Positions 1 through 64,000 of a stretch of DNA of 64,000 bases are shown piece after piece (positions within the stretch are counted from its first letter, which is position 1; each line of letters begins with the position of its first letter). Origin of the DNA: an uncultured Candidatus Saccharibacteria bacterium (GTDB lineage Bacteria > Patescibacteriota > Minisyncoccia > JAHISW01 > Tagabacteraceae). The notes under the pieces were generated by a model. It did no database searches. It was not told the origin of the DNA and saw nothing but the letters and a program-made list of their open reading frames with translations. The stretch covers positions 3,116 through 67,115 of the forward strand of contig CAZRMW010000003.1 of assembly GCA_964601305.1 (NCBI GenBank), read 5' to 3'. Made by a program: the position numbers and the translations under genes.

Positions 1-24
1 GTGGAGGGGTAGAATGAGGGGAGT

Positions 25-2805
25 ATGGGTAAAAACGATATAAAACAGAAGATTCAAGAACTTGTTGATAAATACGACGAGGTTGTTAAAACTGGGGAAC
101 TAAAAAAATATACCGAAGAAGAAACAAAGAAAGATTTTATTTTGCCTTTATTCGAGATTTTGGGATGGGATGTTTTTAATAAAAAAGAAGTTTCTGCAGA
201 AGAAGGAATAAAATCAGCCGGTAGGGTTGATTATGGTTTTTATATAGATTCTAAGCCAAAATTTTATCTTGAGTGTAAGGCGCTCAAGGCTGATTTGCAC
301 GATGTAAAATTTGCTAAACAGTCAATTAGTTATTCGTGGAACAAAGGCGTTACCTGGGCGGTGTTAACGGATTTTGAGAGTATAAAAGTCTTTAACACAC
401 AAAATATTTCAGAAACTCTAGCAGGTAAAATGCTTTTTGAAATTCCATATAAGGAATTTGTAGATAGACTTGATCAATTACAACTACTTTCTAAAGATTC
501 TTTTGAAAAAGGACTAATAAATGAATACGCTACGAAGCACGGAAAGATGCTTCAGAAAGTTTCTATTACTTCTGTTTTGTCAAAAGATTTAAATGAATGT
601 AGAGACATTTTAATTGAGGAACTTTCAGCTGCAAACGAAGGATTAGAAATAAGCGATGAGTTATTGGATGAAGGGGTTCAAAAACTTTTAGACAGGTTAA
701 TTTTTATAAGAGTGGCAGAAGACAGAGGAATTATAGACCCACCTGTTTTAAAAGCCATGATTCGACAATGGCAAACCGGGAGAAAGAAAGGGGAAGAACT
801 TTTTGAATCTATGGTTTCTAAATTTAGAGAGCTGGACGACGAATTTAACTCAAATTTATTTACAGAACATCCATTTGAAAAATGGAAAGATTTTGGAGGC
901 GGAGCAACAGAAAAGGTGGTGAAAAAACTATATGGAAAAGAAGGCTATTATGAATATGATTTTAAAGCGGTGCCCGCTGATATTTTGGGAGCTGTTTATG
1001 AAAATTATTTAGGGTATCGTTTGTCTCAAGCTAAAAAGGGAACAAGATTAGGTAAAGATTCAAAAAAGAGAAAGGAACAGGGGATTTATTATACTCCAAC
1101 TTTTATAGTGGACTACATTGTGGAAAATGCCCTAAAACCAGTTTTAGACAAGTGTAAAAGTGTAAATGACTTAAATAAAATAAAAGTTTTAGATCCGGCT
1201 TGTGGTTCGGGGTCCTTTCTCTTGAAAGCGTTAGAAACTATTTATGAAAAACACGTGGAGTTTGGAAATACTGCAGATGAATCTATGGTAAAAGCCACTA
1301 TTTTGACGAGTAACATCTATGGAGTTGATTTAGATGAACAGGCAATAGAAATTGCTAGATTAAATTTACTATTAAGTGCTTTAACAAGCCAAAGAAAACT
1401 TCCTCTTTTGGATAAAAATATTAAAAATGGAAATTCTTTAATTTCTGGTACAGACGAAGAGCTTAAAAAATATTTTGGTGAAAATTATAGAGACAAAAAG
1501 CCATTTAATTGGGAGGAAGAATTTCCAGAAGTTTTTGCACAGGGTGGTTTTGATGTGATTATAGGCAACCCGCCGTATGTTTCCTATTACTCAAAACAAG
1601 CCCAAAAAATTGACAAAGAGGTAGAAAATTTTTTAAGAAATAAATACGAATTTTTGGATGACGGGAAAGGAAAAATGAGAATTAATTCAGTTATGTTTTT
1701 CTTAGAGAGAGCCTGCTTTCTTTTAAAAAAAGAGGGGATATTTTCATATATTATTGATTTAAATATCCACGAAAACCCATTTAAGAGTATTAGGAAATTT
1801 ATTTCTGAAAATATGAGAATTAATGAGGTTGTTAGTGGCATAACTGCCTTTGATGGTATTGGTAGCGGTCAGGTGATATTGAATGCAAGTAAATCTAACA
1901 ACAAAAATTGTGATGTAAAAATTAAGAACAATATAGATGGAAAAGTTAGGACAATAAAATATGAGGATTTGATAAAAGATAAAAATTTTTCGTGGGAAAA
2001 AGAAGAAAACGAAGAGCTTATAAACAAAATAGAAAGAAATACAATTCAATTAGGAGATTTGGTGAAAATAAATACTGGTGTTGCTGTTTATGCTACAAAA
2101 GAAGGAAAAGAAACGTTTATTAGGGATAAAAAATGCGAAAAATGTTATCCTTTTTTGATTGGAGGTAAGTCTATACATTTTTCTTATTGTGTTCCTCTGT
2201 ATAATAAATATTTATTGTATGACAAAAGTTTGGAAAAGGATTTTAATGATAAATTTGATGAAGAATATTTTAAAAAACAGGGCTCCCACCAAAGACCTTT
2301 TAATTTACGAAAAAAGGAAGAATATGATAGACCTAAAATAATTATTAGACAATCTGATGTTAAGCTAACAGCCACTTTCACAAAGGAACTAATGTATGGC
2401 AATTATTCTTTGTTTAATTTATATGACAAAGAGAATAACGCAAAAATCCTAAAGTTTTTACTTGGCTTAATTAATTCAAAGTTATTAACTTACTATGCTA
2501 TAAAAAAGAACATAGTTTTAATTAGTCCTGGCAAAACACCACAAATACGCAGCGGACAGAGAGGGCCGATAGGATTAAAACAATTACCAATTGTTAAAAC
2601 AGATTCAGAGCAACAGAAAACAATAATTAGTTTGGTGGATAAGATGCTCGAACTAAATAAAGAATTACAAAACGAAGTGGAAAATTCTAACAAGTGGGAA
2701 TCAATAAAAAAAGAAATAGAAAGGACGGACAAAAAAATTGACGAGGAGGTTTATAGATTGTGTGGATTAACAGAGGAAGAGATTAAGATTGTGGAAAATG
2801 AGTAA
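25..2805 (+). CDS. Type IIG restriction-modification enzyme (fused N-terminal PD-(D/E)xK endonuclease, gamma-class N6-adenine DNA methyltransferase and C-terminal target-recognition domain; Eco57I/MmeI-like)
   Basis: The N-terminus (EETKKDFILPLFEILGWDV ... YIDS ... ECK) matches the HsdR-N/type IIG PD-(D/E)xK nuclease domain. MTase motif I is DPACGSGSFLL and motif IV is IIGNPPYV. A long C-terminal region is consistent with a TRD. The 926-aa length is typical of MmeI-family enzymes. Confidence 0.8.
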   Translation: MGKNDIKQKIQELVDKYDEVVKTGELKKYTEEETKKDFILPLFEILGWDVFNKKEVSAEEGIKSAGRVDYGFYIDSKPKFYLECKALKADLHDVKFAKQSISYSWNKGVTWAVLTDFESIKVFNTQNISETLAGKMLFEIPYKEFVDRLDQLQLLSKDSFEKGLINEYATKHGKMLQKVSITSVLSKDLNECRDILIEELSAANEGLEISDELLDEGVQKLLDRLIFIRVAEDRGIIDPPVLKAMIRQWQTGRKKGEELFESMVSKFRELDDEFNSNLFTEHPFEKWKDFGGGATEKVVKKLYGKEGYYEYDFKAVPADILGAVYENYLGYRLSQAKKGTRLGKDSKKRKEQGIYYTPTFIVDYIVENALKPVLDKCKSVNDLNKIKVLDPACGSGSFLLKALETIYEKHVEFGNTADESMVKATILTSNIYGVDLDEQAIEIARLNLLLSALTSQRKLPLLDKNIKNGNSLISGTDEELKKYFGENYRDKKPFNWEEEFPEVFAQGGFDVIIGNPPYVSYYSKQAQKIDKEVENFLRNKYEFLDDGKGKMRINSVMFFLERACFLLKKEGIFSYIIDLNIHENPFKSIRKFISENMRINEVVSGITAFDGIGSGQVILNASKSNNKNCDVKIKNNIDGKVRTIKYEDLIKDKNFSWEKEENEELINKIERNTIQLGDLVKINTGVAVYATKEGKETFIRDKKCEKCYPFLIGGKSIHFSYCVPLYNKYLLYDKSLEKDFNDKFDEEYFKKQGSHQRPFNLRKKEEYDRPKIIIRQSDVKLTATFTKELMYGNYSLFNLYDKENNAKILKFLLGLINSKLLTYYAIKKNIVLISPGKTPQIRSGQRGPIGLKQLPIVKTDSEQQKTIISLVDKMLELNKELQNEVENSNKWESIKKEIERTDKKIDEEVYRLCGLTEEEIKIVENE

Positions 2806-2867
2806 GTTAAAAACAGAAGTATTTTAATAGTTGTTTTTTTAATCCAAAGATAACCTTAAATTAGTCC

Positions 2868-2895
2868 TTGACAGCTTTGTTTATAAGCCTATAAT
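2868..2895 (+). promoter_or_regulatory. sigma70-like promoter (TTGACA-N16-TATAAT) upstream of the small-gene trio
   Basis: TTGACA at 2868-2873 and TATAAT at 2890-2895 match the consensus, with a 16-nt spacer. No SD precedes the ATG at 2941. Confidence 0.5.
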
Positions 2896-2940
2896 TAAAT
2901 TAGGTTTTTTTATTTTTTTATCATAACTCATAATAATTAC

Positions 2941-3339
2941 ATGAAAAACAAAGATCCGTTAAAAGTATTGTTGGTAGATGAAAAACAAGGTGTTGATTTT
3001 TCTTTACTTGCAAATTTGTTAAAACACTTTGTAATAATAAGCAAAGAAAGTAAAGAAATAGAATTTTTAGCACCCTTTTATGGTTTGAAGAACAAAGATC
3101 GAATTTTAATTGTATTGTTTGCTACCAAAGCAAGAGCTGAATTATTTAACAAGGATGAAAAATTGTCTCAAAAAGAGATAATAAATTTAGGAGTGATGCC
3201 AGAAGGAAGTGTAAAAGCTGATTTGAAAGGTCTTTTTGACAAAAAAAAGATAAAAAAAGATGGTGTGAAATATTATATTCCCGTATATCTTTTGAATAAA
3301 TTACTGGGAGAAATAAAAACACCTAAAGATGACAAATAA
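2941..3339 (+). CDS. hypothetical protein (first of three consecutive genes sharing a paralogous ~70-aa domain)
   Basis: ORF of 132 aa. The segment RILIVLFATKARAELF ... GVKYYIPVYLL resembles NFTLIVAFLCEGQVGK in the 3375 ORF and VFVAIVFFLANGKK in the 3786 ORF. Confidence 0.45.
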   Translation: MKNKDPLKVLLVDEKQGVDFSLLANLLKHFVIISKESKEIEFLAPFYGLKNKDRILIVLFATKARAELFNKDEKLSQKEIINLGVMPEGSVKADLKGLFDKKKIKKDGVKYYIPVYLLNKLLGEIKTPKDDK

Positions 3340-3374
3340 AGAGAAATTGATAATTTTAAAATAAAAATAATATT

Positions 3375-3782
3375 ATGAACCAACAAAAAATCAACAAACA
3401 AATTCTGGAGCGACTTGAAAAAATTGAATTACTTATTTTTAAATCGAAGAAAAAAAATAATACAAAACACAAAGATTTTACTGACCTAACAAAGATTAAT
3501 TTTGATTTAAATACTAGAGCCTTTTTTAAAAGATATGGTAAAAATTTAACTGGTCCCAAAAATTTTACTTTAATTGTGGCTTTTTTATGCGAAGGACAAG
3601 TTGGGAAAAGTATCTTGGCAGAAGATATTATAAATTGTTGGAATAAGAACTTTGTTTTTTTGGGAGGTAAAAAACTTACCTCAGGAACTTTTGGGACACG
3701 TGCAAAAGAAAAAGAGTGGATAGATTCTAAGAAATACAGATTTTACGAACTTACATCAAAATGGCAAGAAATATTTAGTTAA
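3375..3782 (+). CDS. hypothetical protein (paralogous domain family, second member)
   Basis: ORF of 135 aa. It carries the shared hydrophobic IV.FL..G ... GKK ... G ... Y pattern seen in its neighbours. Confidence 0.45.
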   Translation: MNQQKINKQILERLEKIELLIFKSKKKNNTKHKDFTDLTKINFDLNTRAFFKRYGKNLTGPKNFTLIVAFLCEGQVGKSILAEDIINCWNKNFVFLGGKKLTSGTFGTRAKEKEWIDSKKYRFYELTSKWQEIFS

Positions 3783-3785
3783 AAA

Positions 3786-4499
3786 ATGAAGTTGCCTCAA
3801 AATATAACAGGCTTTCTTAAACAGCTTCCCCTTAAGAAAATGAAAGGGGAAGAAGTTTTTGTTGCAATAGTTTTTTTCTTAGCAAATGGTAAAAAAAATA
3901 AAGAAATTGAAACTAAAAATGTAAAATCTAAGTGGAGTAAAACACTAATAGGGAAGAAATATAATCCTGCGTTTTCAAATCGTGCCCAAGGGAATTTAAA
4001 CCCTTGTAGTAAAGGTCAAATGTGCTTAACCAGTGAAGGTTTTGATTATATCGAATCTTTGTTTCAATCCGTGTCGTTGTTTAGCACAGGGCTTAAGGTT
4101 TTCACAAAAGGTAGTTCGCATTCGTTTGACAAATTTATTCGTAGTGTTTTTAAAAAAGCAACAAAAAATATTGATGTAGCAGATACATACGTGTCTGGGG
4201 CTATTTTTGATAACCTCTTAGACGAGGCGTCAAAAGATGTACCTATTCGGTTTCTTTACGGTAATGATGTAGGTGGATTTATTTCGAAGTCTAAGCGATT
4301 TGCTAGAGAATATAGTTTTAACGCAAAGCAAAGTAGTATATTTCACGATCGTTTTATTGTAGTTGATGACAAAGGGTACATTATGGGTCCATCACTCAAA
4401 GATGCAGCAGATAAAAAACCGGCTACGCTAGTTGTCTTAGGTAGTGTTGACTCTAAGAAATTAATCAATCTCTTTTTGGGATTATGGGGTAGTAAATAA
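3786..4499 (+). CDS. hypothetical protein with N-terminal paralogous domain and C-terminal degenerate PLD-like (HxK-type) motif
   Basis: ORF of 237 aa. The C-terminal FHDRFIVVDDKGYIMGPS matches the phospholipase-D/nuclease HxK(x)4D(x)6G-S spacing, with R in place of K and the S shifted by one. Confidence 0.45.
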   Translation: MKLPQNITGFLKQLPLKKMKGEEVFVAIVFFLANGKKNKEIETKNVKSKWSKTLIGKKYNPAFSNRAQGNLNPCSKGQMCLTSEGFDYIESLFQSVSLFSTGLKVFTKGSSHSFDKFIRSVFKKATKNIDVADTYVSGAIFDNLLDEASKDVPIRFLYGNDVGGFISKSKRFAREYSFNAKQSSIFHDRFIVVDDKGYIMGPSLKDAADKKPATLVVLGSVDSKKLINLFLGLWGSK

Positions 4500-4542
4500 A
4501 AAAATAGCTGGAGATTTAATAGAAAAATAAAAAAATAAATTT

Positions 4543-5079
4543 ATGAAAAAGGTTTTTTTAATTATATTTATAGCTTTTGTTGTTTGGGTTGTTTTAGGTT
4601 TTGTTGTGAGCAAAAAGGAAAATATGGAAATTACAAATTTTGATGATTGTGTATCTGCTGGTAATCCAATAATGGAAAGTTATCCCCAGCAGTGCCGAGC
4701 TGATGGAAAATTATTTGTTCAAAACATTGGCAATGAGCTGGAAAAAACTAACATCATTAGGTTAGATTCTCCTCGCCCGAATCAAATTATAAAAAGTCCG
4801 CTTGCTATAGAGGGCCAAGCTAGGGGAACTTGGTTTTTTGAAGGAGATTTTCCTGTAATCCTTACAGATTGGGACGGTAGAATTATTGCCGAAGGCTATG
4901 CTACGGCGCAAAGCGAATGGATGACAGAAGATTTTGTAGAATTTAAGGGGATCTTAGAATTTGAAAAACCAAACTATGGTGAAAGTGGGGTATTGATTTT
5001 GAGAAAAGATAATCCTTCTGAACTACCTGAGCATGACGATGCACTAGAAATTCCAATTTTGTTTTCTGTGTTAAAATAA
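4543..5079 (+). CDS. secreted or membrane-anchored protein with a Gmad2-like immunoglobulin-like domain
   Basis: An N-terminal hydrophobic helix is present. The segment GTWFFEGDFPVILTDWDGRIIAEGYATAQSEWMTEDFVEFKG resembles the Gmad2 (GerMN-associated) Ig-like domain. Confidence 0.5.
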   Translation: MKKVFLIIFIAFVVWVVLGFVVSKKENMEITNFDDCVSAGNPIMESYPQQCRADGKLFVQNIGNELEKTNIIRLDSPRPNQIIKSPLAIEGQARGTWFFEGDFPVILTDWDGRIIAEGYATAQSEWMTEDFVEFKGILEFEKPNYGESGVLILRKDNPSELPEHDDALEIPILFSVLK

Positions 5080-5080
5080 T

Positions 5081-5110
5081 ATTCTTATATTCTCAAGAAT
5101 ATGAGAATAT
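5081..5110. repeat. palindromic site ATATTCTCAAGAATAT (copy 1 of the ATATTCTnAAGAATAT palindrome flanking the tspO locus)
   Basis: The 16-bp palindrome core sits at about 5087-5102 with extended partial symmetry. A second copy at 5929-5962 has one central difference. Confidence 0.5.
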
Positions 5111-5136
5111 ACTAAAATAAATTCACAAGAAAAGTT

Positions 5137-5577
5137 TTAATTTAATATCCAAAGAAAATAATTTAGGACTCCGGCGAAGGTTACCCAGGCGAGGTAGGGA
5201 ACTAAGAGAAGGCCGGCTAGTTTACGCGCTTTATAGAATTTGAATATTAAAACTAAGATTAAAATCCAGAGAACTATAAGATCTAAAAAAGCATAAAAAG
5301 GGCTTTTTAATCCAAAAAATAAAACAGACCACAACCCGTTGAAAAACAGATGTACAAAGAAAAGTACTTTGTGTTTCCAGACTAGGTACAAAGCAATTCC
5401 CATCAAAGCGTAGAGTGTAATCCAAACCGGAGAGAATATCCAGCTTGGCGGATTGAAAAAGGGTTTCTCTAGGTTTTGGTACCAGGTAGATGATACTACT
5501 GGGCTGGTAAAAAAAGCTCCCCCTATCCCAACAAGCTGGCAAATCAAGATTGAAAAAATAAGTTTGGTAATTTTCAT
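5137..5577 (-). CDS. tspO: TspO/MBR family tryptophan-rich sensory protein
   Basis: The protein is 146 aa, multi-TM and Trp-rich. The signature WYQNLEKPFFNPPSWIFSPVWITLYALMGIALYLVW is present. Confidence 0.75.
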   Translation of the reverse strand: MKITKLIFSILICQLVGIGGAFFTSPVVSSTWYQNLEKPFFNPPSWIFSPVWITLYALMGIALYLVWKHKVLFFVHLFFNGLWSVLFFGLKSPFYAFLDLIVLWILILVLIFKFYKARKLAGLLLVPYLAWVTFAGVLNYFLWILN

Positions 5578-5640
5578 ATACTATAATTTTAACAAAAAAT
5601 TGTGTTAAAATAAATTTATAAAATTAAATTAAAAAATTTA

Positions 5641-5816
5641 TGGAGTTGAAAAAAAGTTTAACGACAAAAGAGAAGATTAGGAGGAATTTTATTTTTGCAG
5701 CGTTAGCTGCCATAGTGGCGGTTTTTCTGGCAAAAAACGATTTTGCTGCCATTCTTCTTTTAGCAATTGGTATTGTATATGGAGTAATCGTTGCCCAAAA
5801 TTATCTAAAAAAATAA
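5641..5816 (+). CDS. small hydrophobic protein (58 aa)
   Basis: This ORF (MELKKSLTTKEKIRRNFIFAALAAIVAVF...) is not in the ORF track because it is shorter than 60 aa. A hairpin plus T-run terminator follows it at about 5851-5902. Confidence 0.35.
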
Positions 5817-5850
5817 ACACATATTGATTATATCTTGGCCAAATAATTGC

Positions 5851-5902
5851 TCTATTGTAGTCATTTCAGCCCTGATTTGACTACAATAGGGTGTTTTTTG
5901 CT
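5851..5902 (+). terminator. intrinsic terminator (CTCTATTGTAGTCA...TGACTACAATAGG followed by a T-run)
   Basis: A 13-bp stem is followed by GTGTTTTTTGCTGTTTTG. Confidence 0.5.
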
Positions 5903-5928
5903 GTTTTGTGCGGGAAATAACATTCTAA

Positions 5929-5962
5929 TATTCTTAAGAATATTAGAATGTTATTATAAGGT
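5929..5962. repeat. perfect 34-bp palindrome AACATTCTAATATTCTTAAGAATATTAGAATGTT (copy 2, same core ATATTCTTAAGAATAT)
   Basis: It was read directly from the sequence. It lies 840 bp from copy 1, and the two bracket tspO plus the small ORF. Confidence 0.5.
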
Positions 5963-6091
5963 AAAAAGCTGTTGATTTAGCAATTGCGGGTAGGTAAAAT
6001 AAATTTATGTCCGAAAAGAAGATAGAAAAAAATATGAAACCGACTGTTTTTGAGAAAATATTAGAGTTTGCATGAAAACTAAAAAACAAAA

Positions 6092-6481
6092 ATGACATCG
6101 GATTTTATTAAAAAACAGATAAGGTTATACAAAACATTTGATAGTTGTTTTTGTTTTGCTTTACAAGAGAATGTTTATTTTAATGCCGATGGCTTAAACC
6201 ACATCCTGTATTATAGAAGAAGGCCACGAAAACATTCGGAAAAACATTATAGAGCGAGTTTAATAAAACACATAAAAGAAGTTATTGAAAATTCAAAAAC
6301 AGCGGTTAAAGAAATAAAATCTGATAATCCTCTTGTTGTAACTTGGAGCTTAGAGTATAAAATAGTAGATAAGAAGGACAATTTTAAATGTATTGTAAAA
6401 GTTGTTTTAAAAAAGAAAGGAGATGGCAAAATTTATTTTTTGAGTGTAATGAGCAACAAAACAAAAAAACCCAAAACCTAG
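6092..6481 (+). CDS. hypothetical protein
   Basis: ORF of 129 aa that is basic at the C-terminus. I recognise no family. Confidence 0.4.
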   Translation: MTSDFIKKQIRLYKTFDSCFCFALQENVYFNADGLNHILYYRRRPRKHSEKHYRASLIKHIKEVIENSKTAVKEIKSDNPLVVTWSLEYKIVDKKDNFKCIVKVVLKKKGDGKIYFLSVMSNKTKKPKT

Positions 6482-6495
6482 GTTTGGATTGTTTT

Positions 6496-6557
6496 GTGTG
6501 TTCATTGCTAGCTTAAGAATTCTTTAGCTAGGGAGGGGCTTTCGCCCATGAACACAC
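6496..6557. repeat. nested inverted-repeat structure (outer GTGTGTTCAT/ATGAACACAC; inner CTAGCTTAAGAATTCTTTAGCTAG; GGGGCTTTCGCCC)
   Basis: It was read directly from the sequence. It lies between the 6092 ORF and the DUF2779 gene, and no T-run follows it. Confidence 0.4.
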
Positions 6558-6651
6558 CTACATATTAACTATTAAAGAACAAAAAGTCAAGAGTTATCCA
6601 CATAAAATTAAAATAATAAAAAACTAAGGGGCTATAAATAAAAACTGATCC

Positions 6652-8145
6652 ATGCAAATAACCAAGACTGATTATTTGGAATATACTTACTGTAGGAAAA
6701 ATCTTTGGCTTAAGAAACACAAGTCGGAGCTTTTTGAGGGTGTGGAGCTTTCTGATTTTGAAAAGAAAATTATTGAAGAGGGGAACATTGCCGACGAGGA
6801 AGCGAGGAATTTGTTTGCGGGCGGGGTTTTGGTTGAGTCTGTTGGGCAAAAAGCTGTTAGCGATACAAAAAAAATATTGGAGGAACAGGGGAAAACTGAA
6901 ACGATTTTTCAAGCTACTTTTAGCGAAAACGTTTTTTATATCAGAGCGGATGTTCTTAAATACAATAATGTGTTGGGAGGCTGGGAGTTGTACGAGGTTA
7001 AAGCTTCTAACGATGTTAAGTTAAAAGTACCTCATCATTATGTAAACGATTTGGCTTTTCAGAAATTGGTAATAGAAAAAACTGGGATTAAAATTGTTAA
7101 ATCAAGCGTTATTCATTTAAACAAGAGGTATCGCAAGATGGGCGAGATTAATCACCAAGAGCTTTTTGTGTTTGCTGATCTTACAAACGAAGTGAATGAA
7201 GCGCAGGAAAAAGTTCAGCAGCAAATGCTAGATATTAAACAATACTTAAGTATGGATGAAGAAAAAGGTTGTGAGTGTTTGTCTCGTGGAACTAATAGCC
7301 AATGCACAACTTTTAAATATTCAAACCCTAAGGTTCCCGAATATTCGGTGCATGATATTTGTCGAATTGGGGCAAGTAAAAAGATTTTTTATGACTGGAT
7401 TGATAGAGGCATTTATTCGCTTGATGATATTGATAATCCAGAGGTGCTTACTGGAGCTAAACTAGCTCAATACAATGCTTGTATGAAGGGCAAAGCTCTT
7501 ATTGATAAGGAAAATATTAAAAAAGAGCTGGAAAAATTGGTTTTCCCATTGCAGTTTTTTGATTATGAGGGATTTGTTAGTGCTATCCCTGCGTTTGATA
7601 ATTTTGGTCCATATGAGCAAATTCCGTTTCAATATTCACTTCATGTGATGAAAGAAGATGGAAGTATAACTCATAAGGAGTTTTTGATAACTGAACCATC
7701 TGGAGACTTGACGCTTCCGCTTGTTCTGCAAATGAAAAAAGATATCGACCCTAAGGGGACCGTTGTTTCTTGGTATAAAACCTATGAAAAACAAAGAAAT
7801 GAAAAGCTTGCCAAATTGCATCCCGAGCATGCTGATTTCTTAAACGAGATAAATGAAGGAATGTACGATCTTATGCATATTTTCTCAAAGAATTATTATG
7901 TCGATCCTGCTTTTAAAGGTAGTGCAAGCATAAAGAAAGTTTTGCCTGTTCTTGTACCAGAACTGTCTTACGCTAATATGAATATCTCAAAAGGAGATCA
8001 AGCAAGCGAAAGATGGGAAAAAATGATTTCAGATAATAGTTCTAAGGATGAAAAAGAAAAGATTGCTAAGGATTTGCTTGAATATTGTAAACTCGATACT
8101 TTGGCGATGGTTAAAATTTATGAAAAACTGAAAGATTTGAGCTAG
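6652..8145 (+). CDS. DUF2779-family protein: Cas4-like PD-(D/E)xK nuclease with Fe-S cysteines and a C-terminal RNase-H-like domain
   Basis: The N-terminus MQITKTDYLEYTYCRKNLWLKKHK is typical of DUF2779. An ELYEVK (ExK) motif is present. Cys arrangement is one N-terminal Cys plus CECLSRGTNSQC, as in Cas4-like 4Fe-4S nucleases. The C-terminal half carries FDYEGF. Confidence 0.7.
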   Translation: MQITKTDYLEYTYCRKNLWLKKHKSELFEGVELSDFEKKIIEEGNIADEEARNLFAGGVLVESVGQKAVSDTKKILEEQGKTETIFQATFSENVFYIRADVLKYNNVLGGWELYEVKASNDVKLKVPHHYVNDLAFQKLVIEKTGIKIVKSSVIHLNKRYRKMGEINHQELFVFADLTNEVNEAQEKVQQQMLDIKQYLSMDEEKGCECLSRGTNSQCTTFKYSNPKVPEYSVHDICRIGASKKIFYDWIDRGIYSLDDIDNPEVLTGAKLAQYNACMKGKALIDKENIKKELEKLVFPLQFFDYEGFVSAIPAFDNFGPYEQIPFQYSLHVMKEDGSITHKEFLITEPSGDLTLPLVLQMKKDIDPKGTVVSWYKTYEKQRNEKLAKLHPEHADFLNEINEGMYDLMHIFSKNYYVDPAFKGSASIKKVLPVLVPELSYANMNISKGDQASERWEKMISDNSSKDEKEKIAKDLLEYCKLDTLAMVKIYEKLKDLS

Positions 8146-8148
8146 GTC

Positions 8149-8176
8149 TTGACAAACTTGCTTTTGGGAGTATAAT
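8149..8176 (+). promoter_or_regulatory. consensus sigma70-like promoter (TTGACA-N16-TATAAT)
   Basis: TTGACA is at 8149-8154 and TATAAT at 8171-8176. It drives the structured RNA listed next. Confidence 0.55.
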
Positions 8177-8182
8177 GGAAAA

Positions 8183-8494
8183 CAGGAAGATTGAAAAAGA
8201 AATTTTTTGTTGGTAATACTTTCAAAAGACCCCCGGAAAGGTTTTCTTTTGTGGTATTACTGAGACAAAGACAAATTTTAAGTTTGTTAAGTGATATCTG
8301 GTACCATCCCCGGAAAGGAAAAACCAGAGTTTTATAAAGACCCCCGGAAAGGTAAACCTTTGTAAAGTCATTAGTAGATATGCAATGTGAGAGATTGTAT
8401 ACTAACAAGCAAAAAATTTAGTCTAAAAATCTTCTTTTTCTAGTGGAAAAGGGCAGGTGTCTAATCACAGACTACCTGCCCTGTTTGTTTTTTG
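8183..8494 (+). ncRNA. candidate structured RNA or cis-regulatory leader (~310 nt) ending in an intrinsic terminator, upstream of dut
   Basis: A consensus promoter sits upstream. Three CCCCGGAAAGG-containing hairpins occur at about 8229, 8309 and 8341, each flanked by complementary arms (GGTAATAC/GTATTAC, CAAAAGA/TCTTTTG, CTGGT/ACCAG, AAAGG/CCTTT). The 5-prime and 3-prime ends are complementary (AAATTTTTTG/CAAAAAATTT). The terminator GGGCAGGT...ACCTGCCC plus a T-run is at 8451-8494. No ORF explains the region. Confidence 0.4.
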
Positions 8495-8584
8495 TAAGCA
8501 AGTATGTTATAAATATCTTGGATTTGTTTAGTGTAGATGAAGTTTGAAAATTTAATTTAATCAAACAGATAAGAGGAGGTATTT

Positions 8585-9136
8585 ATGTTGATATATATTG
8601 CTCTTATTATTGTGGTTGCTGGTTTTTCTTTGATGTTTCTGTTGTTTGTTTTGGAGCTTGGCAAAAGATTGAGAAAGTTGGAAAAAGAGCAAGAAGAAAA
8701 TATTTTAGAACTTTGTATAGCGCCGGTAAATAAAAAAGTTGAAGAAATAAAATTTTTAAGAAGGATGACCTCCGGAGCCGTTGGCTACGATATAATAGCA
8801 AACGAAAGAGTGATTGTCCCTGTGGGGCAGTCAAAAACCATAAAAACAGGTTTTGCTACTGCTTTTACTGAAGGCTTTGAAGCAGCTATCAGAGGAAGAA
8901 GTGGGCTCGAAGCAAGATTTCACATGCTTAAACTTGGAGGAACAATAGACCCAGACTATAGGGGCGAATGGATAATTACACTTCTTAATTTGGGTTTAAA
9001 GCTTTATGAAATAAAAAAAGGAGACAGGGTTGCGCAAGTTGTTTTTCGCAAAGTTTATTTTCCAAAAATGAAAATAGTGAATAAATTACCAGACACAAAA
9101 AGAGCAGGAGGCGGATTTGGAAGCACAGGGAAATAA
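8585..9136 (+). CDS. dut: dUTP diphosphatase (dUTPase); the true start may be the internal ATG at 8765, preceded by an AAGGA SD
   Basis: dUTPase motifs are present: AVGYDI, GTIDPDYRGE and RAGGGFGSTGK. The first 60 aa of the long ORF are hydrophobic and coiled-coil and may be an extension or an artefact. Confidence 0.8.
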   Translation: MLIYIALIIVVAGFSLMFLLFVLELGKRLRKLEKEQEENILELCIAPVNKKVEEIKFLRRMTSGAVGYDIIANERVIVPVGQSKTIKTGFATAFTEGFEAAIRGRSGLEARFHMLKLGGTIDPDYRGEWIITLLNLGLKLYEIKKGDRVAQVVFRKVYFPKMKIVNKLPDTKRAGGGFGSTGK

Positions 9137-9332
9137 AACAAGAGAAAAATTAGACGCCATAAAAGGGATTGAGATCAGGTGTTTTAAATGCAACAAAATT
9201 ATCGGGAAAATTCAAAACGGGAGCTTAATTTCAAAGGGCGTTTCTTATATCTGTTATTTGTGTAGATCTAAACTAGAAAAAACTCAAAGAGAAGATTCTT
9301 TTGGATTTTTTGGTATGAAAAATCCTTTTTGA
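9117..9332 (+). CDS. small zinc-ribbon protein (CxxC...CxxC)
   Basis: The sequence CFKCNK ... CYLC is present, and the ORF overlaps the dut stop by 20 nt. Confidence 0.35.
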   Translation: MEAQGNKTREKLDAIKGIEIRCFKCNKIIGKIQNGSLISKGVSYICYLCRSKLEKTQREDSFGFFGMKNPF

Positions 9333-9424
9333 CAATAAATACTCAGAAAGGTTTAAAAGCCTGCGGCTTTGTGTCGCGGTTTTTTTGTTTTATTAACAAG
9401 AAATGCTAAAATAAATTTATTTGC

Positions 9425-9453
9425 TATTGACAGATAGATAGTGGTATGTTAGT
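9425..9453 (+). promoter_or_regulatory. sigma70-like promoter (TTGACA-N17-TAGTAT)
   Basis: It lies upstream of the 9515 small ORF. Confidence 0.4.
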
Positions 9454-9514
9454 ATTTAGGAAGACTTGAATCATTAAAAGCCCTAAACCTTTCGGGTCGG
9501 GCAAGGAGGAAAAA

Positions 9515-9670
9515 ATGGCTTTAAAGTGTCAGGATTGCAGAGGGGAATTGGATCTAGGGAAAGAAACTCAGGTAAAAAAAATTGAAGGAAGTTTTACTAA
9601 ATCAGTTGTTCCATGCAGAAAGTGTGGGAAATGGTATACCTTGCAAGGAGAGCTAGTGGAAGTGAAGTAA
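9515..9670 (+). CDS. small zinc-ribbon protein (51 aa; CQDC...CRKC)
   Basis: The protein is MALKCQDCRGELDLGKETQVKKIEGSFTKSVVPCRKCGKWYTLQGELVEVK. A strong SD (AAGGAGG) sits 6 nt upstream. It is absent from the ORF track because it is shorter than 60 aa. Confidence 0.45.
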   Translation: MALKCQDCRGELDLGKETQVKKIEGSFTKSVVPCRKCGKWYTLQGELVEVK

Positions 9671-9678
9671 TTTCTCTT

Positions 9679-10764
9679 TTATTTTTTCCCTATTTTCAAG
9701 CTTTTATAACTCGTTTTTTTGACGAATTGAGGTTCGTCCCAGAGCCCTGCGTCTTGCAGGGCTTTTTTCATTTTTGCATTATCAAAACTAGTTCTTTCTT
9801 GCAAAACTCGTGTTAAATAGCCGTTTTCTCCAAAAACACGCTCTATATGCTCCTGGTCCATAAAGGCGTTTATAGAGCCCTGGAGAGCCTTTATTTGCTT
9901 ATTATTTTGGCTATTTTGCTCTTTTAGCGATAAATACTGGTTTATAAGGTTTTCCACCTCTTTTTCGTCTATTTTTTCCTTGTCTTTGGCATATAAATGC
10001 ATAAACATCGGGCATTTTTTTTGGTATCCACACCAGTCGCAAAGAGCCGATGGGGTAGGGATGAATTCCTCTTCTTTTCCTATTATGTTTTCAATTTCAT
10101 TTATAATTTCTAAAATTTCTTTTTTTGTGTTTTCTAAATCTTCGGGGTTTCTTTGTGTTTGGATTTTTTCATTATGTTTCAAAAAGTAGAGAGACAATTT
10201 TATGTTTTCGGGTTTTATATGTGGCCATTTTTTTAGTAGTCCAAGATTATAAATAGAAAGCTGAAGATCTTTATCTAATATATCTTGAGAGGGGATTCTT
10301 TTAGCAGTTTTATAATCTATGATTTCGTAAGTATCGTTTTTAGGGTCTTTGTCTATTCGGTCTATGATACCCGAAAGTATGTGCTCCTCTCCATTTTTTT
10401 CGTCTTTAATTGGTACTCCGAAGAAAGACTCAAGCTCTAGGGGATTGAAGTTCCAGGGGAGATTTTTTTTGTAAAAATTTTTTATTATAGTTACACCTTC
10501 TTTGAAGTGCGCATCTGTGTGTTCGGGTGGCAGGTTTTCTATTTCTTTTACCGACTTATACCAAACGTCGGAAAATATATTTATTAATTCATCGATGGTG
10601 GGGTAGAGGGGAGTGCGCTCAAATATACGTTTTAATATAGAGTGCACTATCGTACCAAAAACAGCCTCGACAGACTTCGGGGTTTTTATCTTGTCTAGCG
10701 TTTGGTATTTAAATTTTAGTGGACAAGTTTTATATGTATTTAGCGCTGAATAAGAAACTCTCAT
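9679..10764 (-). CDS. PD-(D/E)xK nuclease superfamily protein (Cas4/RecB-like exonuclease with Fe-S cluster cysteines)
   Basis: The N-terminus carries YKTCPLKFKY, the core IIDYKT motif is present, and the C-terminus carries CDWCGYQKKCP (3 Cys), giving the Cas4/AddB-type 4-Cys arrangement. Confidence 0.7.
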   Translation of the reverse strand: MRVSYSALNTYKTCPLKFKYQTLDKIKTPKSVEAVFGTIVHSILKRIFERTPLYPTIDELINIFSDVWYKSVKEIENLPPEHTDAHFKEGVTIIKNFYKKNLPWNFNPLELESFFGVPIKDEKNGEEHILSGIIDRIDKDPKNDTYEIIDYKTAKRIPSQDILDKDLQLSIYNLGLLKKWPHIKPENIKLSLYFLKHNEKIQTQRNPEDLENTKKEILEIINEIENIIGKEEEFIPTPSALCDWCGYQKKCPMFMHLYAKDKEKIDEKEVENLINQYLSLKEQNSQNNKQIKALQGSINAFMDQEHIERVFGENGYLTRVLQERTSFDNAKMKKALQDAGLWDEPQFVKKTSYKSLKIGKK

Positions 10765-10870
10765 AGAAGTATCTTAGCAGGAGACTCCGATGCTTCGATC
10801 GAAGCAGGCTGTGGATAACTCAAACTAATAAACGACGCACAATATACCTTTTGCGACACTGGGCAAGAAA

Positions 10871-10935
10871 AATAAAACCGGCGGAGTGTGTTGCTACTAC
10901 CCTGCCGGCTTGCCTCGCTTGGCGAGGTTTGTTTT
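10871..10935 (-). terminator. intrinsic terminator for the 10971-11372 gene (tandem GC hairpins CCTCGCCAAGCGAGG and CCGGCAG...CCGCCGG followed by a T-run on the minus strand)
   Basis: Read on the reverse complement: ...CCGGCAGGGTAGTAGCAACACACTCCGCCGGTTTTATTTTT. Confidence 0.5.
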
Positions 10936-10970
10936 ACTTTTCAACGATTTATTTCTATTTTAGAGGTACC

Positions 10971-11372
10971 CTAGGTACTCTCTTTTTCTTTCTTAAGTGC
11001 GCCTAACGGATATTTTCTACCGCTATGAAATTTTTTTGTAAATTTTCCAGGATCTCCAAAAACCGCTGAACATTGATTGCACTCAAAAACTGGTTTGTAC
11101 CTAGCAAACACCTTCCGAAGAGAGGGATCTTCTAAAATACCTGAAATTCTATATGCGGTGTTTTTTCTTTCTTCGCTTTCAATATCGTTTCCCTGATTAC
11201 CACAAACTGGGCAAACAAAATCCATATCTGCTGCAGTTTTCTTTTTTATTGGTGGGGATTTATATCTTATATTTTTTCCCCACCACGAAGGTTCTCCCAT
11301 TGGGCTCATATTAAATCTCCTTTTTTCTGTTGAGTTAAATTTCTCAAATTCTAAAAATAGAGTAGCACACAC
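10971..11372 (-). CDS. hypothetical zinc-ribbon protein
   Basis: CPVCGNQGN ... CNQC motifs are present. The protein is 133 aa. Confidence 0.45.
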   Translation of the reverse strand: MCATLFLEFEKFNSTEKRRFNMSPMGEPSWWGKNIRYKSPPIKKKTAADMDFVCPVCGNQGNDIESEERKNTAYRISGILEDPSLRKVFARYKPVFECNQCSAVFGDPGKFTKKFHSGRKYPLGALKKEKEST

Positions 11373-11422
11373 TACCCCACTTTGTAAACGGAAAAATTTT
11401 GCTACTGAATTAATTACTGAAT

Positions 11423-11722
11423 TTATTCAGTAGCAGGAGTTGCGCCTTCAAATGTTGGCACTACTGTTTCTGGAAGCACTTCCCCGGTGTCTTTTATTCT
11501 TTCCATATTTTCTACAAAAGCTAGCCATATATAGTTATAAAACGCTCCCCACACAAAAGTTGCAGGCTCTTTTAGATAATCGTTCCAAATAGTTTTTGTG
11601 CCATTCCAAATAAATCCGAGATTGTTTTGAACAGTTTCGCTATTCCAAACACTTCTTAAGTCAATATTAAAATACCCCAAAACTACCACAGCGACTATTA
11701 TGATAAGAATTATTTTTATCAT
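11423..11722 (-). CDS. hypothetical small membrane-anchored protein
   Basis: An N-terminal TM helix is present. The protein is 99 aa. Confidence 0.45.
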   Translation of the reverse strand: MIKIILIIIVAVVVLGYFNIDLRSVWNSETVQNNLGFIWNGTKTIWNDYLKEPATFVWGAFYNYIWLAFVENMERIKDTGEVLPETVVPTFEGATPATE

Positions 11723-11742
11723 AGTTATATTATATCAAACTA

Positions 11743-13092
11743 TTATAAGTATGACAGTGGATTAAGATATGCTTTTTTGTCTGCTATTGGCACAATAGCA
11801 TTTTTGCAATTTATACTATGAGTAAATTTTGTTATTTTTACACCTTGTGTGGCATACACAGTAAAATGCAAATGTGGCCCTGTGGCATAGCCTGTGGCAC
11901 CGCTGTACCCAATTACTTGCCCTGTAGCTACACTTTGTCCTTCACTTACTTTTATCAATGACAGATGCGCATAAAGCGTAGAAAGTCCATTTCTGTGTTC
12001 GATTAAGACCCATTTCCCGTAGGAATAACATCCTTTTACTGCATCGGTGTTCCCTACACCTTTTATAACTCCTCCAGAAGCAGCTTTTACTTCCATACCC
12101 ACACTGGCTCTAAAATCTAATCCAGTATGCCCTGAGCCATTGTAAATTTGAGAGTTTTTTGTGGCAAATGGCGTGTTTCCAAAAAATTGAGTAATACAGT
12201 TTTTGGCTCCTCCCCCACCATCCCAACAAGATTTTGGTGAAGGGTCCGACATTGGCCACGTAAGCACACCAGAGCCAACGGAAGGCAAACTATTTGGATC
12301 TATTTCTATTCTTAATTCGGCTTCAAGGCTTTGAAGTTCTCTTTCAAAAGCTTCCTTTTTTTCTAATTGCTCGTTCCTTAGTTTTTTATAATTGCTTTCT
12401 TTATTTTTTGTAACTGTAAGTAAATAATTTTTATTTTTTTTGTTGTTTTCTGCAATCTGTTTTTGGTCTCCAAGTTTTACGGTAAGGGTTTCTAGATTAT
12501 TTTTCTCCTGTCTTTTTTGGGACTGTTTTTCTTCGTAAGTTTCTTTAAGCTCTTTTAATTCTTCAAGACCTACGTTTATGTCTTTTTGTAGGTAATCCAT
12601 TTGCTCTAAATTGCTAAAGAACTCAGACAAACTGTCGTGTTTTAAAAGAATTTCTAAAAGTGTCTGGGCTTCTTCCTCGTTTAACTCTCGAAGAATTTCA
12701 GCTAAAGAATCTTTGGAGGTTTTTATTTGGTTATTTTTGTTTTCTATTTCTATGCCTAGTTTTTCTATAGACAGCCCAGTGGCATCTATTTGTTTGTTTG
12801 TAAGATTTATTTCAGATTTTAGTTTGTTTGCAGTGGATTGTAGTTGATAGATTTGGTTTTTAAGAGTTTTAGATTCTTTTGTGGTTTTTGCTATTTCCTT
12901 TTCGTATTTTTCTATTTCCGCTTCTATTTTTTCTATTTCTTGCCCTTTGATATTTATTTTGTTTTGAAGTTCCACAACTTTTTCTTCAGAAAAAACTATT
13001 CCAACTGGGTAATCAAAAAAAATACCGAGCAAAAAAACGGCAATTATAAAAAGTATAAATTTGTTTTTATTTCGATAAAATTTCTTTTGCAT
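11743..13092 (-). CDS. M23-family peptidoglycan DD-metalloendopeptidase with an N-terminal coiled coil (EnvC/LytM-like)
   Basis: A long coiled-coil region is followed by HTGLDF and GPHLHF, the M23 zinc motifs. Confidence 0.8.
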   Translation of the reverse strand: MQKKFYRNKNKFILFIIAVFLLGIFFDYPVGIVFSEEKVVELQNKINIKGQEIEKIEAEIEKYEKEIAKTTKESKTLKNQIYQLQSTANKLKSEINLTNKQIDATGLSIEKLGIEIENKNNQIKTSKDSLAEILRELNEEEAQTLLEILLKHDSLSEFFSNLEQMDYLQKDINVGLEELKELKETYEEKQSQKRQEKNNLETLTVKLGDQKQIAENNKKNKNYLLTVTKNKESNYKKLRNEQLEKKEAFERELQSLEAELRIEIDPNSLPSVGSGVLTWPMSDPSPKSCWDGGGGAKNCITQFFGNTPFATKNSQIYNGSGHTGLDFRASVGMEVKAASGGVIKGVGNTDAVKGCYSYGKWVLIEHRNGLSTLYAHLSLIKVSEGQSVATGQVIGYSGATGYATGPHLHFTVYATQGVKITKFTHSINCKNAIVPIADKKAYLNPLSYL

Positions 13093-14524
13093 AGTTTAGT
13101 CTTTTTAAGCATTCTTCTTTGCCTAAAATCTCGGCTACAGCAAATGGCTCCGGAGATTTTTCAAGCCCAGTTAAAGATACTCTAAGAGGCCACAATACAT
13201 TACCTCTCCCCTCTTTTTCTGCATATTCCCAAACAGCTTTTTTAATATTTTCTTTAGAAAAAGAAGAGCTTTTTGCTTTGGAGAGAAGCCCTATAAGTTT
13301 GTCTAAATGCTCTTGGGTGTTTTCTCTAGTATCTTTTTTCCACACAAGAGAAGTTGCTTGATATGGCGGAAGCTTAAAAATAAAATCAACGTTTTTGTTT
13401 ATATCTGAGAGGGTTGTAAGTCTTTCTTTTTCTAGTTCAACAATTTTTTCCCATTTTTCTGAATTATTTTCTGCAAGTTTTTTTTGCTCAGTATTTAAAT
13501 ACTGAATTACTTCAGTAGTAAGTTTTTTGGTGTTTTTTGTTTTAATATATTCTTTATTAAACCAATTTAGTTTTTCTATATTAAAAACAGCTCCACCTTT
13601 TTGCACTTTAGAAAGAGAAAATATTTTAATTAATTCTTTAATGCTTATTATTTCTTTGTTGTCTCCCGGGTTCCAGCCTAAAAGCACCATAAAATTAACC
13701 AAAGCTTCGGGTAAGTACCCCACTCTTTTGTATTCGTTTATGGATGTTGCCCCATGTCTTTTGGAGAGTTTAGATTTGTCTGAGCCTAAAATAAGGGGTA
13801 TGTGGGCGTATTTTGGAGGTTTTGCGCCTAGCGCCTTTTGAATTAAAATTTGTTTTGGGGTATTTGGAATACCGTCTTCTCCACGAATTACATGTGTTAT
13901 TTTCATCTTCCAGTCGTCTACAACAACAGCAAAATTATAAAGAGGCGTATCAAGATTTTTTGCTATAGATACATCGCCTATTGTATTTCCTTCAAACTCA
14001 ATGCCTCCTCGCACCATGTCATTAAATTTAATTTTTTCGTTTGTTCCTTTTATCCGTATAATCCCTTTGTTTTCGAATTTCGAATTTCGAATTTCGTGCT
14101 TATGTTCGCATATATGCCGAGGTGCTTCTTTGTTTGCCATCTGTTTGTTTTTTTCCTCTTCAAGCTCTTCTTTGGTGTGATTACAATAAAAAGCCTTCTT
14201 TTCTCTGAGAAGTTTTTTAATGTATTTTTTATAAATTTCTGTTCTTTCGCTTTGTCTGTAAAATTCATCATATTTTATTCCTAGCCAATCTAGCCCATCT
14301 AAAATATCTTCTTCAAATTCTTTTGTGGATCTTTCTTTGTCTGTATCTTCAGATCGAAAAATAAGTTTACCGTTGCTTTGGCGCGCAAAAATATAATTAA
14401 AAAGGGCTGTGCGAGCACTTCCTATATGAAAAGGCCCTGTTGGGCTAGGTGGGAATCTGACTTTAGTTCTCCCGCCTAGGCGGATAAATTTAAATAAATT
14501 AAACATTTTATTTTGAATGCTCAA
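13067..14524 (-). CDS. gltX: glutamate--tRNA ligase
   Basis: The HIGH motif PTGPFHIGSART and the KLSKR (KMSKS) motif are present. A Cys/His zinc-site region is also present. Confidence 0.9.
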   Translation of the reverse strand: MSIQNKMFNLFKFIRLGGRTKVRFPPSPTGPFHIGSARTALFNYIFARQSNGKLIFRSEDTDKERSTKEFEEDILDGLDWLGIKYDEFYRQSERTEIYKKYIKKLLREKKAFYCNHTKEELEEEKNKQMANKEAPRHICEHKHEIRNSKFENKGIIRIKGTNEKIKFNDMVRGGIEFEGNTIGDVSIAKNLDTPLYNFAVVVDDWKMKITHVIRGEDGIPNTPKQILIQKALGAKPPKYAHIPLILGSDKSKLSKRHGATSINEYKRVGYLPEALVNFMVLLGWNPGDNKEIISIKELIKIFSLSKVQKGGAVFNIEKLNWFNKEYIKTKNTKKLTTEVIQYLNTEQKKLAENNSEKWEKIVELEKERLTTLSDINKNVDFIFKLPPYQATSLVWKKDTRENTQEHLDKLIGLLSKAKSSSFSKENIKKAVWEYAEKEGRGNVLWPLRVSLTGLEKSPEPFAVAEILGKEECLKRLNYAKEILSK

Positions 14525-15638
14525 GAGCTATATTTATTATTTGTTGAGCTATTTTTCTAGCTGCGTCTGGTTTAGCAAATCCGCTCGCTGCCTTGCTCAT
14601 TTCCGTGAGCTTTTTTTTGTCGCTAAAAATTCTATTTATTTCTGAAAGTAAAACATTTGGAGAAAGATTTGTTTCCTCTATCACCTCACAGGCTCCTGCT
14701 TTGCTAAAGCTGTAAGCGTTTTCTCGTTGGTGGTTTTGAGCAGAATTTTTAATGGGGATAACAATAGATGGCAATCCCCAAGCTGATATTTCATAAATTG
14801 CAGATCCACCTGCTCTGGAAATAACTATATCGGCCACGCTTGCAGCACTTTTCAACTTAGAGTCGTCTAAGTAAGGATATAATCTGTATCTGTTTTTAAA
14901 TTCTGATTTGTTTAAAACTACACCCAGTCTTGATTTTGTTTCTTGTTCGTTTTTTACCCCACACTGATGTATTATTTGAAAATTTTTCACCAGTTCGCTA
15001 GAAATATCTACGAGGATATTGTTTATTTTTTGTGCGCCTTGAGAGCCGCCAAGTACAAGAATAGTCGGGGTGCCAGTTTCCATATTTAGTATTTCTCTAG
15101 CCTGTTCAGGGTTCGTTTTTAAAATAGTTTTTCTTACAGGAGTGCCAGTAAGGGCTACTTTTTCTTTTGGAAAAAATTTAGCAGCTTCATTAAACGAAAT
15201 TGCAATACTTTTTGCAAATTTACCTGCCCACTTGTTTACCTTGCCAGGGATGGTGTCTGATTCGTGTATAACAACAGGAATGCGAAAAATTCTTGCAGCC
15301 AAAATTACAGGAAAACTCGCATAACCACCTTTTCCAAAAACAACGTCTGGCATTTCTGAATAGACCATGGCCATTGCTTTAAAAACACCGATTATTGTTT
15401 TGAAAAAATCGGTAATATTTAACAAAGAAAAATACCTACGTATTTTACCTGCGTATATTTTTTTGTATACTATGTTTTCTATCCTTAGAAGCTCGCTATC
15501 GTATGGGGAATCGGACATAAAAACTAACTTTGGTTCTATAAGGCGCTCTTCTTCAGAGAGTTGATAAATAGCTTCCGCCGTGGCTATTATTGGGTAAAAA
15601 TGCCCGCCTGTGCCACCTCCTGTAAATAAAATTTTCAT
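14508..15638 (-). CDS. murG: UDP-N-acetylglucosamine--N-acetylmuramyl-(pentapeptide) pyrophosphoryl-undecaprenol N-acetylglucosamine transferase
   Basis: The N-terminus is MKILFTGGGTGGHFYPIIA. Length and fold fit MurG. Confidence 0.9.
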   Translation of the reverse strand: MKILFTGGGTGGHFYPIIATAEAIYQLSEEERLIEPKLVFMSDSPYDSELLRIENIVYKKIYAGKIRRYFSLLNITDFFKTIIGVFKAMAMVYSEMPDVVFGKGGYASFPVILAARIFRIPVVIHESDTIPGKVNKWAGKFAKSIAISFNEAAKFFPKEKVALTGTPVRKTILKTNPEQAREILNMETGTPTILVLGGSQGAQKINNILVDISSELVKNFQIIHQCGVKNEQETKSRLGVVLNKSEFKNRYRLYPYLDDSKLKSAASVADIVISRAGGSAIYEISAWGLPSIVIPIKNSAQNHQRENAYSFSKAGACEVIEETNLSPNVLLSEINRIFSDKKKLTEMSKAASGFAKPDAARKIAQQIINIALEHSK

Positions 15639-15640
15639 AT

Positions 15641-16729
15641 TTAATTATATTTAGATATATTTAAAACTATTCCAATTTCCATAAACGTAAGTGCTAGTGC
15701 TGTTCCCCCTTGAGATATAAAAATTAGAGGCAACCCGGTAAGTGGCATAAGGCCGACTATGGCAAACATATTTATGAAAGATTGAACTATTATCAGTATA
15801 CCAATTCCGGAAGCAAAAAGTCTACCAAACATATCTGGTGCTCGAGCACCAATAGACAGGCACTTGTAAAAGAAAAACAAGAACAACAAAACCAACGAGA
15901 GCGTACCCACAAAGCCAAATTCTTCACCTACTACAGCAAAAATAGAGTCACCGGTTGGTTCGGGTAAGTAATTGAATTTGGAAACACCTTCACCAAAACC
16001 ACTACCCCAAATACCCCCAGAGCCCATAGCAATCTTCACTTGGTTTATTTGGTATCCTTCACCTTGCAAGTCGTGGGAGCTATCTAAAAACACATTTATT
16101 CTAGACATTAAGTATGGCTTGGTATATAGAAGCGCAAAAATTACCAGTAGACCCAGAAGTATTACAAAAAATACATGAGAAATTTTTCCACCGGCAATGA
16201 AAAAGAGAAAAAGGCCCGTAATACAAATTACACCAAGGGTGCCGATGTCTGGTTGTAAAATTAAGGTTACACTTACAATTCCCAAAGTAATTAAAAAAGG
16301 CAGTAAGCCTGATTTAAACCTCCTAATCCTTCGCTGATTTTTAGACATTAAAGAGCTTAAATACAAAATAAAAGCAAATTTTAATAGCTCTGATGGTTGA
16401 AAAGAAAAGAACCCTAGCGAAAGCCATCTCGTGGCACCTCCGTGCTCAAAACCAAACTGTGGAGTAAAAACTAGAAGCATCAACACAAAACTAAAAAGAA
16501 AAATTGGTAGAGCCCAAGTACGCCATTTTTTATAATAAAGTCGGCTTGAAAATAAAAACAAAATAAGCCCTAATCCCCCACCTTTTAATATTTGATTTAG
16601 GAGTGTATTGTAAGAGTTTTTGTCTGTTCTTGCAGCAAGCCCTAAGGAAGCAGAAGCTAAAACAAAAAAACCAAAAAAGACCAAAGTTAAAGCAGTTATT
16701 AAAAAAACTTTATCATATTTTTTAATCAT
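15641..16729 (-). CDS. ftsW: SEDS-family peptidoglycan glycosyltransferase (FtsW/RodA)
   Basis: The protein is polytopic with conserved FtsW/RodA motifs. It lies in the mur cluster. Confidence 0.85.
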   Translation of the reverse strand: MIKKYDKVFLITALTLVFFGFFVLASASLGLAARTDKNSYNTLLNQILKGGGLGLILFLFSSRLYYKKWRTWALPIFLFSFVLMLLVFTPQFGFEHGGATRWLSLGFFSFQPSELLKFAFILYLSSLMSKNQRRIRRFKSGLLPFLITLGIVSVTLILQPDIGTLGVICITGLFLFFIAGGKISHVFFVILLGLLVIFALLYTKPYLMSRINVFLDSSHDLQGEGYQINQVKIAMGSGGIWGSGFGEGVSKFNYLPEPTGDSIFAVVGEEFGFVGTLSLVLLFLFFFYKCLSIGARAPDMFGRLFASGIGILIIVQSFINMFAIVGLMPLTGLPLIFISQGGTALALTFMEIGIVLNISKYN

Positions 16730-18332
16730 CTCTTGTTTTTTTTCTAATCACTTTTCCTTCGGACGCTTTTGTTAGGCTATTTTCTGCAAGGGTTAATGCT
16801 CCATTTACAAAGACATAAGGAATACCATTGGGAGCGCCATTTATTTCAATAGGGTTGAAAACTACGATATCAGCAAAACTCCCTTCTTCTAAGGTTCCTC
16901 TGTTGTTTATGTTAAGAGTTTGAGCGGGCAACCCTGTCATTTTGTAGACAGCTGTTTCCCAGCGTAGATTGTTTTTGTTTATTACAAAATCTCGCAAAGC
17001 TTTTGGAAATGCTCCAAACGATCTGGGGTGTGGAGTACCTTGGTGTTGATGAATTTTGCTGTAGCCGATACCGTTAGACGAAACCATGGAATAAGGTTTT
17101 TTACTGAGAATATCTATATTTTTTTCTAAAACAGTGTTGTTAAAAATTGTAGCTCTAAATTCGCTAGTTTCTAGAATACTAAGTAGTGTTTCTTCTTCGC
17201 TAAGTCCAGTGTTTTGGCTTATTTGGTTAATACTTTTTCCAATAATTCTTTTTTGTTTTGCTGATGCAATAATAATTTTTTCGTAGTGCAAAGTAAGCGT
17301 TTCAAGGTGATCAATTAAGGCTTGTTTGTTGTTCTTGTCTTTTAAAATTTTTATTTTTCCTTCTTTGTTTTCCCTTAAAAACCATATGGGTAAAAATTCT
17401 GCCAGATTAGAGCCTGTACTTGTATAAGGGAAAAAATCACAGGATATTTTTAAACCCTCTTTCTGTGCTTGTCCTACCATATCGAGAGCTTTTTCAAATT
17501 CCCCCCAAGCTTTTTTCCCCAAGGCTTTTAGGTGTGCAATGTGGCTTTTTATTTTTGTTTCTCTCGCAAGGCTTATAATTTTGGAAACAGATGGTAATAA
17601 ATCGCTACCCTCGTTTGTTATGTGGTAAGAAACTAGAGTGTTTTTTTGTGCAACTGTGTTGAAGAGTTTTAAAAGTTCTTTTTTAGAATTTTCGTACGAA
17701 TATTGGGTGCCAAAATTTACTGAAAGTCCAAAAGAGCCATCTTCTAAAGATTTTTCTAAAAGGTTGTTTATTTTTTCCAACTCTTCTTTGCTTGCTTGAG
17801 GTTTGTTTCCTAAAATATTTTTTCTAAGTGTTTCGTGTCCAACAAATGTTGCAAAATTTATGCTTAGTTTTTTTTCTTCTACTTCGTCTAAAAATTCCTT
17901 CGTAGATTTCCAGTTTGTATTTATTTGAGACACATCGAGCCACATACTTAAAGGCTCCAAAGACTCCTTTTTTATTATCGGAGAAAGAGATGAGCCGCCG
18001 TGTCCGCCTATTATGGTTGTTATTCCTTGTCTCAAAAAACTTTCTTGAGTTGGCTCAGAAAAGATAGTCCAATATTTATCTGAATGAGTAGTAATATCTA
18101 TGAAGCCTGGAGATATGTATAGGTCAGTTGCATCTAGCACAAGATCTGCTTTTTCGTTTTTAAGATCTCCAATTTTTTCTATCTTCTCTTTTTTTATACC
18201 CAAGTCGGCTTGGTATGGCGCCTTGTTTCCGGTGCCATCTACTATAAAACCATTTTTAATTATGGTTGAATATTTCATCCTACAAGAATTATCACCATGC
18301 CAACAATGGCACAAACTATACCAATAATCCAA
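16722..18332 (-). CDS. N-acyl-D-amino-acid deacylase (D-aminoacylase) family amidohydrolase; likely start at the internal Met (MKYSTIIKNG, ~18278)
   Basis: The segment IKNGFIVDGTG ... ISPGFIDITTHSD is the D-aminoacylase N-terminal signature. The internal start would give an ATGA overlap with mraY. Confidence 0.7.
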   Translation of the reverse strand: MDYWYSLCHCWHGDNSCRMKYSTIIKNGFIVDGTGNKAPYQADLGIKKEKIEKIGDLKNEKADLVLDATDLYISPGFIDITTHSDKYWTIFSEPTQESFLRQGITTIIGGHGGSSLSPIIKKESLEPLSMWLDVSQINTNWKSTKEFLDEVEEKKLSINFATFVGHETLRKNILGNKPQASKEELEKINNLLEKSLEDGSFGLSVNFGTQYSYENSKKELLKLFNTVAQKNTLVSYHITNEGSDLLPSVSKIISLARETKIKSHIAHLKALGKKAWGEFEKALDMVGQAQKEGLKISCDFFPYTSTGSNLAEFLPIWFLRENKEGKIKILKDKNNKQALIDHLETLTLHYEKIIIASAKQKRIIGKSINQISQNTGLSEEETLLSILETSEFRATIFNNTVLEKNIDILSKKPYSMVSSNGIGYSKIHQHQGTPHPRSFGAFPKALRDFVINKNNLRWETAVYKMTGLPAQTLNINNRGTLEEGSFADIVVFNPIEINGAPNGIPYVFVNGALTLAENSLTKASEGKVIRKKTRDD

Positions 18333-19327
18333 AAACGCATTACAACTTTGTATGAAGGCCAGCCAAGTGCTTGAAAATGATGATGAATGGGTGCCGCTTT
18401 AAAAACTTTTTTACCTCTAGTTTTTTTAGAAAAGATTTGAATAATGTCTGACGCAGTTGTGGCGGCTAGCGGAAAAGCAATAATAGGTAAAACCAAAACA
18501 GAGTCTGTAAAAAAGGCAATCACGGTTAGCGTGGCAGTGAGGCCAAGCATACCTGTTTCGCTCATATAAAATCTTGCTGGAGGAATATTAAACCACAAGA
18601 ATGCTAAAATTGCGCCAGTAACAACAGCGCAAAAAGTAGCTAAGTCTATTTGGTTTTGAAAAAATGCTATCCCAGTGTACGCAGCAAAAATAGAAGCCAT
18701 AATACCTCCAGAAAGCCCGTCTAATCCATCAATTACTCCTCCGCTAAATACAGCAAGCATTACTATTATAAAAAATGGAATAAAAAGTAGACCAATATCG
18801 AAATGCCCTACAAAAGGAACAAAAACACCACTAATACCAAGTTTGTAAAAAAACCACCACCCGCCAATAAAACCAATTAGTGCCACAAGTAAAATTCTTT
18901 TGGTTAAACTAAGACCACCACCTATATACTTACCTTTTCCGCGAACCTGTAAAATATCGTCTACGAGACCTATTAAAGAAGCCGAGATAAGAGCAAAGAA
19001 AGGAAGCCAGGTTTGAGATCTGCTTAAGAAATTTAGTTTTTCAGTAAATTCTCCAGGAAAAATTTTAGAAATAAATAAAAACAAAAAACTTACAATAAGT
19101 ACGCTGGCCCAAATTACTATACCACCCATTCGTGGAGTTTTGTTTTCTTCGCCTTTTTGTAATTTACTTACCACTGTGGCGTGTTCTCCACTAAGCGCTT
19201 TTTTGCCTACAGTTTTCTTCCACGCCTTGTATTTATATAAGTAATGCGTCAAAAAAGGTGTGAGCCAAATTGCCACAAAGAAAGTAAAAGCAGATAAGCC
19301 AAATACTTTTAAAATATTTAGTCCCAT
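18275..19327 (-). CDS. mraY: phospho-N-acetylmuramoyl-pentapeptide-transferase
   Basis: The protein has 10 TM segments, the DD motifs and PIHHHFQ. Confidence 0.9.
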   Translation of the reverse strand: MGLNILKVFGLSAFTFFVAIWLTPFLTHYLYKYKAWKKTVGKKALSGEHATVVSKLQKGEENKTPRMGGIVIWASVLIVSFLFLFISKIFPGEFTEKLNFLSRSQTWLPFFALISASLIGLVDDILQVRGKGKYIGGGLSLTKRILLVALIGFIGGWWFFYKLGISGVFVPFVGHFDIGLLFIPFFIIVMLAVFSGGVIDGLDGLSGGIMASIFAAYTGIAFFQNQIDLATFCAVVTGAILAFLWFNIPPARFYMSETGMLGLTATLTVIAFFTDSVLVLPIIAFPLAATTASDIIQIFSKKTRGKKVFKAAPIHHHFQALGWPSYKVVMRFWIIGIVCAIVGMVIILVG

Positions 19328-19758
19328 TATTTTTTAATAAAATTTTCTATATGTTTAATAAACTTGTTAAAATCGTCTAGGTCTTTTTTTATGGTAGACA
19401 AAATTTCTTCTGGTTCAACTTTCCAATATAAGTGTACTAATCTATTTCTATATCCAGCCATGCCCTTTATTTTTTCAGCAAAATTTTCTGGGATTACTTC
19501 GTATTTTCCAAGAGATAAAATAACTTGAGTGTAGTCTTTTTTCTTTCCGTTTGTAGGAATTCTAGCTAAAATATGAGTGCCGATTGTTAAAACAGCTTCC
19601 AAAGCCACTCTCAAATGAAAACATGCCAAAGAATAATTATCTTGGTTTTTTGTAAATTCTTTTGCGCTCATCTTCTCAAATTTTTCTAATTCCAAAATAG
19701 AGGCCCGAATATCTGCTATTCTTTCAATAATTTTTTCTTTGTTTAGATTTTTGATCAT
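19327..19758 (-). CDS. hepT: HepT-like HEPN-domain toxin (DUF86, nucleotidyltransferase-substrate-binding family)
   Basis: The R-x4-H HEPN motif YRNRLVHLY is present. The protein is 143 aa and sits immediately downstream of an MNT gene. Confidence 0.7.
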   Translation of the reverse strand: MIKNLNKEKIIERIADIRASILELEKFEKMSAKEFTKNQDNYSLACFHLRVALEAVLTIGTHILARIPTNGKKKDYTQVILSLGKYEVIPENFAEKIKGMAGYRNRLVHLYWKVEPEEILSTIKKDLDDFNKFIKHIENFIKK

Positions 19759-19775
19759 TTTTATTTTTATATAAA

Positions 19776-20339
19776 TTAAGATTGAGACGAAATAGCTAGT
19801 ACTCCCTTAAAGTACTCGTCTATAAAAAATTTATAGTCTCTATAATGATTAATAATTTTTTCTTTAAAGTTGAATGAATTTTCTAAGTTTTTTGTATAAA
19901 TTAATTCTCCTTCAGAAATGATTCGAAACTGAAAATGAAGAGGCACTTCTTCTACAAAGACTAAGTCAATTTTCTTGCCACCAAAACAAGTTGTTAGTTC
20001 AGAAAAAATATTTCCGTAGATTTTTCCTTTTCTTTCTTTTTTTGGCAAACCTTTTTCAAATATTATACCAATATCAAAATCACTTTCTGGGTGTGTGTCG
20101 CCAGAAATTTGAGAGCCAAAAAAATAAATATCAGATAAGCTGTATTTTTCAGCAATTATCTTTAACTCTTTTTTATTAAATTTTATTGCCATACCTACAT
20201 TATGCCCTAAATTAAAAAAATTTAAAACACAAAAAACCTTGACATTTGAATATTTTTGTGATAATTTTTGAAACAGAAATTTATATAGATTTAAAATGTT
20301 AAAAATATTGAAGGAGGTGCTAAGTGGCTGAAGAAACAA
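19776..20339 (-). CDS. mntA: MntA-like minimal nucleotidyltransferase antitoxin; probable true start at the internal ATG ~20192 (MAIKFNKKEL...)
   Basis: The GS-x9-D-x-D motif YFFGSQISGDTHPESDFDIGI is present. The upstream part of the long ORF overlaps a plus-strand promoter. Confidence 0.7.
   Translation of the reverse strand: MFLQPLSTSFNIFNILNLYKFLFQKLSQKYSNVKVFCVLNFFNLGHNVGMAIKFNKKELKIIAEKYSLSDIYFFGSQISGDTHPESDFDIGIIFEKGLPKKERKGKIYGNIFSELTTCFGGKKIDLVFVEEVPLHFQFRIISEGELIYTKNLENSFNFKEKIINHYRDYKFFIDEYFKGVLAISSQS
20239..20266 (+). promoter_or_regulatory. sigma70-like promoter for the 20324 gene (TTGACA-N16-ATAATT; the alternative GATAAT gives N15)
   Basis: TTGACA is at 20239-20244. It is followed by a GGAGGT SD and a GTG start. 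Confidence 0.45.
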
Positions 20340-20815
20340 AAAAGGCGATTGTTGAAGAGCTATTTGCCGAAGGAATGACGAGCCCTATAGAAATTCGTAA
20401 AAAGACGGGATTTAGTTATGGATATGTTAGAAACATTGTCTCTGATATTAAGAGTCCGGGAAGTTTTAAAAAAAGTCGAGAGAAATATTTTAAGACAAAA
20501 AAAGGACAGAGTGTAAGGAAAAGGGCAATAGATAAATGGAGAGGAAACAACCCGGACAAGGTAAGAGCTCATAGGAAAAAATGGAGAAATAATAATCCAG
20601 ATAAAGTAATGGTGCAAAACAACAAAAGATACAGAAACAGACAAGAAGAAACTATCCCGACAGCAGATAATCGTTATCAAGAGTGGACTGTCGAAGAGAT
20701 AAAATTTCTCGAAAAAAATAAAGAAAAAAACACAATAAAAGAAATGGCCCTGGCTTTAAACAGAACTTATGGAGGGGTGAATGGAGCACTTACACGCTTC
20801 AACCTTCGTGCTTAG
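20324..20815 (+). CDS. hypothetical protein with an N-terminal HTH-like region and internal tandem repeat (KWRGNNPDKV / KWRNNNPDKV)
   Basis: It has a GTG start with a strong SD. A 36-nt tandem duplication lies inside the gene. Confidence 0.5.
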   Translation: MAEETKKAIVEELFAEGMTSPIEIRKKTGFSYGYVRNIVSDIKSPGSFKKSREKYFKTKKGQSVRKRAIDKWRGNNPDKVRAHRKKWRNNNPDKVMVQNNKRYRNRQEETIPTADNRYQEWTVEEIKFLEKNKEKNTIKEMALALNRTYGGVNGALTRFNLRA

Positions 20816-20898
20816 GTCAAAGCATACAAGCTCCCACAGAAAAGTTTTTTCTGCGGGAGTAAAAATTTACTTAATTTTAAATTTGGAAAATACAAATT

Positions 20899-21816
20899 TT
20901 ATTTTACAAATGTTTTGTGTAAGGTTTTTACATCTTCAAATCTTCCTTCAAGAGAAGATCCGAGTATTGTAATTATAACTGGGTTTGCTAAGCCCCTATT
21001 TACAACTACGGACAAATTGCCTCCTGCTGTGTCGCTAAATCCAGTTTTGCCACCAAGTAGCACTGGCAAATCAAAGATAATTTTGTTGGTGTTTTTAAAC
21101 TCTTTGCCATTTAAGATTATTTTTTCTCTAGACGTAGCTTCTAATATGTTTGGATAATTTTTGAGCATATAAGCCATCATACTTGTCATATCTTTGCAGG
21201 AACCAAAATTGCTGGCCACAGTGTCGTTTTCTAAATCCAAACCAGATGTATTTTGAAAAGAAGTTTGGTTTAATTGCATTTCCCCTGCTTTTCTATTCAT
21301 AAGTTTTACAAATTTTGTATCTGTAATCTCATTTCCTTCTCTTAGAGACGAAGCTACAGCAAAGGCAGCATCGTTTGACGAAGAAATAAGCATGGCTTTT
21401 AGGATATCGTTTAGTTGCCACCTTGCCCCTACGTCTAGTCCGTTGTCTCCTTCTTTTAGTAGCGCTTCTTTAGAAATTAATACAGTAGTAGATTCTAGTA
21501 AATTTTCCTTAGCCGTAATTGCCGTCATAATTTTTGTTAAGCTGGCAAGCGGAAGCCTTTTGTTTAGATTTTTTTCAAAAACAAATTTATTTTCTGAAAC
21601 ATCAAAAACACATCCAGATGTCGCTTCTATTTCTATATTTATTTTTGGCGACAATTCTGCCGTTTCTTTTTTATTTATCGATTCAGAAACATTTGCTAAA
21701 GTCTTATCTTTATTTTTGGAATATTGTGGAGCAATAAAGTTTAATCCAGCCAAAAAAACCAAAGCCAAAACAACCTTCAAGATATCTTTTAAAAAATTCG
21801 TTTTTTCTTTGCTCAT
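20899..21816 (-). CDS. D-alanyl-D-alanine carboxypeptidase (serine-type, peptidase S11/PBP5-like)
   Basis: SLTK (SxxK), SSSN (SxN) and KTG motifs are present. An N-terminal signal/TM is present. Confidence 0.8.
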   Translation of the reverse strand: MSKEKTNFLKDILKVVLALVFLAGLNFIAPQYSKNKDKTLANVSESINKKETAELSPKINIEIEATSGCVFDVSENKFVFEKNLNKRLPLASLTKIMTAITAKENLLESTTVLISKEALLKEGDNGLDVGARWQLNDILKAMLISSSNDAAFAVASSLREGNEITDTKFVKLMNRKAGEMQLNQTSFQNTSGLDLENDTVASNFGSCKDMTSMMAYMLKNYPNILEATSREKIILNGKEFKNTNKIIFDLPVLLGGKTGFSDTAGGNLSVVVNRGLANPVIITILGSSLEGRFEDVKTLHKTFVK

Positions 21817-21822
21817 TATTCT

Positions 21823-22359
21823 TTATTCCTGTGGGTTGTTTATAATTTCTAAAATTTCTTTGTAGTGTTTTGTGTAGCTTGGCAGATCTTCTTTTTCTTT
21901 AATCCCCAAATATTGAAATAAAAGAAGAGAGGGGGTATAAACATAAGTTCGTTTGTCTTTTGGGTTTGGTTTTCTTTCAATTAGACCTTTTATTAGAAGG
22001 TTTCTCAAAGTAAATCCGGCATTAACCCCTCTTATATAGTCTATTTCCGATTTGCTTACATCTTCTTTGTATAAAATTATTGCTAGTGTTTCTAGCCCTG
22101 CTTGGCCGAGTTTTTTATCTAACTCATTTTTTGCCAACTCTTTACAAAACTTTGCAGAGTCTGAAGAAGTACCTAACATTATTTTGCCATTTTCTCTTAT
22201 TAAAACAAGTCCGCGGTTTTTTAGTTTTTCATCTAGTTCTTTCAAGGCTTCTTTTATCTCTTTTTCTTTTACACCCAAAACTTTTGCAAGCTTGTTTGTG
22301 TTTTGTGGTTCCCCTGCCAAAAAAAGGAGAGCCTCGATATCTTTTGTTAGATCATTCAT
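21823..22359 (-). CDS. scpB: segregation and condensation protein B
   Basis: The ScpB-type N-terminus LLFLAGEP is present. The protein has the winged-helix tandem organisation and is 178 aa. Confidence 0.85.
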   Translation of the reverse strand: MNDLTKDIEALLFLAGEPQNTNKLAKVLGVKEKEIKEALKELDEKLKNRGLVLIRENGKIMLGTSSDSAKFCKELAKNELDKKLGQAGLETLAIILYKEDVSKSEIDYIRGVNAGFTLRNLLIKGLIERKPNPKDKRTYVYTPSLLLFQYLGIKEKEDLPSYTKHYKEILEIINNPQE

Positions 22360-22367
22360 TTTACTGG

Positions 22368-23102
22368 TTACTCGTTATTTGTTACTTTACTAATATGTAT
22401 TTCTCCAAAATCTTCCCCTTGTTTTACAATTATAAATCCCCTTTTGGTTAATTCAAGAAGAGCTAAAAAACTCACAACAAGATCTACTTTTTGGCACTCT
22501 TTGTTTTTGTTGTGTGTATCAGAAAAGCACAGCGAAACTTTATCTTCGATTCTCTTTATAAGACTATCTATTTTTTGTTCCAAACTTATAGTCTTTTTAA
22601 CTTTTACTTCTGGTAATTTTGGTTTTGGTGGTGGAATTTTTCCCAGAGCGTTTTGTAAAGCAATTTCTAAATTTGTTTGAGACAAATCTTTCGGCTTAAT
22701 TTGTAATTGATCTAATGGTAAAATATTTTCTATTTGATAAAAAGAAGGTCTGCTAAATATTACATTTTTACCAAAAATTTTTTCGAGATCTTTTGAAATA
22801 TTTCTAAATTTTTTGTAAAGTTTTAATTTTTCTTCCAAGTCTTCTATTTCTGTCTCTTCTTCGTCTGTAAGTTTTAAAGATGGCATTAAAGAGCGGGATT
22901 TTATGAGCATAAGAGTTGCTGCTACAACGACAAAAGAAGCAACCTCTTCTGTGGGAAACTGCTCTATTTTTTTTATGTAGTCTAAGTATTGATCTGCAAT
23001 TTCTGAAAGTGAAAGTTCGTTTATAGAGAGCTTTTTCTTGTCTATAAGATCTACAAGCACTTCAAACGGCCCATTAAATTTTTCAGTCTGTATATTATAC
23101 AT
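22368..23102 (-). CDS. scpA: segregation and condensation protein A
   Basis: The N-terminus FNGPFEVLVDLIDKKKLSINELSLSEIADQYLDYI is typical of ScpA. Confidence 0.85.
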   Translation of the reverse strand: MYNIQTEKFNGPFEVLVDLIDKKKLSINELSLSEIADQYLDYIKKIEQFPTEEVASFVVVAATLMLIKSRSLMPSLKLTDEEETEIEDLEEKLKLYKKFRNISKDLEKIFGKNVIFSRPSFYQIENILPLDQLQIKPKDLSQTNLEIALQNALGKIPPPKPKLPEVKVKKTISLEQKIDSLIKRIEDKVSLCFSDTHNKNKECQKVDLVVSFLALLELTKRGFIIVKQGEDFGEIHISKVTNNE

Positions 23103-23121
23103 ATGCTCATTATAGCAGAAA

Positions 23122-23348
23122 ATAAAAAATCCCCGGAGTATTTAGTTATACCCCGAGGAATGTCCTTCAACTTCTCCGCAAGCAGCGGACACATACCGCT
23201 TGGGAAAATCCCTGTATTTGAATCTTGTCCGGGCCGGGAAGTCGCCTTGGACAGAAAGTGCTGAAACTGCCGGAATCGAACCGGTATCCCCTCCAAAACA
23301 CAGAGGTCTCTTGCCCATTAAGAAATTCATCCTCTCAATCACTTTCTA
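23122..23348 (-). ncRNA. candidate GC-rich structured RNA (~225 nt) immediately upstream of scpA; class unknown (independent sRNA or terminator-containing leader)
   Basis: A perfect-consensus promoter (TTGACA-N16-TATAAT) lies on the minus strand at 23355-23382. An intrinsic terminator (GGGGUAU...AUACUCC then GGGGAUUUUUUAUUUU) ends ~20 nt before the scpA ATG. GC content is about 50% against a ~32% background. It contains the tRNA T-arm-like CCGGUUCGAUUCCGG. Only spurious overlapping ORFs cover it. Confidence 0.45.
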
Positions 23349-23354
23349 CTCTCT

Positions 23355-23382
23355 ATTATACACATACAAAATATTTTGTCAA
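23355..23382 (-). promoter_or_regulatory. consensus sigma70 promoter (TTGACA-N16-TATAAT) on the minus strand
   Basis: On the plus strand, tgtcaa is at 23377-23382 and attata at 23355-23360. Confidence 0.55.
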
Positions 23383-23780
23383 CCCCTCACCTTTGCAAAG
23401 TTTTTATTCATAAAAAATACTATCAAAGGTGAGGGGTCAAGAGGTGAAATTTGAGAGCAAATTGGGAAATAAAAGTGGAACCTATTTAACGCGATAGCAG
23501 TGGATAGGTTCCATTGACAGAATTTTAAAGAAATGTTATCCATAAAACTATGGAAAATTTAATTATGAAATATAGAACAAATATTACCAAAGGTCTTAAT
23601 GGCTGGGATATTTCTGTGTGCGGAAATATGCATTTCGTGCCAGAAAATCAATATATTGGGCAAAACAGGTTAGAAACTTGAGTTAACAAACAAACTAAGT
23701 ATTTAAGGTGTCTTGCTCAACAGAGTAAGGCATTTTTAGATTTTAAGGTCTAAAAAAGTTCTTTAACAATAAAATAAATA

Positions 23781-23826
23781 AACCCTATCTGAGGGAGATC
23801 GGATCTCCCTCAGATACAAAAGGAGG
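23781..23826 (+). promoter_or_regulatory. repeat cassette copy 1: AAACCCTATCTGAGGGAGATCGGATCTCCCTCAGATAcAAAAGGAGG (31-bp perfect palindrome plus SD) directly upstream of the MFS transporter gene
   Basis: The identical 45-nt sequence recurs at 25034-25080, with one mismatch just before the SD. Confidence 0.55.
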
Positions 23827-23833
23827 CTTAAGA

Positions 23834-25015
23834 ATGGGGCGTGAAGATATGAAAAGAAATATATTACTGTATAAATGGTATGCAGTTTTGAGTGAACCGG
23901 TTTTTTGGGGACCAACCATTATTCTCTTTATACAAAATGCTGGGAAAATGAGTTTGCCAGAAATCTATTTGATGGAAGCAATTGTGTTGGGATTTATGGT
24001 CTTGTTAGAAATACCATCAGGAGCCTTAGCAGATATTGTTGGAAGAAAGAAAACAATTCTTACCGGTCAGTTTTTTGTTTTAATAAGTGTGATACTTTTA
24101 GCATTTATTAATTCATCAACAGATGTTTGGATTTCTAATTTTGTCTGCATGATAGGAATGGTGTGTCGTTCTGGAGCAGATTCTGCACTTCTGTATGACT
24201 CACTAAAAGAAATTGGCAGAGAGATTGATTATCAAGAAATACAAGGCAATGCTTTGGGAAATAAGTTGTTAGCTTATGCTTTTTGTTCTTTGGTGGTTGG
24301 ATTTCTTTCAGAGATAGACTTGAGACTACCGTTTTTTCTTGCCATCCCTTGGGTAGCCACTTCTTGTTTTTTAATTTTCTGTTTTAAAGAACCGGTTTAT
24401 ACTCAAAAATTTAGTTTTAAAAAACAAGCAGACTTAATGAAAACAAGTATAAGGTTTGTTTTAAACAGTAGGCCTGTTAAGTGGATCATTATTTTTGTAG
24501 TTTTAATATCTGTTTCTTCACAGATTTGGTTTTATAGCTATAATCTATATTTCGAACTAGTAAATCTTGGATTAAGGTATTACGGAATTATTTTTTTCTT
24601 ATTAAATATCATTGCTTGTTTTTTTAGTCGCAATGCATATAAAATAGAAAAAAAATTTAACGAACAACTATGTATTGTTAGCATGATTTTGCTTATAGGG
24701 ATCCCTGTTTTGTTGATGGGATTGATTGTTATAAAAGAGATAGTTATTTTGGTGTTGCTACAAAATGTAGTCCGTGGTTTTATGGAGCCATTTTGGGGAG
24801 GATTTTTAAACAAACATATAGATACTGAAAACAGGGCGACTGTTATATCAATTAAGTCAGCTTTTGGTGGTTTTGTAGCTATCGTTTCTTATTCTTTGTT
24901 TGGATTTATTTTAGAAATTTGGACATTAACCTTTTGTTTACAAGCTCTCGGAATAACGGTGTTGTTTTTTGGAGTAATTATGGTTGTGTGGTATAGAAAA
25001 ATTTTCAAACCCTAA
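23834..25015 (+). CDS. MFS-type transporter
   Basis: The protein has ~12 predicted TM helices and an MFS-like D-R/K motif region (GALADIVGRKK). Confidence 0.7.
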   Translation: MGREDMKRNILLYKWYAVLSEPVFWGPTIILFIQNAGKMSLPEIYLMEAIVLGFMVLLEIPSGALADIVGRKKTILTGQFFVLISVILLAFINSSTDVWISNFVCMIGMVCRSGADSALLYDSLKEIGREIDYQEIQGNALGNKLLAYAFCSLVVGFLSEIDLRLPFFLAIPWVATSCFLIFCFKEPVYTQKFSFKKQADLMKTSIRFVLNSRPVKWIIIFVVLISVSSQIWFYSYNLYFELVNLGLRYYGIIFFLLNIIACFFSRNAYKIEKKFNEQLCIVSMILLIGIPVLLMGLIVIKEIVILVLLQNVVRGFMEPFWGGFLNKHIDTENRATVISIKSAFGGFVAIVSYSLFGFILEIWTLTFCLQALGITVLFFGVIMVVWYRKIFKP

Positions 25016-25033
25016 ACCCAAACTTAACTCAAA

Positions 25034-25080
25034 AAACCCTATCTGAGGGAGATCGGATCTCCCTCAGATATAAAAGGAGG
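25034..25080 (+). promoter_or_regulatory. repeat cassette copy 2 (palindrome TATCTGAGGGAGATCGGATCTCCCTCAGATA plus AAAAGGAGG SD) directly upstream of the GNAT gene
   Basis: It is an exact repeat of the 23781-23826 element. Confidence 0.55.
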
Positions 25081-25084
25081 AGAA

Positions 25085-25672
25085 ATGGAAACGAAAAAAC
25101 AAAGAATAATTTTTTTGGAAGGAAAGAAGGTTGTTTTAAGACCGCTAAACAAAAAAACAGATTTGGAAAATGTTACGAAATGGATAAATGACCGAGAAGT
25201 TGTGCAATATTTGCAAGCATTTTTACCAAAAACTTTCCAAGAAGAGAAAGAGTGGCTTAGCAGAAAAAACGATGAAAAAAATATTGTTTTAGCTATAGAA
25301 ACAACCAAGGGAATTCATATTGGAAGCCTGGGTCTACATAACATTGATTCAATACATAGAGTTGTTACGTTTGGAATTATGATAGGAGAAAAAGAGTATT
25401 GGGGAAAAAGATATGGTACAGAGGCCCTGATGCTACTTCTTGAATATGCATTTAACACTTTGAATTTAAGAAAAGTTTGTTTAGATGTGTTTGCTTTCAA
25501 TAACCGCGCAAAAAAAGTCTATGAAAAATGTGGATTTAAAAAAGAAGGTGTCATGAAAGAACACCATTATGTAAACGGTAAATACATAGATGTTGTTTTT
25601 ATGGCAGTTTTTAAAAAAGACTTTCTCAAAATCTGGGAGAAATATTTAACTAGTGAGGTTGAACCTCGCTAG
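25085..25672 (+). CDS. GNAT-family N-acetyltransferase (RimJ/RimL-like)
   Basis: The N-terminal motif RIIFLEGKKVVLRPL ... DLENVTKWINDREVVQYL is RimJ/L-like. An acetyl-CoA binding region is present. Confidence 0.8.
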   Translation: METKKQRIIFLEGKKVVLRPLNKKTDLENVTKWINDREVVQYLQAFLPKTFQEEKEWLSRKNDEKNIVLAIETTKGIHIGSLGLHNIDSIHRVVTFGIMIGEKEYWGKRYGTEALMLLLEYAFNTLNLRKVCLDVFAFNNRAKKVYEKCGFKKEGVMKEHHYVNGKYIDVVFMAVFKKDFLKIWEKYLTSEVEPR

Positions 25673-25674
25673 TT
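25648..25674. repeat. 27-nt exact repeat AACTAGTGAGGTTGAACCTCGCTAGTT (copy 1, supplies the last 8 codons and stop of the GNAT gene)
   Basis: An identical copy lies at 56716-56742 in an intergenic region. It is an imperfect palindrome and can form a hairpin. Confidence 0.6.
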
Positions 25675-25687
25675 ATTGAAAAAATAA

Positions 25688-25754
25688 AAGGTACAAAGTT
25701 AAGCGACCCCGCCTAAGGCGGACAAGCGCATATTTTGTACCTTTTTTTATTTTG
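25688..25754 (+). terminator. intrinsic terminator (AAAGGTACAAA...TTTGTACCTTT followed by a T-run, with an inner CCGCCTAAGGCGG hairpin)
   Basis: It was read directly from the sequence. Confidence 0.55.
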
Positions 25755-25916
25755 TCTGTAAATTTTTACGTTAACGTTGGAATTTAAAACTTCGTTTTAT
25801 TTTTATGTTTTTATCTACAAAAATCACACAACTGTGGTTATCGCCAGTTATAGGTGATTTTATTTTACAAGCAAAAAACTTTATAAAGCTTCTTTTTTGT
25901 GGTTCGAGAGTTTTGT

Positions 25917-27305
25917 CTATTGTTTGTTAATTTTAATTCCCAGTTCTTTGAGTTGTTCATCGCTGATTTCTGCTGGGGCGTCTACCATTAGGTCCCGCCC
26001 ATCGCCTGTTTTTGGAAAAGCAATTACTTCACGAATGTTTGGCTCGTTTTGTAGTATGGCAATAAGTCTGTCCATACCAAAAGCTATCCCCCCATGCGGT
26101 GGCGCGCCAAACTCAAGGGCTTTTAGCATATGCCCAAAATCTTTTTCTATATTTTCTTCGCTATGGCCTATTATTTCCAGCACAGCTTTTAGTGCCTTCG
26201 GATTATGGTTTCTAATACTTCCTCCGCCAATTTCAAAACCATTTAGCACTATGTCGTATTGAGCGGCAATAATGCCTTCTATATTTTTCTTTTCCATTAA
26301 ATCTTTTTCAGATTCGGGTATTGCTGCAGAAAATGGATTGTGTGTAAAAGTCCACTTATCGTTTTTATCTTTCTCAAAGAAAGGAAAATCTACTATCCAG
26401 CAAAAAGCTAGTTCGTCTTCCTCGTTTTCTCTCAAATCTGGCCTGTCTGTGCCATATTTTTCTATTGCATCTTTGTAAGAAATTCTTGGGAAAGGAACTT
26501 CTTTTATTTTCTTTTCTGGATATAGTTTTTTTACCATATCTATCATAAGTTTTTCGTTTAATGCCATTGCACCCTCTCTACCAACAAAAGACATTTCCAT
26601 ATCTAGCTGAGTAAACTCTGGTTGTCTATCTCCTCTTGTGTCTTCATCTCTGAGGCATTTGGCAAACTGAAAATACTTTTCAAACCCAGACACCATAAGA
26701 AGCTGTTTAAACTGTTGTGGAGCCTGTGGGAGCGCATAGAACTTGCCTTTTTGTAGCCTAGAAGGCACTACATAGTCTCTTGCGCCCTCTGGAGTAGCTT
26801 TGGTAAGCAGGGGTGTTTCTATTTCTATAAAACCTTCTTCAGACAGCAAATTTCTCAAAAAACGGAAAACTTCGTGGCGCATTTTAATATTTTTTTGTAG
26901 TCGTGATCTTTTGAGATCCAGATAGCGATATTTTAGTCGCACTTCTTCGTTTACATCTCGGCCATCTTGGTCTAATTCAAAGGGAGGGGTATCTGAACTG
27001 TTTAAAATTACAAGACTATTTGCTTTTAATTCTATTTTTCCAGTTTCAATTTCATCGTTTACCATGTCTTCTGGGCGATCTTTTATTTCTCCAGTTATTT
27101 CTATGGAGTCGTTGGTTCTTAAGGTGTTTGCTATTTTTAATACTTCTTTGTTTGCGGGAGTAAAAACTACTTGCAAAACACCCGTGGCATCAACAAAGTC
27201 TATAAAAATTAGTTTGCCATGATCTCGCCTAGTTCCAACCCAACCATTAACTTTTACTTCTTCCCCCACATTTTCGGGGGTATTTTTAATATAAATCCTT
27301 TCCAT
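25917..27305 (-). CDS. aspS: aspartate--tRNA ligase, compact form lacking the bacterial GAD insertion
   Basis: An N-terminal OB anticodon-binding domain is present. The class II motif RDEDTRGDRQPEFTQLDMEMSF is AspRS-specific (QPEFTQ). The 462-aa length is archaeal-type. Confidence 0.8.
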   Translation of the reverse strand: MERIYIKNTPENVGEEVKVNGWVGTRRDHGKLIFIDFVDATGVLQVVFTPANKEVLKIANTLRTNDSIEITGEIKDRPEDMVNDEIETGKIELKANSLVILNSSDTPPFELDQDGRDVNEEVRLKYRYLDLKRSRLQKNIKMRHEVFRFLRNLLSEEGFIEIETPLLTKATPEGARDYVVPSRLQKGKFYALPQAPQQFKQLLMVSGFEKYFQFAKCLRDEDTRGDRQPEFTQLDMEMSFVGREGAMALNEKLMIDMVKKLYPEKKIKEVPFPRISYKDAIEKYGTDRPDLRENEEDELAFCWIVDFPFFEKDKNDKWTFTHNPFSAAIPESEKDLMEKKNIEGIIAAQYDIVLNGFEIGGGSIRNHNPKALKAVLEIIGHSEENIEKDFGHMLKALEFGAPPHGGIAFGMDRLIAILQNEPNIREVIAFPKTGDGRDLMVDAPAEISDEQLKELGIKINKQ

Positions 27306-27308
27306 ATT

Positions 27309-28922
27309 TTATTTTTGACTTATAGGTAATTCTATATAAAATGTAGAGCCTTTGTTTTCTCCTGGAGACTCTGCCCATATTTTTCCATTATGGTCTTCCA
27401 TAATTTTTTTTGCAACATATAGCCCCAATCCAGACCCATCTGTGTGAAGCTTGGAAATATCGGAAGACCGTGTAAATTTTTGGAAGATTTTTATCATAGT
27501 GTCTTTCGATATACCTACTCCAGAATCTTGTATTTTTACTAAGCAAACATTTTTTTCTTTATCTGTGCTTAGAAATACTTTTACAAAACCTTTTTGCGTG
27601 TATTTTATGGCATTGTCTATGATATTTGAAACAACCTGAATTACTTTATTTTTATCTGCTTTTACATTGCAAGATTGTTTATCACAACTAAAACTAAGTT
27701 TAATAATTTCTGCTTTTTTGTTGTTTGCTATAAAATCTTCTGTAAGTTTTTTAACAGCATCTTTTAGATCAAACTCCATAAAGTCGTATTTCATCCTTCC
27801 CATTTCTATACGGCTAATATTTAGGAAATCTTCTATCATGTTTACAACTCTCTGGCTTGCTTCAAAAATTTTCTCAATAGTTTCTTTTGTTTGCCCTTTA
27901 AGTTCGCCAAAATCTCCTTCGATAAGCATAGAAGAATAACCCTTTATGGCAGTAAGGGGTGTTCTAAGTTGGTGAGATGCGATAGAAAGAAACTCTGACT
28001 TTGCTTCGTCTAATTTTTTTAGCTCTGTGTTTGCTATCTTTAGTCTTTTTGAAGCTTGCGCCAATTCCTCTTTTATTCTAACTTCTTCTACAACCCCCCT
28101 AACGAGCATGTAGCCAAAAAATGCAACTAAACCAAAAATAGAAAATTTTAAAACGTACTCAGTGCTAGTTGTCGATAAAAAGGCGTCTATTAAGAGAAAA
28201 ACGGAAATAATAATACTAAGCATTTCAACAGCAATAACTTTTATATTCATTAGTTGGTGCTTGGTAATGGCATATACAATGAAGCCCGTCATTATCATAG
28301 AGGTGGCTTGCCCCAACCAGTTGAAATCAAAAATACCAAAAGTTGGAAGAATTAGGTTTGTAGTGTTGCCAATTATAGATGGAATAAAAATACCAGGAAG
28401 GATTACTTTTAATTGTGTTTTGAGTAGTCCTGTGCTTTCTTTTATCTTTTTGTAAAGTACTAAAAAAATTGCAAGAAAATACAGTATAAAATATACATTA
28501 TAAACTAAATAATATGTTCCCCAGAGAATGGTTTTTTCCTGCCCAGGTACAATTTGTACTCCGGTAATGACTAGGTTTTTAATGCTAGTTAAAATTAAAA
28601 TTGTAAAAACTGGCCCCCACAAAAGAATTTTAAGAATCCTTGATATGTTTAATTCCCCTGTGGGGAAACCTATAGAAAAACACAAAAGTGTTGGTGGAAT
28701 AAATATAGCAACATCGTACAAAATAATGGCCCACCACAAAGACAAATCTATCGAGGATGAGATTCTATAAAAAAACATAGTTAGAGACCACATAGCCACC
28801 GAAAGAACAAAATAAATAAACCATCTGTTTTCTTTTTGATATCTGTTTCTAAAAAAGACAACAGCGCCCAAAATTAGATTAACAAAAAGGGCTGTGATTA
28901 ATAAGATGCTTTGGTAGTCCAT
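27309..28922 (-). CDS. membrane sensor histidine kinase
   Basis: The N-terminal domain is multi-TM. The H-box SHQLRTPLTAIKGYSSML and an HATPase N/G-box region (DSGVGIS) are present. Confidence 0.8.
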   Translation of the reverse strand: MDYQSILLITALFVNLILGAVVFFRNRYQKENRWFIYFVLSVAMWSLTMFFYRISSSIDLSLWWAIILYDVAIFIPPTLLCFSIGFPTGELNISRILKILLWGPVFTILILTSIKNLVITGVQIVPGQEKTILWGTYYLVYNVYFILYFLAIFLVLYKKIKESTGLLKTQLKVILPGIFIPSIIGNTTNLILPTFGIFDFNWLGQATSMIMTGFIVYAITKHQLMNIKVIAVEMLSIIISVFLLIDAFLSTTSTEYVLKFSIFGLVAFFGYMLVRGVVEEVRIKEELAQASKRLKIANTELKKLDEAKSEFLSIASHQLRTPLTAIKGYSSMLIEGDFGELKGQTKETIEKIFEASQRVVNMIEDFLNISRIEMGRMKYDFMEFDLKDAVKKLTEDFIANNKKAEIIKLSFSCDKQSCNVKADKNKVIQVVSNIIDNAIKYTQKGFVKVFLSTDKEKNVCLVKIQDSGVGISKDTMIKIFQKFTRSSDISKLHTDGSGLGLYVAKKIMEDHNGKIWAESPGENKGSTFYIELPISQK

Positions 28923-29974
28923 ATATTTTTTATATTATCTAAATATTTTTTTGGATATATTTTACTTTGTCTTTGATAATTTTTTCTTTTAAAATTTAAC
29001 TTCGCGCTAAGTTCTCCAGATTTTTCTATAATCTCGTTGCTTAGCTCCCCTAACTCATATTTTGGTAGATCATTTGTGGCTGCTATTATTAATGTTTCTC
29101 CCAAACAAGAAAAGATATCGTGTTTTTCTGCAAGCCCCATATTGAAATGGCAATTGATATTTTCTGTTGACAATACTCCCCCGTCAATTACTAAAACATC
29201 GTTTCTTTGCTTGAGGACTTCTGGTGATATATCTGTCGGCTGTGCATCGTCTACGATAATTGCCCCAGACATTAAATCTTCTGGTGTAATTAGTGCTTCA
29301 GGGGCGCTTGTAGCAGCTATAATTAATTCCGCATTTTTGATATCTTTAATCTGATGGGAAACTTTTACTTTTGTGTTTGGCTGGTTTTCTTTTATGTTTT
29401 TTAGGGCTTTTTCTAGCAGGTCTCCTTTTCTTTGAAGATCTATAAGAAGAATATTTTTAATACCTTTGCTTGCAAGGTACCTTGCAGAGTTTGAGCCTAT
29501 TGAACCAGCGGCGCCTACCACTGCAAGTGTAATTTTGTTTTTATCTAAATTAAAATCTTTCAAGGCTCTTAATGCGCAAGAGCAAACATTGTAAGAAGTA
29601 AATGCATGGCCTGGAGTGATTCTTATATTAACTTTATCTTTTATTAGTTTTCCACCAGCAGTTACAGATGAAGTAAGCGCTCCTAGGCCGACTATCTTGG
29701 CTCCCATTTTTTCTGCTTTATTTATTGCGTCTACTATTCTTTTTTGTGCTAGTTTTCGACGCTCTAGCATTTGTTTGGCTGTTAGGGGTATACCTATTAT
29801 CCATCCTTTTATTTCTTCGTTGTTTTTTTCAAGCCCCGTTATCTTTGAAACTACTATAGGTGGCCAGTGCAAACACCAAAATTCTACCAACTTTTTAGGT
29901 AAATATTTGGTAAATTTGAATTTTCTGTGGACATCTGTATAGTCCCTAGAATGTACTAAAAACGCAAATTTCAT
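28898..29974 (-). CDS. NAD(P)-dependent oxidoreductase of the acyl-ACP reductase (AAR)/shikimate-DH-like family
   Basis: The following is compared from memory against cyanobacterial AAR. FAFLVHSRD ... WPPIVVSKITG ... ITPGHAFTSYNVC ... ITLAVVGAAGSIGSNSARYL resemble AAR motifs (IGHLTS ... APPQIVDEITV ... TGNTHTAYVIC ... VAVVGATGDIGSAVCRWL). Confidence 0.5.
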   Translation of the reverse strand: MKFAFLVHSRDYTDVHRKFKFTKYLPKKLVEFWCLHWPPIVVSKITGLEKNNEEIKGWIIGIPLTAKQMLERRKLAQKRIVDAINKAEKMGAKIVGLGALTSSVTAGGKLIKDKVNIRITPGHAFTSYNVCSCALRALKDFNLDKNKITLAVVGAAGSIGSNSARYLASKGIKNILLIDLQRKGDLLEKALKNIKENQPNTKVKVSHQIKDIKNAELIIAATSAPEALITPEDLMSGAIIVDDAQPTDISPEVLKQRNDVLVIDGGVLSTENINCHFNMGLAEKHDIFSCLGETLIIAATNDLPKYELGELSNEIIEKSGELSAKLNFKRKNYQRQSKIYPKKYLDNIKNIWTTKASY

Positions 29975-29989
29975 AGCCTTTATTATACA

Positions 29990-30628
29990 CTACCTCAATG
30001 TTTTGTATAAGTTTTCTATTATTTTCTTCATATATTCAGCACCCTCTTCTGGAGTTAAATCATTAGGAAGATGAAAGATATTCCCAAATTTTATTTGGTA
30101 TCTTTTGCAAAAACCATTTTCCTTCATCTTAAAAACAACTGGTAAAATTCTTACATTAGTTTTTAAAGCTAAATAAGAAGCACCTCTTTTAAATGGACAT
30201 ATTTCTTTTTCACGACAAACCCTACCTTCGGGGTGTAGAAAAACAACCCCATTGTTTTTAATAATGTTTTCCGGTTCTTTTAATGCAATATCCAAACCTT
30301 TGCCCCTAATAGCCGGAAAGACTCCAAATGTTTTGTAAACTAATTTTATAAAACCAATCTTAAAAAGAAGGTTCACAAAAGGATTATTAAAAAAATTGTT
30401 TTCTCCCATTATTTTTATTGGGTGGAGCTTGGATCTTAGGGACATTGCACCTCCCATAGCAAAGGTATCTAAAGAAAATTTATGGTTTCCGATAATAAGT
30501 AGTGGGCCGGACAGATTTTTTATTTTTTCTGGATTTACAACTTCGAACTTAAAAAAAATCTTGAAGAGAATCTTCATTAATCCAGTTACGAGTATTTTTT
30601 GTGTCCACTTAGAAAAAAAATCTTTCAT
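29990..30628 (-). CDS. plsC: lysophospholipid/1-acyl-sn-glycerol-3-phosphate acyltransferase family protein
   Basis: The HxxxxD motif GNHKFSLD and the PEGR motif (LHPEGRVCRE) are present. Confidence 0.7.
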   Translation of the reverse strand: MKDFFSKWTQKILVTGLMKILFKIFFKFEVVNPEKIKNLSGPLLIIGNHKFSLDTFAMGGAMSLRSKLHPIKIMGENNFFNNPFVNLLFKIGFIKLVYKTFGVFPAIRGKGLDIALKEPENIIKNNGVVFLHPEGRVCREKEICPFKRGASYLALKTNVRILPVVFKMKENGFCKRYQIKFGNIFHLPNDLTPEEGAEYMKKIIENLYKTLR

Positions 30629-30678
30629 TATAAATATATTGACTTAATTTTTATATTTTCTACAATATGTAGATACCT

Positions 30679-30751
30679 GCCCCGTTAGCTCAGCTGGTAG
30701 AGCAGCTCCCTTTTAAGGAGACGGTCGGGGGTTCGAATCCCTCACGGGGTA
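30679..30751 (+). tRNA. tRNA-Lys (anticodon UUU)
   Basis: A hand-folded cloverleaf gives acceptor GCCCCGT/ACGGGGT, D-arm GCTC/GAGC, anticodon stem GCTCC/GGAGA with loop CTTTTAA (U33, A37), T-arm GGGGG-TTCGAAT-CCCTC and discriminator A. No CCA is encoded. Confidence 0.85.
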
Positions 30752-30765
30752 CAAAACAAAATATT

Positions 30766-31824
30766 TTATATCCCTTCTTTTTTCAACTCTTCTATCAGTT
30801 TTTTACTTTTTCTAGAAAGATTTTTGGGTAATTCTACCTTTATTTTTACCATTAAATCTCCTCTACTACTTGTGCTGATCGGTACACCCTTTTTCTTTAC
30901 TCTTAAAATTTCTCCAGTATTTACTCCTGTAGGAATTTTGAGCTCTATATTTCCATCTAATGTTTCTATTTTTCTTTTACCCCCAAGAAGTGCTTCGGAA
31001 AGAGGAATGCTTAAATCTAATGTTAGATTGTTCCCTTCTCTTTTGAAAGTAAAATCTTCCTTTACATGTATTTTTATATACAAATCTCCGGCTACTCCAC
31101 CAGTTATGGCTTCACCTTTTTGGACGAGCTTTATCATTTCCCCATTGTAAATTCCCGCGGGCACATCTATAACTATTTCTTCTGGTTTTTTAACTATTCC
31201 TTCTCCACGACAGGCTTTACATTTTTTGGAAGGAATTTTGCCAGAACCTATACATTTGGAGCATGTTTTTACAGAAGTAAAAGCACCGAAAAAAGATTGC
31301 TTGGTTTCATTTATTTTTCCTGCACCATTACAATATTTACAGGTATTAAAAGCGGCATCTGGCGCGGCCCCATTCCCTTTGCAGTCTTCACAAAAAGCAT
31401 GTTTTGTAAGAAGAACTTTTCTTGTTGTTCCAAAAATAGACTCTCTAAAAGATAGTTCAAGATCTATAGCAATGTCTCTCCCTCTTCTTTTTTGTCTACC
31501 TCCTCCACCAGAAAAACCAAATATATCTCCAAACATATCTCCTAAGTTTGAAAAGTCTGCGGATTGAAATCCACTAAAATCGAATCCACCTCCTGGCTGT
31601 CCACCTCCTGCACCACTAAAAACCTGGCCATACCTGTCGTATTCAGATCTCCTTTGTTCGTTTCCTAAAATATAATATGCCTCGTTTATTTCTTTAAACT
31701 TTGCTTCGTCCCCACCTTTTTTGTCTGGGTGGTATTTGTGTGCTAGCTTTCGGTAAGCCTTCTTAAGCTCTTCTTTGGAAGAGCTTTTATTAACACCTAA
31801 AACTTGATAATAATCTTTACTCAT
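30766..31824 (-). CDS. dnaJ: chaperone DnaJ
   Basis: The J-domain (YYQVLGV ... HPDK), a G/F-rich linker and four CxxCxGxG zinc-finger repeats are present. Confidence 0.9.
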
Positions 31825-33760
31825 CTTTTTTATCTTTGCTTGCCTCGTCTTCAGACGAGTCTTCGTTTTTGTTGTCGTCTACTTCTTTGTATTCTGCATC
31901 TTTTACAGTATCATCTTTTGGAGCTTCGTCTGTTTTTGGTGCTTCTGTTGCTGGCCCTGCATCTTTATACATCTCTGCGCCAATTTTTTGAATTTCAGAA
32001 GATAGTACTTCGGTTTTAGATTTTATTTCAGCTATATCGTTTTTGTCTTTTATATCTTTTAATTCTTTTATTTTTTCTTCAATATTTTTCTTAACGTTTT
32101 CATCTAATTTGTCTCCCGCATCTTTCATAGCTTTTTCTGCTGTGTAAACTAAAGTATCTGCAGTATTTTTTATTTCCAAATCTTCTTTTTTCTTTTTGTC
32201 TTCTTCTGCGTGTGCTTCTGCATCTTGTTTCATTTTTTCTATCTCTTCTTTAGATAAATCCGAAGAAGCTTCTATTCTAATAGATTGCTCTTTGTTTGTT
32301 GCTTTATCTTTTGCTTTTACACTCAAAATGCCGTTTGCATCTATATCAAACATTACTTCAACTTGTGGCACGCCACGTGGTGCTGGTGGAATACCATCCA
32401 AGATAAATCTGCCAAGTGTCCTGTTGTCGTTTGCCATACCTCTTTCCCCTTGAAGTACATGTATTTCTACAGAGCCCTGATTGTCTTGGGCAGTAGAAAA
32501 AACCTGCGACCGAGAAACAGGTACAGTGGTATTTTTTTCTATTGTTTTCGTCATTACGCCACCTAGCGTCTCCAATCCTAAAGACAAAGGTGTCACATCG
32601 AGAAGAAGAACATCCTTTACATCTCCTTGTAAAACTCCTGCTTGAATGGCTGCTCCAGAGGCTACAACTTCATCTGGATTAATAGATTTGTTCGGTTCTT
32701 TATTAAAGAGTTCTTTTACGGCATTTTGTATGGCAGGCATTCTTGTTTGTCCACCAACTAAAATTATTTCGTCTATATCAGAAATTTTAAAACCAGCAGC
32801 ATCTACTGCTTCTTTTGTAATTTTTACAGACCGGTCTATATATTCACTTACTAAGTCTTCCAATTTTGATCTAGATAGTTTTAGTAGCAAATGTTGTGGT
32901 CCGTTTTCGTTTGAAGTAATAAAAGGTATATTTATTTCGGTTTCTACTGTGCTTGAAAGTTCGTGCTTTGACTTTTCTGCAGCTTCTTTTAGACGCTGAA
33001 GCGCTAATTGATCTTTAGAAATATCTATACCGCTTTCTTTTTTAAATTCATTTATAATCCAATCTATTATTTTTTGATCTAAATCGTCTCCACCCAAATG
33101 TGTATCTCCGTCGGTAGACTTTACTTCTATAACATCGTCGCCAACTTCGAGAACTGACACATCAAATGTTCCACCACCAAAATCATAAACAACAATTTGT
33201 TCATTTTTCCTTTTATTAAATCCATATGCTAGAGCTGCCGCTGTAGGTTCGTTTAAAATTCTTTTTACTTTAAAACCTGCAATTTCTCCTGCATCTTTGG
33301 TGGCCTTTCTTTGGCTGTCGTTGAAGTAGGCCGGTACTGTAATAATAGCTTCTTCTATTTTTTCTCCCACTCTGCTTTCGGCATCTTTTTTAAGTTTTTG
33401 TAAAAACATAGCAGAAATTTCTGCTGGCCTGTGCCATTTGTCTCCCATTTTTAGCTCCACTCCATCGCCACTGCCGCTTCGCAGTTCGTATGGCAAAAGC
33501 TCTTTATCTTTTTGTATTTCTTCGTCAGAAAATTTTCTACCAATAAGTCTTTTGGCAGAAAAAATAGTATTTTGAGGGTTTGTAATTGCCTGTCTTTTTG
33601 CCAAGAGTCCTACCACCCTCTCTCCTGCTTTTGAAACACCAACAATAGAAGGTGTGGTTCTACCTCCTTCGTCGTTTTCTAAAATTTTTGGTTCACCACC
33701 CTCTACAATAGCCATTGCTGAGTTTGTTGTACCTAAGTCTATTCCTAATATTTTTGACAT
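31817..33760 (-). CDS. dnaK: chaperone DnaK (Hsp70)
   Basis: The N-terminal signature [17 protein letters not shown] and Hsp70 motifs throughout are present. An acidic C-terminus is present. Confidence 0.95.
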
Positions 33761-33776
33761 AATTTTTTATAAATTT

Positions 33777-34262
33777 TTATTTGCTAATTTTTACTTTTGC
33801 AGCTCTTAAAATTTTACCGTTTAAAACGTATCCTTTTTGAATCTCTTCTACAATTTCCCCTTCTTTCAAATCTGATTTCACTTCTTCTACTGATTCATGG
33901 AAAATTGGATTAAACTTTTCGCCTCCCGTTTTTATTATTTCAAGCCCATTTTTCTCTAAAATGCTTAGCAGTTGAGATTTTATTAAATCAAAACCTTTGT
34001 CATATTCATTTTTTAGGGCAATATCAAAACTATCTAAAACGATTAAAATTTCAGTAATTAAAAGCTGGTTAGAAAATTTCGAAAACTTAGACCTCTTTTC
34101 TTCTTCCTCTTTTCTAGCGTTTATAAAATCAGCTTTTGCTCTTTGCCATCCATCTAAATACTCGTTTTTTTCCTTTTGGCATTTTTTCAGCTGACTTTTC
34201 AGTTTTTTAAGTTTGTCGTCCTCGTTTTCATTTTCTAGTTCAATTTGAATATCATCAGACAT
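33777..34262 (-). CDS. grpE: nucleotide exchange factor GrpE
   Basis: A coiled-coil N-terminus and a GrpE C-terminal beta domain are present. It sits in operon order with dnaK. Confidence 0.8.
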   Translation of the reverse strand: MSDDIQIELENENEDDKLKKLKSQLKKCQKEKNEYLDGWQRAKADFINARKEEEEKRSKFSKFSNQLLITEILIVLDSFDIALKNEYDKGFDLIKSQLLSILEKNGLEIIKTGGEKFNPIFHESVEEVKSDLKEGEIVEEIQKGYVLNGKILRAAKVKISK

Positions 34263-34333
34263 ATTAGTGTTTAGTGTTTAGGGACTAGTGTTTAGGAAAC
34301 TTTTTCTAATCACCAATTACTAGTGGCTAATAC

Positions 34334-34804
34334 CTAGCGCTTGCTCCATTGTGCAGCTTTTCTTGCTTTCTTTAGTCCAAACTTTCTTCTTTCTTTCGCT
34401 CTAGGGTCTCTTGTTAGGAAACCTTCCGGTTTTAATATTAGCCTAAATTCTGGATTGAATTTAAGGAGTGCCCTGCTTATCCCCAATCTTATTGCTCCAG
34501 CTTGCGAACTAATTCCGCCTCCCTTTACTTTTACGCTTATAAAAAAGTTTTTTAAAACTTCAACTTTTTTAAGAGGGGCTTTTACTGTATCTCGAAGCTC
34601 TTTAATTGGTAGATAAGTTAACATTGCTTTGTCGTTTATTAAAACATCTCCTTTTTTGCCTTCAGTGGGTTTCTCAAAAAGCCTCACTCTTGCAACAGAG
34701 CTTTTTCTCCTTCCCACAGCTTCAAAGTACTTTCCGCCAGCTGGCGAATTTTTCTTCTTTCTTGCCCCGCTCGGCGGGGTTGTTTTTTCTTTTTTTTCTG
34801 GCAT
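34334..34804 (-). CDS. rpsI: 30S ribosomal protein S9 with a ~25-aa N-terminal extension containing an in-frame GC-rich palindromic element
   Basis: GRRKSSVARV ... the C-terminal AAQWSKR is the S9 signature. The extension [18 protein letters not shown] is encoded by the GC-rich hairpin GCCCCGCTCGGCGGGGT at 34763-34779. Confidence 0.85.
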   Translation of the reverse strand: MPEKKEKTTPPSGARKKKNSPAGGKYFEAVGRRKSSVARVRLFEKPTEGKKGDVLINDKAMLTYLPIKELRDTVKAPLKKVEVLKNFFISVKVKGGGISSQAGAIRLGISRALLKFNPEFRLILKPEGFLTRDPRAKERRKFGLKKARKAAQWSKR

Positions 34805-34806
34805 AT

Positions 34807-35166
34807 TTATGCAAATTTAATATTTTTTAACATCTCTTTTCTCAATTTGTTTTTTGGAAGCATTCCTCTTACAACTTTCAAAAACAACTTGTTTGGATCG
34901 TTTTTAAGCATTGTTTCAAACTTAATTGTCTTTAAACCGCCAGGATATCCAGAAAATCTCTTGTACTCTTTATCGTTTAATTTGTTTCCAGACAACTTTA
35001 TTTTCTCGACATTAGATATTTTTACTTCTACTTTTGGAGCAATGTTTGGCTGAAAACTCGGACTATTTTTCCCACGCAAAATTATCGCTACCTCGGATGC
35101 CAGCCTACCAAGTATTTTACCCTCTGCATTTATTTCATATAAATTCTTTTCCATGGTTTTACACAA
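34807..35166 (-). CDS. rplM: 50S ribosomal protein L13
   Basis: Protein-level resemblance to L13 (segment EINAEGKILGRLASEVAIILRGK). The start is probably at the internal MEKNLYE. Confidence 0.85.
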   Translation of the reverse strand: MCKTMEKNLYEINAEGKILGRLASEVAIILRGKNSPSFQPNIAPKVEVKISNVEKIKLSGNKLNDKEYKRFSGYPGGLKTIKFETMLKNDPNKLFLKVVRGMLPKNKLRKEMLKNIKFA

Positions 35167-35506
35167 ATTCGATCACAGCCATTTTACTGCCATCTCCTTT
35201 TCTTGGATTGGTTTTTATAATCCTTGTATAGCCGCCAGTCCTTTTTTTATATCTCGGGGCAATATCTTCAACCAGTTTTTTTACTGAATTTTTGGTAAAA
35301 CTTTCAGCCAAAATACGTCTATTAGCAACGGTATCTTTTCTTGCCTTTGTAATCATTTTTTCTATCTTTGGTCTTAATTCTTTTGCTTTTGCTTCGGTTG
35401 TTTCTATTTTTTCACTCAAAACAAGACTGTTAAGCAACGAATTTATAAGCGCCCTTCTTTGGTCTTTGGTTCTTCCTAATTTTCTTATTTTACTGCCGTG
35501 TTTCAT
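35159..35506 (-). CDS. rplQ: 50S ribosomal protein L17
   Basis: Protein-level resemblance to L17 (segment MKHGSKIRKLGRTKDQRRALINSL). Confidence 0.85.
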   Translation of the reverse strand: MKHGSKIRKLGRTKDQRRALINSLLNSLVLSEKIETTEAKAKELRPKIEKMITKARKDTVANRRILAESFTKNSVKKLVEDIAPRYKKRTGGYTRIIKTNPRKGDGSKMAVIEFV

Positions 35507-35595
35507 AATTCAGCTTCCAGTACTCAGCTTTCAGCTTTCAGACTATTTAATCACTTTGTTTGTTGTCTGTCTACTGATGGCTGGTAGCTGGCTAC

Positions 35596-36630
35596 TTATT
35601 TTAATATTAATCCAAAATTACCTAAGGCTCTTCTTATTTCGTTTAGAGCTTTTTCTCCCAACCCATCTATGCTCAAAAGATCTTCTTCTTTCTTTCTTGT
35701 TAATCCACCCACTGTTCGTATACCAGCCTTTGACAAAGCATTTATCGTTCTACTAGATAGATTTATATCTTCTACCCTTGTTTTTAGAAAGTCTTCTTCT
35801 TCCTTTCCTTTGTCTTCTTCTTTATCTTCTTCTTCCTTTTGCTTAGCCATCTCTTTTTCCTCTTCTTTTCTGATTTTTGCCATTTTTGCTTCTTCTTGTT
35901 TGAATTTTGACTCTTCTATTATTTTTTCTGATTCATCTTCAGAAATACCAACAACAGCACTTAATTGTTTTATTAAAGTTCTTATAGAATTTTCTAAAGC
36001 TTCTCTTGGAGAAATACTTCCATCTGTTTCAATAAGAAATCTTATTTTATTGTAGTCTGTTCTGTCTCCAACACGCATGTTTTCTACTTCGTAATTTACC
36101 CTCTTCACTGGTGTAAACATGGCGTCTAGCATTAAAACCCCAGTTTCTACTTTTTCTTTTTTCAAAACCTCTCTTGGCACATACCCCAAACCTTTTTCTA
36201 CCGTTATCTCTATGTTTAGTTTAGATTTTTTGTCTGTTAAATTTGCAATTACTAAATCTTTATTTAAAATCTCAAGCTGTGACGGAGCTTTGAAGTCTCC
36301 AGCCGAAACCTTTGTAACACCCTTTGCTTCCAAAGTAGCCTTGACAGGTTCCCCGCTCTCTAGATTGAACCTCATTTTTTTAATATTTAAAAGCACGGCA
36401 ATAACATCTTCCTTAATACCTTCCATTGTTGAAAATTCGTGGTTAACGCCGTCTATTTTTACCATAGTTACTGCGGCACCAGGCAAAGAAGAAAGAATAA
36501 CTCTTCTTAGAGAATTTCCTAAAGTGTGCCCATAGCCAGCATAAAGACCCTCCATTTCGTATGTTCCTTTGTTATCTTCCTCCAAAATTATCTTCGGTCT
36601 TGATGGTAAAATTATTTCAAAATTTGACAT
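35596..36630 (-). CDS. rpoA: DNA-directed RNA polymerase subunit alpha
   Basis: An N-terminal dimerisation domain and an acidic linker are present. The C-terminal domain carries DLLSIDGLGEKALNEI. Confidence 0.9.
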   Translation of the reverse strand: MSNFEIILPSRPKIILEEDNKGTYEMEGLYAGYGHTLGNSLRRVILSSLPGAAVTMVKIDGVNHEFSTMEGIKEDVIAVLLNIKKMRFNLESGEPVKATLEAKGVTKVSAGDFKAPSQLEILNKDLVIANLTDKKSKLNIEITVEKGLGYVPREVLKKEKVETGVLMLDAMFTPVKRVNYEVENMRVGDRTDYNKIRFLIETDGSISPREALENSIRTLIKQLSAVVGISEDESEKIIEESKFKQEEAKMAKIRKEEEKEMAKQKEEEDKEEDKGKEEEDFLKTRVEDINLSSRTINALSKAGIRTVGGLTRKKEEDLLSIDGLGEKALNEIRRALGNFGLILK

Positions 36631-36665
36631 AATATATTTTTTAATTTTAATAATTTATAAAAATT

Positions 36666-37286
36666 TTATCTTGAATAAAAACCAATAACTGAATTTAAAT
36701 TAACTCCTGTTTCTGTTTCTTCAAGTACTGGTGTTTTTACGACTTCGCCAGTTTTTGAAACTTTGTCTAACTTAAGCCATGTTGGTGTATTATATTTTTT
36801 AAGATAAATATCCATATCTGAAAAAACTTTTTTGCCTTCACTCTCTTTTCTTGTAGAAATTTTGTCCCCAACTTTTACTTGTCTTGACGGAATATCTGTT
36901 TTTCTGCCATTTACACAAATATGCCCATGGCCTACTACTTGCCTTGCTATACTTCTAGATTTTGTTAATCCTAGCCTGTAAACAACATTATCTAGCCTAG
37001 ATTCTAAAAGAGAAAGAATAAGAGCTCCTGTATTTGAACCACTTTTGTTCATAGCCTTTCTTACATAGCCTTCAAATTGCTTTTCCCTCAGGCCATACAT
37101 AAACTTTAGTTTTTGTTTTTCTTTTAGTTGCAGACCGTACTCTGAAAGCATTTTAAATCTTTTTGCTCTTTTTCCTGGCGGGTAAGACTTTCGCGTAGTT
37201 GGACATTTGGCAGTAAAACACTTCTCTTCTTTTAAGAAAAGTTTTTGCCCCGCTCGTCTACAAGTTTTACATTTTGTTGTACTCAT
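36666..37286 (-). CDS. rpsD: 30S ribosomal protein S4
   Basis: An N-terminal zinc motif (CKTCRR ... C...C) and an S4 RNA-binding domain are present. Confidence 0.9.
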   Translation of the reverse strand: MSTTKCKTCRRAGQKLFLKEEKCFTAKCPTTRKSYPPGKRAKRFKMLSEYGLQLKEKQKLKFMYGLREKQFEGYVRKAMNKSGSNTGALILSLLESRLDNVVYRLGLTKSRSIARQVVGHGHICVNGRKTDIPSRQVKVGDKISTRKESEGKKVFSDMDIYLKKYNTPTWLKLDKVSKTGEVVKTPVLEETETGVNLNSVIGFYSR

Positions 37287-37288
37287 AT

Positions 37289-37723
37289 TTATACTCTTCT
37301 TGGTTTTTTAGCCTTTGGACCATTGTGTGGAATTGGTGTGGTGTCCTTTAGCGAAATAATATCAAAACCTTTGTTTCCAAATGTTCTAATTGCTGATTCA
37401 CGACCACCCCCCACACCTTTTACTTCTATTGCTATTTCTTTTACTCCTATTTTAATCGCTTTTTCCCCTATAAGATCTGCTACTCTTGAAGCTGCAAAAG
37501 GAGTAGCTTTTTTAGCTCCTCTAAAACCAAGGTTACCGGCTGAGGCCCACATAACTGTATTTCCAGCTCTGTCTGTAAAAGTAACTCGTGTATTATTGTA
37601 AGTGGCTTCTATATATACATTGCCCTCCGAAAGTTTTTTCTTGGGAATACGATTAAGAGCCCTCGCCTTCATTTCAGCGCTCATTCCCCCACCTTTTTCT
37701 TTTATAATTCTTTTTTTACCCAT
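37289..37723 (-). CDS. rpsK: 30S ribosomal protein S11
   Basis: Protein-level resemblance to S11 (segment GNVYIEATYNNTRVTFTD ... ASRVADLIGEKA). Confidence 0.9.
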   Translation of the reverse strand: MGKKRIIKEKGGGMSAEMKARALNRIPKKKLSEGNVYIEATYNNTRVTFTDRAGNTVMWASAGNLGFRGAKKATPFAASRVADLIGEKAIKIGVKEIAIEVKGVGGGRESAIRTFGNKGFDIISLKDTTPIPHNGPKAKKPRRV

Positions 37724-37728
37724 ATTTA

Positions 37729-38112
37729 TTATTTTTTATCAGCCTTTCTTCTTCCGCTAGTCATCGTCCTACGACCCTTGTAAGATCTATTTGTTCTAGA
37801 ATTTGTCTTTGTTCTTTGACCTCGTACTGGTAGCTGTCTAGAATGCCTACCTCCTCTGTAGGTTTTTATATCTTTTAATCTCTTTATATTACCCAAAACA
37901 TCTCTTCTTAAATCTGCCTCTATTCTTTCTTTTTCTACCAAAAGTCTGATTTTGTTTTCTTCTTCTGAAGTAAGATCTTTTACTTTTTTGTCAAAAGGAA
38001 CTTTTACTTCTGTAAGAATTTTTTGCGCGCTAACTTTGCCTATTCCATAAAAATAAGTAAGAGCAATCTCTAATCTTTTGTTTTCTGGTATGTTTACTCC
38101 TGATATTCGCAT
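37729..38112 (-). CDS. rpsM: 30S ribosomal protein S13
   Basis: The N-terminus [25 protein letters not shown] and a basic C-terminus are present. Confidence 0.9.
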
Positions 38113-38299
38113 GTGTTTAAAATTAACGAGCGAAGCGAGTATAATTTTTTACACCCCGCCCTTTTATATCTTTTCTTGGTTTTTAATTATTACTATTTTT
38201 AATACTCATATTCTTTATTTGCAATACCTCGCTTCTGTGTATAAGGGCGGGGTAAAGGTTTGCCTACGAAATTTTTTACAAAATTTCGGGCAATTCGCT
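38113..38299 (+). repeat. ~187-bp repeat element copy 1 filling the rpmJ-rpsM intergenic gap (internal long-range inverted repeat CACCCCGCCC...GGGCGGGGT; promoter-like TTTAAA-N18-TATAAT; 3-prime hairpin GCCTACGAAATTTT..AAAATTTCGGGC)
   Basis: It aligns end-to-end at about 75-80% identity with 41668-41858. It begins at the nucleotide after the rpsM start codon. Confidence 0.6.
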
Positions 38300-38416
38300 T
38301 TACTTCTGTCTTTGTTTGTGTTTAGGATTTTTTCGGCAAATAACCACAACTCGACCCCTGCGTCGCGTCATTTTGCAATCCTTACAAATTTTTTTAACTG
38401 ATACTCTAACTTTCAT
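38300..38416 (-). CDS. rpmJ: 50S ribosomal protein L36
   Basis: The reverse-complement ORF encodes [38 protein letters not shown], which is 38 aa. It is not in the ORF track because it is shorter than 60 aa. Confidence 0.85.
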
Positions 38417-38420
38417 GTTT

Positions 38421-38636
38421 TTAAAATCTTCTATTTATCCTGCCCTTTCCCCCATACTCGCTCATTTCTACTTGAACTTTGTCTCCTACTAAAACTTTTA
38501 TCCTATACATCCTCATTTTCCCCGAAAGATGGGCTAAAATTTCTTCTTTCGTGTCGTCTAATATTACTCTAAAAGTGGTGTTGGGTAGAGCTTCTGTAAC
38601 TCTTCCCATAAGAACATTTATATCTTTTTTGGGCAT
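38421..38636 (-). CDS. infA: translation initiation factor IF-1
   Basis: An S1-like fold is present. [24 protein letters not shown] ... [14 protein letters not shown] is the IF-1 signature. Confidence 0.9.
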
Positions 38637-39060
38637 TTATTAAATATCATTAAAAATTTGCCAATATTAATATGGCTTATTTGAAATAGTAGCAAAAATA
38701 GCCCTAAAGTGTCAAGGCTTTTTAGCCTTAAAATATTCAAACCACCTAAATCTAGGGCTAGATTTAGGTGGTTTAGCCCTAATTCACCACAAAAACACAT
38801 AAATCTCCTGTTTTTCTTATATAACAGAACTAATGAAAACTCCTAGATAATATGGCCATACAATAATAGCAAGCACCCCTTTCCAAAAAGAAAGTTGTAA
38901 AAACCCTATTGTAAACAGCCATCCTGTAAACCAAGAAAAAACCGTAAGGCTTTCATTTTTAATTTTTATTTTTTGCATGTTTTTATTGTATCACATTCTT
39001 ATTGATTTTTAAAAAATATATGTTATTTTATCCTTAGATTAAAAATACTATAGGAGGAAA

Positions 39061-39234
39061 AAAATGGAAATTTTGAGTGCTCTAGGTGTTGTTTTTGCAA
39101 TGATTGCTGGATTGTTTTTACCACGCCTTATCGGAACCATTCTCTTAGGAGTAATAGTTGGTGGAGGAGGTTGGTGGTTTTTGTTTGCCCCATTAGCTGT
39201 ACTTGCTCTTATTGTAGATTTATTTACACTTTGA
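39061..39234 (+). CDS. small hydrophobic protein (57 aa)
   Basis: The protein is MEILSALGVVFAMIAGLFLPRLIGTILLGVIVGGGGWWFLFAPLAVLALIVDLFTL. A GGAGG SD sits upstream. A bidirectional terminator follows. Confidence 0.3.
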   Translation, partial: KMEILSALGVVFAMIAGLFLPRLIGTILLGVIVGGGGWWFLFAPLAVLALIVDLFTL

Positions 39235-39254
39235 TATGTTTTTGTTTTTAAAGA

Positions 39255-39277
39255 CCCCCGGAATTCCGGGGGTTTTA
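39255..39277. terminator. bidirectional intrinsic terminator (perfect palindrome CCCCCGGAATTCCGGGGG flanked by A and T runs)
   Basis: It was read directly from the sequence. It shares the 5-prime half AAAGACCCCCGGAA with the hairpins at about 8229 and 8341. Confidence 0.6.
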
Positions 39278-39279
39278 AT

Positions 39280-40017
39280 TTAAAAAATAAATTTTAGACC
39301 AAAAGTTAACAAAACCCCAAGCAAAAAGACCAAAAAATACGCAATAGATCGAAAAAAATTTGTCTCTTTTTTGATTTCCGGCACCAAGTCTGAAGCTGCA
39401 ATATAGATAAACCCACCAGCAGCAAATGGAAGCAAATAAGGAATAACACTCTCTAAAGAAAGAGAAATAAAATAGCCCACTATTCCACCAAACACCACAC
39501 TAAGCGCCACTAAATAATTCATAATTAGGGCTTTCGTTTTTTTAAACCCTGCATAAATAAGCACGCCAAAATCCCCAATCTCTTGTGGTATTTCGTGCAA
39601 GGCTACAGCAAGAGTGGTTACCACTCCTAACTTTACATCAATCACAAAGGCTGCCGCTATCACGAGCCCATCTATAAAATTATGCACGCCATCTCCCAAA
39701 AGATTTATGTATCCAAAAGTATGCACTTTGCATTGCCCATCGTGGCAATGTCTCCAATGAAAGACCTTTTCTATAAAAAAGAAAAAAACAAAAGCCCCGA
39801 GTGTTGTTAAAAACAGGATTTCGCCGCTAATTTCTTCGGCAGCTTCTGGCAGTAGATGTAAAAATGCTCCACCCATCATTGTTCCAGCAGAGAGAGAAAC
39901 TAGAAATAAAACAATTTTAGAAAGTAATTTTTCTTTAAAAAACAAAAAGAACAAGGCTACCCAAACTGCCAAGCTTATACAAAAAGTGGCAACAATAATA
40001 CTAGTTAAAATGGACAT
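39280..40017 (-). CDS. zupT: ZIP-family zinc transporter (ZupT-like)
   Basis: The protein has 8 TM segments. The motifs HNFIDGLVIAAAF and HEIPQEIGDFGVL are present. Confidence 0.8.
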   Translation of the reverse strand: MSILTSIIVATFCISLAVWVALFFLFFKEKLLSKIVLFLVSLSAGTMMGGAFLHLLPEAAEEISGEILFLTTLGAFVFFFFIEKVFHWRHCHDGQCKVHTFGYINLLGDGVHNFIDGLVIAAAFVIDVKLGVVTTLAVALHEIPQEIGDFGVLIYAGFKKTKALIMNYLVALSVVFGGIVGYFISLSLESVIPYLLPFAAGGFIYIAASDLVPEIKKETNFFRSIAYFLVFLLGVLLTFGLKFIF

Positions 40018-40145
40018 AATTTTATTTTACCTGTCCACAATACCGACTGCAAGCATAGCAAATTGACACAACAAGATGTTTTTAGTATATTTTTATTAGA
40101 AGCAAAAAATAAATAAAAAAATCTAAAAATGAAAGGGTAGCAAAC

Positions 40146-40340
40146 ATGCAAGAAAAGTCATATTTTTATTTGGTCAAACATCCAGGAGACACAGTGAAAA
40201 TGGGGAAAATTGCTAGACTTCTTAGGCAAAGATACTGCGCTATTTATGTGAGAAGTGAATATGGAGATAGAGTATACAAAACCATCGTGCCCATTCCCAA
40301 AGATTTTATGAAAAAATACAGCATTATTGATTGGCATTAA
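40146..40340 (+). CDS. hypothetical small protein
   Basis: ORF of 64 aa followed by a hairpin plus T-run terminator. I prefer it over the antisense ORF 40158-40358. Confidence 0.35.
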   Translation: MQEKSYFYLVKHPGDTVKMGKIARLLRQRYCAIYVRSEYGDRVYKTIVPIPKDFMKKYSIIDWH

Positions 40341-40413
40341 TTTTTTCGATAAAAACAAAGACTCGCTCAGATTTTACTATCCAGCGAGTCTTTTTTATTG
40401 CAAAAGTTTTAAG

Positions 40414-41667
40414 TTAGTTAACTATTTCTTCAATTCTTATTTTAGATTCTTTTTCTGGAAAAAATCTCCACCATGATGGACTAAACACAATAGAAGCATG
40501 GTCTATAGCCGGATAATTTTTAAATACTTCTTCTAGTCTTTCTGGCGAAGCTATAAGAGCTTCTTTTAGCTTAGCTTCGTCTAGTATCCAAACAAAATTT
40601 GCATTACCACTAAGCTTGAAAACCATACTCTGTTTTTCTTTGTCTAGGCTTATCAAATCAAAATCTAATTTTTCTAAATTATTTATTTTTACTTTTCCTA
40701 ACATATCTTCGCCTAAATATTTTCCTACTAAAATTTTAGACAAAATATTTTCTGGAATGAGAACGGCATAAAGTGTACCAGTTTCTTTTATTTTAAATTC
40801 TGGGTTTGTAGAAATTAAGTCTGTGCTATTTTGAGCTTCGTTTTCAGAAAAAGTAATTTGAATAGCGCCACTATAAAGTAAAAATCCTTCGGGTTTTTTC
40901 TCTACAGCCTTTTCAAGAAGCGCTGTTCTTATGGATGCTTCTAGAGAATTTTTTAAATTATTAAAATCACTGTCGCTAACTACTGGTACTTCCCCACTAA
41001 AACCTCCTGCCATAGTGGTTTTACTTCTAGCATAAAATTTTTCATAGCGAGGCCCGCCCTTAAATCCAGGAATAGTAAAATCAGTAAGCTCTTTGTTATA
41101 TTCTTCTCCTGGTTTGTCTGCATATACTACTGCTTCTATCGAGCTCGGTTGCACCTCTCCATCGATTATTTTTGCCCCAGGAACTATTATTGATTTTTTG
41201 ATACGATAAATTTTTCCATCTGGGGCTTCAAATCTTGTGGTAGCAATAAGTTTTTGAGACTTTGAGCTAAAACTATTATAAACAACGATTGTACCACTTG
41301 CTTTGGTGGCAATATTTTTTACACCAGTGGCTTGTGTGGAATTTTCTTTGGTAACTTTTATTTCCATTGTTTCAAATGGCACATCAAAAAACGCTGTTTT
41401 ACCAGACTTTACAAGAGTATCTATACTAACAACTTCCTGATGAAGAGTAATTTGAATAATGGCTTTAGCAAAAAATCCTACTGTTTTTGCAGATAAAACA
41501 ACAACAAGAAACAAAACAACTAGACCAAAAATTATCTTTCCTTTTTTCATTTTTTTAAACAAATCATTGTCACGATTCTTTCTTACTCTTTTTATCGGCT
41601 CATCGAAAAAGTCTCTTTTTTTCTTTCCTTTTTTTATTATAATATCTTCTATTTTTGGTTTAGGCAT
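40414..41667 (-). CDS. hypothetical membrane-anchored protein (basic N-terminus, single TM, large extracytoplasmic domain)
   Basis: The protein is 417 aa. An N-terminal Lys-rich segment precedes a TM helix. I recognise no family. Confidence 0.5.
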   Translation of the reverse strand: MPKPKIEDIIIKKGKKKRDFFDEPIKRVRKNRDNDLFKKMKKGKIIFGLVVLFLVVVLSAKTVGFFAKAIIQITLHQEVVSIDTLVKSGKTAFFDVPFETMEIKVTKENSTQATGVKNIATKASGTIVVYNSFSSKSQKLIATTRFEAPDGKIYRIKKSIIVPGAKIIDGEVQPSSIEAVVYADKPGEEYNKELTDFTIPGFKGGPRYEKFYARSKTTMAGGFSGEVPVVSDSDFNNLKNSLEASIRTALLEKAVEKKPEGFLLYSGAIQITFSENEAQNSTDLISTNPEFKIKETGTLYAVLIPENILSKILVGKYLGEDMLGKVKINNLEKLDFDLISLDKEKQSMVFKLSGNANFVWILDEAKLKEALIASPERLEEVFKNYPAIDHASIVFSPSWWRFFPEKESKIRIEEIVN

Positions 41668-41858
41668 GCTTGAAAATTAATGAACGAAGTGAATATAATT
41701 TTTTGCACCCCGCCCTCTTAATATTTTTTCTTAATTGTTAATCTTTATTATTTTTATACCTATTTTTTAATTACAAATCCCTGCTCTTGTGTGTGAGGGC
41801 GGGGTAAAGGTTTGCCTACGAAATTTTAAATAAAATTTCGGGCAATTCTTCTTTATTT
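41668..41858 (+). repeat. ~190-bp repeat element copy 2 (TTGAAA-N18-TATAAT promoter-like box, CACCCCGCCC...GGGCGGGGT inverted repeat, 3-prime hairpin plus U-rich tail), beginning right after the start codon of the 40414-41667 gene
   Basis: It is a paralogue of 38113-38299 with the same orientation, antisense to the flanking minus-strand genes. Confidence 0.6.
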
Positions 41859-41860
41859 TA

Positions 41861-43060
41861 TCATTTTAAATACTTGTTTGCAAAAAGCGCAGAAAGCAAA
41901 AGTGAAAAATCAGATTCACTCAATCCTTTACTTTTATTATCGAAATATCCTCCCAAGGAATAAGGAGACAACAATTTTATAGCAAAATGTTTTTTAAAAA
42001 TTGTTAAATTTGCAAAATCTGGACTTTCAATTCTTTTTTCTAGTTTTTTAAGCAATGTTGGCATCTTTTTTTCACTAAACATTGGCGAGGAAAGTTCGCA
42101 TAAAAAAAGATTTTGAGGTAAAAATCTATCTTTAGCTATCTCTATCAAAAGACCTCCTAAAGATTTTTGCCACTCATCTAAGGCTTTGCTAACAACTAGG
42201 TCTACCTTCTTAAAAACATCATCTTTCAAGTCCTTTCGCTGATATTTTAAAAACAAAGACCTTGCGTCCACCAAGCTTTTTCCAAAAGTTTTAGCGATAC
42301 TGTCTATAAAAAAATTCTCTCCTTTCGGAAATGAATTAACTTCTTCTATGATTCCATTTCTCATTATAAAAATATCTGTAATTTCTCCACTGATATCTAC
42401 AACCACAGCTCCCTCTTTCATGTTTGCAACTCCACTTAGGATTTTAAAAACAACAAATGGAAAACTGTGAAAAAAAACACTACCCTCGTGTATCTGAGGT
42501 AAAGCCTGTTCTTTAATTTTTTCTTTCAGAGATCCTTGCGACAAACTAAAATATGAAAACATTTCTAGACTGCCGACTTCTTTGTTTAAAAAATTATTTA
42601 CTTCGTATCCATTTAGATTTGCTTTTAAAGGTGTTTTTTCTATAAAGACGTCTTCTTCTTTTTCTTTTTCGTGGGGGATTTTACTTCCCCATTCAAGCCC
42701 AAAACGATGTGCTTCGTCATCTATAAGTTCTTCCATAAAACTTTCGTTTATTTTAAAATTTTTCTCTCGAATAGTTTTTGTTATTCTAGTTTGCGCAATA
42801 TACCAAGGTGCAGAAAAAACACACATAGCCATATCTATATTTTTGTTAGGAGAACTTTTTTCTAAAAAACTAAAAAGAGAAACGATGCTTCTTTCTACAA
42901 AAGGCCATGATGCAGAAAAATTCTTTTCTTTTGGAAAACTTATTTGCTCTCTTTTACTAGATAAAATTGTTGGCTTTCCTTTTGTTTGTTTTTGTAACAA
43001 AAGTGCGCCAATAGACGAGCTGGCAATATCAAAAATAGCAATAGTTTTATCTTTACTCAT
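41861..43060 (-). CDS. hypothetical protein, possibly actin-like ATPase fold (PilM/FtsA-like)
   Basis: The N-terminus IAIFDIASSSIGALLL resembles the phosphate-1 motif of PilM/FtsA. The assignment is weak. Confidence 0.35.
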   Translation of the reverse strand: MSKDKTIAIFDIASSSIGALLLQKQTKGKPTILSSKREQISFPKEKNFSASWPFVERSIVSLFSFLEKSSPNKNIDMAMCVFSAPWYIAQTRITKTIREKNFKINESFMEELIDDEAHRFGLEWGSKIPHEKEKEEDVFIEKTPLKANLNGYEVNNFLNKEVGSLEMFSYFSLSQGSLKEKIKEQALPQIHEGSVFFHSFPFVVFKILSGVANMKEGAVVVDISGEITDIFIMRNGIIEEVNSFPKGENFFIDSIAKTFGKSLVDARSLFLKYQRKDLKDDVFKKVDLVVSKALDEWQKSLGGLLIEIAKDRFLPQNLFLCELSSPMFSEKKMPTLLKKLEKRIESPDFANLTIFKKHFAIKLLSPYSLGGYFDNKSKGLSESDFSLLLSALFANKYLK

Positions 43061-43084
43061 TACTTATATTGTATCACAAGTATT

Positions 43085-44839
43085 TTATTCTAGTATAGCT
43101 TTTATGCGTCTTACTCCGGCAGAGCTAGACTGCTCTTTTTTTATTTTAAACTTTCCAAGCTCACCAGTATTTTCTACATGTGGCCCAGAGCAAATCTCCT
43201 GACTAAAACTATCTATTCCATAAACCTTAACTTTATCCCCATAATCAAATGTGCCATGTGCGCCACTTTCCCGAGCCTTTTCTATTGTCATTTCCTCACA
43301 AACTATTTTTATCTCTTTTTCTATCACTTCGTTTACTAATTTTTCTACTTCTTGTTTTTGTTCATCTGTAAGTTTTTCTGAATGCGAAAAATCAAATCGC
43401 AGTCTTTCTGCAGTAATGTTGCTCCCTTTTTGTACCACATGGTCTCCCAAAACTTTTCTTAAAGCTGCTAAAAGCAAGTGCGCTGCTGTGTGGAGCTTCT
43501 TCGTGTCTTCTGAGGTGTCTGCCAGTCCGCTTTTAAATTTGCCCGCGGACGCTGTGCGTGAGAGTTCTTGATGTTTAGCCATTTCTTCTTCGAACTCTTT
43601 TGTGTCTACAGAGACACCTTTTTCTTCTGCTAGCTCTTCTGTCATTTCGAGCGGGAATCCGTAAGTAGAAAAAAGCACAAACGCATCTTTGCCAGAAATA
43701 ATTTTATCAGCTCCCAGCTTTTCAAATTGTTTTAGACCTTTTTCTAAAGTTTCTCTAAACTTTTTTTCTTCATTGTTTAGTTCTTCTAAAATTGTTTGCT
43801 CGTCGCTCCTGTCATACCAATCAACTCCTCTATAGATTTCAAAAACTTTTTCTGCAACACCACTTGTAAAATTATTTTCTATACCCAATTTTCTTCCACG
43901 CACAATTGCTCGCCTAATTAATCTCCTTAAAATATATCCCTGGTCAACATTTGAAGCATGTACACCATCCATAATTATAAACACACTTGCTTTTATGTGG
44001 TCTGCAATTATTCGCATTGCGCTTGTGGTATCTTTGTTTTCGTCATATTTTTTTCCAGAAAGCTCCTCAATTTTTTTGATTATATTTTCAAAAAGATCTG
44101 TTTTGTAGTCGTCGTCTAACCCGTTCATTATTGCAGTAGTCCTTTCAAGTCCCATTCCAGTATCAATGTTTTGCTGAGCAAGTTTTTTGTATTTCCCATC
44201 AGAGTTCTTGTTGTACTGCATAAAAACATTGTTCCAAACCTCCACCCATCTGTCGTCTTCTGGGTCAAAATTTTCAGGCACTTTTTCTACACCGCCAGTC
44301 CAGTAAAAAATTTCGCTGTCTGGTCCACATGGTCCAGTTTGTCCTGCTGGCCCCCACCAGTTTTCTTTCTTGTCGAGTTTTGCAATCTTGCTTTCTGGTA
44401 TACCTAAATCTATCCAAATCTTATAGGCTTCTTCGTCAAAAAGAGCATTCTCATCTCCTTCAAATACAGATACCGCTAAAAGATTTTTATCTAGCCCTAA
44501 CCATTTTTTATCAGTCAAAAATTCCAAACTCCACTCTAAAGACTCTTTTTTAAAGTAGTCTCCAAGCGACCAATTGCCAAGCATTTCAAAAAAAGTATGG
44601 TGAGTTTTATCACCCACTTCATCTATGTCTATGGTTCTTATACACTTCTGAACATCTGCTAATCTATTGCCTTCTGGGTGTTTTTCGCCCAAAAGATACG
44701 GTACCAGTGGATGCATACCTGCACTTATGAAAAGAGTTGTCGGATCGTTTTCTGGCAACAAAGAAGACGAGGGTATTATTGCATGCCTTTTTTCTTTAAA
44801 AAAATCTAAAAATTTTTGCCTTACTTCACTTGATGTCAT
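43085..44839 (-). CDS. alaS: alanine--tRNA ligase, compact form (catalytic, tRNA-recognition and editing domains; no C-Ala domain)
   Basis: The N-terminus RQKFLDFFKEKRHAIIPSSSLLPENDPTTLFISAGM is typical of AlaRS. The editing-domain HTAAHLL and CSGPHV motifs are present. The protein is 584 aa. Confidence 0.8.
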   Translation of the reverse strand: MTSSEVRQKFLDFFKEKRHAIIPSSSLLPENDPTTLFISAGMHPLVPYLLGEKHPEGNRLADVQKCIRTIDIDEVGDKTHHTFFEMLGNWSLGDYFKKESLEWSLEFLTDKKWLGLDKNLLAVSVFEGDENALFDEEAYKIWIDLGIPESKIAKLDKKENWWGPAGQTGPCGPDSEIFYWTGGVEKVPENFDPEDDRWVEVWNNVFMQYNKNSDGKYKKLAQQNIDTGMGLERTTAIMNGLDDDYKTDLFENIIKKIEELSGKKYDENKDTTSAMRIIADHIKASVFIIMDGVHASNVDQGYILRRLIRRAIVRGRKLGIENNFTSGVAEKVFEIYRGVDWYDRSDEQTILEELNNEEKKFRETLEKGLKQFEKLGADKIISGKDAFVLFSTYGFPLEMTEELAEEKGVSVDTKEFEEEMAKHQELSRTASAGKFKSGLADTSEDTKKLHTAAHLLLAALRKVLGDHVVQKGSNITAERLRFDFSHSEKLTDEQKQEVEKLVNEVIEKEIKIVCEEMTIEKARESGAHGTFDYGDKVKVYGIDSFSQEICSGPHVENTGELGKFKIKKEQSSSAGVRRIKAILE

Positions 44840-44995
44840 TGCTTAAAATAATATTACAGAACGCTATTTTTTTCAATTCTTTTTTCTGTTTGTTTCCCAA
44901 ATACACATTTGTTCGCGATCGCGGAAAAAATGGTATTTGATAAAATTCACAAAATAAAAAAGCCACCCATGAAGGCAGCTTTTTTTTATTTTTCA

Positions 44996-45538
44996 TTACT
45001 TCTGTTCTAGAAGCTTTTTAAAAATCTTTGAAGCGAATTCTTTTTTTTCTTTTTCGTCTTTCTTTTTTTTGTAATGTCTCGTTAATTCAAAATCCCAACC
45101 CACATAGCTTTGATAATTTTCTACAGCATTGATCCAAGAATTAATTTTTTCAATTTCATTTGACTCCAAAGCAATAGAAAAAGCGTTTTCTATAAGACTT
45201 TCTGGTTTGTATTTATAAAATTCAAGAAGATTTTTTGCTTTCTTTTTTGCTTCCGCAAGTTTGTATTCAGGAAGGATGTCTATCCAAGAAGGAATGTAAA
45301 TTAAAAAAGCCAACAACCCTAAAAATAAAAATACACCAAAGGAAACATTTCCTTTAAAACCAGTTAAATCCAATATAATTATTATCAAAAGAATTAAAAC
45401 ACAAAACAGAAAAAATATTATGATAGTGCCTGACCACTTTTTATTTGTATAAAACAATCTTGCAATATCCTCTTGAAACTTATTCAATTCTTTCCCTTTT
45501 TTCTTTTCAGGTTTTAACGCCATCGGTCCTTTAGTCAT
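44996..45538 (-). CDS. hypothetical membrane protein (tandem paralogue of 45531-46046)
   Basis: N-terminal TM helices are present. The segment ILPEYKLAEAKKKAKNLLEF ... EKINSWINAVENYQ is shared with its neighbour. Confidence 0.5.
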   Translation of the reverse strand: MTKGPMALKPEKKKGKELNKFQEDIARLFYTNKKWSGTIIIFFLFCVLILLIIIILDLTGFKGNVSFGVFLFLGLLAFLIYIPSWIDILPEYKLAEAKKKAKNLLEFYKYKPESLIENAFSIALESNEIEKINSWINAVENYQSYVGWDFELTRHYKKKKDEKEKKEFASKIFKKLLEQK

Positions 45539-46046
45539 TTTCCCTCTCCTTAGTTTTCAAAATCATTGCTTCCAAGGCAATTTTTGCCTCAACAGCATCT
45601 CTTATAAGTTCTTCTCTTTTTGATTCTAATTCGGAAAGTTTTTCTAAGACCTTTACTCTTTTTGTGTATTTTTGAGCCATTTCAATCCAAGTCCTAATTT
45701 TTTCATAATCTTTCTTTTTTAAAACTCTTTCTAACGAATCATATAAAAAAGGGTCGTGTTTACCAAATTCGTCAATTCTCTTTGCCTCTTTTATAAGCTG
45801 ATCTAATTTGTATTCCGGAAGATAGTTCTTCCAATCTCTCCCGCACACAAGAGGAATTATGGTAACTAAAAAAATAAAAAGTCCCGAGAAAAAATACATA
45901 ATATCATCTTTCCCGTTGAATCCAAAAACAGTGATGACTAAAAGCAGAAAAGAAACAAGGATCAAGCAAGCTGTAATTCTTGGATATTTATAATCCAATT
46001 TGGCAAAAAAAGTTCTAAATTTTCCTAACTCGTTTTCTTTTTTCAA
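45531..46046 (-). CDS. hypothetical membrane protein (tandem paralogue)
   Basis: The segment YLPEYKLDQLIKEAKRIDEF ... EKIRTWIEMAQKYTK is shared with its neighbour. Confidence 0.5.
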   Translation of the reverse strand: MKKENELGKFRTFFAKLDYKYPRITACLILVSFLLLVITVFGFNGKDDIMYFFSGLFIFLVTIIPLVCGRDWKNYLPEYKLDQLIKEAKRIDEFGKHDPFLYDSLERVLKKKDYEKIRTWIEMAQKYTKRVKVLEKLSELESKREELIRDAVEAKIALEAMILKTKEREND

Positions 46047-46549
46047 GGTAGTCCTCCTTCAATTTTTGGCTGATAAGAAATCATTACTATAACAACTACC
46101 GCCAAAATCATTCCAGTAAAGTTCACCCAGTTAAAAGTCATTGGTTGAAAATTTTTAGGAAAAAATTTGTGCCCCCAAAATGAAACTAAATAAGCAACTA
46201 CACCCCCAAGATTTACTACCGTGAGCGCAATTCCTGGATGAGGACAGGTTGCAGGATTCATAGATTGAATAACAAAGATATTTCCCGTGCTTCCAACAAC
46301 GAAAGCTAAGATAAACAGAACAATCAATGGCCAGCCTTGTGGAATATAGCTTATAAGTGGGTTAGATGAAATTCCTCCCCAAAATAAAAATCCCAGGAAA
46401 CATCCGCAAAACCATACAATAAACACCCCTTCGATTTTTACTCCAAATTTACCAACTAAAATTGGCACAAGGACCAAAAAAGGAACAAACGTAATCATTC
46501 CTCCCAAAGCTTTCACTATCCAATGCCATTCTTTTGCAAATTCTAACAT
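46043..46549 (-). CDS. hypothetical integral membrane protein
   Basis: The protein is 168 aa with 4-5 TM segments. Confidence 0.5.
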   Translation of the reverse strand: MLEFAKEWHWIVKALGGMITFVPFLVLVPILVGKFGVKIEGVFIVWFCGCFLGFLFWGGISSNPLISYIPQGWPLIVLFILAFVVGSTGNIFVIQSMNPATCPHPGIALTVVNLGGVVAYLVSFWGHKFFPKNFQPMTFNWVNFTGMILAVVVIVMISYQPKIEGGLP

Positions 46550-46747
46550 CTTTCACCTCCGTGTATTTTCTTATATTAAATTTACAAAAAACTTACTTAT
46601 TCATACATAAAACAAATTTTGTCAAAAGTCAAGCTAAATATAGTAGCTCTGTTGTTTATTTTTAAAAAATGTATAGATCATGCGGTCGCAGAAAGTATAC
46701 AAACCCAATTCTATCCAATCCCAGTATGTGTTGAAAAAACAAGATAA

Positions 46748-46790
46748 AAAAACCCGGGGCGCCTCCACGCCACGGGTTTTTTTTATCTAA
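46748..46790 (-). terminator. intrinsic terminator (A-run, ACCCGGGGCGCCTCCACGCCACGGGT, T-run; bidirectional)
   Basis: It lies directly after the stop of the 46783-47259 gene. Confidence 0.55.
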
Positions 46791-47259
46791 TTTTACGAGA
46801 TTTCTTTTCTTCCGGGAAGGTGATCGAGTGAATGACCATCGCCTTGCGAGGAGATATCCCCTCCATGCCTTTTACCAGTCGGCCAGAGACCTTAATCTCG
46901 TGTAGACCAACATGTTGGCGAAGCCTTTCGTGCAAGGCTTCAAAAGAGCCTAACACCTCTTCCGGAATCCCTGCTCGCCCGTTTTCCACAAAAATTTTGT
47001 GTCCTTTGGCCTTAAATCCAGCCAAAACTTCTTCGGAAGTTCCAACAACAAGCCGATCCGACACAAGAAGGTATCCCATGAGAAACTTAAAATTACTTTT
47101 CTCATGAAGGTGAAAATGGCCGTAAACCGGAACGATCTTTTGCACTAAAATTGTTCTAGTCAGCATTGCATCGGGTTCTGATTGATCGGAAAAAGGATCG
47201 GCAGTTAAAAAAGCGAGAACCACATAAATTGTTGCTAAGATAGCTATTCCTTTTGCCAT
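46783..47259 (-). CDS. hypothetical secreted protein, GC-rich gene (~50% GC)
   Basis: An N-terminal signal/TM is present. Its composition is strongly atypical for the window. Confidence 0.4.
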   Translation of the reverse strand: MAKGIAILATIYVVLAFLTADPFSDQSEPDAMLTRTILVQKIVPVYGHFHLHEKSNFKFLMGYLLVSDRLVVGTSEEVLAGFKAKGHKIFVENGRAGIPEEVLGSFEALHERLRQHVGLHEIKVSGRLVKGMEGISPRKAMVIHSITFPEEKKSRKIR

Positions 47260-47585
47260 GTGTATGCTCCCTTCAGTTTTTCCAGTTCATCTTCTGCTTT
47301 CATTGTTTCCTCTGGATCGAGAAAACCGCTGGAAATATGAGTTTCGAGTCTTTCTATCTCAGGATCTCCGGCCCAAAGTGGTTCAGGTTCCAAGTTTTCA
47401 CAAACCCTCACCATCTCAATATTTTCCCCAGGGCACTCACTCTCAGGAAGCCTAGTGTTTTTTCCACAAAGTCCCTGGACAAACCAATAGCTTTTTTGCA
47501 TAAATCGGTAGCTCCAACAAAAGAAGCTAAGAATTTTTTTAATCATTGTATTCCTCCCTTCCGAAGTGGATTTGCCGGAGCCCAA
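47244..47585 (-). CDS. hypothetical protein, GC-rich gene
   Basis: It has the same atypical composition and carries Cys-rich CxxxN ... C..E motifs. Confidence 0.35.
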   Translation of the reverse strand: MGSGKSTSEGRNTMIKKILSFFCWSYRFMQKSYWFVQGLCGKNTRLPESECPGENIEMVRVCENLEPEPLWAGDPEIERLETHISSGFLDPEETMKAEDELEKLKGAYTWQKE

Positions 47586-47777
47586 ACGCCCCGCCCCTCA
47601 AAGATAAATTTATACCACAGGCTCTCAAAAAAATTTTTCATTTCGTTCCTCCCTTGCCTGACCCGAAGGGTTTAGAAGGCTCAAAAAATTATAAAAATTT
47701 TATATCAAATATTCTGCTTTCAATTTACATCATTTCTACCATTTTGTCAAGACCTAAAATTCAAAAAACCAAATTTA

Positions 47778-47805
47778 GCAAATACTCGCGATCGCGAGTA
47801 TTTGC
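47778..47805. terminator. bidirectional terminator palindrome GCAAATACTCGCGATCGCGAGTATTTGC followed by a T-run (contains GCGATCGC)
   Basis: It lies directly after the mnmA stop. Confidence 0.5.
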
Positions 47806-47812
47806 TGTTTTT

Positions 47813-48892
47813 TTATTTTATTGTCCCACCTCCCAGCATTGTGTCCCCTTCATAAATTACAAGAGATTGCCCCGAAGCCACCCCCACCTGCCCTTCCTCA
47901 AAAACAACTTTAATTTGCATCGACATCGGGTGTCGATGTATTCTACATTTTTGCAGTGGTTGCCTGTATCTAATTCTTGCTAGATAGTTTTTTAATAAAT
48001 CGGGAGTTTCCCCTAAAGTCCAATTTATATCTTTTATTTCCGCTTTCTTCTTCAAGTATTCACCGATGTCGGACATCGGTGAAACTACTAAAATATTTTT
48101 CTTTATATTTTTTTCTACTATATACATTGGTGCTTCTTTCCCGCTCAAACCGAACCCGTGCCTCTGGCCAATTGTATAATACTGTACTCCTCTATGTTCC
48201 CCTATTTGATTTCCCTTATCATCAAAAATTTTTCCTGGTTTTGGTTTTATATAATTTTTTAAAAATTCCTCCATATTGAACTCCCCCACAAAACAAAGTC
48301 CTTGGCTATCTTTTTTCTCTGCCACTGGCAAGCCAAACTTTTTAGCCATGTCTCGCACTTCTGTTTTTTGGTAATCTCCAAGCGGGAACAAACAGTGCTT
48401 TAGTTGCTCCTGCCCAAGCGTCCATAAAAAATAACTCTGATCCTTGCTCTTATCCTCCGCAAGCTCTAATCTGTTGGAAGTCGGACCTCCAACAGATACA
48501 ATTTTTACGTAGTGACCTGTGGCGATTTTATCTGCTCCTATTTCTCGAGCTTTTTTTAGAAACAAATCAAACTTTATATGCTTGTTGCACATAATATCTG
48601 GGTTTGGAGTTCGCCCTTCTTTGTATTCGGCTATCATATAGTCGATAATGTGTTTTTTGTACTCTTTAGAAAAATCAAATGTATAAAAAGGAATGTCTAA
48701 CATGGCACACACACGCATAGCGTCCCTTCTGTCTTCTCGCCAAGTGCAAGGAATGCCTGTTGGATACCATCCACGAATAAACACGCCAGACACATTGTAG
48801 CCTTGTTTTTTAAGCATCGCGGCAGTAGTAGAGCTATCTACCCCACCACTCATACCAACAAATATTTTTTGGGTTTTATCTTGACTTTTCAT
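47813..48892 (-). CDS. mnmA: tRNA-specific 2-thiouridylase MnmA
   Basis: The PP-loop SGGVDSS, the catalytic Cys region and the C-terminal RIRYRQ ... GGGTI are present. The gene contains two in-frame GC-rich palindromes. Confidence 0.85.
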   Translation of the reverse strand: MKSQDKTQKIFVGMSGGVDSSTTAAMLKKQGYNVSGVFIRGWYPTGIPCTWREDRRDAMRVCAMLDIPFYTFDFSKEYKKHIIDYMIAEYKEGRTPNPDIMCNKHIKFDLFLKKAREIGADKIATGHYVKIVSVGGPTSNRLELAEDKSKDQSYFLWTLGQEQLKHCLFPLGDYQKTEVRDMAKKFGLPVAEKKDSQGLCFVGEFNMEEFLKNYIKPKPGKIFDDKGNQIGEHRGVQYYTIGQRHGFGLSGKEAPMYIVEKNIKKNILVVSPMSDIGEYLKKKAEIKDINWTLGETPDLLKNYLARIRYRQPLQKCRIHRHPMSMQIKVVFEEGQVGVASGQSLVIYEGDTMLGGGTIK

Positions 48893-48955
48893 AATATTAC
48901 TGCTATGATAGCATGAATAGAATTTTTGAAAACACCTAAAAAAGGAGATTAAAAA

Positions 48956-49303
48956 ATGTACAACTACTTTCTATCTTTTCTTTGGAAACTGACTTTTACT
49001 GATGAACAAGAAGCCCTGGTTGAAATGAAGCTTATGGCAGTACATAAAAGCAAAAGAGATCCTCTAGCCTTTCCTACCCATGAAGATATTGAACTATTCC
49101 GCGAGCATCTTTTTTCAAAAGTTCGTTTGGCTGGCTTTAAACCAAAAGACTTAGAAAAAATCGGGGGGATTAGTTGTATCGATAAAAAATTTTACGATGG
49201 ATTTGTTATGACAAACAGAAAAGAAAGCCGACTTTTCCCAATAAGATCAAAGTCATGTGACACTTTTATATTTACAGAAGCATCCATTTTCCCTCAGAAA
49301 TGA
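48956..49303 (+). CDS. hypothetical protein
   Basis: ORF of 115 aa. A terminator hairpin CCCCCACAAATTTTTTGTGGGGG plus T-run follows at about 49326-49358. Confidence 0.4.
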   Translation: MYNYFLSFLWKLTFTDEQEALVEMKLMAVHKSKRDPLAFPTHEDIELFREHLFSKVRLAGFKPKDLEKIGGISCIDKKFYDGFVMTNRKESRLFPIRSKSCDTFIFTEASIFPQK

Positions 49304-49356
49304 AATGATTGTTTTATTCTGAAAACCCCCACAAATTTTTTGTGGGGGTTTCTTTT

Positions 49357-50562
49357 TTATCTATTTTTCCTTACTTGTTTTATTGCAAATCTATGCGCTT
49401 CAGCATCTACTTTTAAAAACAAATCTTTTTGTGCAGAAAACATTTCTCGTACAGATTTTTTAAGTTTGGCGCTAAAAATTATATTATAATCTTTAGCCGA
49501 AGATTGTGAGTGCTTCCCTGCTTTAGAAATACCAACTACTGGTATTTCTAGATTAACATTTTTTAAAATTTTTAAAAAAGTATTTACTTGTTGCCTTCCC
49601 CCATCTACCACAATTATGTCTGGGTATTGCCATTCTTTGTGTTTTAGTCTTCTTTCTAAAACTTCTCTAAGTGCCCCTGTGTCGTCTCCCACTCCAGCAC
49701 TTTTTATTTTAAAAAGTCTATAATCTTTTTTACTAGCTTTTCTGTTTATAAAAACTGCCATCGATCCATAAACATCTCCCTTCCCAAATTGAGAAATATC
49801 ATAGCCTTCTATTCGCATAGTACATATTTTATGCGATCGCATTATTTGTGTACTATGTGGTATTAAAACGATGTCGTCTAAAAACTTCCTGTTAGTTTTT
49901 GGGTTTTTGCTCTTTAAAAATCTTATAAGCCCACGGATTATTTTTTTATATTCTTTAGAGTTTATTTCCCTTGTACACACTCCAGCACATAATCCAATCT
50001 GATTGTGGAAGCAGGGCTTACCCCCCTCGGCGGGGCTTGCCAGAGGCACGCATGTACTGTACGGATAAATTCTCCTTGCTACACTCAAAATATTTTTTAA
50101 TTCTCTTACGCTCTGAAATGGCCCCACTAAATTTTTTGGCTTCCCCGCCGAGCGGGGTAAACCATATTTTTTTAAGTCTCTTTCGCGAACTACCACGGGC
50201 TTGGGGAAATCTTTATTCATATTAAAAAACAAATAGACAAAACTTTTGTGGTCTTTGTCTTTTATATTGTATTTTGGCCAATACTTTTTAATTAAATTAT
50301 TCTCAAGCACCGCCGACTCCAGCAAATTGTTGGTCTCTACAAAAGAAACTTTCTCTACCTCCCCCACAAACTGTTCCACCGGCCTTCTGTTGGAGGTCCG
50401 ACTTCCAACAGATAGAAAGTAGGAGGAGATGCGGGTTTTTAGGTTGGCTGCGCGGCCGACATATATTACCTTTTTCTTTTTATTTAAAAACAAATAAACC
50501 CCTGTCTTTTTTGGCAGTTTTTTCAAAAAATCCTTATTTTTATTGACTTTTATTGACTTCAT
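49357..50562 (-). CDS. uvrC: excinuclease ABC subunit C, short form (GIY-YIG domain plus RNase-H-like endonuclease domain; no (HhH)2)
   Basis: The N-terminal GIY-YIG is GVYLFLNKKKKVIYVGRAANLKTRISSYF. The C-terminal DAEAHRFAI is present. The protein is 401 aa. It contains two CCCCGCYSGGCGGGG hairpin elements. Confidence 0.75.
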   Translation of the reverse strand: MKSIKVNKNKDFLKKLPKKTGVYLFLNKKKKVIYVGRAANLKTRISSYFLSVGSRTSNRRPVEQFVGEVEKVSFVETNNLLESAVLENNLIKKYWPKYNIKDKDHKSFVYLFFNMNKDFPKPVVVRERDLKKYGLPRSAGKPKNLVGPFQSVRELKNILSVARRIYPYSTCVPLASPAEGGKPCFHNQIGLCAGVCTREINSKEYKKIIRGLIRFLKSKNPKTNRKFLDDIVLIPHSTQIMRSHKICTMRIEGYDISQFGKGDVYGSMAVFINRKASKKDYRLFKIKSAGVGDDTGALREVLERRLKHKEWQYPDIIVVDGGRQQVNTFLKILKNVNLEIPVVGISKAGKHSQSSAKDYNIIFSAKLKKSVREMFSAQKDLFLKVDAEAHRFAIKQVRKNR

Positions 50563-50581
50563 ATTTTTGAGTTAAAAATAT

Positions 50582-50609
50582 TTGACAAATTATTTGGTTG
50601 CTATACAAT
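50582..50609 (+). promoter_or_regulatory. sigma70-like promoter (TTGACA-N16-TACAAT) on the plus strand in the uvrC-uvrA intergenic region
   Basis: It is antisense to both flanking genes. A hairpin plus T-run terminator lies ~70 nt downstream. Confidence 0.4.
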
Positions 50610-50615
50610 AAACAG

Positions 50616-50686
50616 AGATATCCTTCTTCTGGGGTTGAAGGGTTCATGGTTAAGGGGGGCAACCGTTTGCCCCCCTTTTTTTTATT
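50616..50686 (+). ncRNA. candidate ~70-nt small RNA (promoter to GGGGGGCAACCGTTTGCCCCCC plus U9 terminator)
   Basis: A consensus-like promoter and a strong intrinsic terminator are present. An internal hairpin CCUUC...GAAGG is present. There is no ORF. Confidence 0.3.
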
Positions 50687-53195
50687 TCAGATACCCTTTT
50701 AAATATTCCCCTGTGTGGGAATTTTTATTTTGGGCAACTTCTTCTGGTGTACCTTTTGCCACAAGTTTACCACCTTTATCTCCCCCATCTGGCCCCAAGT
50801 CTATTATATAATCCGCTACTTTTACAATGTGCATGTTGTGCTCAATTACTACTACCGTGTTTCCTTTTTCTACTATTTTTTGTAACACATCTAAAAGCAT
50901 TTTTATATCGTCGTAGTGCAAGCCAGTAGACGGCTCGTCCAGCAGATAAACAGCATTTCTTACAAATGGCTTGCTAAGCTCTTTGGCAAGTTTTATTCTC
51001 TGTGCCTCTCCACCACTAAGCGTAGTTGCTGGTTGGCCAAGCTTTATGTATCCAAGCCCTACATCTTTTAGCACTTTCAGCTTGTCTGAAATGGTATAAA
51101 TATCTTTAAAAAATTCATATGCTTCTTCCACTGTCATTTTTAAAACATCTGAAATATTTTTGTCTCTGTGTTTTACTTCTAAAGTTTCTCTATTAAATCT
51201 TTTTCCTTGACACACATCGCACCCCACAGACACCGCCGGCAAAAAATGCATCTCTACCAAATTAAATCCCACACCATCGCATGCTTCGCATCTTCCGCCT
51301 GGTTTGTTGAATGAAAATCTCCCTGCTCTGTACCCTCTTTCACGTGCGTCTTCAAGCTCCGCGAAAAACTCACGAATAGGTGTCCAAATACCTGTATAAG
51401 TAGCCGGGTTGGAGCGTGGACTTCTACCAATTGGTGATTGGTTTATTTCTATAACTCTACTTAAATATTCTAATCCCAAAATTTTTCCTACATTTTTAAA
51501 GCCAACATCCCTTCTTTTATAGTTTACATTCGCTAAATTTTTATGAAGTACCTCATAAAGCAAGCTACTCTTGCCACTCCCAGACACACCCGTAAGACAC
51601 ACCAATTTTTTTAGTGGTATATCTATATTTACATTTTTTAAATTATTTACTTTAGCGCCAATTATTTGCACTTTTTCGTGTATCTTTTTACGCCTTTCTG
51701 GAAGATCTATTTTTTGCTTGCCTACCAAATAATCTATGGTTGAAGATTTTTTATTTTTTAAGGCTTTACTAATCTCCTCGTTTACTACCACCTCGCCCCC
51801 ATGCCTTCCAGGGCCAGGGCCAAGATCTACCAAATGGTCGGACTCCATAATAGTTCTCTCGTCGTGCTCTACCACTATTACAGTGTTTCCAGCTTTTTTT
51901 AATTCTTTAAGAGTTTTTATTAGTCTTTTGTTGTCGCGCTCGTGTAAGCCTATTGTTGGCTCATCTAAAACATAGAGCGTTCCTGCGAGCTTGGAGCCGA
52001 TTTGGGACGCGAGGCGTATTCTTTGCGCTTCGCCACCGCTAAGCGTAGATGCTTTTCTGTCGAGTGTCATATACTCTAGGCCTACTTCTAAAAGAAACCC
52101 TAACCGAGAAATAATTTCTCTGAGAGGTTCTTTGGCAACGCTATTTTCTTTTTTATTTAGCTTGCTTTCTAAATTTATAAAAAATTCATAAGCCTCTGTG
52201 ATATTTTTAGAAATTATATCGTGAATATTTTTGTTAGAGATTTTTACAGAAAGCGCTTCTTCTTTTAGCCTTTTACCTTTACATGCTGGACACTTTTCTT
52301 TTGTAAAAAAATCTTGCATACCTAAACCCGAACATGCCTCGCACGCTCCATGTGGACTATTGAAAGAAAATAGCCGTGGCTCAATTTCTGGAAAAGCAAA
52401 TTCGTCTTTAGGGCAATTCCATTTTGAAGAATATAATTTTTCTTCGCTTAAAAATTTTGCTACCACTAATCCCTTGCTATAATTGAGTGCGTCTTCTACT
52501 GCTTCCGTAAGCCTAGAAATATCTTTAGGTTGGACTTTATCTATTAAAATTTCTATGTCGTGCTTTTTGTTTTTGGTTAGATTTATCTGATCGTGAAGAG
52601 AATGCTTTTTGCCATCTACCCTTGCTTCTTCATACCCTTTGTCTAAAAAATCATAAAGAAGCTGATAATACTCCCCTTTTCTACCTCTAACTACTGGAGA
52701 AAATATCGACACAAAACCTGCTTTCTCTTTGTTGGCTCGTTTTATTATAGAGTCTACAATTTCTTGCGCGCTCATTTTTTTTATTTTGCCTCCACATTTT
52801 GGACAATAAACAACCCCGATTCTTGCATAAAGCACACGCAAATAATCATAAATTTCTGTAAGAGTAGCCACTATAGAACGCGGGTTTCTTCCATGCGCTT
52901 TTTGATTTATAGCAATTGCTGGAGAAAGGCCTTCAATGTCGTCTACATCTGGCCTATCGGATTGACCCAAAAACTGTCTTGCGTATGGCGACAAAGATTC
53001 TATATATCTTCTTTGTCCTTCCACAAAAATAGTATCGAAAGCAAGAGAGGACTTTCCGCTTCCAGACACACCAGTAAATACTATCAGCTTATCTTTTGGA
53101 ATCTCTAAGCTGATGTCTTTCAAATTGTGCACTCTAGCACCTTTTATTTTTATTTTTCTTGCCCCGCTCGGCGGGGTTTTATTTTCCTTTTTCAT
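50682..53195 (-). CDS. uvrA: excinuclease ABC subunit A
   Basis: Two ABC ATPase modules ([17 protein letters not shown]) and Cys4 zinc fingers are present. The N-terminus [14 protein letters not shown] is encoded by the same GC-rich 24-mer as in rpsI. Confidence 0.9.
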
Positions 53196-55041
53196 TCTTT
53201 TTGTCTATATTCAAAAATCTTTCTATTTTCTTTTTTATGGTCTGTGGCTTTATGCCATGTTTTTTGTTGTATTCTAGCTGAATTTTTCTCCTTCTTTCAG
53301 TTTCCTCCACTGCCCTCTTTACCGATTTTGTCTTTTCGTCTGCATAAAGAATTACTCTTCCTGCACTGTTTCTAGCAGCACGACCTATTGTTTGAATAAG
53401 CGAAGTTTCGTTTCTTAAAAACCCTTCTCTATCTGCATCTAAAATTGCTACTAAAGATACTTCTGGTAAATCTAACCCTTCTCTAAGCAAGTTTACTCCC
53501 ACAAGCACATCAAACTTTCCTTCTCTAAAATTCGTAAGCGTATCGGCTCGCTCCAAAGTTTTTATATCGCTATGTATATATCTACACCTTATTTTCTTTC
53601 TCTTTAAAAAATCTGTAAGCTCTTCTGAGCTTCTTTTGGTAAGAGTTATCGCAAGCACTCTTTCATTTTTGGAAACGGTTTTCTCAATTTCTTCAAGCAA
53701 ATCATCAATCTGCGTTTTTTGCTTTTTGTTGGAAGCTAAGCTTCCAACAGATACAATTGGGGCGACTGGACGGATGAAAATTTTGGGATCCACTAGTCCT
53801 GTAGGGCGTATTACCTGCTCTACCACACCTTCTGAATTTTCTTTCTCAAAATCTGCTGGAGTAGCTGAAGTAAAAATAGTTTGGCCAATCCTCTGCTCGA
53901 ACTCTTTAAAATTGAGCGGCCTATTGTCTATTGCACTTGGGAGCCTCCATCCGTGCTCTACTAAAATATTTTTTCTGCTTTTGTCCCCAGCAAACATACC
54001 TCCAATTTGTGGTACAGCTAAATGAGATTCATCTATAATTGTTAAAAATTCATCTGGCAATCCAAAATATGAAAGAAGTGTTTCTGGAGGATCACCAGCA
54101 AATTTGCCAGTTAAGTGCCTAGAATAATTTTCTATGCCATGGCAATAGCCAACTCTGCCTATCATTTCTAAGTCATATTTTGTTCTTTTTTCAAGACGCT
54201 CTTCTTCAAGAAGTAATCCATTTTTTCTAAAATGTTTTAATCTTTCTTTTAGTTCATTTTTGATATCTTTAATTGCCCTTTTCCTTTCTGGTGCAGACAT
54301 TATAAAATGCTTTGGAGGAAAAATCACAACATCTTTTATGCCCTCTAACTTATGCTTTGTAAGTGGGTCGAATTTAATAATATTTTTAATTTTTTGATTT
54401 TCTAAAATTATTTTATAAGCAATATCTTCAGAAGCTGGCATAAATTCTATTTTATCGCCTCTCACCCTAAAATGCCCCCTCTTGAGGGAGATTGGGTTTC
54501 GCTCAAAATGTATTTTTATAAATTGCTTTATTAAGTCTTTGCGAGTAATCATTTTGCCTACTTCAAGCACTAAGCTAGATTTTAAATATCTTTCAGGAAC
54601 TCCAAGATTGTAAATACACGATACGGACGCTACGACTATTACATCTTTTCGGGTAAGGAGAGCAGAAGTAGCTTCGTGACGAAGTTTTTCTATTTCATCG
54701 TTTATCATTGCCTCTTTTTGTATATATGTATCAGTAATTGGAAGATATGCTTCTGGTTGATAATAATCGTAATAAGAGACAAAGTAGCAAACTTTGTTTT
54801 CTGGAAAAAAATTTTTGTACTCGCTATAAAGCTGTGCTGCCAAAGTTTTATTTGGTGCTATCACTAGTGTTGGTTTGCCAGTTTTTTCTATAATATTTGC
54901 TGTCGAAAAAGTTTTTCCGCTTCCTGTTACACCCAAAAGAGTCTGGTATCTTTTACCAGATTTTAGTCCTTTTGTAAGCTGATCAACCGCTTCTGATTGA
55001 TCTCCTGCTAATTTGAAACTTGAATGTAGTTTAAATTTCAT
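53179..55041 (-). CDS. uvrB: excinuclease ABC subunit B (start placed at [19 protein letters not shown]; the upstream in-frame ORF extension to 55218 is rejected)
   Basis: The helicase motif GVTGSGKTF, a beta-hairpin and a C-terminal UvrB/C domain are present. The N-terminus aligns with canonical UvrB starting at the internal Met. The extension reads through a GC-rich intergenic palindrome. Confidence 0.9.
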
Positions 55042-55065
55042 AATTTTTGATTTTAGTTTGCCTGC

Positions 55066-55093
55066 CCGCCTCAATGCGAAGCTTTGGGCGGGA
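55066..55093. repeat. GC-rich palindrome CCCGCCTCAATGCGAAGCTTTGGGCGGG in the uvrB 5-prime UTR
   Basis: It shares TGCCCGCCTC with the in-frame palindrome in xth (63722-63762). Confidence 0.45.
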
Positions 55094-55222
55094 ACATACA
55101 AAACTGACCCCGTTTGTTTATACTGGGGGTATATAAAAAATTTAGTTGTACAACCATATTGCCACGCACCAAACAAAAAAGCAACCCTCGGGGAGTTGCC
55201 TTTATTAACTTTTAGCACTTTT

Positions 55223-55600
55223 TTATTTCAAAAATTTTGCAATAGTTTTTCTTAGCAAACTTGAAAAACCAACAACTATTTTTTCTATAACCTCTTCTCT
55301 TGTTGGACAACCTGCAAGTCTTCTTGGGTCGCCCTCTTTAAATTCCAACCAGCCGTATTTAATACCATCTTCCTTACCTACAGCAATCCCTGTCTTTTGG
55401 TGGAACTCCGATCGATTCCTGTTTGGAATACCATCAACTATAAGTTCACAAACAATCGTTATCTCTCTAGTCTTTTCGTCTTCTTTAATTCTTACAATCT
55501 TAGCGTCACACCTATGAAAAGCATCGTTATCCCCATCATGAAATACTCTTTCTAAAACATCTCCCACTTTGACCTCGGAAAAATCTGAAAGAACAAACAT
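55223..55600 (-). CDS. hypothetical protein
   Basis: ORF of 125 aa followed by a terminator GCAACTCCCCGAGGGTTGC plus T-run on the minus strand. Confidence 0.4.
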   Translation of the reverse strand: MFVLSDFSEVKVGDVLERVFHDGDNDAFHRCDAKIVRIKEDEKTREITIVCELIVDGIPNRNRSEFHQKTGIAVGKEDGIKYGWLEFKEGDPRRLAGCPTREEVIEKIVVGFSSLLRKTIAKFLK

Positions 55601-55702
55601 GCAACCCTCCTTTTTTGTGGTAAAAGTATAGCTAAAATCTAACTAAGACCATAACACACCTCAAAATAAAAACAACCCTGTCATCCGACGGTGTACAGCC
55701 CA

Positions 55703-56674
55703 CTACTTCCCTAGATATTTTTTGCGGTTAGCTAGGTGCTGATTGTAAGTTTTTGCATAGTGAATTTTTCCATTTTTGTCTGAAAGATAAAACCAGTACC
55801 CCGTTTTTACTGGATTAAGAGCTGCTTCAAGCGCATTTAATCCCGGATTAGCAATCGGTCCTGGCGGAAGCCCTTTGTACAAATAAGTATTGTACGGTGA
55901 GTCTATTTTTAAATCCTTTGTTGTAAGTTGCAAGCTGTGCTTACCTATTATATACGGAAACACTGCGTCCACCTGAAGCGCCATATCCACATCTATCCTT
56001 TTCCAGAGTATGCCAGAAATTATTTCCATATCTTTTTTTACATAAGCCTCTTTCTCTAGAAGTGATGCCATTATCACAATATCTTTTTCTCTCATTTCTT
56101 CTGGCACTTTCTTTTCAAAAGTTTCTTGCATAATTTCTATCATTTTTTCTGTAGAAATATCCAGTGGAACAAAATATGTATCTGGAAAAAGATACCCCTC
56201 TAATTCTTTGTCCTTTATTTTAAAATCTTTAAATCCAAAACCTTTAAAAATTAATTCAATTTCCTCTATAGTAACGCCTTCTGGCAAAGTAACTCTGGCA
56301 AAATTATCTACCCCACCCGTCCTAGTAATTTCTCTAAAAAGCTTAGTGGCCGTAATCGGTCTTTCAAAAAAATACTCCCCTGCTTTTACATCTTCTCTGC
56401 TTCGAAGAAACCAACCATAAGTATCGAACCAAAAGGCACTACGAACTAAATTTTGTTCTTCAAAATCTGCAGCTACTTTTTTAAATGAAGTACCTTTCTC
56501 TATAGTAACAATTTGCTTGTCTGGGAAATTTGCCGGTGGCGCAATTGTGAAATACAAGAATAAAAAAGTTCCCACAAAAGCTATAAACACCAAAACAACC
56601 AAACCAAAAGTAATTCTTAGTTTAAACTGCATTTTTGACAAAAGATTTTCTATGATGTTTTTTAAATTTTCCAT
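55703..56674 (-). CDS. mltG: endolytic murein transglycosylase MltG (YceG-like)
   Basis: An N-terminal TM is present. The YceG signature is YNTYLYKGLPPGPIANPG. Confidence 0.8.
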   Translation of the reverse strand: MENLKNIIENLLSKMQFKLRITFGLVVLVFIAFVGTFLFLYFTIAPPANFPDKQIVTIEKGTSFKKVAADFEEQNLVRSAFWFDTYGWFLRSREDVKAGEYFFERPITATKLFREITRTGGVDNFARVTLPEGVTIEEIELIFKGFGFKDFKIKDKELEGYLFPDTYFVPLDISTEKMIEIMQETFEKKVPEEMREKDIVIMASLLEKEAYVKKDMEIISGILWKRIDVDMALQVDAVFPYIIGKHSLQLTTKDLKIDSPYNTYLYKGLPPGPIANPGLNALEAALNPVKTGYWFYLSDKNGKIHYAKTYNQHLANRKKYLGK

Positions 56675-56715
56675 TAAAACTAATTATACCACTTTACAAA
56701 ATTTAATACATAAAA

Positions 56716-56742
56716 AACTAGTGAGGTTGAACCTCGCTAGTT
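56716..56742. repeat. 27-nt exact repeat AACTAGTGAGGTTGAACCTCGCTAGTT (copy 2, intergenic)
   Basis: It is identical to 25648-25674. Confidence 0.6.
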
Positions 56743-56811
56743 GAATAGCTGGGAGGTTGGAGGGGTGGATAAAATAGCAAAAATCCTCAAACGCTAATAG
56801 CGCCCGAGGAT

Positions 56812-57408
56812 TTAGTTTTTTATAATTGCAACAACCCTAGGAATATTTACAGATTTTTTTGAAGAAACCCTTAAAGAACAAAACTTATCCATTAATCTGT
56901 GGCCAACCCATTCATAATCTACATATTTTCCAAAAAGGAGACTTTTCCCAATAAAATTAAGCCAATCACTCTCTGTTAACAACTTCGTACCAAGATAATG
57001 GTATGAATTTCCAGAGTTTAAAACAACCCCTTCTTTTTCTTCAGTTTCATACAAAAATTCAAGAATTTTTAATAAATTTTCGTTTGAAACAGAGCACCGA
57101 AAATCGATCATTGGTATATGAAAAATTTCCTTATCTATTTCTACTTTTGAAGATAAAGCTAGGGCATATCCATCTTTCAAACAATTATCAGTATATTCAA
57201 TAGCTCTACTCAAAATATCTTCTCTTCTCAACACAAAAACTCCCTCTGTCCTTGTTTCTCTATGGTAAAGTAGTCTGGAAACATAGGAAGAAATTTTTTT
57301 CTTTTTGCTTTTGCCAAAACGATATGTCTTAAATGTTAAATATGAAATTTGCGTATTTTTCAAAAGAAAGTATTGAACAGCTTCTATAATATTGTCGCCT
57401 ATTTTCAA
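56812..57408 (-). CDS. hypothetical protein (weak resemblance to archaeo-eukaryotic primase small-subunit motifs)
   Basis: HIPMIDFRC and LNSGNSYHYLG resemble AEP motifs I and II. The match is degenerate and the confidence is low. Confidence 0.3.
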   Translation of the reverse strand: MKIGDNIIEAVQYFLLKNTQISYLTFKTYRFGKSKKKKISSYVSRLLYHRETRTEGVFVLRREDILSRAIEYTDNCLKDGYALALSSKVEIDKEIFHIPMIDFRCSVSNENLLKILEFLYETEEKEGVVLNSGNSYHYLGTKLLTESDWLNFIGKSLLFGKYVDYEWVGHRLMDKFCSLRVSSKKSVNIPRVVAIIKN

Positions 57409-57528
57409 AGTAAACCTCCTTTTTTTCTTATCTTTAAATAAAAACTAACAAACTGAGCAAAAATGTAAAGTGTCAAGATTGTTTTAAAAAATTCAAAATG
57501 GTAATTTATTAGAAGAAAGATTAAATCC

Positions 57529-58077
57529 TTGAAAACTAACCCAAACAGGAAAATATGGAGGCAACAAATGTCAAAACCCAAACTTTATTTTGCGCATCCC
57601 GTAAATACTTACGGGAAACCGATTGAGGCTAAGATGTTGGAGTTGATTGAAATTGCTTTTCCGCAGTTTGAAATTGAAAATCCGAATCAGCCACACCACC
57701 AGATTGGCTACAAAAAATGGAAAGAACGAACTGGAAACGGAATGAGGTATTTTTATGAAGTAGTTTTGCCAAATTGTGAAGCCGGCTCTGTGGCAATGCC
57801 TTTTCTAGATAAAAAACTTGGCGCTGGAGTTGCTGGTGAAATAATTTGGTACCTTAAAAGAAATAAAAAAATATTTCTAATATCAGCTCCCGATTTGGAC
57901 TGGGTGAGACCGTTTTTCAAAGAGGAAAAGGATCTTCTCCTCCAGTGGGACAAACTCAGAAACAAAAGCGAAAGTGTCGGAAACAGCCTTGTTTTGAGTA
58001 TTAAAGATACCCGCAAAAGAACCTGGGAAGTTCTTTACAAAGAAATGAGAAAATACAGCGAAGCACACCTCGTATAA
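57529..58077 (+). CDS. hypothetical protein, nucleoside 2-deoxyribosyltransferase-like fold (probable start at MSKPKL, ~57568)
   Basis: LYFAHPVNTYG ... GAGVAGEIIWYLKRNKKIF resembles the NDT/DUF4406 flavodoxin-like family. The resemblance is weak. Confidence 0.35.
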   Translation: MKTNPNRKIWRQQMSKPKLYFAHPVNTYGKPIEAKMLELIEIAFPQFEIENPNQPHHQIGYKKWKERTGNGMRYFYEVVLPNCEAGSVAMPFLDKKLGAGVAGEIIWYLKRNKKIFLISAPDLDWVRPFFKEEKDLLLQWDKLRNKSESVGNSLVLSIKDTRKRTWEVLYKEMRKYSEAHLV

Positions 58078-58216
58078 AAAACACAAGAAAACCCGGAGAG
58101 CAATACGCTCTACTGGGTTTTTGTTTTTTTAACAAAGAACTCTAAACCAAAGATCCTTGTAGTGTCAATATTTTTTTAAAAAAACCAAAATGATATTCTA
58201 CTAGGAGAGTTTAATC

Positions 58217-59419
58217 TTGAACCTTGAAGCATCACTAAGCAGAACAAAAAGGAGGTCTGACTTGGAAATTTTAAAACCAAAAGAATATTTTTTGCTGTTT
58301 ATTGTTTTTTTTGCTGGAGTAATATCTATTGCTACAAGCAACAATCCTCTTGTATATGCCCAACTAATGATTTTGGCTTTTTGTCAAAATATTGCTTTTT
58401 CTTTGGTTAGTAGATCAAGAAACAGGGACAATAACAACTATCATTTAATCGCTGCTGTTGGAAGTAATGGTATCTGGTTTCTTACAATGTCTTATATGAT
58501 TAGCCAAGGTATGCCTATTTCTATGCTTGTTCCTTTTTTGTCTGGAACAACATTAGGAAGTCTTTATGGCGCACACATTTCAAAAAAAATAGAGTTTTGG
58601 ATAGGACTAACAGCAGATGCAACAAAAAATACTGCTCAAATATCTGAGTCTTCCTTCTTTAAAAAATATATATTGTTTTTATGTTTGGGAGCAATTGCTA
58701 TTTCTTATTTAGGCTTTTCTGAAAACACACAAAGTCTAGCTTGGCTTATGCTTCTCTCTTGTGTACAAAGTATCGGTTTTGGTCTGTCTAGTAGAGCTGG
58801 AAATAGAGGAAGCCAAAACTATTTTATTTTTACAAAAATATTTAGCATAACTTTTTGGTTTTTGACTTTTGGTTATCTTGTTACCAGAAATATGCCTCTT
58901 TCTCTATTTGTTCCCTACACCGTTGCAACTGTATTTGGAAGTATTACTGGAGCACAAGTTTCCATGAAAATTGAAAGATTTTTCGGCTTCAAGCCAGATG
59001 AACATGTTTCTATTGGAAGTGTTGAAAATATAGAATCTCTATTTAAAGAATGGTGGCTTTTTACAACGATAATCTTTGCTGGTTTTTGTTATATCATCTT
59101 CGCGCCTTCTTCGATAAAATTAGCTACGATGTTTTTTGGAACACTAATTTTTGCAACAGAATCCATGTCTTTTGCAATTGCAAGCAGAGCTGGAAACAGA
59201 GATAGTCTTTTTTATCACTTGTGTACAAGGCTCGTAAAAGGAACTGTTTGGTTTTTTACGATTGAATATACTGTTATTCATAATATGTCTATTGATATTT
59301 TGGTTCCTGTTGGACTAGGAATGGTTTTAGGAAGTGTGCTTGGACAAAAGATTGGTATGAAAATCGAAGAAAAAATTGGTGCTGTGATGGACATACCCAT
59401 GAAGCCCAAAAGAGTTTAA
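58217..59419 (+). CDS. integral membrane protein built from three tandem ~110-aa 4-TM repeats
   Basis: Three internal repeats share SRSRNRDNNNY / SRAGNRGSQNY / SRAGNRDSLFY, each followed by TM helices and a ...GAxxSxKIE motif. Confidence 0.55.
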   Translation: MNLEASLSRTKRRSDLEILKPKEYFLLFIVFFAGVISIATSNNPLVYAQLMILAFCQNIAFSLVSRSRNRDNNNYHLIAAVGSNGIWFLTMSYMISQGMPISMLVPFLSGTTLGSLYGAHISKKIEFWIGLTADATKNTAQISESSFFKKYILFLCLGAIAISYLGFSENTQSLAWLMLLSCVQSIGFGLSSRAGNRGSQNYFIFTKIFSITFWFLTFGYLVTRNMPLSLFVPYTVATVFGSITGAQVSMKIERFFGFKPDEHVSIGSVENIESLFKEWWLFTTIIFAGFCYIIFAPSSIKLATMFFGTLIFATESMSFAIASRAGNRDSLFYHLCTRLVKGTVWFFTIEYTVIHNMSIDILVPVGLGMVLGSVLGQKIGMKIEEKIGAVMDIPMKPKRV

Positions 59420-59493
59420 ATATAAAAACCCCGGGGAGCGTAATACTCTCTCGGGGTTTTAATTTATTTTTTCCAGTCATCCGACCGGAGACA

Positions 59494-62400
59494 CTATGCC
59501 GGGTTCGGCAGATAATCTTCCCAATTAAATGGACGTGGATTTGTTTCCACAAAATCTTTAATTACATCGTAAGGCAATACTCTCCAAAAAACAGGTCCGC
59601 TATCAGGGCCATCTACAGGAACGCCCAGAAAAGAGACTCCTGTATTATTTGGAGCAAAACCATTTTCCCCATAAGCGTCTGTATGGACTGCAGCTGGGGA
59701 CATTTGATAGATTGCATGGTCAGTACTAATTCCGCTAAAAAAATGCTTGTCTCCAAAAAATTTAAGGACAGGAAGTTTCCTGTTCCAAATTCTACTATAA
59801 TTTCCTCTTCGAAGATCTTTTTTAACATGTCCCTTTAGTGGATCGCCCCATCCAGCCATATTGGTGGGAGCGGAGCGAATTTCTATACCATATTCATGTT
59901 TCCCTTCTACAGAAATTATTCCCCAACCAATACAAGTTTTTCCGTACACGGGAGCGAGTACATGTTTGCCAATAAACTTTTTTTGATCTCTCCATTCATT
60001 TGTTTGAAGAAGAAGATCTCTCAATCTCATCGCATAAAGGGGACCTTCTATCATCTCTCCATCAGTAGTTCTGGCGAAATGATTTCCAGTACCAATATTT
60101 ATAAGGCCTATATTTCTGGAATCGTACCCTCCAAATTCTGGAACAGTAATCTCTCCAACACTGAGCACTCTTACTTTTGCACTTTGTGATCTTCTTAAAA
60201 TTGCGCTAAAAATATCTAAGTTCGGTTCTATATGCCTTTCCATCATTTGCATAAGCTGACTAAGTAAATAATCAGTCCCTCTTTTTTCAAACTGGTAAAG
60301 AGCCAATTTTCGAATTTCGTCAGCTGCTTGTAGAACATCTTCTTTCTTTCTCAAACTCATTGCTTGCCTCAAAAGATCTCCTGTATTTTTTTCTATACGA
60401 TCATACGACATTTCATGAGGGTGTGGTTCTGTACGATATTTTACATTTTGAGCCTGAGTAGGATCGTCTGGAGAAGCAAGAAAATGAATTGGCATATTAT
60501 TGCCTTCACAAAGACCCTGTTGTCTCATCATATGAAATACAGCTTCAGCCATACTTAAACGCACAGATACACCATTTACGTTTACCCAAAAGAATTCCTT
60601 AGATCTCCCCCCCCAATGGTGATCAGAGCAAATCATAAACCACAAATTCTTGGAGCTACGTGCATAAACAGCAGCCCCCTTAGTTTTTTTTGTTACCAAC
60701 GACTTAGGGTAATTTTTAAAAGCCTCAAGTGCTTTGACAGGAATCTCTTCAACATCAAGCACTCCATTACTACAACGCAACCTAATAACACCCGATTTAA
60801 ACATTCTGTTGTAAACTGCTTTCATAATGGGGTGATCTTTCGTTCTTAAAGAACTTCTTTGTGAACGAATAAACTCACCATCAATAGCTATAGGAGCCAC
60901 ACAAACACCCATAGAATCTCTCTGCCCATCATGGTCTATCTCACGACCAGTCATTCTTGTCTGAAGCGACCAAGGGTGACAAATTACGACCTGGTCAGGA
61001 TTTTTTTCTCTCAACACATCTGGCGCATAAGTATTAGCGTAATCGTTTAACAAGCCATCAGTTACCCTCAAATGAGAAGGTATATAAATTTTTATAAGTT
61101 TATCATTAATTTTTAAGTAACTCGTACCTTCTCCTATAACTTTGGAGTTAGGAATTGCGGATTCAATTTTTTGAACAACAACACTGTAAACATGTTTAAA
61201 AAATCTACGAGACTCCTGACTAGCAACATTGCTTACAATGGTAATGGAGCGCTGATATTCTAAGGACTCCAGTTCGATATTTTTTTCTCTAAGGTCTTTT
61301 CTGGCTTCTTTTGTATCTCCGTCGACACTAGCAATTTTACCCAGTTTGCTTTCGGCTTCTTTACAAGATTTTCTGAAAGTTTTAATTGCTTCATCTAGTC
61401 TTTTTTGCTCTCTTAACGTACAACGCCATATTTCCCAATATGTAACAGCAGAAATAAAGGCAAGCTCATTTGCACCAATAACAACAAAAACTGGCCCACT
61501 ATATTCAGGTCTTTCTGTTTTATTTTTTGTTTCTTCGGCTGGTATGGTAAAAACGTTGATCCACCCACCAAGAACATCATTAACCAATTCTTCTGTGGTT
61601 CTATAAGCAACTTTATCCAATGGCTTTTCTGTAATTATTCCTTTCACTATCTGCCTATAAATCTTGTCTTCAACAAGCTCTGGATTGATGTTGTCGCCCA
61701 AAATTTGAGCACGTGCTGTTTTTGCGGGCCCACCAGCTTTCTTTAGATCAAAACATAAAAAGTTGGTGATAATGACTGCAGAGTCTTTACGCATTTCAGC
61801 ATCACTAAGAGCTTTTCTTGCAGTATTCCCAACAATATCTGGTCCATGCATTAATCCAAAATTTGCACCATTTAACACAGTGGGTGCCCAATTTAAAGGG
61901 TCTTCTGTTTTTAATACATAAGGATTATTAAAGGTCGATTTAGGAATTTCAAAATTTGGTATACCACTAGTCAAATCCATTCTTCCTAAGCCTTTTAATT
62001 TTTTACCCATTAATTTTTTGCCTCTACCAGAGACTAGGCCACGGTGCCATTCAATTCTTTTTTTAATAAACTCTTGAGGCACATGCGGATAAACTGTCGT
62101 AAAATTTTCAATAATTTCTTCAGTTTTTTCACGCTCTAAATCTTGCCTAACAAAACCCTGAAGCGTACTGTTTAAAGCTTTTTGACGATTCGATAGTTTA
62201 ACAAAAATTAAATCATAAATTTTATTTTTAAACTTTCTCTTGTCTGGCCTGTTGTTTGGAAAGTCTTCCGTAATATTAGCGTGAAGTTTATCAATCCCAC
62301 CTTCTTCCAAAAGAATCCCAGTTTCAACGAGTTCCAAAATCCGAGCATTTACAGTTTTGCTCGGAGCTTTTTTCTTCTCCGCCGCCTCCTTCTTCGCCTT

Positions 62401-62775
62401 CTTTGCATCAGCTGTTTTTGTACTGGCGGGACGTTCTATGTCTAACACTCTCGCTATATTACTGGTCTGTGTTATATTTTCTAATCTATATTTTTTAGTA
62501 ATCTCTGAGACAGGCATTTTACTCTGATAGTCTTTTTTAAAATTCCTTTTTTTCTTTGCGCTCCATTGTGCCAAGATGCCTTTAGTGTCCATTTTAAGAC
62601 CCTCAAAATGTCCTCTTCGTTCAAATGCTTTTCTGACACTCTCTACTGTCCGACCAAAGCAACAACTTTTCTTATCCTTAACTGCTTTCTTCATCTTCTT
62701 ATATAAATCAGAGCGAGTTTTACATCCCTTCCTTATTCTTTTAAGTTCTACTTCATCATATTTTTTATATGCCAT
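59494..62775 (-). CDS. large hypothetical protein (1093 aa) with a lysine-rich N-terminus and no recognisable P-loop; GC content (~40-45%) elevated relative to flanks
   Basis: It is one long uninterrupted ORF with a basic N-terminal ~150 aa (KKAKKEAAEKKKAPSK). I recognise no family. Composition is atypical for the window. Confidence 0.55.
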   Translation of the reverse strand: MAYKKYDEVELKRIRKGCKTRSDLYKKMKKAVKDKKSCCFGRTVESVRKAFERRGHFEGLKMDTKGILAQWSAKKKRNFKKDYQSKMPVSEITKKYRLENITQTSNIARVLDIERPASTKTADAKKAKKEAAEKKKAPSKTVNARILELVETGILLEEGGIDKLHANITEDFPNNRPDKRKFKNKIYDLIFVKLSNRQKALNSTLQGFVRQDLEREKTEEIIENFTTVYPHVPQEFIKKRIEWHRGLVSGRGKKLMGKKLKGLGRMDLTSGIPNFEIPKSTFNNPYVLKTEDPLNWAPTVLNGANFGLMHGPDIVGNTARKALSDAEMRKDSAVIITNFLCFDLKKAGGPAKTARAQILGDNINPELVEDKIYRQIVKGIITEKPLDKVAYRTTEELVNDVLGGWINVFTIPAEETKNKTERPEYSGPVFVVIGANELAFISAVTYWEIWRCTLREQKRLDEAIKTFRKSCKEAESKLGKIASVDGDTKEARKDLREKNIELESLEYQRSITIVSNVASQESRRFFKHVYSVVVQKIESAIPNSKVIGEGTSYLKINDKLIKIYIPSHLRVTDGLLNDYANTYAPDVLREKNPDQVVICHPWSLQTRMTGREIDHDGQRDSMGVCVAPIAIDGEFIRSQRSSLRTKDHPIMKAVYNRMFKSGVIRLRCSNGVLDVEEIPVKALEAFKNYPKSLVTKKTKGAAVYARSSKNLWFMICSDHHWGGRSKEFFWVNVNGVSVRLSMAEAVFHMMRQQGLCEGNNMPIHFLASPDDPTQAQNVKYRTEPHPHEMSYDRIEKNTGDLLRQAMSLRKKEDVLQAADEIRKLALYQFEKRGTDYLLSQLMQMMERHIEPNLDIFSAILRRSQSAKVRVLSVGEITVPEFGGYDSRNIGLINIGTGNHFARTTDGEMIEGPLYAMRLRDLLLQTNEWRDQKKFIGKHVLAPVYGKTCIGWGIISVEGKHEYGIEIRSAPTNMAGWGDPLKGHVKKDLRRGNYSRIWNRKLPVLKFFGDKHFFSGISTDHAIYQMSPAAVHTDAYGENGFAPNNTGVSFLGVPVDGPDSGPVFWRVLPYDVIKDFVETNPRPFNWEDYLPNPA

Positions 62776-63048
62776 GTAGCACCTCTCTTTCTTTTTAAAC
62801 TGTCAAAGTTCATCCGCCTCCGGCGGGACCTTTATATATATTTTCAAGCTAAATTACTAAAGAGTAATCGCCTGTTTATACGGATATTTAAAGATATTTT
62901 AGCAAAACAAAACCAAGAATGTAATCTTGATTTTATAAAAATAATGTAGTCTATTTTAAAAAACTTATTAAAATTTTATTAAAAATTTAAAATGCCAAAC
63001 TCTTACGATCGTATGAGTTTGGCGAAAAGAAACACTGGTATTCTTCTG

Positions 63049-63891
63049 TTATTTTAAAGTCAATTCTATCGGACAATGGTCTGAACCCATAATGTCTGAT
63101 AAAATTTCCGTAGATTTTACGTTTTTTACAAATTCTTTGGATACGAAAAAATAATCAATCCTCCACCCTACATTTCTGTCTCTTGCTCTGCTTTTCATAT
63201 CCCAATATGTGTAAGCCTCTTTTTTGTCTGGATAAAAGTGGCGGAAAATATCTACATAACCTTTTTTAATAACTTGAGTTATCCACAGGCGCTCTATCGG
63301 TAAAAATCCAGTATGTTTTTCGTTTGCTTTTGGTCTAGCCAAATCTATTTCTTCGTGCGCCGTATTTACATCTCCACAAAAAATTATGCCTGCCCCGCCC
63401 GGCGGGGGTTTTTTTCTAAGTTTTTCGACATATTTTAAAAACGCATCATAAAAATCCATTTTATATTTAAGTCTTTCTGGTCCCATCCCCCCGTTTGGAA
63501 AATAAACATTTAGTAATACAAAATCTTTAAAATACAAAACAAGTATTCTTCCTTCTTTATCGAACTTTTCTATACCTATGCCGTACTCTACTTTTTTTGG
63601 CTGCTCTTTTGTGTAAACAGCTACACCACTATAACCTTTTTTAACTTCTGAAGATGAAAAATACGCATGGTACTTATCCACAACCCTAATTTCTTCTGAA
63701 AGTTGCGTCTCATTTGCTTTTGCCCGCCTCGACTCGCTGTCGTTTGTCGACGCGAGGCGGGTTTCTTGAAGGCACAAAATATCTGGATTTTGTTTTTTTA
63801 TAAATGGTAAAAGCAACTCTTTTTTGTGAAGAGCTCTTATGCCATTTATATTCCAAGAAATTATTTTCATAAATATTATAAACAAAATCAA
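63049..63891 (-). CDS. xth: exodeoxyribonuclease III (AP endonuclease); probable start at MKIISWNINGIRA
   Basis: WNINGIRA ... LCLQET ... CGDVNTAHEEIDLARPKANEKHTGF ... GSDHCPIEL are ExoIII motifs. Two GC-rich palindromic elements lie in frame (PPPGGAG, RLASTNDSESRRAKA). Confidence 0.8.
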   Translation of the reverse strand: MILFIIFMKIISWNINGIRALHKKELLLPFIKKQNPDILCLQETRLASTNDSESRRAKANETQLSEEIRVVDKYHAYFSSSEVKKGYSGVAVYTKEQPKKVEYGIGIEKFDKEGRILVLYFKDFVLLNVYFPNGGMGPERLKYKMDFYDAFLKYVEKLRKKPPPGGAGIIFCGDVNTAHEEIDLARPKANEKHTGFLPIERLWITQVIKKGYVDIFRHFYPDKKEAYTYWDMKSRARDRNVGWRIDYFFVSKEFVKNVKSTEILSDIMGSDHCPIELTLK

Positions 63892-64000
63892 AACAGTTTT
63901 TTACGTGCTTGTGAGGCTAAAGCCGAGCACTTTTCTAAATTCATAATTAAATTTAGAAAAAGTAAAAAATTGGTTTTGGTTTTGTTAAATTATGTTTTAC

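Follow-up and report, generated by a model that had tools for sequence, protein, structure and literature searches.

A probable small RNA gene carrying a tRNA-like module at its 5′ end in the aspS–scpA gap of a Patescibacteria genome

Directly upstream of scpA, on the minus strand of a 64-kb stretch of Patescibacteria DNA (hereafter the window), lies a GC-rich region (23122-23382) that carries promoter and terminator signals. The question raised by this locus is whether the region is a free-standing small RNA (sRNA) gene, a leader of scpAB, a small protein gene, a divergent housekeeping RNA or the remains of a tRNA. To our knowledge, no small RNA of Patescibacteria (CPR) has been described experimentally, and a literature search returned nothing relevant on the subject. 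The evidence presented here suggests that the small RNA is probably real, independently transcribed, lineage-restricted and tRNA-like.

A predicted non-coding transcription unit

Read 5′ to 3′ from 23382 on the minus strand, the region consists of TTGACA, a 16-nt spacer, TATAAT, a body of ~190 nt, a hairpin and a T-run, followed by the scpA box and the ATG (Table 1). A pattern scan recovers the sigma-70 promoter TTGACA-N16-TATAAT of the preliminary description at 23382..23355, with 12 of 12 consensus positions matched. Perfect sites of the type TTGACA-N16-18-TATAAT occur three times in the window, against 0.07 expected from shuffled sequences. From standard sigma-70 spacing, transcription would start ~6-8 nt past TATAAT, near 23347-23350.

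The hairpin and U-run that had been placed ~20 nt before the scpA start are also found. The hairpin (23159..23130) has the sequence UCCUCGGGGUAU-AACUAA-AUACUCCGGGGA, with six G-C pairs among the 12 bp of its stem and an energy of -18.6 kcal/mol, and is followed by the run TTTTTTATTTT. The T-run ends ~17-20 nt before the scpA ATG at 23102. The terminator is strong and probably constitutive.

Table 1. Features of the RNA gene, of scpA and of comparable elements (window positions, except for the last row, which refers to the loci of relatives)
Feature	Position	Strand	Description
Perfect 14-bp inverted repeat ACCCCTCACCTTTG / CAAAGGTGAGGGGT	23382..23437	both	arms 28 nt apart; unique in the window
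-35 hexamer TTGACA	23377..23382	minus	part of the 12/12 promoter, 16-nt spacer
-10 hexamer TATAAT	23355..23360	minus	consensus promoter
Predicted primary transcript, ~225 nt	23122..23348	minus	GC-rich, non-coding; GC peak, no coding or family match
5′ domain	23253..23347	minus	MFE fold: long closing helix around three hairpins; pair probabilities 0.33-0.9
Degenerate tRNA-like cloverleaf, tRNA-Asn(GTT)-like	23262..23334	minus	ARAGORN at 95% of the default threshold
T-arm look-alike CCGG-UUCGAUU-CCGG	23270..23284	minus	highest pairing probability of any helix in the fold (mean 0.90)
3′ domain	23162..23252	minus	predicted Y-shaped three-way junction; z -1.71; no family match
Intrinsic terminator	23119..23159	minus	12-bp stem, 6-nt loop, then TTTTTTATTTT; pair probability 0.97
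Extended -10 box of scpA, TGCTATAAT	box 23117-23109, ATG 23102-23100	minus	6 nt between box and ATG; outside the RNA
Gene starts with an extended -10 box	e.g. 5577, 10764, 23102, 29974, 43060, 56674	minus	TGnTAnAAT 6-8 nt upstream
Small ORF and hairpin before MFS genes of relatives	L014 ~5720-5990; L016 ~5760-5990; L018 ~5760-5990		

The sequence that follows the promoter, ~225 nt in length, had been described as GC-rich, and with 48-49% GC in a window of 34% GC it clearly is. The GC content is 47.6% across 23122-23354 and 49.2% in the body (23160-23348), compared with 34.4% for the whole window and 33.3% for the remainder of the same intergenic region. When GC is averaged over 120 nt, the maximum of the whole window (0.558 vs 0.344 overall) is located at 23115-23357. 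The highest GC peak of the window exactly fills the space from promoter to terminator.

The ORFs that cover the region measure 44-84 aa, occur on both strands and all overlap one another. The earlier view that they are spurious is borne out: GC at their three codon positions is ~0.5/0.5/0.5, against ~0.45/0.30/0.27 in the real genes of the window, the six reading frames across the body are all comparably open, and none of the ORFs matches Pfam. Protein searches were further used as a means of catching spurious ORFs called on homologous RNAs. Against 5.8 billion proteins, a concatenated six-frame query of the region gave no match with E <= 10, and a HMMER/phmmer pass with the longest frame over 1.84 billion representatives gave only chance matches (SprB-like and ankyrin repeat proteins). 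Thus, from the flat GC at the three codon positions and the lack of protein relatives, the stretch is non-coding.

The same data bear on the least likely of the readings that we weighed, in which a small protein of 62-66 aa is encoded at 23342/23330..23142 (minus) by a gene acquired from a GC-richer donor. This frame is indeed open across the entire body, with its stop codon inside the terminator loop. However, it shares this openness with the five other frames, its codon-position GC is flat (0.51/0.49/0.49), it lacks a usable Shine-Dalgarno spacing, and no start codon is present at the predicted 5′ end. It has no Pfam match, and neither protein collection contains a relative of it beyond the chance repeat-protein matches.

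The region resembles free-standing sRNA genes, which combine a sigma-70 promoter, a non-coding body of ~200 nt and a terminator hairpin with a U-tail. A promoter of its own, a non-coding body and an intrinsic terminator are all found here. It differs from the established genes of this type in that no target, chaperone or conservation is known for it.

The 14-bp inverted repeat listed in Table 1 touches the -35 hexamer of the RNA and lies between the divergent promoters of the RNA and of the MFS leader described below. It is a possible operator or regulator binding site, and its assignment to the RNA gene is uncertain.

Elsewhere in the window, a second perfect TTGACA-N16-TATAAT promoter (8149-8176, plus strand) opens a non-coding stretch of ~300 nt (8149-8500) that ends in a terminator-like hairpin (~8452-8496). 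This stretch folds far better than its shuffles (z -5.7) and contains three copies of CCCC(C)GGAAAGG, near 8229, 8310 and 8341, each apparently forming the tip of an AT-rich hairpin. Rfam gives no match for it, and ARAGORN at 95% of its default threshold places an unconvincing 'tRNA-Stop' inside it. In its predicted fold, the stretch looks like a candidate sRNA of the multi-hairpin, protein-sponge type.

Independence from scpA and genomic setting

A terminator on the same strand, located immediately upstream of a gene, is a layout shared with attenuation leaders and riboswitches, and the preliminary description had proposed a terminator/antiterminator leader regulating scpAB as one option. As a cis-acting 5′ leader or attenuator, the region would allow scpA to be reached only when the terminator is bypassed. 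The start of scpA argues against this. The N-terminus of ScpA (MY...) is invariant, which identifies the ATG at 23102 as the start codon. It has no Shine-Dalgarno sequence upstream and carries its own box TGCTATAAT, 6 nt before the conserved ATG, suggesting that the scpA mRNA is leaderless and starts downstream of the terminator. With this box so near the start and no Shine-Dalgarno sequence, the internal scpA AUG of a read-through transcript would be poorly translated. In the relative L010, a terminator, TGCTATAAT, 6 nt and the ATG likewise precede scpA, and in the relative L009 TGATATACT is found 8 nt before the scpA ATG.

Furthermore, no antiterminator was found among the upstream transcript segments; the best pairing that competes with the 5′ arm of the terminator is discontinuous and reaches -10.8 kcal/mol, against -18.6 kcal/mol for the terminator itself. 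The element is missing upstream of scpA in six relatives, and no riboswitch, T-box or leader family of Rfam matches the region. In contrast to attenuation leaders and riboswitches, it thus combines the lack of an alternative pairing and of a conserved downstream gene with a leaderless-type promoter for scpA. The proposal of an scpAB leader is largely refuted, and we regard it as hardly credible. The RNA is independent of scpA.

Many gene starts of the window lack a Shine-Dalgarno sequence and show a TGnTAnAAT box 6-8 nt ahead of the ATG; other genes have a strong AGGAGG. By these start signals, leaderless mRNAs appear to be frequent in this organism.

Judged by ScpA, the MFS exporter and adjacent genes, the window belongs to the Parcubacteria/Paceibacteria group of Patescibacteria. 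The nearest relatives of ScpA are only 62-65% identical. In the six loci compared (L009, L010, L012/13, L315, L316 and L317), the gene order is histidine kinase, aspS, scpA, scpB and Peptidase_S11 (D-Ala-D-Ala carboxypeptidase-type); scpA either adjoins aspS or follows it after intervening small ORFs, and the RNA element is present in none (0/6). In the window, the gap between aspS and scpA (23103-25916) contains plus-strand genes for a GNAT acetyltransferase and an MFS exporter, a conserved small ORF and hairpin before the MFS gene, and the RNA on the minus strand. This comparison points to a lineage-specific insertion into a putative ancestral layout in which aspS was directly followed by scpA-scpB. 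The RNA region is 100% identical in seven contigs of the same species that come from different samples, which says little, since the flanking DNA is also about 99.95-100% identical.

The GNAT protein most resembles the acetyltransferases SpeG and AAC(6'); its match to RimL reaches only E about 1e-3. We considered a microcin-C-type immunity function (microcin C being an AspRS inhibitor) for the GNAT/MFS pair, tied to a tRNA-Asn mimic, and rejected it in view of this SpeG/AAC(6')-like affiliation. The MFS gene is preceded by a 43-aa ORF, which has a TTGACA -35 hexamer of its own and is followed by a hairpin (23550-23736, plus). In three other Patescibacteria, MFS homologues are also preceded by Asn-rich small ORFs (15-19% Asn) and a terminator hairpin (Table 1). 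The arrangement looks like a leader-peptide attenuator of the efflux gene, judging from its sequence. One contig of the same species (L007) lacks 27 bp relative to the window (23556-23582) in the region of the 43-aa leader ORF, a strain polymorphism.

A 55-nt direct repeat, 93% identical between its copies (23772-23826 and 25026-25080), holds the palindrome TATCTGAGGGAGATC-G-GATCTCCCTCAGATA, with 15-bp arms, immediately before the AAAAGGAGG ribosome-binding sites of the MFS and GNAT genes. We predict that it is a shared operator or 5′-UTR hairpin. About 3 kb downstream of the RNA, past scpAB and the Peptidase_S11 gene, the window encodes a HepT-like/nucleotidyltransferase (HEPN-MNT) toxin-antitoxin pair (19327-20339, minus). 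In the locus L009 (480-1030), partial duplicated 5′ pieces of tRNA-Lys flank the intact gene on both sides, together with a very GC-rich stretch, up to 64% GC, that has no assignment. These may be signs of integration events at tRNA-Lys.

Fold of the RNA and its tRNA-like module

The full transcript folds with z = -2.8 relative to shuffled sequences, and it does so because of the terminator. Once the terminator is removed, the body has z = -0.86 and is equalled in folding by 38 of 200 shuffles, which counts against the sRNA reading. Folding lends weak support to the earlier label 'structured'.

In the minimum free energy (MFE) fold, the transcript forms two domains side by side, with its ends unpaired with each other. 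The closing helix of the 5′ domain pairs AGAAAGUG.UUGAGA with UUUCAG.CACUUUCU; the z-score of this domain is only -0.92, which also counts against the sRNA reading. By eye, the GUGUUU loop is complementary over 6 bp to the CAAAUAC loop of the 3′ domain; this match was discarded, as it is not significant when the 15 loop pairs are allowed for.

With default settings, ARAGORN finds a single tRNA-Lys in the window, at 30679, and no tRNA or tmRNA in the RNA region. At 95% of the default threshold it makes two additional calls in the 64 kb, one unconvincing and the other located in the 5′ domain (23334..23262, minus). A cloverleaf is called at this lowered threshold in only 1 of 1000 shuffles of the region. 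The tRNA-likeness of the module is therefore above chance. In agreement with this, the T-arm-like string reported in the preliminary description, CCGGTTCGATTCCGG at 23284-23270 on the minus strand, is present and holds up as part of this sub-threshold cloverleaf; the exact T-loop 11-mer, GGTTCGATTCC, occurs once in the window.

The cloverleaf drawing comprises 73 nt. Its T-loop is canonical, its D-like loop contains GG, and its variable region has 5 nt. An anticodon-like arm consists of a 5-bp stem and the 7-nt loop GUGUUUU, which carries GUU. In standard tRNA numbering, G18G19-like residues, U33 and the T-loop are present, whereas position 8 is A and not U, A14 is absent, position 37 is U and not a purine, position 32 is G, and nucleotide 26 is missing. 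The T stem is 4 bp long, and the acceptor stem is interrupted by an A·G mismatch. The ARAGORN drawing also contains the wobbles G3·U70/G4·U69 and A73.

The cloverleaf has an energy of -11.3 kcal/mol, compared with -15.6 kcal/mol for the MFE fold of the same 73 nt, a further point against the sRNA reading. It is incompatible with the MFE closing helix; the MFE fold keeps the same three hairpins and encloses them in a longer helix. By modelling, the cloverleaf and the long-helix fold cannot be told apart.

No match to the Rfam tRNA model RF00005 is obtained at E <= 10 (gathering score 29 bits), and any Rfam tRNA match must fall below the 8.2-bit clan match that was retained, which again counts against the sRNA reading. 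This low score and the missing core features of tRNA indicate that the cloverleaf is not a working elongator tRNA. The module is tRNA-derived or tRNA-mimicking. Like elongator tRNA-Asn (GUU), it is drawn as a 73-nt cloverleaf whose 7-nt loop contains GUU, with a variable region of 5 nt and a TΨC-type loop. It differs from this tRNA in scoring below the ARAGORN default and below 8.2 bits in Rfam, and in the ~100 nt of additional GC-rich RNA between the module and the terminator. Like the genuine tRNA-Lys gene of this genome, the candidate RNA has no encoded CCA.

Several tRNA-like sRNAs and mimics (YrlA, the tRNA-like domain of tmRNA, mascRNA and the t-elements of plant mitochondria) share with the candidate a canonical T-arm (GGUUCGAUUCC in the candidate), the GG of a D-like loop at tRNA-like spacing, a closing acceptor-like helix and the placement of the module within a longer non-coding transcript. 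YrlA and tmRNA are not known to have a full anticodon-like arm, whereas the candidate RNA does. In addition, its tRNA-like part is 5′-terminal and followed by a separate domain, and is not built from the two ends of the RNA.

The degenerate state of the cloverleaf (no U8, A14, purine 37 or nucleotide 26, and a T stem of 4 bp) would also be expected of a decaying relic: a former tRNA-Asn-like gene, or a tRNA-derived att-site remnant of the MFS/GNAT insertion, from whose old promoter transcription may persist with no function of its own. The aspS–scpA junction is a variable insertion spot among the relatives, the partial tRNA-Lys copies of L009 point to tRNA-targeted rearrangements elsewhere in the locus in this lineage, no homologues are found, and the folding is unexceptional, all of which fits a relic. 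On the other hand, the promoter is still perfect at 12/12 and the terminator intact, and neutral decay should erode ~49% GC maintained across ~190 nt in a 34% GC genome. Nor does a relic account for the ~90-nt GC-rich 3′ domain, in which ARAGORN detects nothing tRNA-like on that strand, whatever the threshold; the annotation shows no integrase in the vicinity, and no direct repeat that encloses the whole insertion is seen in 22900-25400. We consider a relic unlikely.

Known RNA families, homologues and a proposed function

Known families of RNA may be harder to detect in divergent uncultivated lineages, and a housekeeping RNA (6S, SRP, a piece of tmRNA, RNase P or Y RNA) could in principle be too divergent for Rfam. 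The strong, constitutive-type promoter and a GC-richness like that of stable RNAs would fit such an identity. Rfam 15 cmscan at gathering thresholds, run on the 64 kb, gives no match in the RNA region on either strand; no housekeeping RNA on the plus strand, which would have overturned the preliminary description, was thus detected. Relaxing the limit to E <= 10 for segments of 801 and 235 nt yields, on both strands, only terminator-driven alignments and T-arm-only fragments. Among the latter are the tiny partial matches to tmRNA_permuted and cyano_tmRNA, 13-15 nt long and 8-9.5 bits, which cover the T-arm alone and are a further point for a housekeeping RNA.

Individual families fare no better. 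A tmRNA, standard or permuted, was rejected, as ARAGORN -m reports none even at a 70% threshold and no tag reading frame is present. 6S RNA was likewise dismissed: the MFE fold consists of two adjacent domains and not of a 6S-type rod, its ends are unpaired, and Rfam gives no 6S match. SRP RNA (4.5S or large) has no Rfam match on either strand at E <= 10. The SRP-like string noted earlier on the opposite strand does exist, as GGGAAGTCGCC at 23236-23246 (plus), within the 3′ domain, but the resemblance to SRP RNA is not upheld, GGGAAGUCGCC being a mere short string likeness with no SRP model match. At ~225 nt, the transcript is too short for RNase P RNA.

The bacterial Y RNA YrlA was also rejected, with no Rfam match and no TROVE gene within about +/-3.7 kb. 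The genes called in this interval are aspS, those for GNAT, MFS, ScpA, ScpB and Peptidase_S11 (D-Ala-D-Ala carboxypeptidase-type), and the HEPN/MNT pair; Ro/Rsr, RtcB and SmpB are not among them. A housekeeping RNA would moreover be expected in the relatives, and none is seen in ~170 kb of their DNA. Overall, a divergent housekeeping RNA is highly improbable. The other option of the preliminary description, an unclassified small RNA, agrees with what we observe: promoter, terminator, non-coding character and no Rfam, ARAGORN (at its default) or Pfam assignment on either strand.

Searches for homologues of the RNA were negative in each collection examined. Neither nhmmer nor blastn detects one in the loci of the six ScpA and three MFS relatives, and a ScpA-based scan of GTDB genomes returned one irrelevant locus. 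In phage and plasmid records, blastn recovers nothing but fragments that resemble promoters or tRNA T-arms. Exact-block scans of viral contigs with a T-arm 17-mer and a 15-mer of the 3′ domain yield only tRNAs and chance matches, and the matches of a D-loop plus T-loop pattern are real tRNAs and prophage att sites. A three-loop pattern (D-like, GUGUUUU, T-loop) gives 0 viral matches and 10 chance matches in metagenome contigs. The absence of homologues is weakly established, since the scan of GTDB genomes was made with ScpA and the metagenome contig collection did not return even this species. No DNA or protein search having produced a homologue, the RNA shows no covariation, nor any sign of selection beyond one species, a further point against the sRNA reading. 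Candidate mRNA targets in the window, by duplex energy and exact complementarity, are at chance level only.

On balance, we favour with moderate confidence an independently transcribed, lineage-restricted sRNA gene composed of a tRNA-like 5′ module, a second domain and a constitutive terminator. We infer that such a gene is expressed as an RNA of ~225 nt, transcribed from the consensus sigma-70 promoter and ended by the strong intrinsic terminator. It would have arrived in the lineage-specific aspS–scpA insertion, together with the leader-regulated MFS exporter and the GNAT gene on the other strand, and the separate expression of scpA would rely on its own TGCTATAAT box, which lies immediately past the terminator and would give a leaderless mRNA.

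The tRNA-derived or tRNA-mimicking module would make up the first third of the RNA. The most likely partners of this module would be proteins that act on tRNAs, for instance RNase P, RNase Z, TruB or the CCA-adding enzyme, which might recognise it. Such recognition could stabilise and process the transcript, giving a tRNA-like piece and a terminator-bearing 3′ sRNA. Alternatively, the RNA may act as a protein-binding decoy. Any such processing, and any function in trans, is inferred.

A more far-reaching proposal is that the RNA is the first example of a new class of tRNA-mimic regulatory RNA in Patescibacteria, with a tRNA-Asn-like cloverleaf and a 3′ effector domain, which we consider quite improbable. 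In this view, tRNA enzymes such as RNase P, AspRS-ND, AlaRS or TruB would process or bind the RNA, and it could have a functional tie to aspS or to the leader-controlled exporter/acetyltransferase cassette.

The candidate RNA is a prediction from a single species, and its importance is limited accordingly. If expressed, it would be a strongly promoted, clonable candidate with which to study tRNA mimicry or regulation by RNA in these reduced bacteria that depend on hosts. In addition, the locus appears to show how an ancestral aspS-scpAB operon was split by an insertion, with scpA then placed under a leaderless-type promoter.

Follow-up and report, generated by a model that had tools for sequence, protein, structure and literature searches.

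A GC-rich palindromic 24-mer found in the genes for ribosomal protein S9 and UvrA is probably a copy of a REP/RPE-like selfish palindromic repeat family, here called family A, that survives only at permissive sites of proteins. The window, as used below, is the whole 64-kb stretch of DNA that was analysed. We favour a selfish repeat family because the hairpin is accompanied by identical, non-palindromic flanks at three unrelated sites, because the copies are absent from orthologues, keep the reading frame and lie in protein tails and loops, and because the same sequence recurs in other lineages. A sequence-only reading of the window had preferred a mobile or recombining hairpin over convergence of the two proteins, and this preference is upheld by orthologues without the peptide and by copies beyond the two sites noticed at the time.

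The 24-mer (TTTCTTGCCCCGCTCGGCGGGGTT) occurs exactly twice in the window, both times on the + strand (Table 1); no further match was found there when up to three mismatches were allowed, and 100 dinucleotide-preserving shuffles of the sequence produced no copy. The sequence-only reading had reported the same two copies and placed the one in uvrA correctly, while its coordinates for the one in rpsI, 34757-34780, are one base off. The in-frame peptide common to both proteins is TPPSGARK, preceded by K in UvrA and by T in S9, so that the KTPPSGARK proposed for both is exact for UvrA and one residue too long for S9. The core CCCCGCTCGGCGGGG (CCCCGC-TCG-GCGGGG) forms a perfect 6-bp stem with a 3-nt loop, with folding energies of -11.4 kcal/mol for the sense RNA and -12.8 kcal/mol for the antisense RNA, in a window of 34.4% GC, in agreement with its earlier description as a perfect, GC-rich hairpin in AT-rich DNA. 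Around the hairpin, the two identical copies have only AA before and CAAGAAA after in common. They are not an assembly artefact, since genes for the same proteins were recovered in separate JGI, ENA, Logan and NCBI assemblies from several samples.

Table 1 Palindromic elements, their host genes and the single tRNA gene of the window (window coordinates)
Feature	Position	Strand	Remarks
Family A variant CTTG-CCTCGC-TTG-GCGAGG-TT	10909-10931 (core 10913-10927)	+	Intergenic; 44 nt past the stop of ORF 10971-11372
tRNA-Lys(UUU)	30676-30752		Only tRNA in the window; only Rfam match reaching the gathering score
rpsI (ribosomal protein S9)	34334-34804	-	PF00380; host gene of a 24-mer copy
Family A copy in rpsI codons 9-16	34758-34781 (core hairpin 34765-34779)	+	Minus-strand reading TPPSGARK
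Long element between rpmJ and rpsM	38152-38293	-	Intergenic; about 80 AT-rich nt inside a 12-bp stem, then a second hairpin
Long element, second copy	41706-41845	-	Intergenic; 86% identity with the first copy
Family B palindrome in mnmA	48469-48497	-	Peptide SVGGPTSNR; replaces a variable loop, no net length gain
uvrC	49357-50562	-	Hosts three palindromic elements
Family A core in uvrC, one stem mismatch	50021-50035	+	Peptide SPAEGGKP; inserted 15 nt that six orthologues lack
Family A core in uvrC	50143-50157	-	Peptide LPRSAGKP; loop oppositely oriented; 15-nt insertion relative to six orthologues
Family B palindrome in uvrC, N-terminal domain	50386-50412	-	Peptide SVGSRTSNR
uvrA	50682-53195	-	Host gene of a 24-mer copy
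Family A copy in uvrA codons 7-14	53155-53178 (core 53162-53176)	+	Six extra codons (18 nt) in frame compared with L008 and L007
Family B palindrome TCTGTTGGAAGC-TTA-GCTTCCAACAAA in uvrB	53725-53751	-	27-nt insertion (APIVSVGSL), absent from six orthologues
Exonuclease III (xth-like) gene	63049-63870	-	PF03372; hosts two family A insertions
Family A variant CCTG-CCCCGC-CCG-GCGGGG-GTT in the exonuclease III gene	63389-63410 (core 63393-63407)	+	Peptide PPPGGAG; 18-nt insertion
Longer hairpin CCCGCCTCG...CGAGGCGGG in the exonuclease III gene	63723-63761	-	39-nt insertion encoding RLASTNDSESRRA; arms related to family A

A search of the window for CCCCGC-N3-GCGGGG with at most two mismatches returned 6 sites against 0.17 expected, and a third exact copy of the 21-mer was found inside rpmA (L27), just outside the window on a contig of the same organism that adds 3 kb, where it encodes a C-terminal KTPPSGASK. 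The spread beyond two sites anticipated by the sequence-only reading was thus confirmed by at least six core copies in the window together with the exact 21-mer of rpmA. Counting 6-8 copies in the 64 kb and one in the 3-kb flank, the density is about 1 per 9 kb over 67 kb. The consensus of the + strand is C(T/C)TG-CCCCGC-YYG-GCGGGG-TT, with CTTG (four copies), CCTG, TTTA and CTTA as 5' flanks and TT, GT, AA and CT as 3' flanks; the variant at 10913 has the CTTG and TT flanks of the exact copies. Every copy is a single unit and 7 of 8 lie inside ORFs. Of the copies, four lie in the interior of genes, two at a 5' end, one at a 3' end and one between genes, a distribution that gives no special place to the 5' ends of genes, for which the earlier reading had proposed a test of enrichment. 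The contigs that carry the exonuclease III gene end about 100 nt upstream of it.

The closest genomes in GTDB were Patescibacteria MAGs and a SAG, with UvrA proteins 87%, 80% and 72% identical to that of the window. Every copy that could be compared with orthologues is a lineage-specific in-frame insertion, of 18 nt in uvrA, 15 nt at each of two sites in uvrC, and 18 and 39 nt in the exonuclease III gene. The UvrA of one relative (L007) starts with MSTDKNQKIKIRGARVH, and both this relative and L008 use the start codon of the window's gene, with equal length once the 18 nt are removed. Both five-codon segments of uvrC are absent from six orthologues, and the 13-codon and 6-codon segments of exonuclease III from the L009 orthologue and from 119 database homologues. 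The 119 S9 homologues likewise lack TPPSGA, the MPEKK start being kept in several of them; an S9 extension in L196 was set aside, as it may be untranslated 5' sequence. The peptide is absent from the UvrA relatives as well as from the S9 homologues; of the N-terminal extensions described in the sequence-only reading, that of UvrA turned out to be a six-codon insertion and no real extension. Comparison of filled with empty sites revealed no target-site duplication. Among protein clusters built at 90% identity we found no insertion-free alleles: those of four host proteins of the window hold a single sequence each, and the three members of the rpmA (L27) cluster are of equal length. Because the clusters are single-member and no presence/absence polymorphism was found, the mobility of family A is something we infer from the sequence comparisons.

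The positions of the copies in the proteins point to sites that tolerate extra residues. In S9 the copy lies in an N-terminal tail that is rich in Lys and Thr and of variable length among members of the phylum, in UvrA in the N-terminal tail and in L27 in the C-terminal tail, all three tails being Lys-rich. In an AlphaFold2 model of exonuclease III (mean pLDDT 86.6), both insertions are in coil, the 13-residue one in a coil or loop where residues 41-52 have pLDDT below 50 and the 6-residue one between the helix 131-153 and the strand 161-167. Other lineages have independent insertions at an exonuclease III loop that also holds an insertion in the window, among them a 105-nt in-frame palindromic insertion with AACCCC...GGGGCAGG termini in L193; the insertions of L192 and L194 at this loop are GC-rich but were left out of the family because they do not form clean hairpins. 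The palindrome, composed of G and C only, is free of stop codons in all six reading frames, and 5 of 7 antisense-oriented intragenic copies are read in the frame TPP(S/G)GA, which yields small residues (TPPSGA or PPPGGA).

In addition to the genomic comparisons, we scanned JGI metagenomes, a collection in which the host organism itself is absent, for exact matches to CTTGCCYCGCYYGGCGRGGTT. The scan returned 38 contigs, about half of them of low GC (0.30-0.46) and representing about nine sites, where chance matches in low-GC sequence would number fewer than one by a back-of-envelope composition estimate. The 21-mer of these low-GC organisms is mostly intragenic, in the genes for L4 (LTPPSGAS) and IscU (LAPLGGV) and in a MiaB-MiaA ORF (NPAERGK), and it was also found in those for a CvpA/CAP protein and for the C-terminus of a solute-binding protein. 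Viral contigs were uninformative: the bare 15-nt core gave at least 120 unrelated matches, probably GC-rich, and the flanked pattern a single GC-rich phage contig of no relevance here.

The hairpins could instead be selected RNA signals that the coding sequence accommodates, either antisense intrinsic terminators or stabilisers or attenuators of operon mRNA placed after upstream stop codons (rplM/rpsI and uvrB/uvrA), a reading that we consider unlikely. A terminator scan flagged the + strand copies at 34764, 53161 and 63393, and the copy at 10913, in which a compensatory C>T/G>A change keeps the stem paired, consists of the same hairpin followed by TTTGTTTT. The uvrA copy begins 3 nt past the stop codon of uvrB and the rpsI copy 25 nt past that of rplM. 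Moreover, a GC hairpin marks the uvrB/uvrA junction in 3 of 4 relatives, with CCCCGCCCGGCGGGG in the C-terminal tail of UvrB in L007 and a different GC hairpin at that place in L009; the junction hairpins of L007 and L009 differ in sequence and position, which hints at selection for a hairpin there or at a hotspot. Against an RNA signal, the same junction in L008 has no hairpin, four copies lie deep within genes, and on the sense RNA an A-rich stretch comes after the hairpin, which therefore is no sense terminator. The T-run of the antisense strand lies outside the inserted DNA, in an A-rich context that is already there at the empty sites of L008 and L009, and it is missing from the two uvrC copies and from those of other lineages. 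Antisense termination was rejected as the main explanation on these grounds, as the T-run predates the insertion. Because the A-rich context exists at empty sites, the terminator-like look is most easily put down to insertion into stretches of AAA lysine codons.

Family A is accompanied by other palindromes. Family B, TATCTGTTGGARG-N-CYTCCAACAGA of about 29 nt, was found in uvrB, uvrC and mnmA, its three copies being alike over about 30 nt (75-78% identity to the reference copy over 36 nt) and read in the same frame in all three (SVG[SG]x[TA]SN[RK]). Perfect palindromes related to family B, at 23786 and 25040, also directly precede the ribosome-binding site of one gene each. The two intergenic elements of about 140 nt, for which Rfam gave no family match, are closed by a long-range stem of 12 bp, (T)ACCCCGCCCT..AGGGCGGGGT, with AT-rich sequence in the middle, and their CCCCGCC arms are in common with family A, of which they may be a full-length relative. 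The leader of the tRNA-Lys(UUU) gene together with the 5' strand of its acceptor stem (cCCTGCCCCG...CGGGGT, G1.U72) resembles the + strand of family A, possibly by coincidence. A more far-reaching proposal is that the hairpins of 15-21 nt are collapsed, arms-only derivatives of a 100-145-nt element with CCCCGCC ends, whose long forms would be the two 140-nt elements and the 105-nt insertion of L193, that this superfamily extends across divergent Patescibacteria, that its + strand imitates, or arose from, the tRNA-Lys(UUU) leader and acceptor stem, and that its concentration in NER/BER genes is no accident but a repetition of the uvrABC bias of REPs in other phyla; we regard the whole of this as rather doubtful. 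If true, it would suggest that short palindromic repeats and DNA repair are truly connected, the repeats serving as favoured targets of the repair machinery or as modulators of its activity.

Palindromes may also form in place, by lineage-specific template switching in which one arm is copied from the other, with their similarity reflecting a shared bias. Two perfect palindromes of mnmA (48059-48083 and 47916-47940), in variable loops, as well as the family B copy of this gene, bring little or no change in length relative to L007, which suits this process better than insertion, and L008 has PRS (CCG AGA TCG) where the first uvrC copy of the window has CCC CGC TCG. Palindromes are also about three times as frequent as in shuffled sequence, with 62 hairpins of at least 9 pairs in the window compared with about 21 in block shuffles. 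Set against this are the exact 21-24-mer at three sites, non-palindromic flanks included, the occurrence of the same 21-mer in other organisms and the mutual similarity of the family B copies over about 30 nt. Independent formation cannot account for copies with such shared identities, and we judge formation in place to be very unlikely as a general explanation.

Repair genes are conspicuous among the hosts. All six palindromic insertions detected by an unbiased comparison with orthologues were in uvrA, uvrB, uvrC and the exonuclease III gene (6.6 kb in total), with none in the 7.1 kb of other genes compared, an excess with a nominal p of about 0.01 that is post hoc and confounded, the uvrABC cluster taking up no more than 6 kb. 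Such a concentration would not be expected under pure neutrality. Patescibacteria are naturally competent and DNA uptake sequences (DUS) are biased to genome-maintenance genes; the hairpin might accordingly be a DNA recognition signal for uptake or recombination, comparable to the DUS of Neisseria and read by a conserved protein. Such a role would fit the clustering of copies in uvrA, uvrC (two copies), xth (two copies) and the tail of uvrB, and the identity of the 21-mer across organisms of 30-43% GC. The density of family A, however, falls far short of that of known uptake sequences (roughly 1 per kb), the copies of other lineages are in L4, MiaA, IscU and other non-repair genes, a metagenome collection of very large size yielded only about nine low-GC sites, and the excess in repair genes is subject to the caveats just given. 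A recognition signal is in our view highly improbable. Intragenic REPs of other phyla have the same bias to uvrABC and other repair genes (PMC3733652), and the recurrence of uvrA, uvrB, uvrC and xth here provides an independent test case for this unexplained preference.

Translation of the hairpin in S9 and UvrA appears well supported by the sequences, because homologues of both proteins keep the same start without TPPSGA and because there is no in-frame ATG, GTG or TTG between the hairpin and the IKIKGAR of UvrA, conserved directly after the insertion. That the hairpins of rpsI and uvrA are untranslated, with true starts downstream and the extensions as annotation artefacts, is hardly credible even though REPs annotated at N-termini are often extragenic (PMC3733652) and uvrA has an AGGTG followed by GTG downstream, given that UvrA minus the 18 nt equals those of L008 and L007 in length and start, that the MPEKK start of S9 is common to homologues, and that the internal copies of uvrC and exonuclease III are unskippable.

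As a selfish repeat family, family A would insert new copies at any position of the genome. Since the GC-only hairpin has no stop codons, insertions in multiples of three (15, 18 or 39 nt) would leave the host's reading frame intact at the cost of no more than 5-13 extra residues. Selection would then retain only those copies that fell in permissive places, namely gene junctions, loops at the protein surface and the disordered, lysine-rich tails at either terminus, and would prefer the frame that yields small residues (TPPSGA). The peptide common to S9 and UvrA would be the passenger of a DNA element and no functional motif. The spread itself most likely proceeds through a single-strand hairpin intermediate at the replication fork, and could involve a HUH/Y1 (RAYT-like) enzyme that acts in trans from another part of the genome, or template switching guided by microhomology between A-tracts. 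Pfam annotation revealed no transposase or RAYT in the 67 kb of window and flank. To our knowledge, insertions of 15-18 nt are smaller than any element with demonstrated transposition, and units of such size raise the question of how so little DNA is copied.

The reduced genomes of Patescibacteria are usually regarded as streamlined. Should the family prove to be genome-wide, selfish DNA within protein genes would extend from Rickettsia and some Proteobacteria to this group, for which a literature search found no description of such elements, itself only an absence of evidence. For annotation, odd peptides rich in Pro, Gly, Ala and Arg, and the variable N-terminal extensions of Patescibacteria proteins, may often be translated palindromes.

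Among known systems, intragenic REPs and RPEs have been described, many of them in uvrABC genes (PMC3733652). Family A resembles REPs in being composed of short GC-rich stem-loops (stems of 5-13 bp, small loops) that are repeated in the genome, with some copies in ORFs read through as extra residues, and REP copies, too, are frequent in repair genes, uvrA, uvrB and uvrC among them, where they occupy either terminus of the protein or its loops (PMC3733652). At one end, REPs have a conserved tetranucleotide, GTAG or CGTC (Di Nocera et al. 2013, PMC3733652), whereas the flanks of family A are CTTG, CCTG or TTTA, and because this tag is missing we reject membership. In addition, REPs, which measure 20-40 bp, are mostly extragenic and located downstream of genes, often arranged as inverted dimers or BIMEs, and associated with RAYTs (IS200/IS605-type Y1 transposases) that the repeats flank, while family A copies are single and mostly intragenic, with no RAYT seen by Pfam in the 67 kb, and its host belongs to Patescibacteria, a group without any REP report that we found in the literature.

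With RPEs, family A shares palindromic repeats that lie in frame in protein genes of a small AT-rich genome, are translated and are compatible with the fold, here as in-frame insertions absent from orthologues at surface, loop and tail sites. RPE-1 is about 100-150 bp. Most copies of family A are far shorter, 15-21 nt (core of 15 nt, identity unit of 21-24 nt), and only the 140-nt intergenic pair and the 105-nt insertion of L193 reach RPE size; there is also no sequence relationship between the two. The RPE-like behaviour put forward by the sequence-only reading accordingly holds for in-frame placement at fold-compatible sites, but not for size, and family A is one of several palindrome families here.

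The GC clusters of yeast mitochondria are likewise short GC-rich palindromes in an AT-rich genome, with in-frame cases (var1) and size classes with common termini (PMC8811140), but they are organellar, usually 30-50 bp long, in some cases bypassed in translation, and have AG/TAG terminal repeats read as target-site duplications, of which none were seen in family A. Intrinsic terminators have in common with 5 of 7 copies, on the + strand, a GC-rich stem of 6-7 bp, a short loop and a T-run; in family A, however, the T-run is antisense to the host genes and predates the insertion, and the copies are intragenic and not at operon ends. MITEs combine terminal inverted repeats with a target-site duplication, measure 50-500 bp and are related to insertion sequences. 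The 140-nt copies have 12-bp inverted termini, with no duplication or parent IS seen, and the short copies are far below MITE size. Uptake sequences of the DUS/USS type recur about once per kb and have a dedicated receptor, compared with about once per 9 kb for family A. The closest relatives of family A are thus the intragenic REPs, the RPEs and the mitochondrial GC clusters, like which it works without having their defining features.

A second palindrome family, B, lies inside genes (mnmA, uvrC and uvrB), with the palindromic repeat unit TATCTGTTGGARG..CYTCCAACAGA. The reading frame is identical in all three gene copies, each of which encodes SVGxxxSN[RK].

Coordinates of repeats and other features (window positions unless a locus is named)
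Feature	Position	Setting
Family B copy	48469-48497	in mnmA
Family B copy	50386-50412	in uvrC
Family B copy	53725-53751	in uvrB; 27-nt insertion, lineage-specific
Family B, further site outside the window	L145:3042-3071	
~140-nt repeats (two)	38152-38293; 41706-41845	intergenic
31-nt palindrome, two copies	23786-23816; 25040-25070	5' of ribosome-binding sites
27-mer palindrome	25647-25675	overlaps acetyltransferase gene 3' end
27-mer palindrome	56716-56742	intergenic
CGATCG-centred 30-nt palindromes	47777-47806; 62994-63023	directly 3' of mnmA and exoIII stop codons
Terminator-like hairpin	50652-50677	3' of uvrA stop
tRNA-Lys(UUU)	30676-30752	
Restriction-modification enzyme	25-2805	
HepT-like RNase and nucleotidyltransferase	19327-20339	cell-wall gene cluster
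AEP-like primase domain protein and nearby 1093-aa ORF	56812-57408 and 59494-62775	
Skew and orientation switch	~9200-9700	
ExoIII insertion	L193:4843-4949	other lineage
S9 gene	L195:3001-3430	other lineage
Palindromes of a relative	L010:2733-2750; 2863-2878; 21490-21557	

The window contains further palindromes. The perfect palindrome TATCTGAGGGAGATCGGATCTCCCTCAGATA, which shares its TATCTG/CAGATA ends with family B, is present in two identical copies directly upstream of AAGGAGG motifs, one serving an MFS transporter gene and the other an acetyltransferase gene. It may act as an operator, or form a hairpin in the 5'-UTR. The 27-mer AACTAGTGAGGTTGAACCTCGCTAGTT also occurs twice. The two CGATCG-centred palindromes, one perfect and the other with a single mismatch, are alike in architecture but different in sequence. 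The hairpin downstream of uvrA looks like a terminator, but in the "wrong" direction, with an A-run preceding it on the sense strand and the T-run on the antisense strand.

The two ~140-nt repeats are 86% identical to each other, and each combines a 12-bp long-range stem (ACCCCGCCCT/AGGGCGGGGT) with a second hairpin. One of them is placed between rpmJ and rpsM; comparison of the repeat with Rfam returned no match.

Other genes of the window include that of an MmeI-like type IIG/IIL restriction-modification enzyme (926 aa; domains N6_Mtase, MmeI_Mtase and Eco57I) and two adjacent genes that look like a toxin-antitoxin module, one for a nucleotidyltransferase (MNT) and one for a HepT-like RNase. 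The 1093-aa ORF had no Pfam match and is conserved at 62-64% identity in two related Patescibacteria genomes (L007 and L009). GC skew and gene orientation switch jointly, from positive skew and + strand genes before ~9.5 kb to negative skew and - strand genes after it. Either a replication terminus or a strong bias of the coding strand would fit this pattern.

Palindromes were also observed in other genomes. The ExoIII gene of a different Patescibacteria lineage carries an in-frame palindromic insertion of 105 nt (35 aa; -32 kcal/mol), whose termini, AACCCC...GGGGCAGG, match the copy in the exoIII gene of the window. In another lineage, the S9 gene has a 141-aa N-terminal extension in which several segments are GC-rich and hairpin-like, GGCGTCACAGACGCC being one of them. 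A relative whose GC content is 44% contains a distinct repeated palindrome, TCCGCCAACTGGCGGA, with TCATYCTGA/TCAGGAKGA arms on its flanks, and two neighbouring hairpins lie within one 629-aa ORF.

The sole tRNA within the window, tRNA-Lys(UUU), resembles family A, the short GC-rich hairpin repeat found in frame in rpsI, uvrA, uvrC and exoIII. The + strand of this repeat (CYTGCCCCGC...GCGGGGT) is matched by the tRNA leader and acceptor 5' strand (CCTGCCCCG) together with the G1.U72 closing pair, a likeness that may reflect either coincidence or a tRNA-derived origin.

Follow-up and report, generated by a model that had tools for sequence, protein, structure and literature searches.

Two copies of one repeat fill gene spacers

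What occupies the spacer between the ribosomal protein genes rpmJ and rpsM in a patescibacterial genome, and why does a related sequence fill a second gap between genes of the same region? In the window (the whole stretch of 64,000 nucleotides that was analysed) two copies of one repeat of ~190 bases and ~80% identity lie in the same orientation, each occupying the entire gap between two minus-strand genes (Table 1). A MAFFT alignment of copy 1 with copy 2 gives a mean column identity of 87% over 230 columns, flanks included, and 71-77% in the ungapped segments, which bears out the initial annotation in its claim of two co-oriented copies at these places. It was likewise right that the copies adjoin minus-strand start codons, namely the ATG of rpsM (38110-38112) and that of a 417-aa ORF (41665-41667). 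Its description of the copies as intergenic holds in that each gap is wholly filled, but copy 1 extends further, into the rpmJ stop codon (TAA, 38300-38302). In copy 2 the homology stops at 41855, 5 nt from the TGA (41861-41863) of the upstream 399-aa ORF, and the AAACAC that follows the last hairpin of copy 1 is probably leftover spacer. The 20-mer GGGCGGGGTAAAGGTTTGCC, common to both copies, occurs twice in the window and in none of 100 shuffles, and the pattern CCCCGCCC-N70-100-GGGCGGGG likewise occurs twice in the window and is absent from shuffles.

Read along the gene strand, each copy comprises three hairpins, here termed P1, P2 and P3. The long-range inverted repeat that had been noted in the copies corresponds to P2, and the hairpin CGAAATTTT..AAAATTTCG to the core of P1. 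Both are real, the folds of the window copies being better than those of shuffles on either strand (z from -3.4 to -4.3). The plus strand folds slightly better than the minus strand (-46.7 vs -43.3 and -45.2 vs -39.2 kcal/mol for the two copies). The P2 stem of the window copies is only ~12 bp long, and their P3 is a weak 7-bp AU hairpin, a variant shorter than the canonical P3 of the family described below. The U-rich tail, by which the hairpin had been likened to a terminator, falls outside the repeat and consists either of unrelated spacer or of sequence antisense to the Lys-rich end of rpmJ; a terminator scan flagged neither copy's site.

Table 1. Repeat copies, their component hairpins and the flanking genes in the window
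Feature	Position	Strand	Remarks
Copy 1, whole element	38113..38302	-	from the rpmJ stop TAA to the base preceding the rpsM ATG
Copy 1 P1	38253..38302	-	TAAAG.CGAA.TTGCC-CGAAATTTT-GTAA-AAAATTTCG-TA-GGCAA.A.CCTTTA; stop codon in the helix base
Copy 1 P2	38153..38253	-	clamp ACCCCGCCC(TTA)...(TAA)GGGCGGGGT; AT-rich interior of ~75 nt
Copy 1 P3 segment	38113..38152	-	weak hairpin AAAATTA 38142-38148 / TAATTTT 38119-38125; loop CTCGCTTCGCTCG
Copy 2, whole element	41668..41855	-	from TAAAG 41851-41855 to the base preceding the ATG of the 417-aa ORF
Copy 2 P1	41805..41855	-	from fold and family alignment
Copy 2 P2	41707..41805	-	ACCCCGCCCTC...GAGGGCGGGGT; interior 76% identical to that of copy 1, same orientation
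Copy 2 P3 segment	41668..41706	-	AAAATTA...TAATTTT, then CAAGC; plus strand reads TTGAAA-N18-TATAAT
rpmJ (L36)	38300..38416	-	upstream of copy 1; PF00444 present in syntenic loci
rpsM (S13)	37729..38112	-	downstream of copy 1; heads the rpsM-rpsK-rpsD-rpoA-rplQ block
399-aa ORF	41861..43060	-	upstream of copy 2; no Pfam match
417-aa ORF	40414..41667	-	downstream of copy 2; weak GlxA beta-barrel match

A family of composite hairpin elements

A scan of public genomes, whose search pattern required CCTTTA and which is thus a biased sample of copies, returned 48 stretches, with 37 further composite copies in 36 loci (these and other loci bear three-digit L numbers below) from 25 MAG assemblies of Patescibacteria/Paceibacteria type. 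Additional divergent and P2-less copies were detected with nhmmer, and several MAGs, all of them partial genomes, carry at least 3-4 copies with the exact pattern. The demonstrated copy number is modest: 2 per 64 kb, from a scan of the window for the family, and at least 4 per MAG. The motif CCTTTA was also considered as a target site of P2 and dropped, as the search pattern itself had required it. The repeat family is apparently undescribed. Rfam scans of the window, a window copy and a canonical copy gave only sub-threshold matches to generic miRNA hairpins, phage, plasmid and viral-contig collections contained no match to the element, and we found no description of it in the literature on repeats and structured RNAs of CPR/Parcubacteria. 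A metagenome scan with GCAAACCTTTACCCCGCCC for copies from the window's own lineage returned only five true members, from other lineages, plus chance matches; four of these five lie at contig ends, with the contigs breaking inside the element.

Members of the family are modular and palindromic, 190-240 bp long, and their three hairpins abut without linkers in the order P1-P2-P3, so that the 5' and 3' ends are adjacent. P1 opens with T(A/G)A. P2 combines an invariant ACCCCGCCC/GGGCGGGGT clamp with an extension that covaries and an AT-rich interior that varies, and 36 of the 37 aligned copies share one and the same 9-bp core; taken alone it has perfect, GC-rich inverted ends of 9-13 bp, and the ends of the composite form only a partial inverted repeat of 13-14 nt, TTTGTCnAAA(A)TTT. 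P3 has consensus arms CAATGTTGTAGCTAAATTTAT / ATAAATTTAGACAACATTG, 10-35 nt apart, with conserved T and AG bulges, and ends with ...GGC(A) at the start codon. Its canonical version carries (G/A)T(A/G)G directly 5' of an inner palindrome CTAAATTTAT..ATAAATTTAG, with AG/GG unpaired and loops of 10-35 nt; the window copies have TATAC or TATAT in place of this tag. The four arms P1-5', P1-3', P3-5' and P3-3' are related and alternate in orientation, and an HMM of the left flank matches right flanks on the opposite strand.

Composite copies are, without exception, co-oriented with the genes on either side. (GC skew, tried as a guide to replication direction, merely tracks gene orientation and is uninformative.) Of 38 copies, 32 have T(A/G)A at the left junction, this triplet is an in-frame stop codon in 21 of the 38, and the TAA is retained even downstream of tRNA genes. 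At the other end a start codon lies 0-5 nt past P3 in at least 30 of 38 copies, and the right junction retains a spacer of 0-6 nt. Ribosomal-protein genes follow about a quarter of the copies (those for S13, S5, L14, L2, S16, S18, L33 and S4 among them), which suggests targeting or benefit; most family members, window copy 2 included, precede non-ribosomal genes.

Covariation of the hairpin arms

Covariation is strong in all three helices. P1 is 93.7% paired across the family, with compensatory changes in 10 of 21 pairs, and canonical P3 is 96.2% paired, with such changes in 11 of 22; P1 taken together with the base of P2 reaches 95.2%. P2 as a whole is 85.8% paired and shows, beyond its core, 128 double-change cells against 57.7 in shuffles. 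The observed covariation was reached by none of 500 shuffles for each of P2, P3 and P1 plus P2 base, and one-sided helix changes are almost absent. The complementarity is almost purely Watson-Crick, with G·U not favoured over A·C: the respective counts are 7:6 in P1, 3:2 in the P2 base, 33:23 in the 20-bp P2 stem and 2:7 in P3. The sense strand has no folding advantage, and in the case of P3 the antisense strand folds better in 28 of 37 copies. Given this lack of preference for G·U, the complementarity seems to be maintained on DNA, and we infer that the maintained entity is a DNA hairpin rather than sense-strand RNA, with behaviour like that of REP/BIME/REPIN or IS200/IS605-derived repeats. 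Both these classes of repeats are handled as folded single-stranded DNA.

Empty sites and the case for mobile DNA

The rpmJ-rpsM spacer is 4-6 nt long and lacks the element in L053/L054 and L055/L056, reading TAA-TTTT-ATG in L053 and TAA-AACAAC-ATG in L055. At the junction between the 399-aa and 417-aa ORFs, the site of copy 2, the corresponding empty sites are TAA-A-ATG (L052), a 21-nt spacer (L053) and TAA-CC-ATG (L055). Because relatives have empty sites with spacers of 1-21 nt, the element is inserted DNA. Occupied junctions are non-orthologous between genomes and lie inside housekeeping operons, e.g. between the genes for L23 and L2, S17 and L14, L18 and S5, secE and nusG, or pheS and pheT. 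The identity of P2 interiors is 0.73 within genomes as against 0.60 between them, and some pairs of interiors are flipped relative to each other (L031/L032 at 0.90 and L016/L045 at 0.85). A MITE-like mobile cassette had been among the initial proposals, and it stands as a dispersed multi-copy repeat that is absent from the same junctions of close relatives; the family is neither limited to two copies nor an ordinary conserved UTR in those relatives. We favour, with somewhat better than even confidence, the view that the window copies are lineage-specific and somewhat shortened members of a large repeat family that behaves like selfish mobile DNA.

Insertion probably takes place directly 3' to a TAA. 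Where genomes are compact and AT-rich, as here, the TAA triplets that permit a viable insertion would usually be stop codons 0-6 nt ahead of the next ATG, and insertion at such a triplet would account for the precision of the left junction, the remnant of 0-6 nt of spacer at the right and part of the co-orientation. The inserted element would then be a passive passenger in the operon mRNA, tolerated because of its self-contained fold and because neither the stop nor the start codon is damaged. Several features count against the mobile-DNA reading. A purely selfish palindrome should survive in the inverted orientation too, and the co-orientation is universal; the junction core and asymmetric bulges, conserved across deep lineages, look like functional constraint, as does a three-way covariation in long variants that permits an alternative hairpin. 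The flanks of the composite, TAA...ATG, show no direct repeat or target-site duplication, and an autonomous version, sought as a CCCCGCCC...GGGCGGGG pair 200-4000 bp apart, was absent from all fetched loci.

The P2 module in rRNA and protein-coding genes

The P2 module also occurs outside the composite element. Two 16S rRNA genes (L044 and L051, identified by Rfam SSU matches) have an insert consisting of the ~100-nt P2 module between ..GATAGT and TAAAGG.., and P2-like modules lie within an IspE ORF (L042) and a 491-aa ORF (L018). TAAA..TAAA flanks only these last two, intragenic modules. In the rRNA genes the module has the structure of an rRNA intervening sequence, a hairpin with complementary ends in a variable rRNA helix, and like such sequences it is sporadic; unlike them, it resides for the most part in the spacers of mRNAs, where it belongs to a larger cassette. 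Short insertions in CPR 16S rRNA are suspected to be intervening sequences cleaved by RNase III (PMC11270868).

Relationship to known repeat systems

REP, BIME and REPIN repeats are mobilised by RAYT (Y1 HUH) transposases, REPs typically number >100 copies per genome, and the REP unit is a short, imperfectly palindromic sequence, one end of which bears an unpaired GTAG (or CGTC) tag (PMC3733652, PMC3337134, PMC3479197). The present element resembles them in being a mosaic of non-coding palindromic units in alternating orientation, in lying between unidirectional ORFs just past coding regions, co-transcribed and with some units inside genes, perhaps in the (G/A)T(A/G)G that precedes the inner palindrome of canonical P3 like a tag (the window copies being without a GTAG tag), and in its within-genome homogenisation and the occurrence of hairpin-flanked RAYT-like genes in the same clade. 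It differs in that the units are longer, have large loops and stand in the fixed P1-P2-P3 order with a GC clamp, in its codon-precise ends, strict co-orientation with genes and lack of a linked cognate RAYT, and in a copy number that, as shown from partial genomes, is far below >100 per genome.

Parcubacteria commonly carry RAYT-like Y1_Tnp genes with short hairpins on either side, and a RAYT-like Y1 (HUH) transposase of the kind common in this clade is a candidate, though a candidate only, for the mobilising enzyme. A putative link with RAYT was considered on account of a Y1_Tnp gene beside the syntenic region of a Tagabacteria relative; the gene has many homologs, none of them in element-bearing DNA. 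In a tblastn search with the L056 Y1_Tnp, neither the window nor any of the loci with the element (partial genomes) contained a homolog, and the RAYT-like genes in L056 and L074-L076 have unrelated flanking hairpin sequences and lie in loci without the element.

The Correia elements of Neisseria, enterobacterial ERIC and the Rickettsia palindromic elements (RPEs) are bacterial MITEs residing in transcribed spacers or genes. The element shares with them a size in the 100-250-bp range, palindromic non-coding character, presence/absence polymorphism and co-transcription within operons; it is small, non-coding, multi-copy and polymorphic for presence, as MITEs are, and like RPEs it has in-frame copies inside ORFs (IspE of L042) and copies in RNA genes. 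In contrast to these MITEs, the composite lacks a target-site duplication, has ends that amount only to the partial inverted repeat of 13-14 nt, shows full-length covariation of internal helices, which a DDE transposase does not need, and is conserved in many lineages of order rank instead of in a single genus. Non-autonomous elements derived from IS200/IS605 (PATEs) possess sub-terminal imperfect hairpins with extrahelical bases and insert strand-specifically without duplication. The element is comparable in its sub-terminal imperfect hairpins with extrahelical bases, its exact left junction by T(A/G)A, the missing target duplication and a putatively strand-specific insertion; it differs from PATEs in having no associated TnpA/TnpB and a GC-clamped central P2 without a counterpart, and cleavage and guide sequences are hypothetical for it. 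For the PATE comparison, the IS200/IS605 elements were reportedly treated by Barabas and colleagues in 2008 (see also PMC6006769).

RNA-level alternatives

It is possible, though on balance unlikely, that the element acts as a functional intercistronic RNA device, in which P2 would be a processing or stabilising hairpin of RNase III type and/or the UAA and AUG would be apposed for re-initiation; such a role may coexist with mobility. The strict gene co-orientation and codon-precise ends speak for it, as do the linkerless helices that place the 5' and 3' ends side by side, the conserved junction core and bulges, and the alternative pairing among three segments (seg1, seg2, seg3) with its three-way covariation. 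So do the enrichment ahead of the highly expressed ribosomal-protein genes listed above and the recurrence of the P2 hairpin in 16S rRNA, a molecule whose short insertions in CPR bacteria are suspected RNase III substrates. As a Shine-Dalgarno motif precedes only 15 of 60 window ORFs, internal cistrons may depend on coupling; its absence before rpsM is no special feature, as 45 of the 60 lack it. Against an RNA device stand the lack of any G·U-over-A·C preference or sense-strand folding advantage, the close relatives that do without the element at the same junctions, and the toleration of both orientations of the P2 interior. The ~12-bp P2 stem and 7-bp AU P3 of the window copies would further be poor RNase III or clamp substrates, and the P1 base has to be opened by any ribosome that sits at the stop codon. 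A switch pairing P1-3' with P3-5' shows no covariation: the corresponding model, in which the 3' arm of P1 invades P3, was rejected as variants of P1 (ACAAAA>AGAAAA, GCCAAA) are compensated in P1 and not in P3.

A specific version, which we regard as very unlikely, is a portable 'stop-to-start' RNA device in which the helices loop out ~200 nt and bring the feet of P1 and P3, and with them the UAA and the AUG, close together for re-initiation free of Shine-Dalgarno motifs. Structure-bridged re-initiation is exemplified by the CaMV 35S leader shunt, the T4 gene 60 bypass and the hairpin-bridged Shine-Dalgarno of T4 gene 38. As in these cases, a stable structure has a stop codon at its 5' foot and, at its 3' foot, a start or landing site. 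This is no more than a likeness, the stop codon of the element being inside the helix and not ahead of it, and RNA-level selection being unsupported here. If true, such a device would be a bacterial analogue of ribosome shunting that spread through coupled operons, ribosomal-protein ones included, with translational coupling unbroken.

Promoter, antisense RNA and inversion

The initial annotation had also proposed a mobile promoter/5'-UTR cassette driving the flanking genes, a reading to which we give little credence. The hexamers on which it rested do exist on the plus strand: TTTAAA-N18-TATAAT in copy 1 scores 10/12 and TTGAAA-N18-TATAAT in copy 2 scores 11/12, the pair being conserved between both window copies. 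Moreover, the element is always directly upstream of a start codon, and copy 1 is located like the promoter and leader of the E. coli alpha operon. However, the hexamers are on the strand opposite the flanking genes and point away from rpsM and the 417-aa gene. Their match quality is at chance level for AT-rich DNA: promoter-like sites number 19 in 5 kb against 17.1±4.3 expected, and window-wide there are 33 matches of >=10/12 (49.9±7.0 in shuffles) and 7 of >=11/12 (4.4±2.0 in shuffles). They flank and overlap the P3 arms, whose spacing is 10-35 nt in the family; in copy 1 one arm is overlapped by TATAAT, and TTTAAA lies right beside the other. The family consensus does not contain the hexamers. 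A conserved TTGACA-N16-18-TAnnnT is lacking both from the sense strand and from P2 interiors once these are oriented, and the match to the Alpha_RBS model (RF00140), at 10.2 bits (E=5.2), falls short of the gathering score of 38. Two further promoter candidates were rejected, namely a leaderless or P3-loop promoter on the sense strand (TTCGCT...AAAT), whose spacing is inconsistent among long, medium and short variants, and a promoter inside P2, for which alignment of type-I interiors oriented by their T·T/A·A marker yielded only a weak TTTAT..CTTGYAAA with 12-13-nt spacing, not a sigma-70 geometry. Canonical promoters do occur in this clade.

Even less probable is a family of ~170-nt antisense small RNAs running on the plus strand from just before P2 to past P1, as also suggested initially. 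The plus strand of the window copies does present promoter-like hexamers, two stable hairpins and a T-rich stretch, and folds slightly better. Against this, the T-rich tail lies outside the repeat, differs between the copies and was not flagged in the terminator scan; canonical family members are without the hexamers; and the ends of the element are set by sense-strand codons, with no strand-specific RNA signature and no Rfam match. Scarcely credible, finally, is an invertible switch (inverton) with the perfect P2 arms as recombination sites and an interior whose flipping would turn something on or off: interiors are indeed seen in either orientation with respect to their flanks, also among the copies of a single genome (among type-I copies, 11 have the T·T and 5 the A·A marker), but they are just ~60-80 nt long and carry no conserved promoter or other motif when oriented, three independent assemblies of the window organism (L001-L003) have identical orientation, the differences being between loci only, and the downstream genes are essential and operon-internal.

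Implications

CPR/Patescibacteria genomes are regarded as streamlined and repeat-poor. Here, a structured repeat of ~200 bp, which we favour as mobile DNA, has colonised the tightest spacers of essential operons in many CPR lineages with codon-level precision. By lengthening 'intergenic' regions and breaking assemblies it complicates gene calling in its vicinity. Through P2, a repeat of mRNA spacers is linked to the short, ORF-less and uncharacterised insertions in CPR rRNA, for which a mobile, GC-clamped hairpin module is a candidate origin. Should the RNA reading be true, the element would represent a new way to keep translational coupling across an insertion. Together with the RAYT-like Y1 genes widespread in Parcubacteria, the element offers a system in which to test the targeting of stop codons by HUH enzymes.

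Architecture and spread of the element

The pair of similar intergenic stretches singled out in the initial annotation holds up as a two-copy repeat: window positions 38100-38320 and 41655-41880 align with 87% mean column identity (MAFFT; 71-77% in ungapped blocks), and two signatures, the 20-mer GGGCGGGGTAAAGGTTTGCC and the spaced motif CCCCGCCC-N70-100-GGGCGGGG, are both present just twice in the window and never in shuffles. No third copy was found when the 64-kb window was searched with nhmmer family profiles. Both copies lie between minus-strand genes (Table), and the element is therefore to be read on that strand, where each copy forms three hairpins end to end. P1 begins TAAAG, the TAA being the rpmJ stop codon in copy 1; P2 is a clamp ACCCCGCCC...GGGCGGGGT enclosing ~75 AT-rich bases; and the short AU hairpin P3, AAAATTA/TAATTTT, is separated from the ATG by 5-6 bases. 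Both strands of both copies fold better than shuffles (z -3.4 to -4.3).

A scan of one genome per species with the pattern CCTTTACCCCGCCC-N70-100-GGGCGGGG returned 48 stretches, seven of them chance matches in GC-rich genomes; the three hairpins recur in 36 loci from 25 MAG assemblies, which contain 37 composite copies. Their deposited labels are Paceibacterota, Sung-, Wolfe-, Portnoy-, Taga- and Wildermuthbacteria, 'Patescibacteria group' and, for many, 'Ca. Saccharibacteria'. Searches with nhmmer recovered divergent copies, one type of which has a compensated clamp ACCCAGCCC/GGGCTGGGT, and two copies that have lost P2. The family consensus is T(A/G)A-AGG.GC.TTTGTC-(variable hairpin)-ACAAA.A.CCTTTA for P1, CCCCGCCC-(covarying stem, variable interior)-GGGCGGGG for P2, and TGC(T)CAATGTTGT(AG)CTAAATTTAT-(loop with TTCGCT boxes)-ATAAATTTAG.ACAACATTG.GCA/TG for P3; relative to it, the window copies are shortened and form a variant specific to their lineage. 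Neither a window nor a canonical copy matched Rfam (Alpha_RBS reached 10.2 bits, below its gathering score of 38), no match was found in viral contigs, phages or plasmids, and the literature searched holds no description of the element.

Coordinates of the element, its flanking genes and related features (names beginning with L are loci from other genomes or metagenomes)
Feature	Position	Strand	Remarks
Element copy 1	window 38113-38302	minus	
Element copy 2	window 41668-41855	minus	
rpmJ	window 38300-38416	minus	upstream gene of copy 1
rpsM	window 37729-38112	minus	downstream gene of copy 1
399-aa ORF	window 41861-43060	minus	upstream gene of copy 2
417-aa ORF	window 40414-41667	minus	downstream gene of copy 2
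Relatives, S13 identity 72%	L053/L054		rpmJ>rpsM TAA-TTTT-ATG; 399>417-homolog 21-nt spacer
Relatives, S13 identity 67%	L055/L056		rpmJ>rpsM TAA-AACAAC-ATG; 399>417-homolog TAA-CC-ATG
Closest relative, S13 identity 78%	L052		rpmJ>rpsM unrelated ~150-nt repeat; 399>417-homolog TAA-A-ATG
Different ~150-nt repeat	L052:5843-6000, 6385-6539, 8665-8815		rich in TTCGAA palindromes
Filled rpoA>rplQ spacer	L055:8500-8665		ends at rplQ start codon
Divergent element copies	L006:2889-3096, L026:4108		compensated clamp
P2-less element copies	L032:782-879, L037:4168-4244		
P2 module in 16S rRNA gene	L044:434-539		~100 nt, CCCCGCCC-TCTATGC...GCTTAGA-GGGCGGGG
P2 module in 16S rRNA gene	L051:5935-6040		~100 nt, CCCCGCCC-TCTATGC...GCTTAGA-GGGCGGGG
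P2-like GC-capped palindrome	L042:2297-2394		in frame, inside IspE/GHMP-kinase ORF
P2-like GC-capped palindrome	L018:7466-7567		inside 491-aa ORF
Y1_Tnp (PF01797), 228 aa	L056:3420-4106		beside syntenic region, Tagabacteria relative
Y1_Tnp genes, three further	L074, L075, L076:10001-~10705		single, between housekeeping genes
55-nt hairpins	window 23772-23826, 25026-25080		CCCTATCTGAGGGAGATCGGATCTCCCTCAGATA-AAAAGGAGG, 93% identical
Terminator-like hairpins	window 34750-34795, 53147-53192		near-identical, CTTGCCCCGCTCGGCGGGGTT then T-run

Empty sites and operon junctions

Synteny is kept in the relatives L052-L056 across alaS, two unknown ORFs, infA, rpmJ, rpsM, rpsK, rpsD, rpoA, rplQ and onward, and the element is missing from their rpmJ>rpsM and 399>417-homolog junctions (Table). 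Judged from these sequences, the element is inserted and mobile. Its junctions differ from genome to genome across the family: with upstream genes read from ORF ends and downstream genes confirmed by Pfam, it occupies the ribosomal junctions L23>L2, S17>L14, L18>S5 and S11>S4, as well as secE>nusG and pheS>pheT, and also precedes L33 (twice), S16, S18, ssb, recA, gyrA, ftsH, mreB, smc, fpg, mraZ and parA. Mean P2-interior identity is 0.73 within a genome versus 0.60 between genomes, the P2 interiors of L017 and L041 being identical. Four of the five true metagenome matches lie at contig ends, as expected because a repeat breaks assemblies; contigs L060, L062, L063 and L068 end inside the element.

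Other sequences also occupy these junctions. The ~150-nt repeat of L052 fills rpmJ>rpsM, rpsM>rpsK and rpoA>rplQ; colonisation of ribosomal-operon junctions by 'filler' repeats is therefore not confined to one family. The rpoA>rplQ spacer of L055 is filled by the motif CTAACGGGATGAA and the inverted repeat TCCCGTTAGTGAT..ATCACTAACGGGA; the same motif stands in place of P2 in the P2-less copy of L032, which suggests module shuffling. The S13 homologs P0004, P0006 and P0007 have gene calls of 142-144 aa in place of 127, and over-extended L36 and S13 give overlapping calls at the empty site of L054; in these cases start codons near the rpmJ>rpsM junction were miscalled, and the element is not the cause.

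Helices probably conserved as DNA

The observed covariation score was reached by none of 500 shuffles in each of three helix sets: P2 (20 pairs, 37 copies; 85.8% of cells paired, 128 double-change cells vs 57.7 shuffled), P3 (22 pairs, 19 in-register copies; 96.2%, 60 vs 18.1) and P1 with the P2 base (33 pairs, 17 copies; 95.2%, 60 vs 16.6). One-sided changes are rare, changes being nearly always two-sided; the helices are real, and they look like DNA palindromes. A structure-selected sense-strand RNA is expected to tolerate G·U but not A·C, an A·C on one strand being a G·U on the other. Here G·U is not commoner than A·C (7:6 in P1, 3:2 in the P2 base, 33:23 in the 20-bp P2 stem, 2:7 in P3), a symmetry that points to Watson-Crick complementarity kept in DNA. 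P1 and P2 show no folding bias between sense and antisense RNA, and in 28 of 37 copies the antisense strand gives the better P3 fold. An intercistronic function at the RNA level, possibly alongside mobility, is considered rather unlikely; it draws on four features for which the mobile-repeat reading does not account, namely the absolute co-orientation of the element with genes, its enrichment before ribosomal-protein genes, a conserved junction core with asymmetric bulges, and the alternative hairpin that segments seg1 and seg2 can form in long variants.

Readings of the element as a promoter or as an antisense sRNA, which go back to plus-strand -35/-10 hexamers and a U-rich tail, are poorly supported. 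The hexamers flank and overlap the P3 arms (TATAAT overlaps one, TTTAAA/TTGAAA adjoins and overlaps the other), are near chance level in the window and are absent from the family consensus, across which the arm-to-arm distance of P3 runs from 10 to 35 nt. Promoter-like sites number 19 within 37.5-42.5 kb (17.1±4.3 expected); window-wide, matches of at least 10/12 number 33 (49.9±7.0 in shuffles) and of at least 11/12 seven (4.4±2.0), and the three perfect 12/12 sites, all outside the element, have 16-nt spacers (TTGACA-N16-TATAAT at window 2868 (+), 8149 (+) and 23382 (-)). The T-rich stretch taken for a tail is coding or spacer sequence beyond the repeat.

An SD-like motif occurs in 15 of the 60 long ORFs of the window, most starts being preceded by A/T-rich sequence, which rules out its absence before rpsM as a special feature. 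Each 55-nt hairpin directly precedes the SD motif of one of two neighbouring plus-strand genes.

P2 as a separate module

P2 is an independent module. With P1 and P3 as reference, its interior is found both ways round, and a single MAG can contain both; identity is 0.90 flipped and 0.71 unflipped for L031 vs L032, and 0.85 and 0.54 for L016 vs L045. Orientation is marked by a T·T or A·A stem mismatch, split 11 to 5 among type-I copies. For these flips an inverton is a poorly supported reading. The module also sits in two 16S rRNA genes, between GATAGT and TAAAGG at the expected position of helix 9, with opposite interior orientations and the same TCTATGC..GCTTAGA stem extension as element P2. 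CPR rRNA genes carry short, ORF-less, uncharacterised insertions, some of them suspected RNase III-type IVS (PMC11270868), and the P2 module is thus one of these. The intragenic P2-like palindromes of L042 and L018, both bordered by TAAA direct repeats, are comparable to the Rickettsia palindromic elements inside genes; in L008 such a palindrome is found by itself in a spacer and is oppositely oriented.

Codon-precise ends and a model of insertion

In 21 of 38 copies the T(A/G)A of the element serves as in-frame stop of an upstream ORF that has 40 codons or more, and the TAA is kept where a tRNA gene lies upstream (L015, L031); it therefore belongs to the element. At the other end, at least 30 of 38 copies have a real ORF starting 0-5 nt past the P3 base, usually as ..GGC|ATG and in some as ..GGCAT|ATG, and four copies place the start junction ..ATT-ATG-GCA inside the P3 helix, where the partner arm has compensating changes. 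The final 5-6 nt ahead of ATG differ between the window copies (AAACAC vs CAAGC); given their resemblance to the empty-site spacer, they are probably a remnant of it.

Neither the window nor the element-bearing loci contain a Y1 gene. The Y1_Tnp gene of L056 has the hairpin ATTTACGTCTTGCGGTTACGTAAAT on both sides, and this hairpin recurs inverted after rpsI (L055/L056). The protein has >3,600 homologs, of which the best 120 are 60-100% identical (most 60-68%) and 221-259 aa long, their named sources being Parcubacteria-type MAGs. Each Y1_Tnp gene of L074-L076 is likewise bordered on both sides by its own short hairpin, and the CCCCGCCC element is not present in any of these four loci. Such single genes with bordering hairpins resemble RAYT/REP systems (PMC3733652, PMC3337134). 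An HUH enzyme of this kind is, on weaker grounds, a candidate mobiliser of the element.

The reading with most support, and a fairly probable one, takes the element for a REP/BIME/MITE-like palindromic repeat, modular and mobile, kept as a DNA hairpin and passive in operon transcripts. An exact left junction at TAA, a small variable right remainder and no target duplication fit insertion directly 3' of TAA. For IS200/IS605-type elements the insertion point is 3' of a fixed tetranucleotide, and the predicted insertion of this element, without duplication, would be alike. In these compact genomes, viable TAA sites would mostly be stop codons with the next start only a few bases away.
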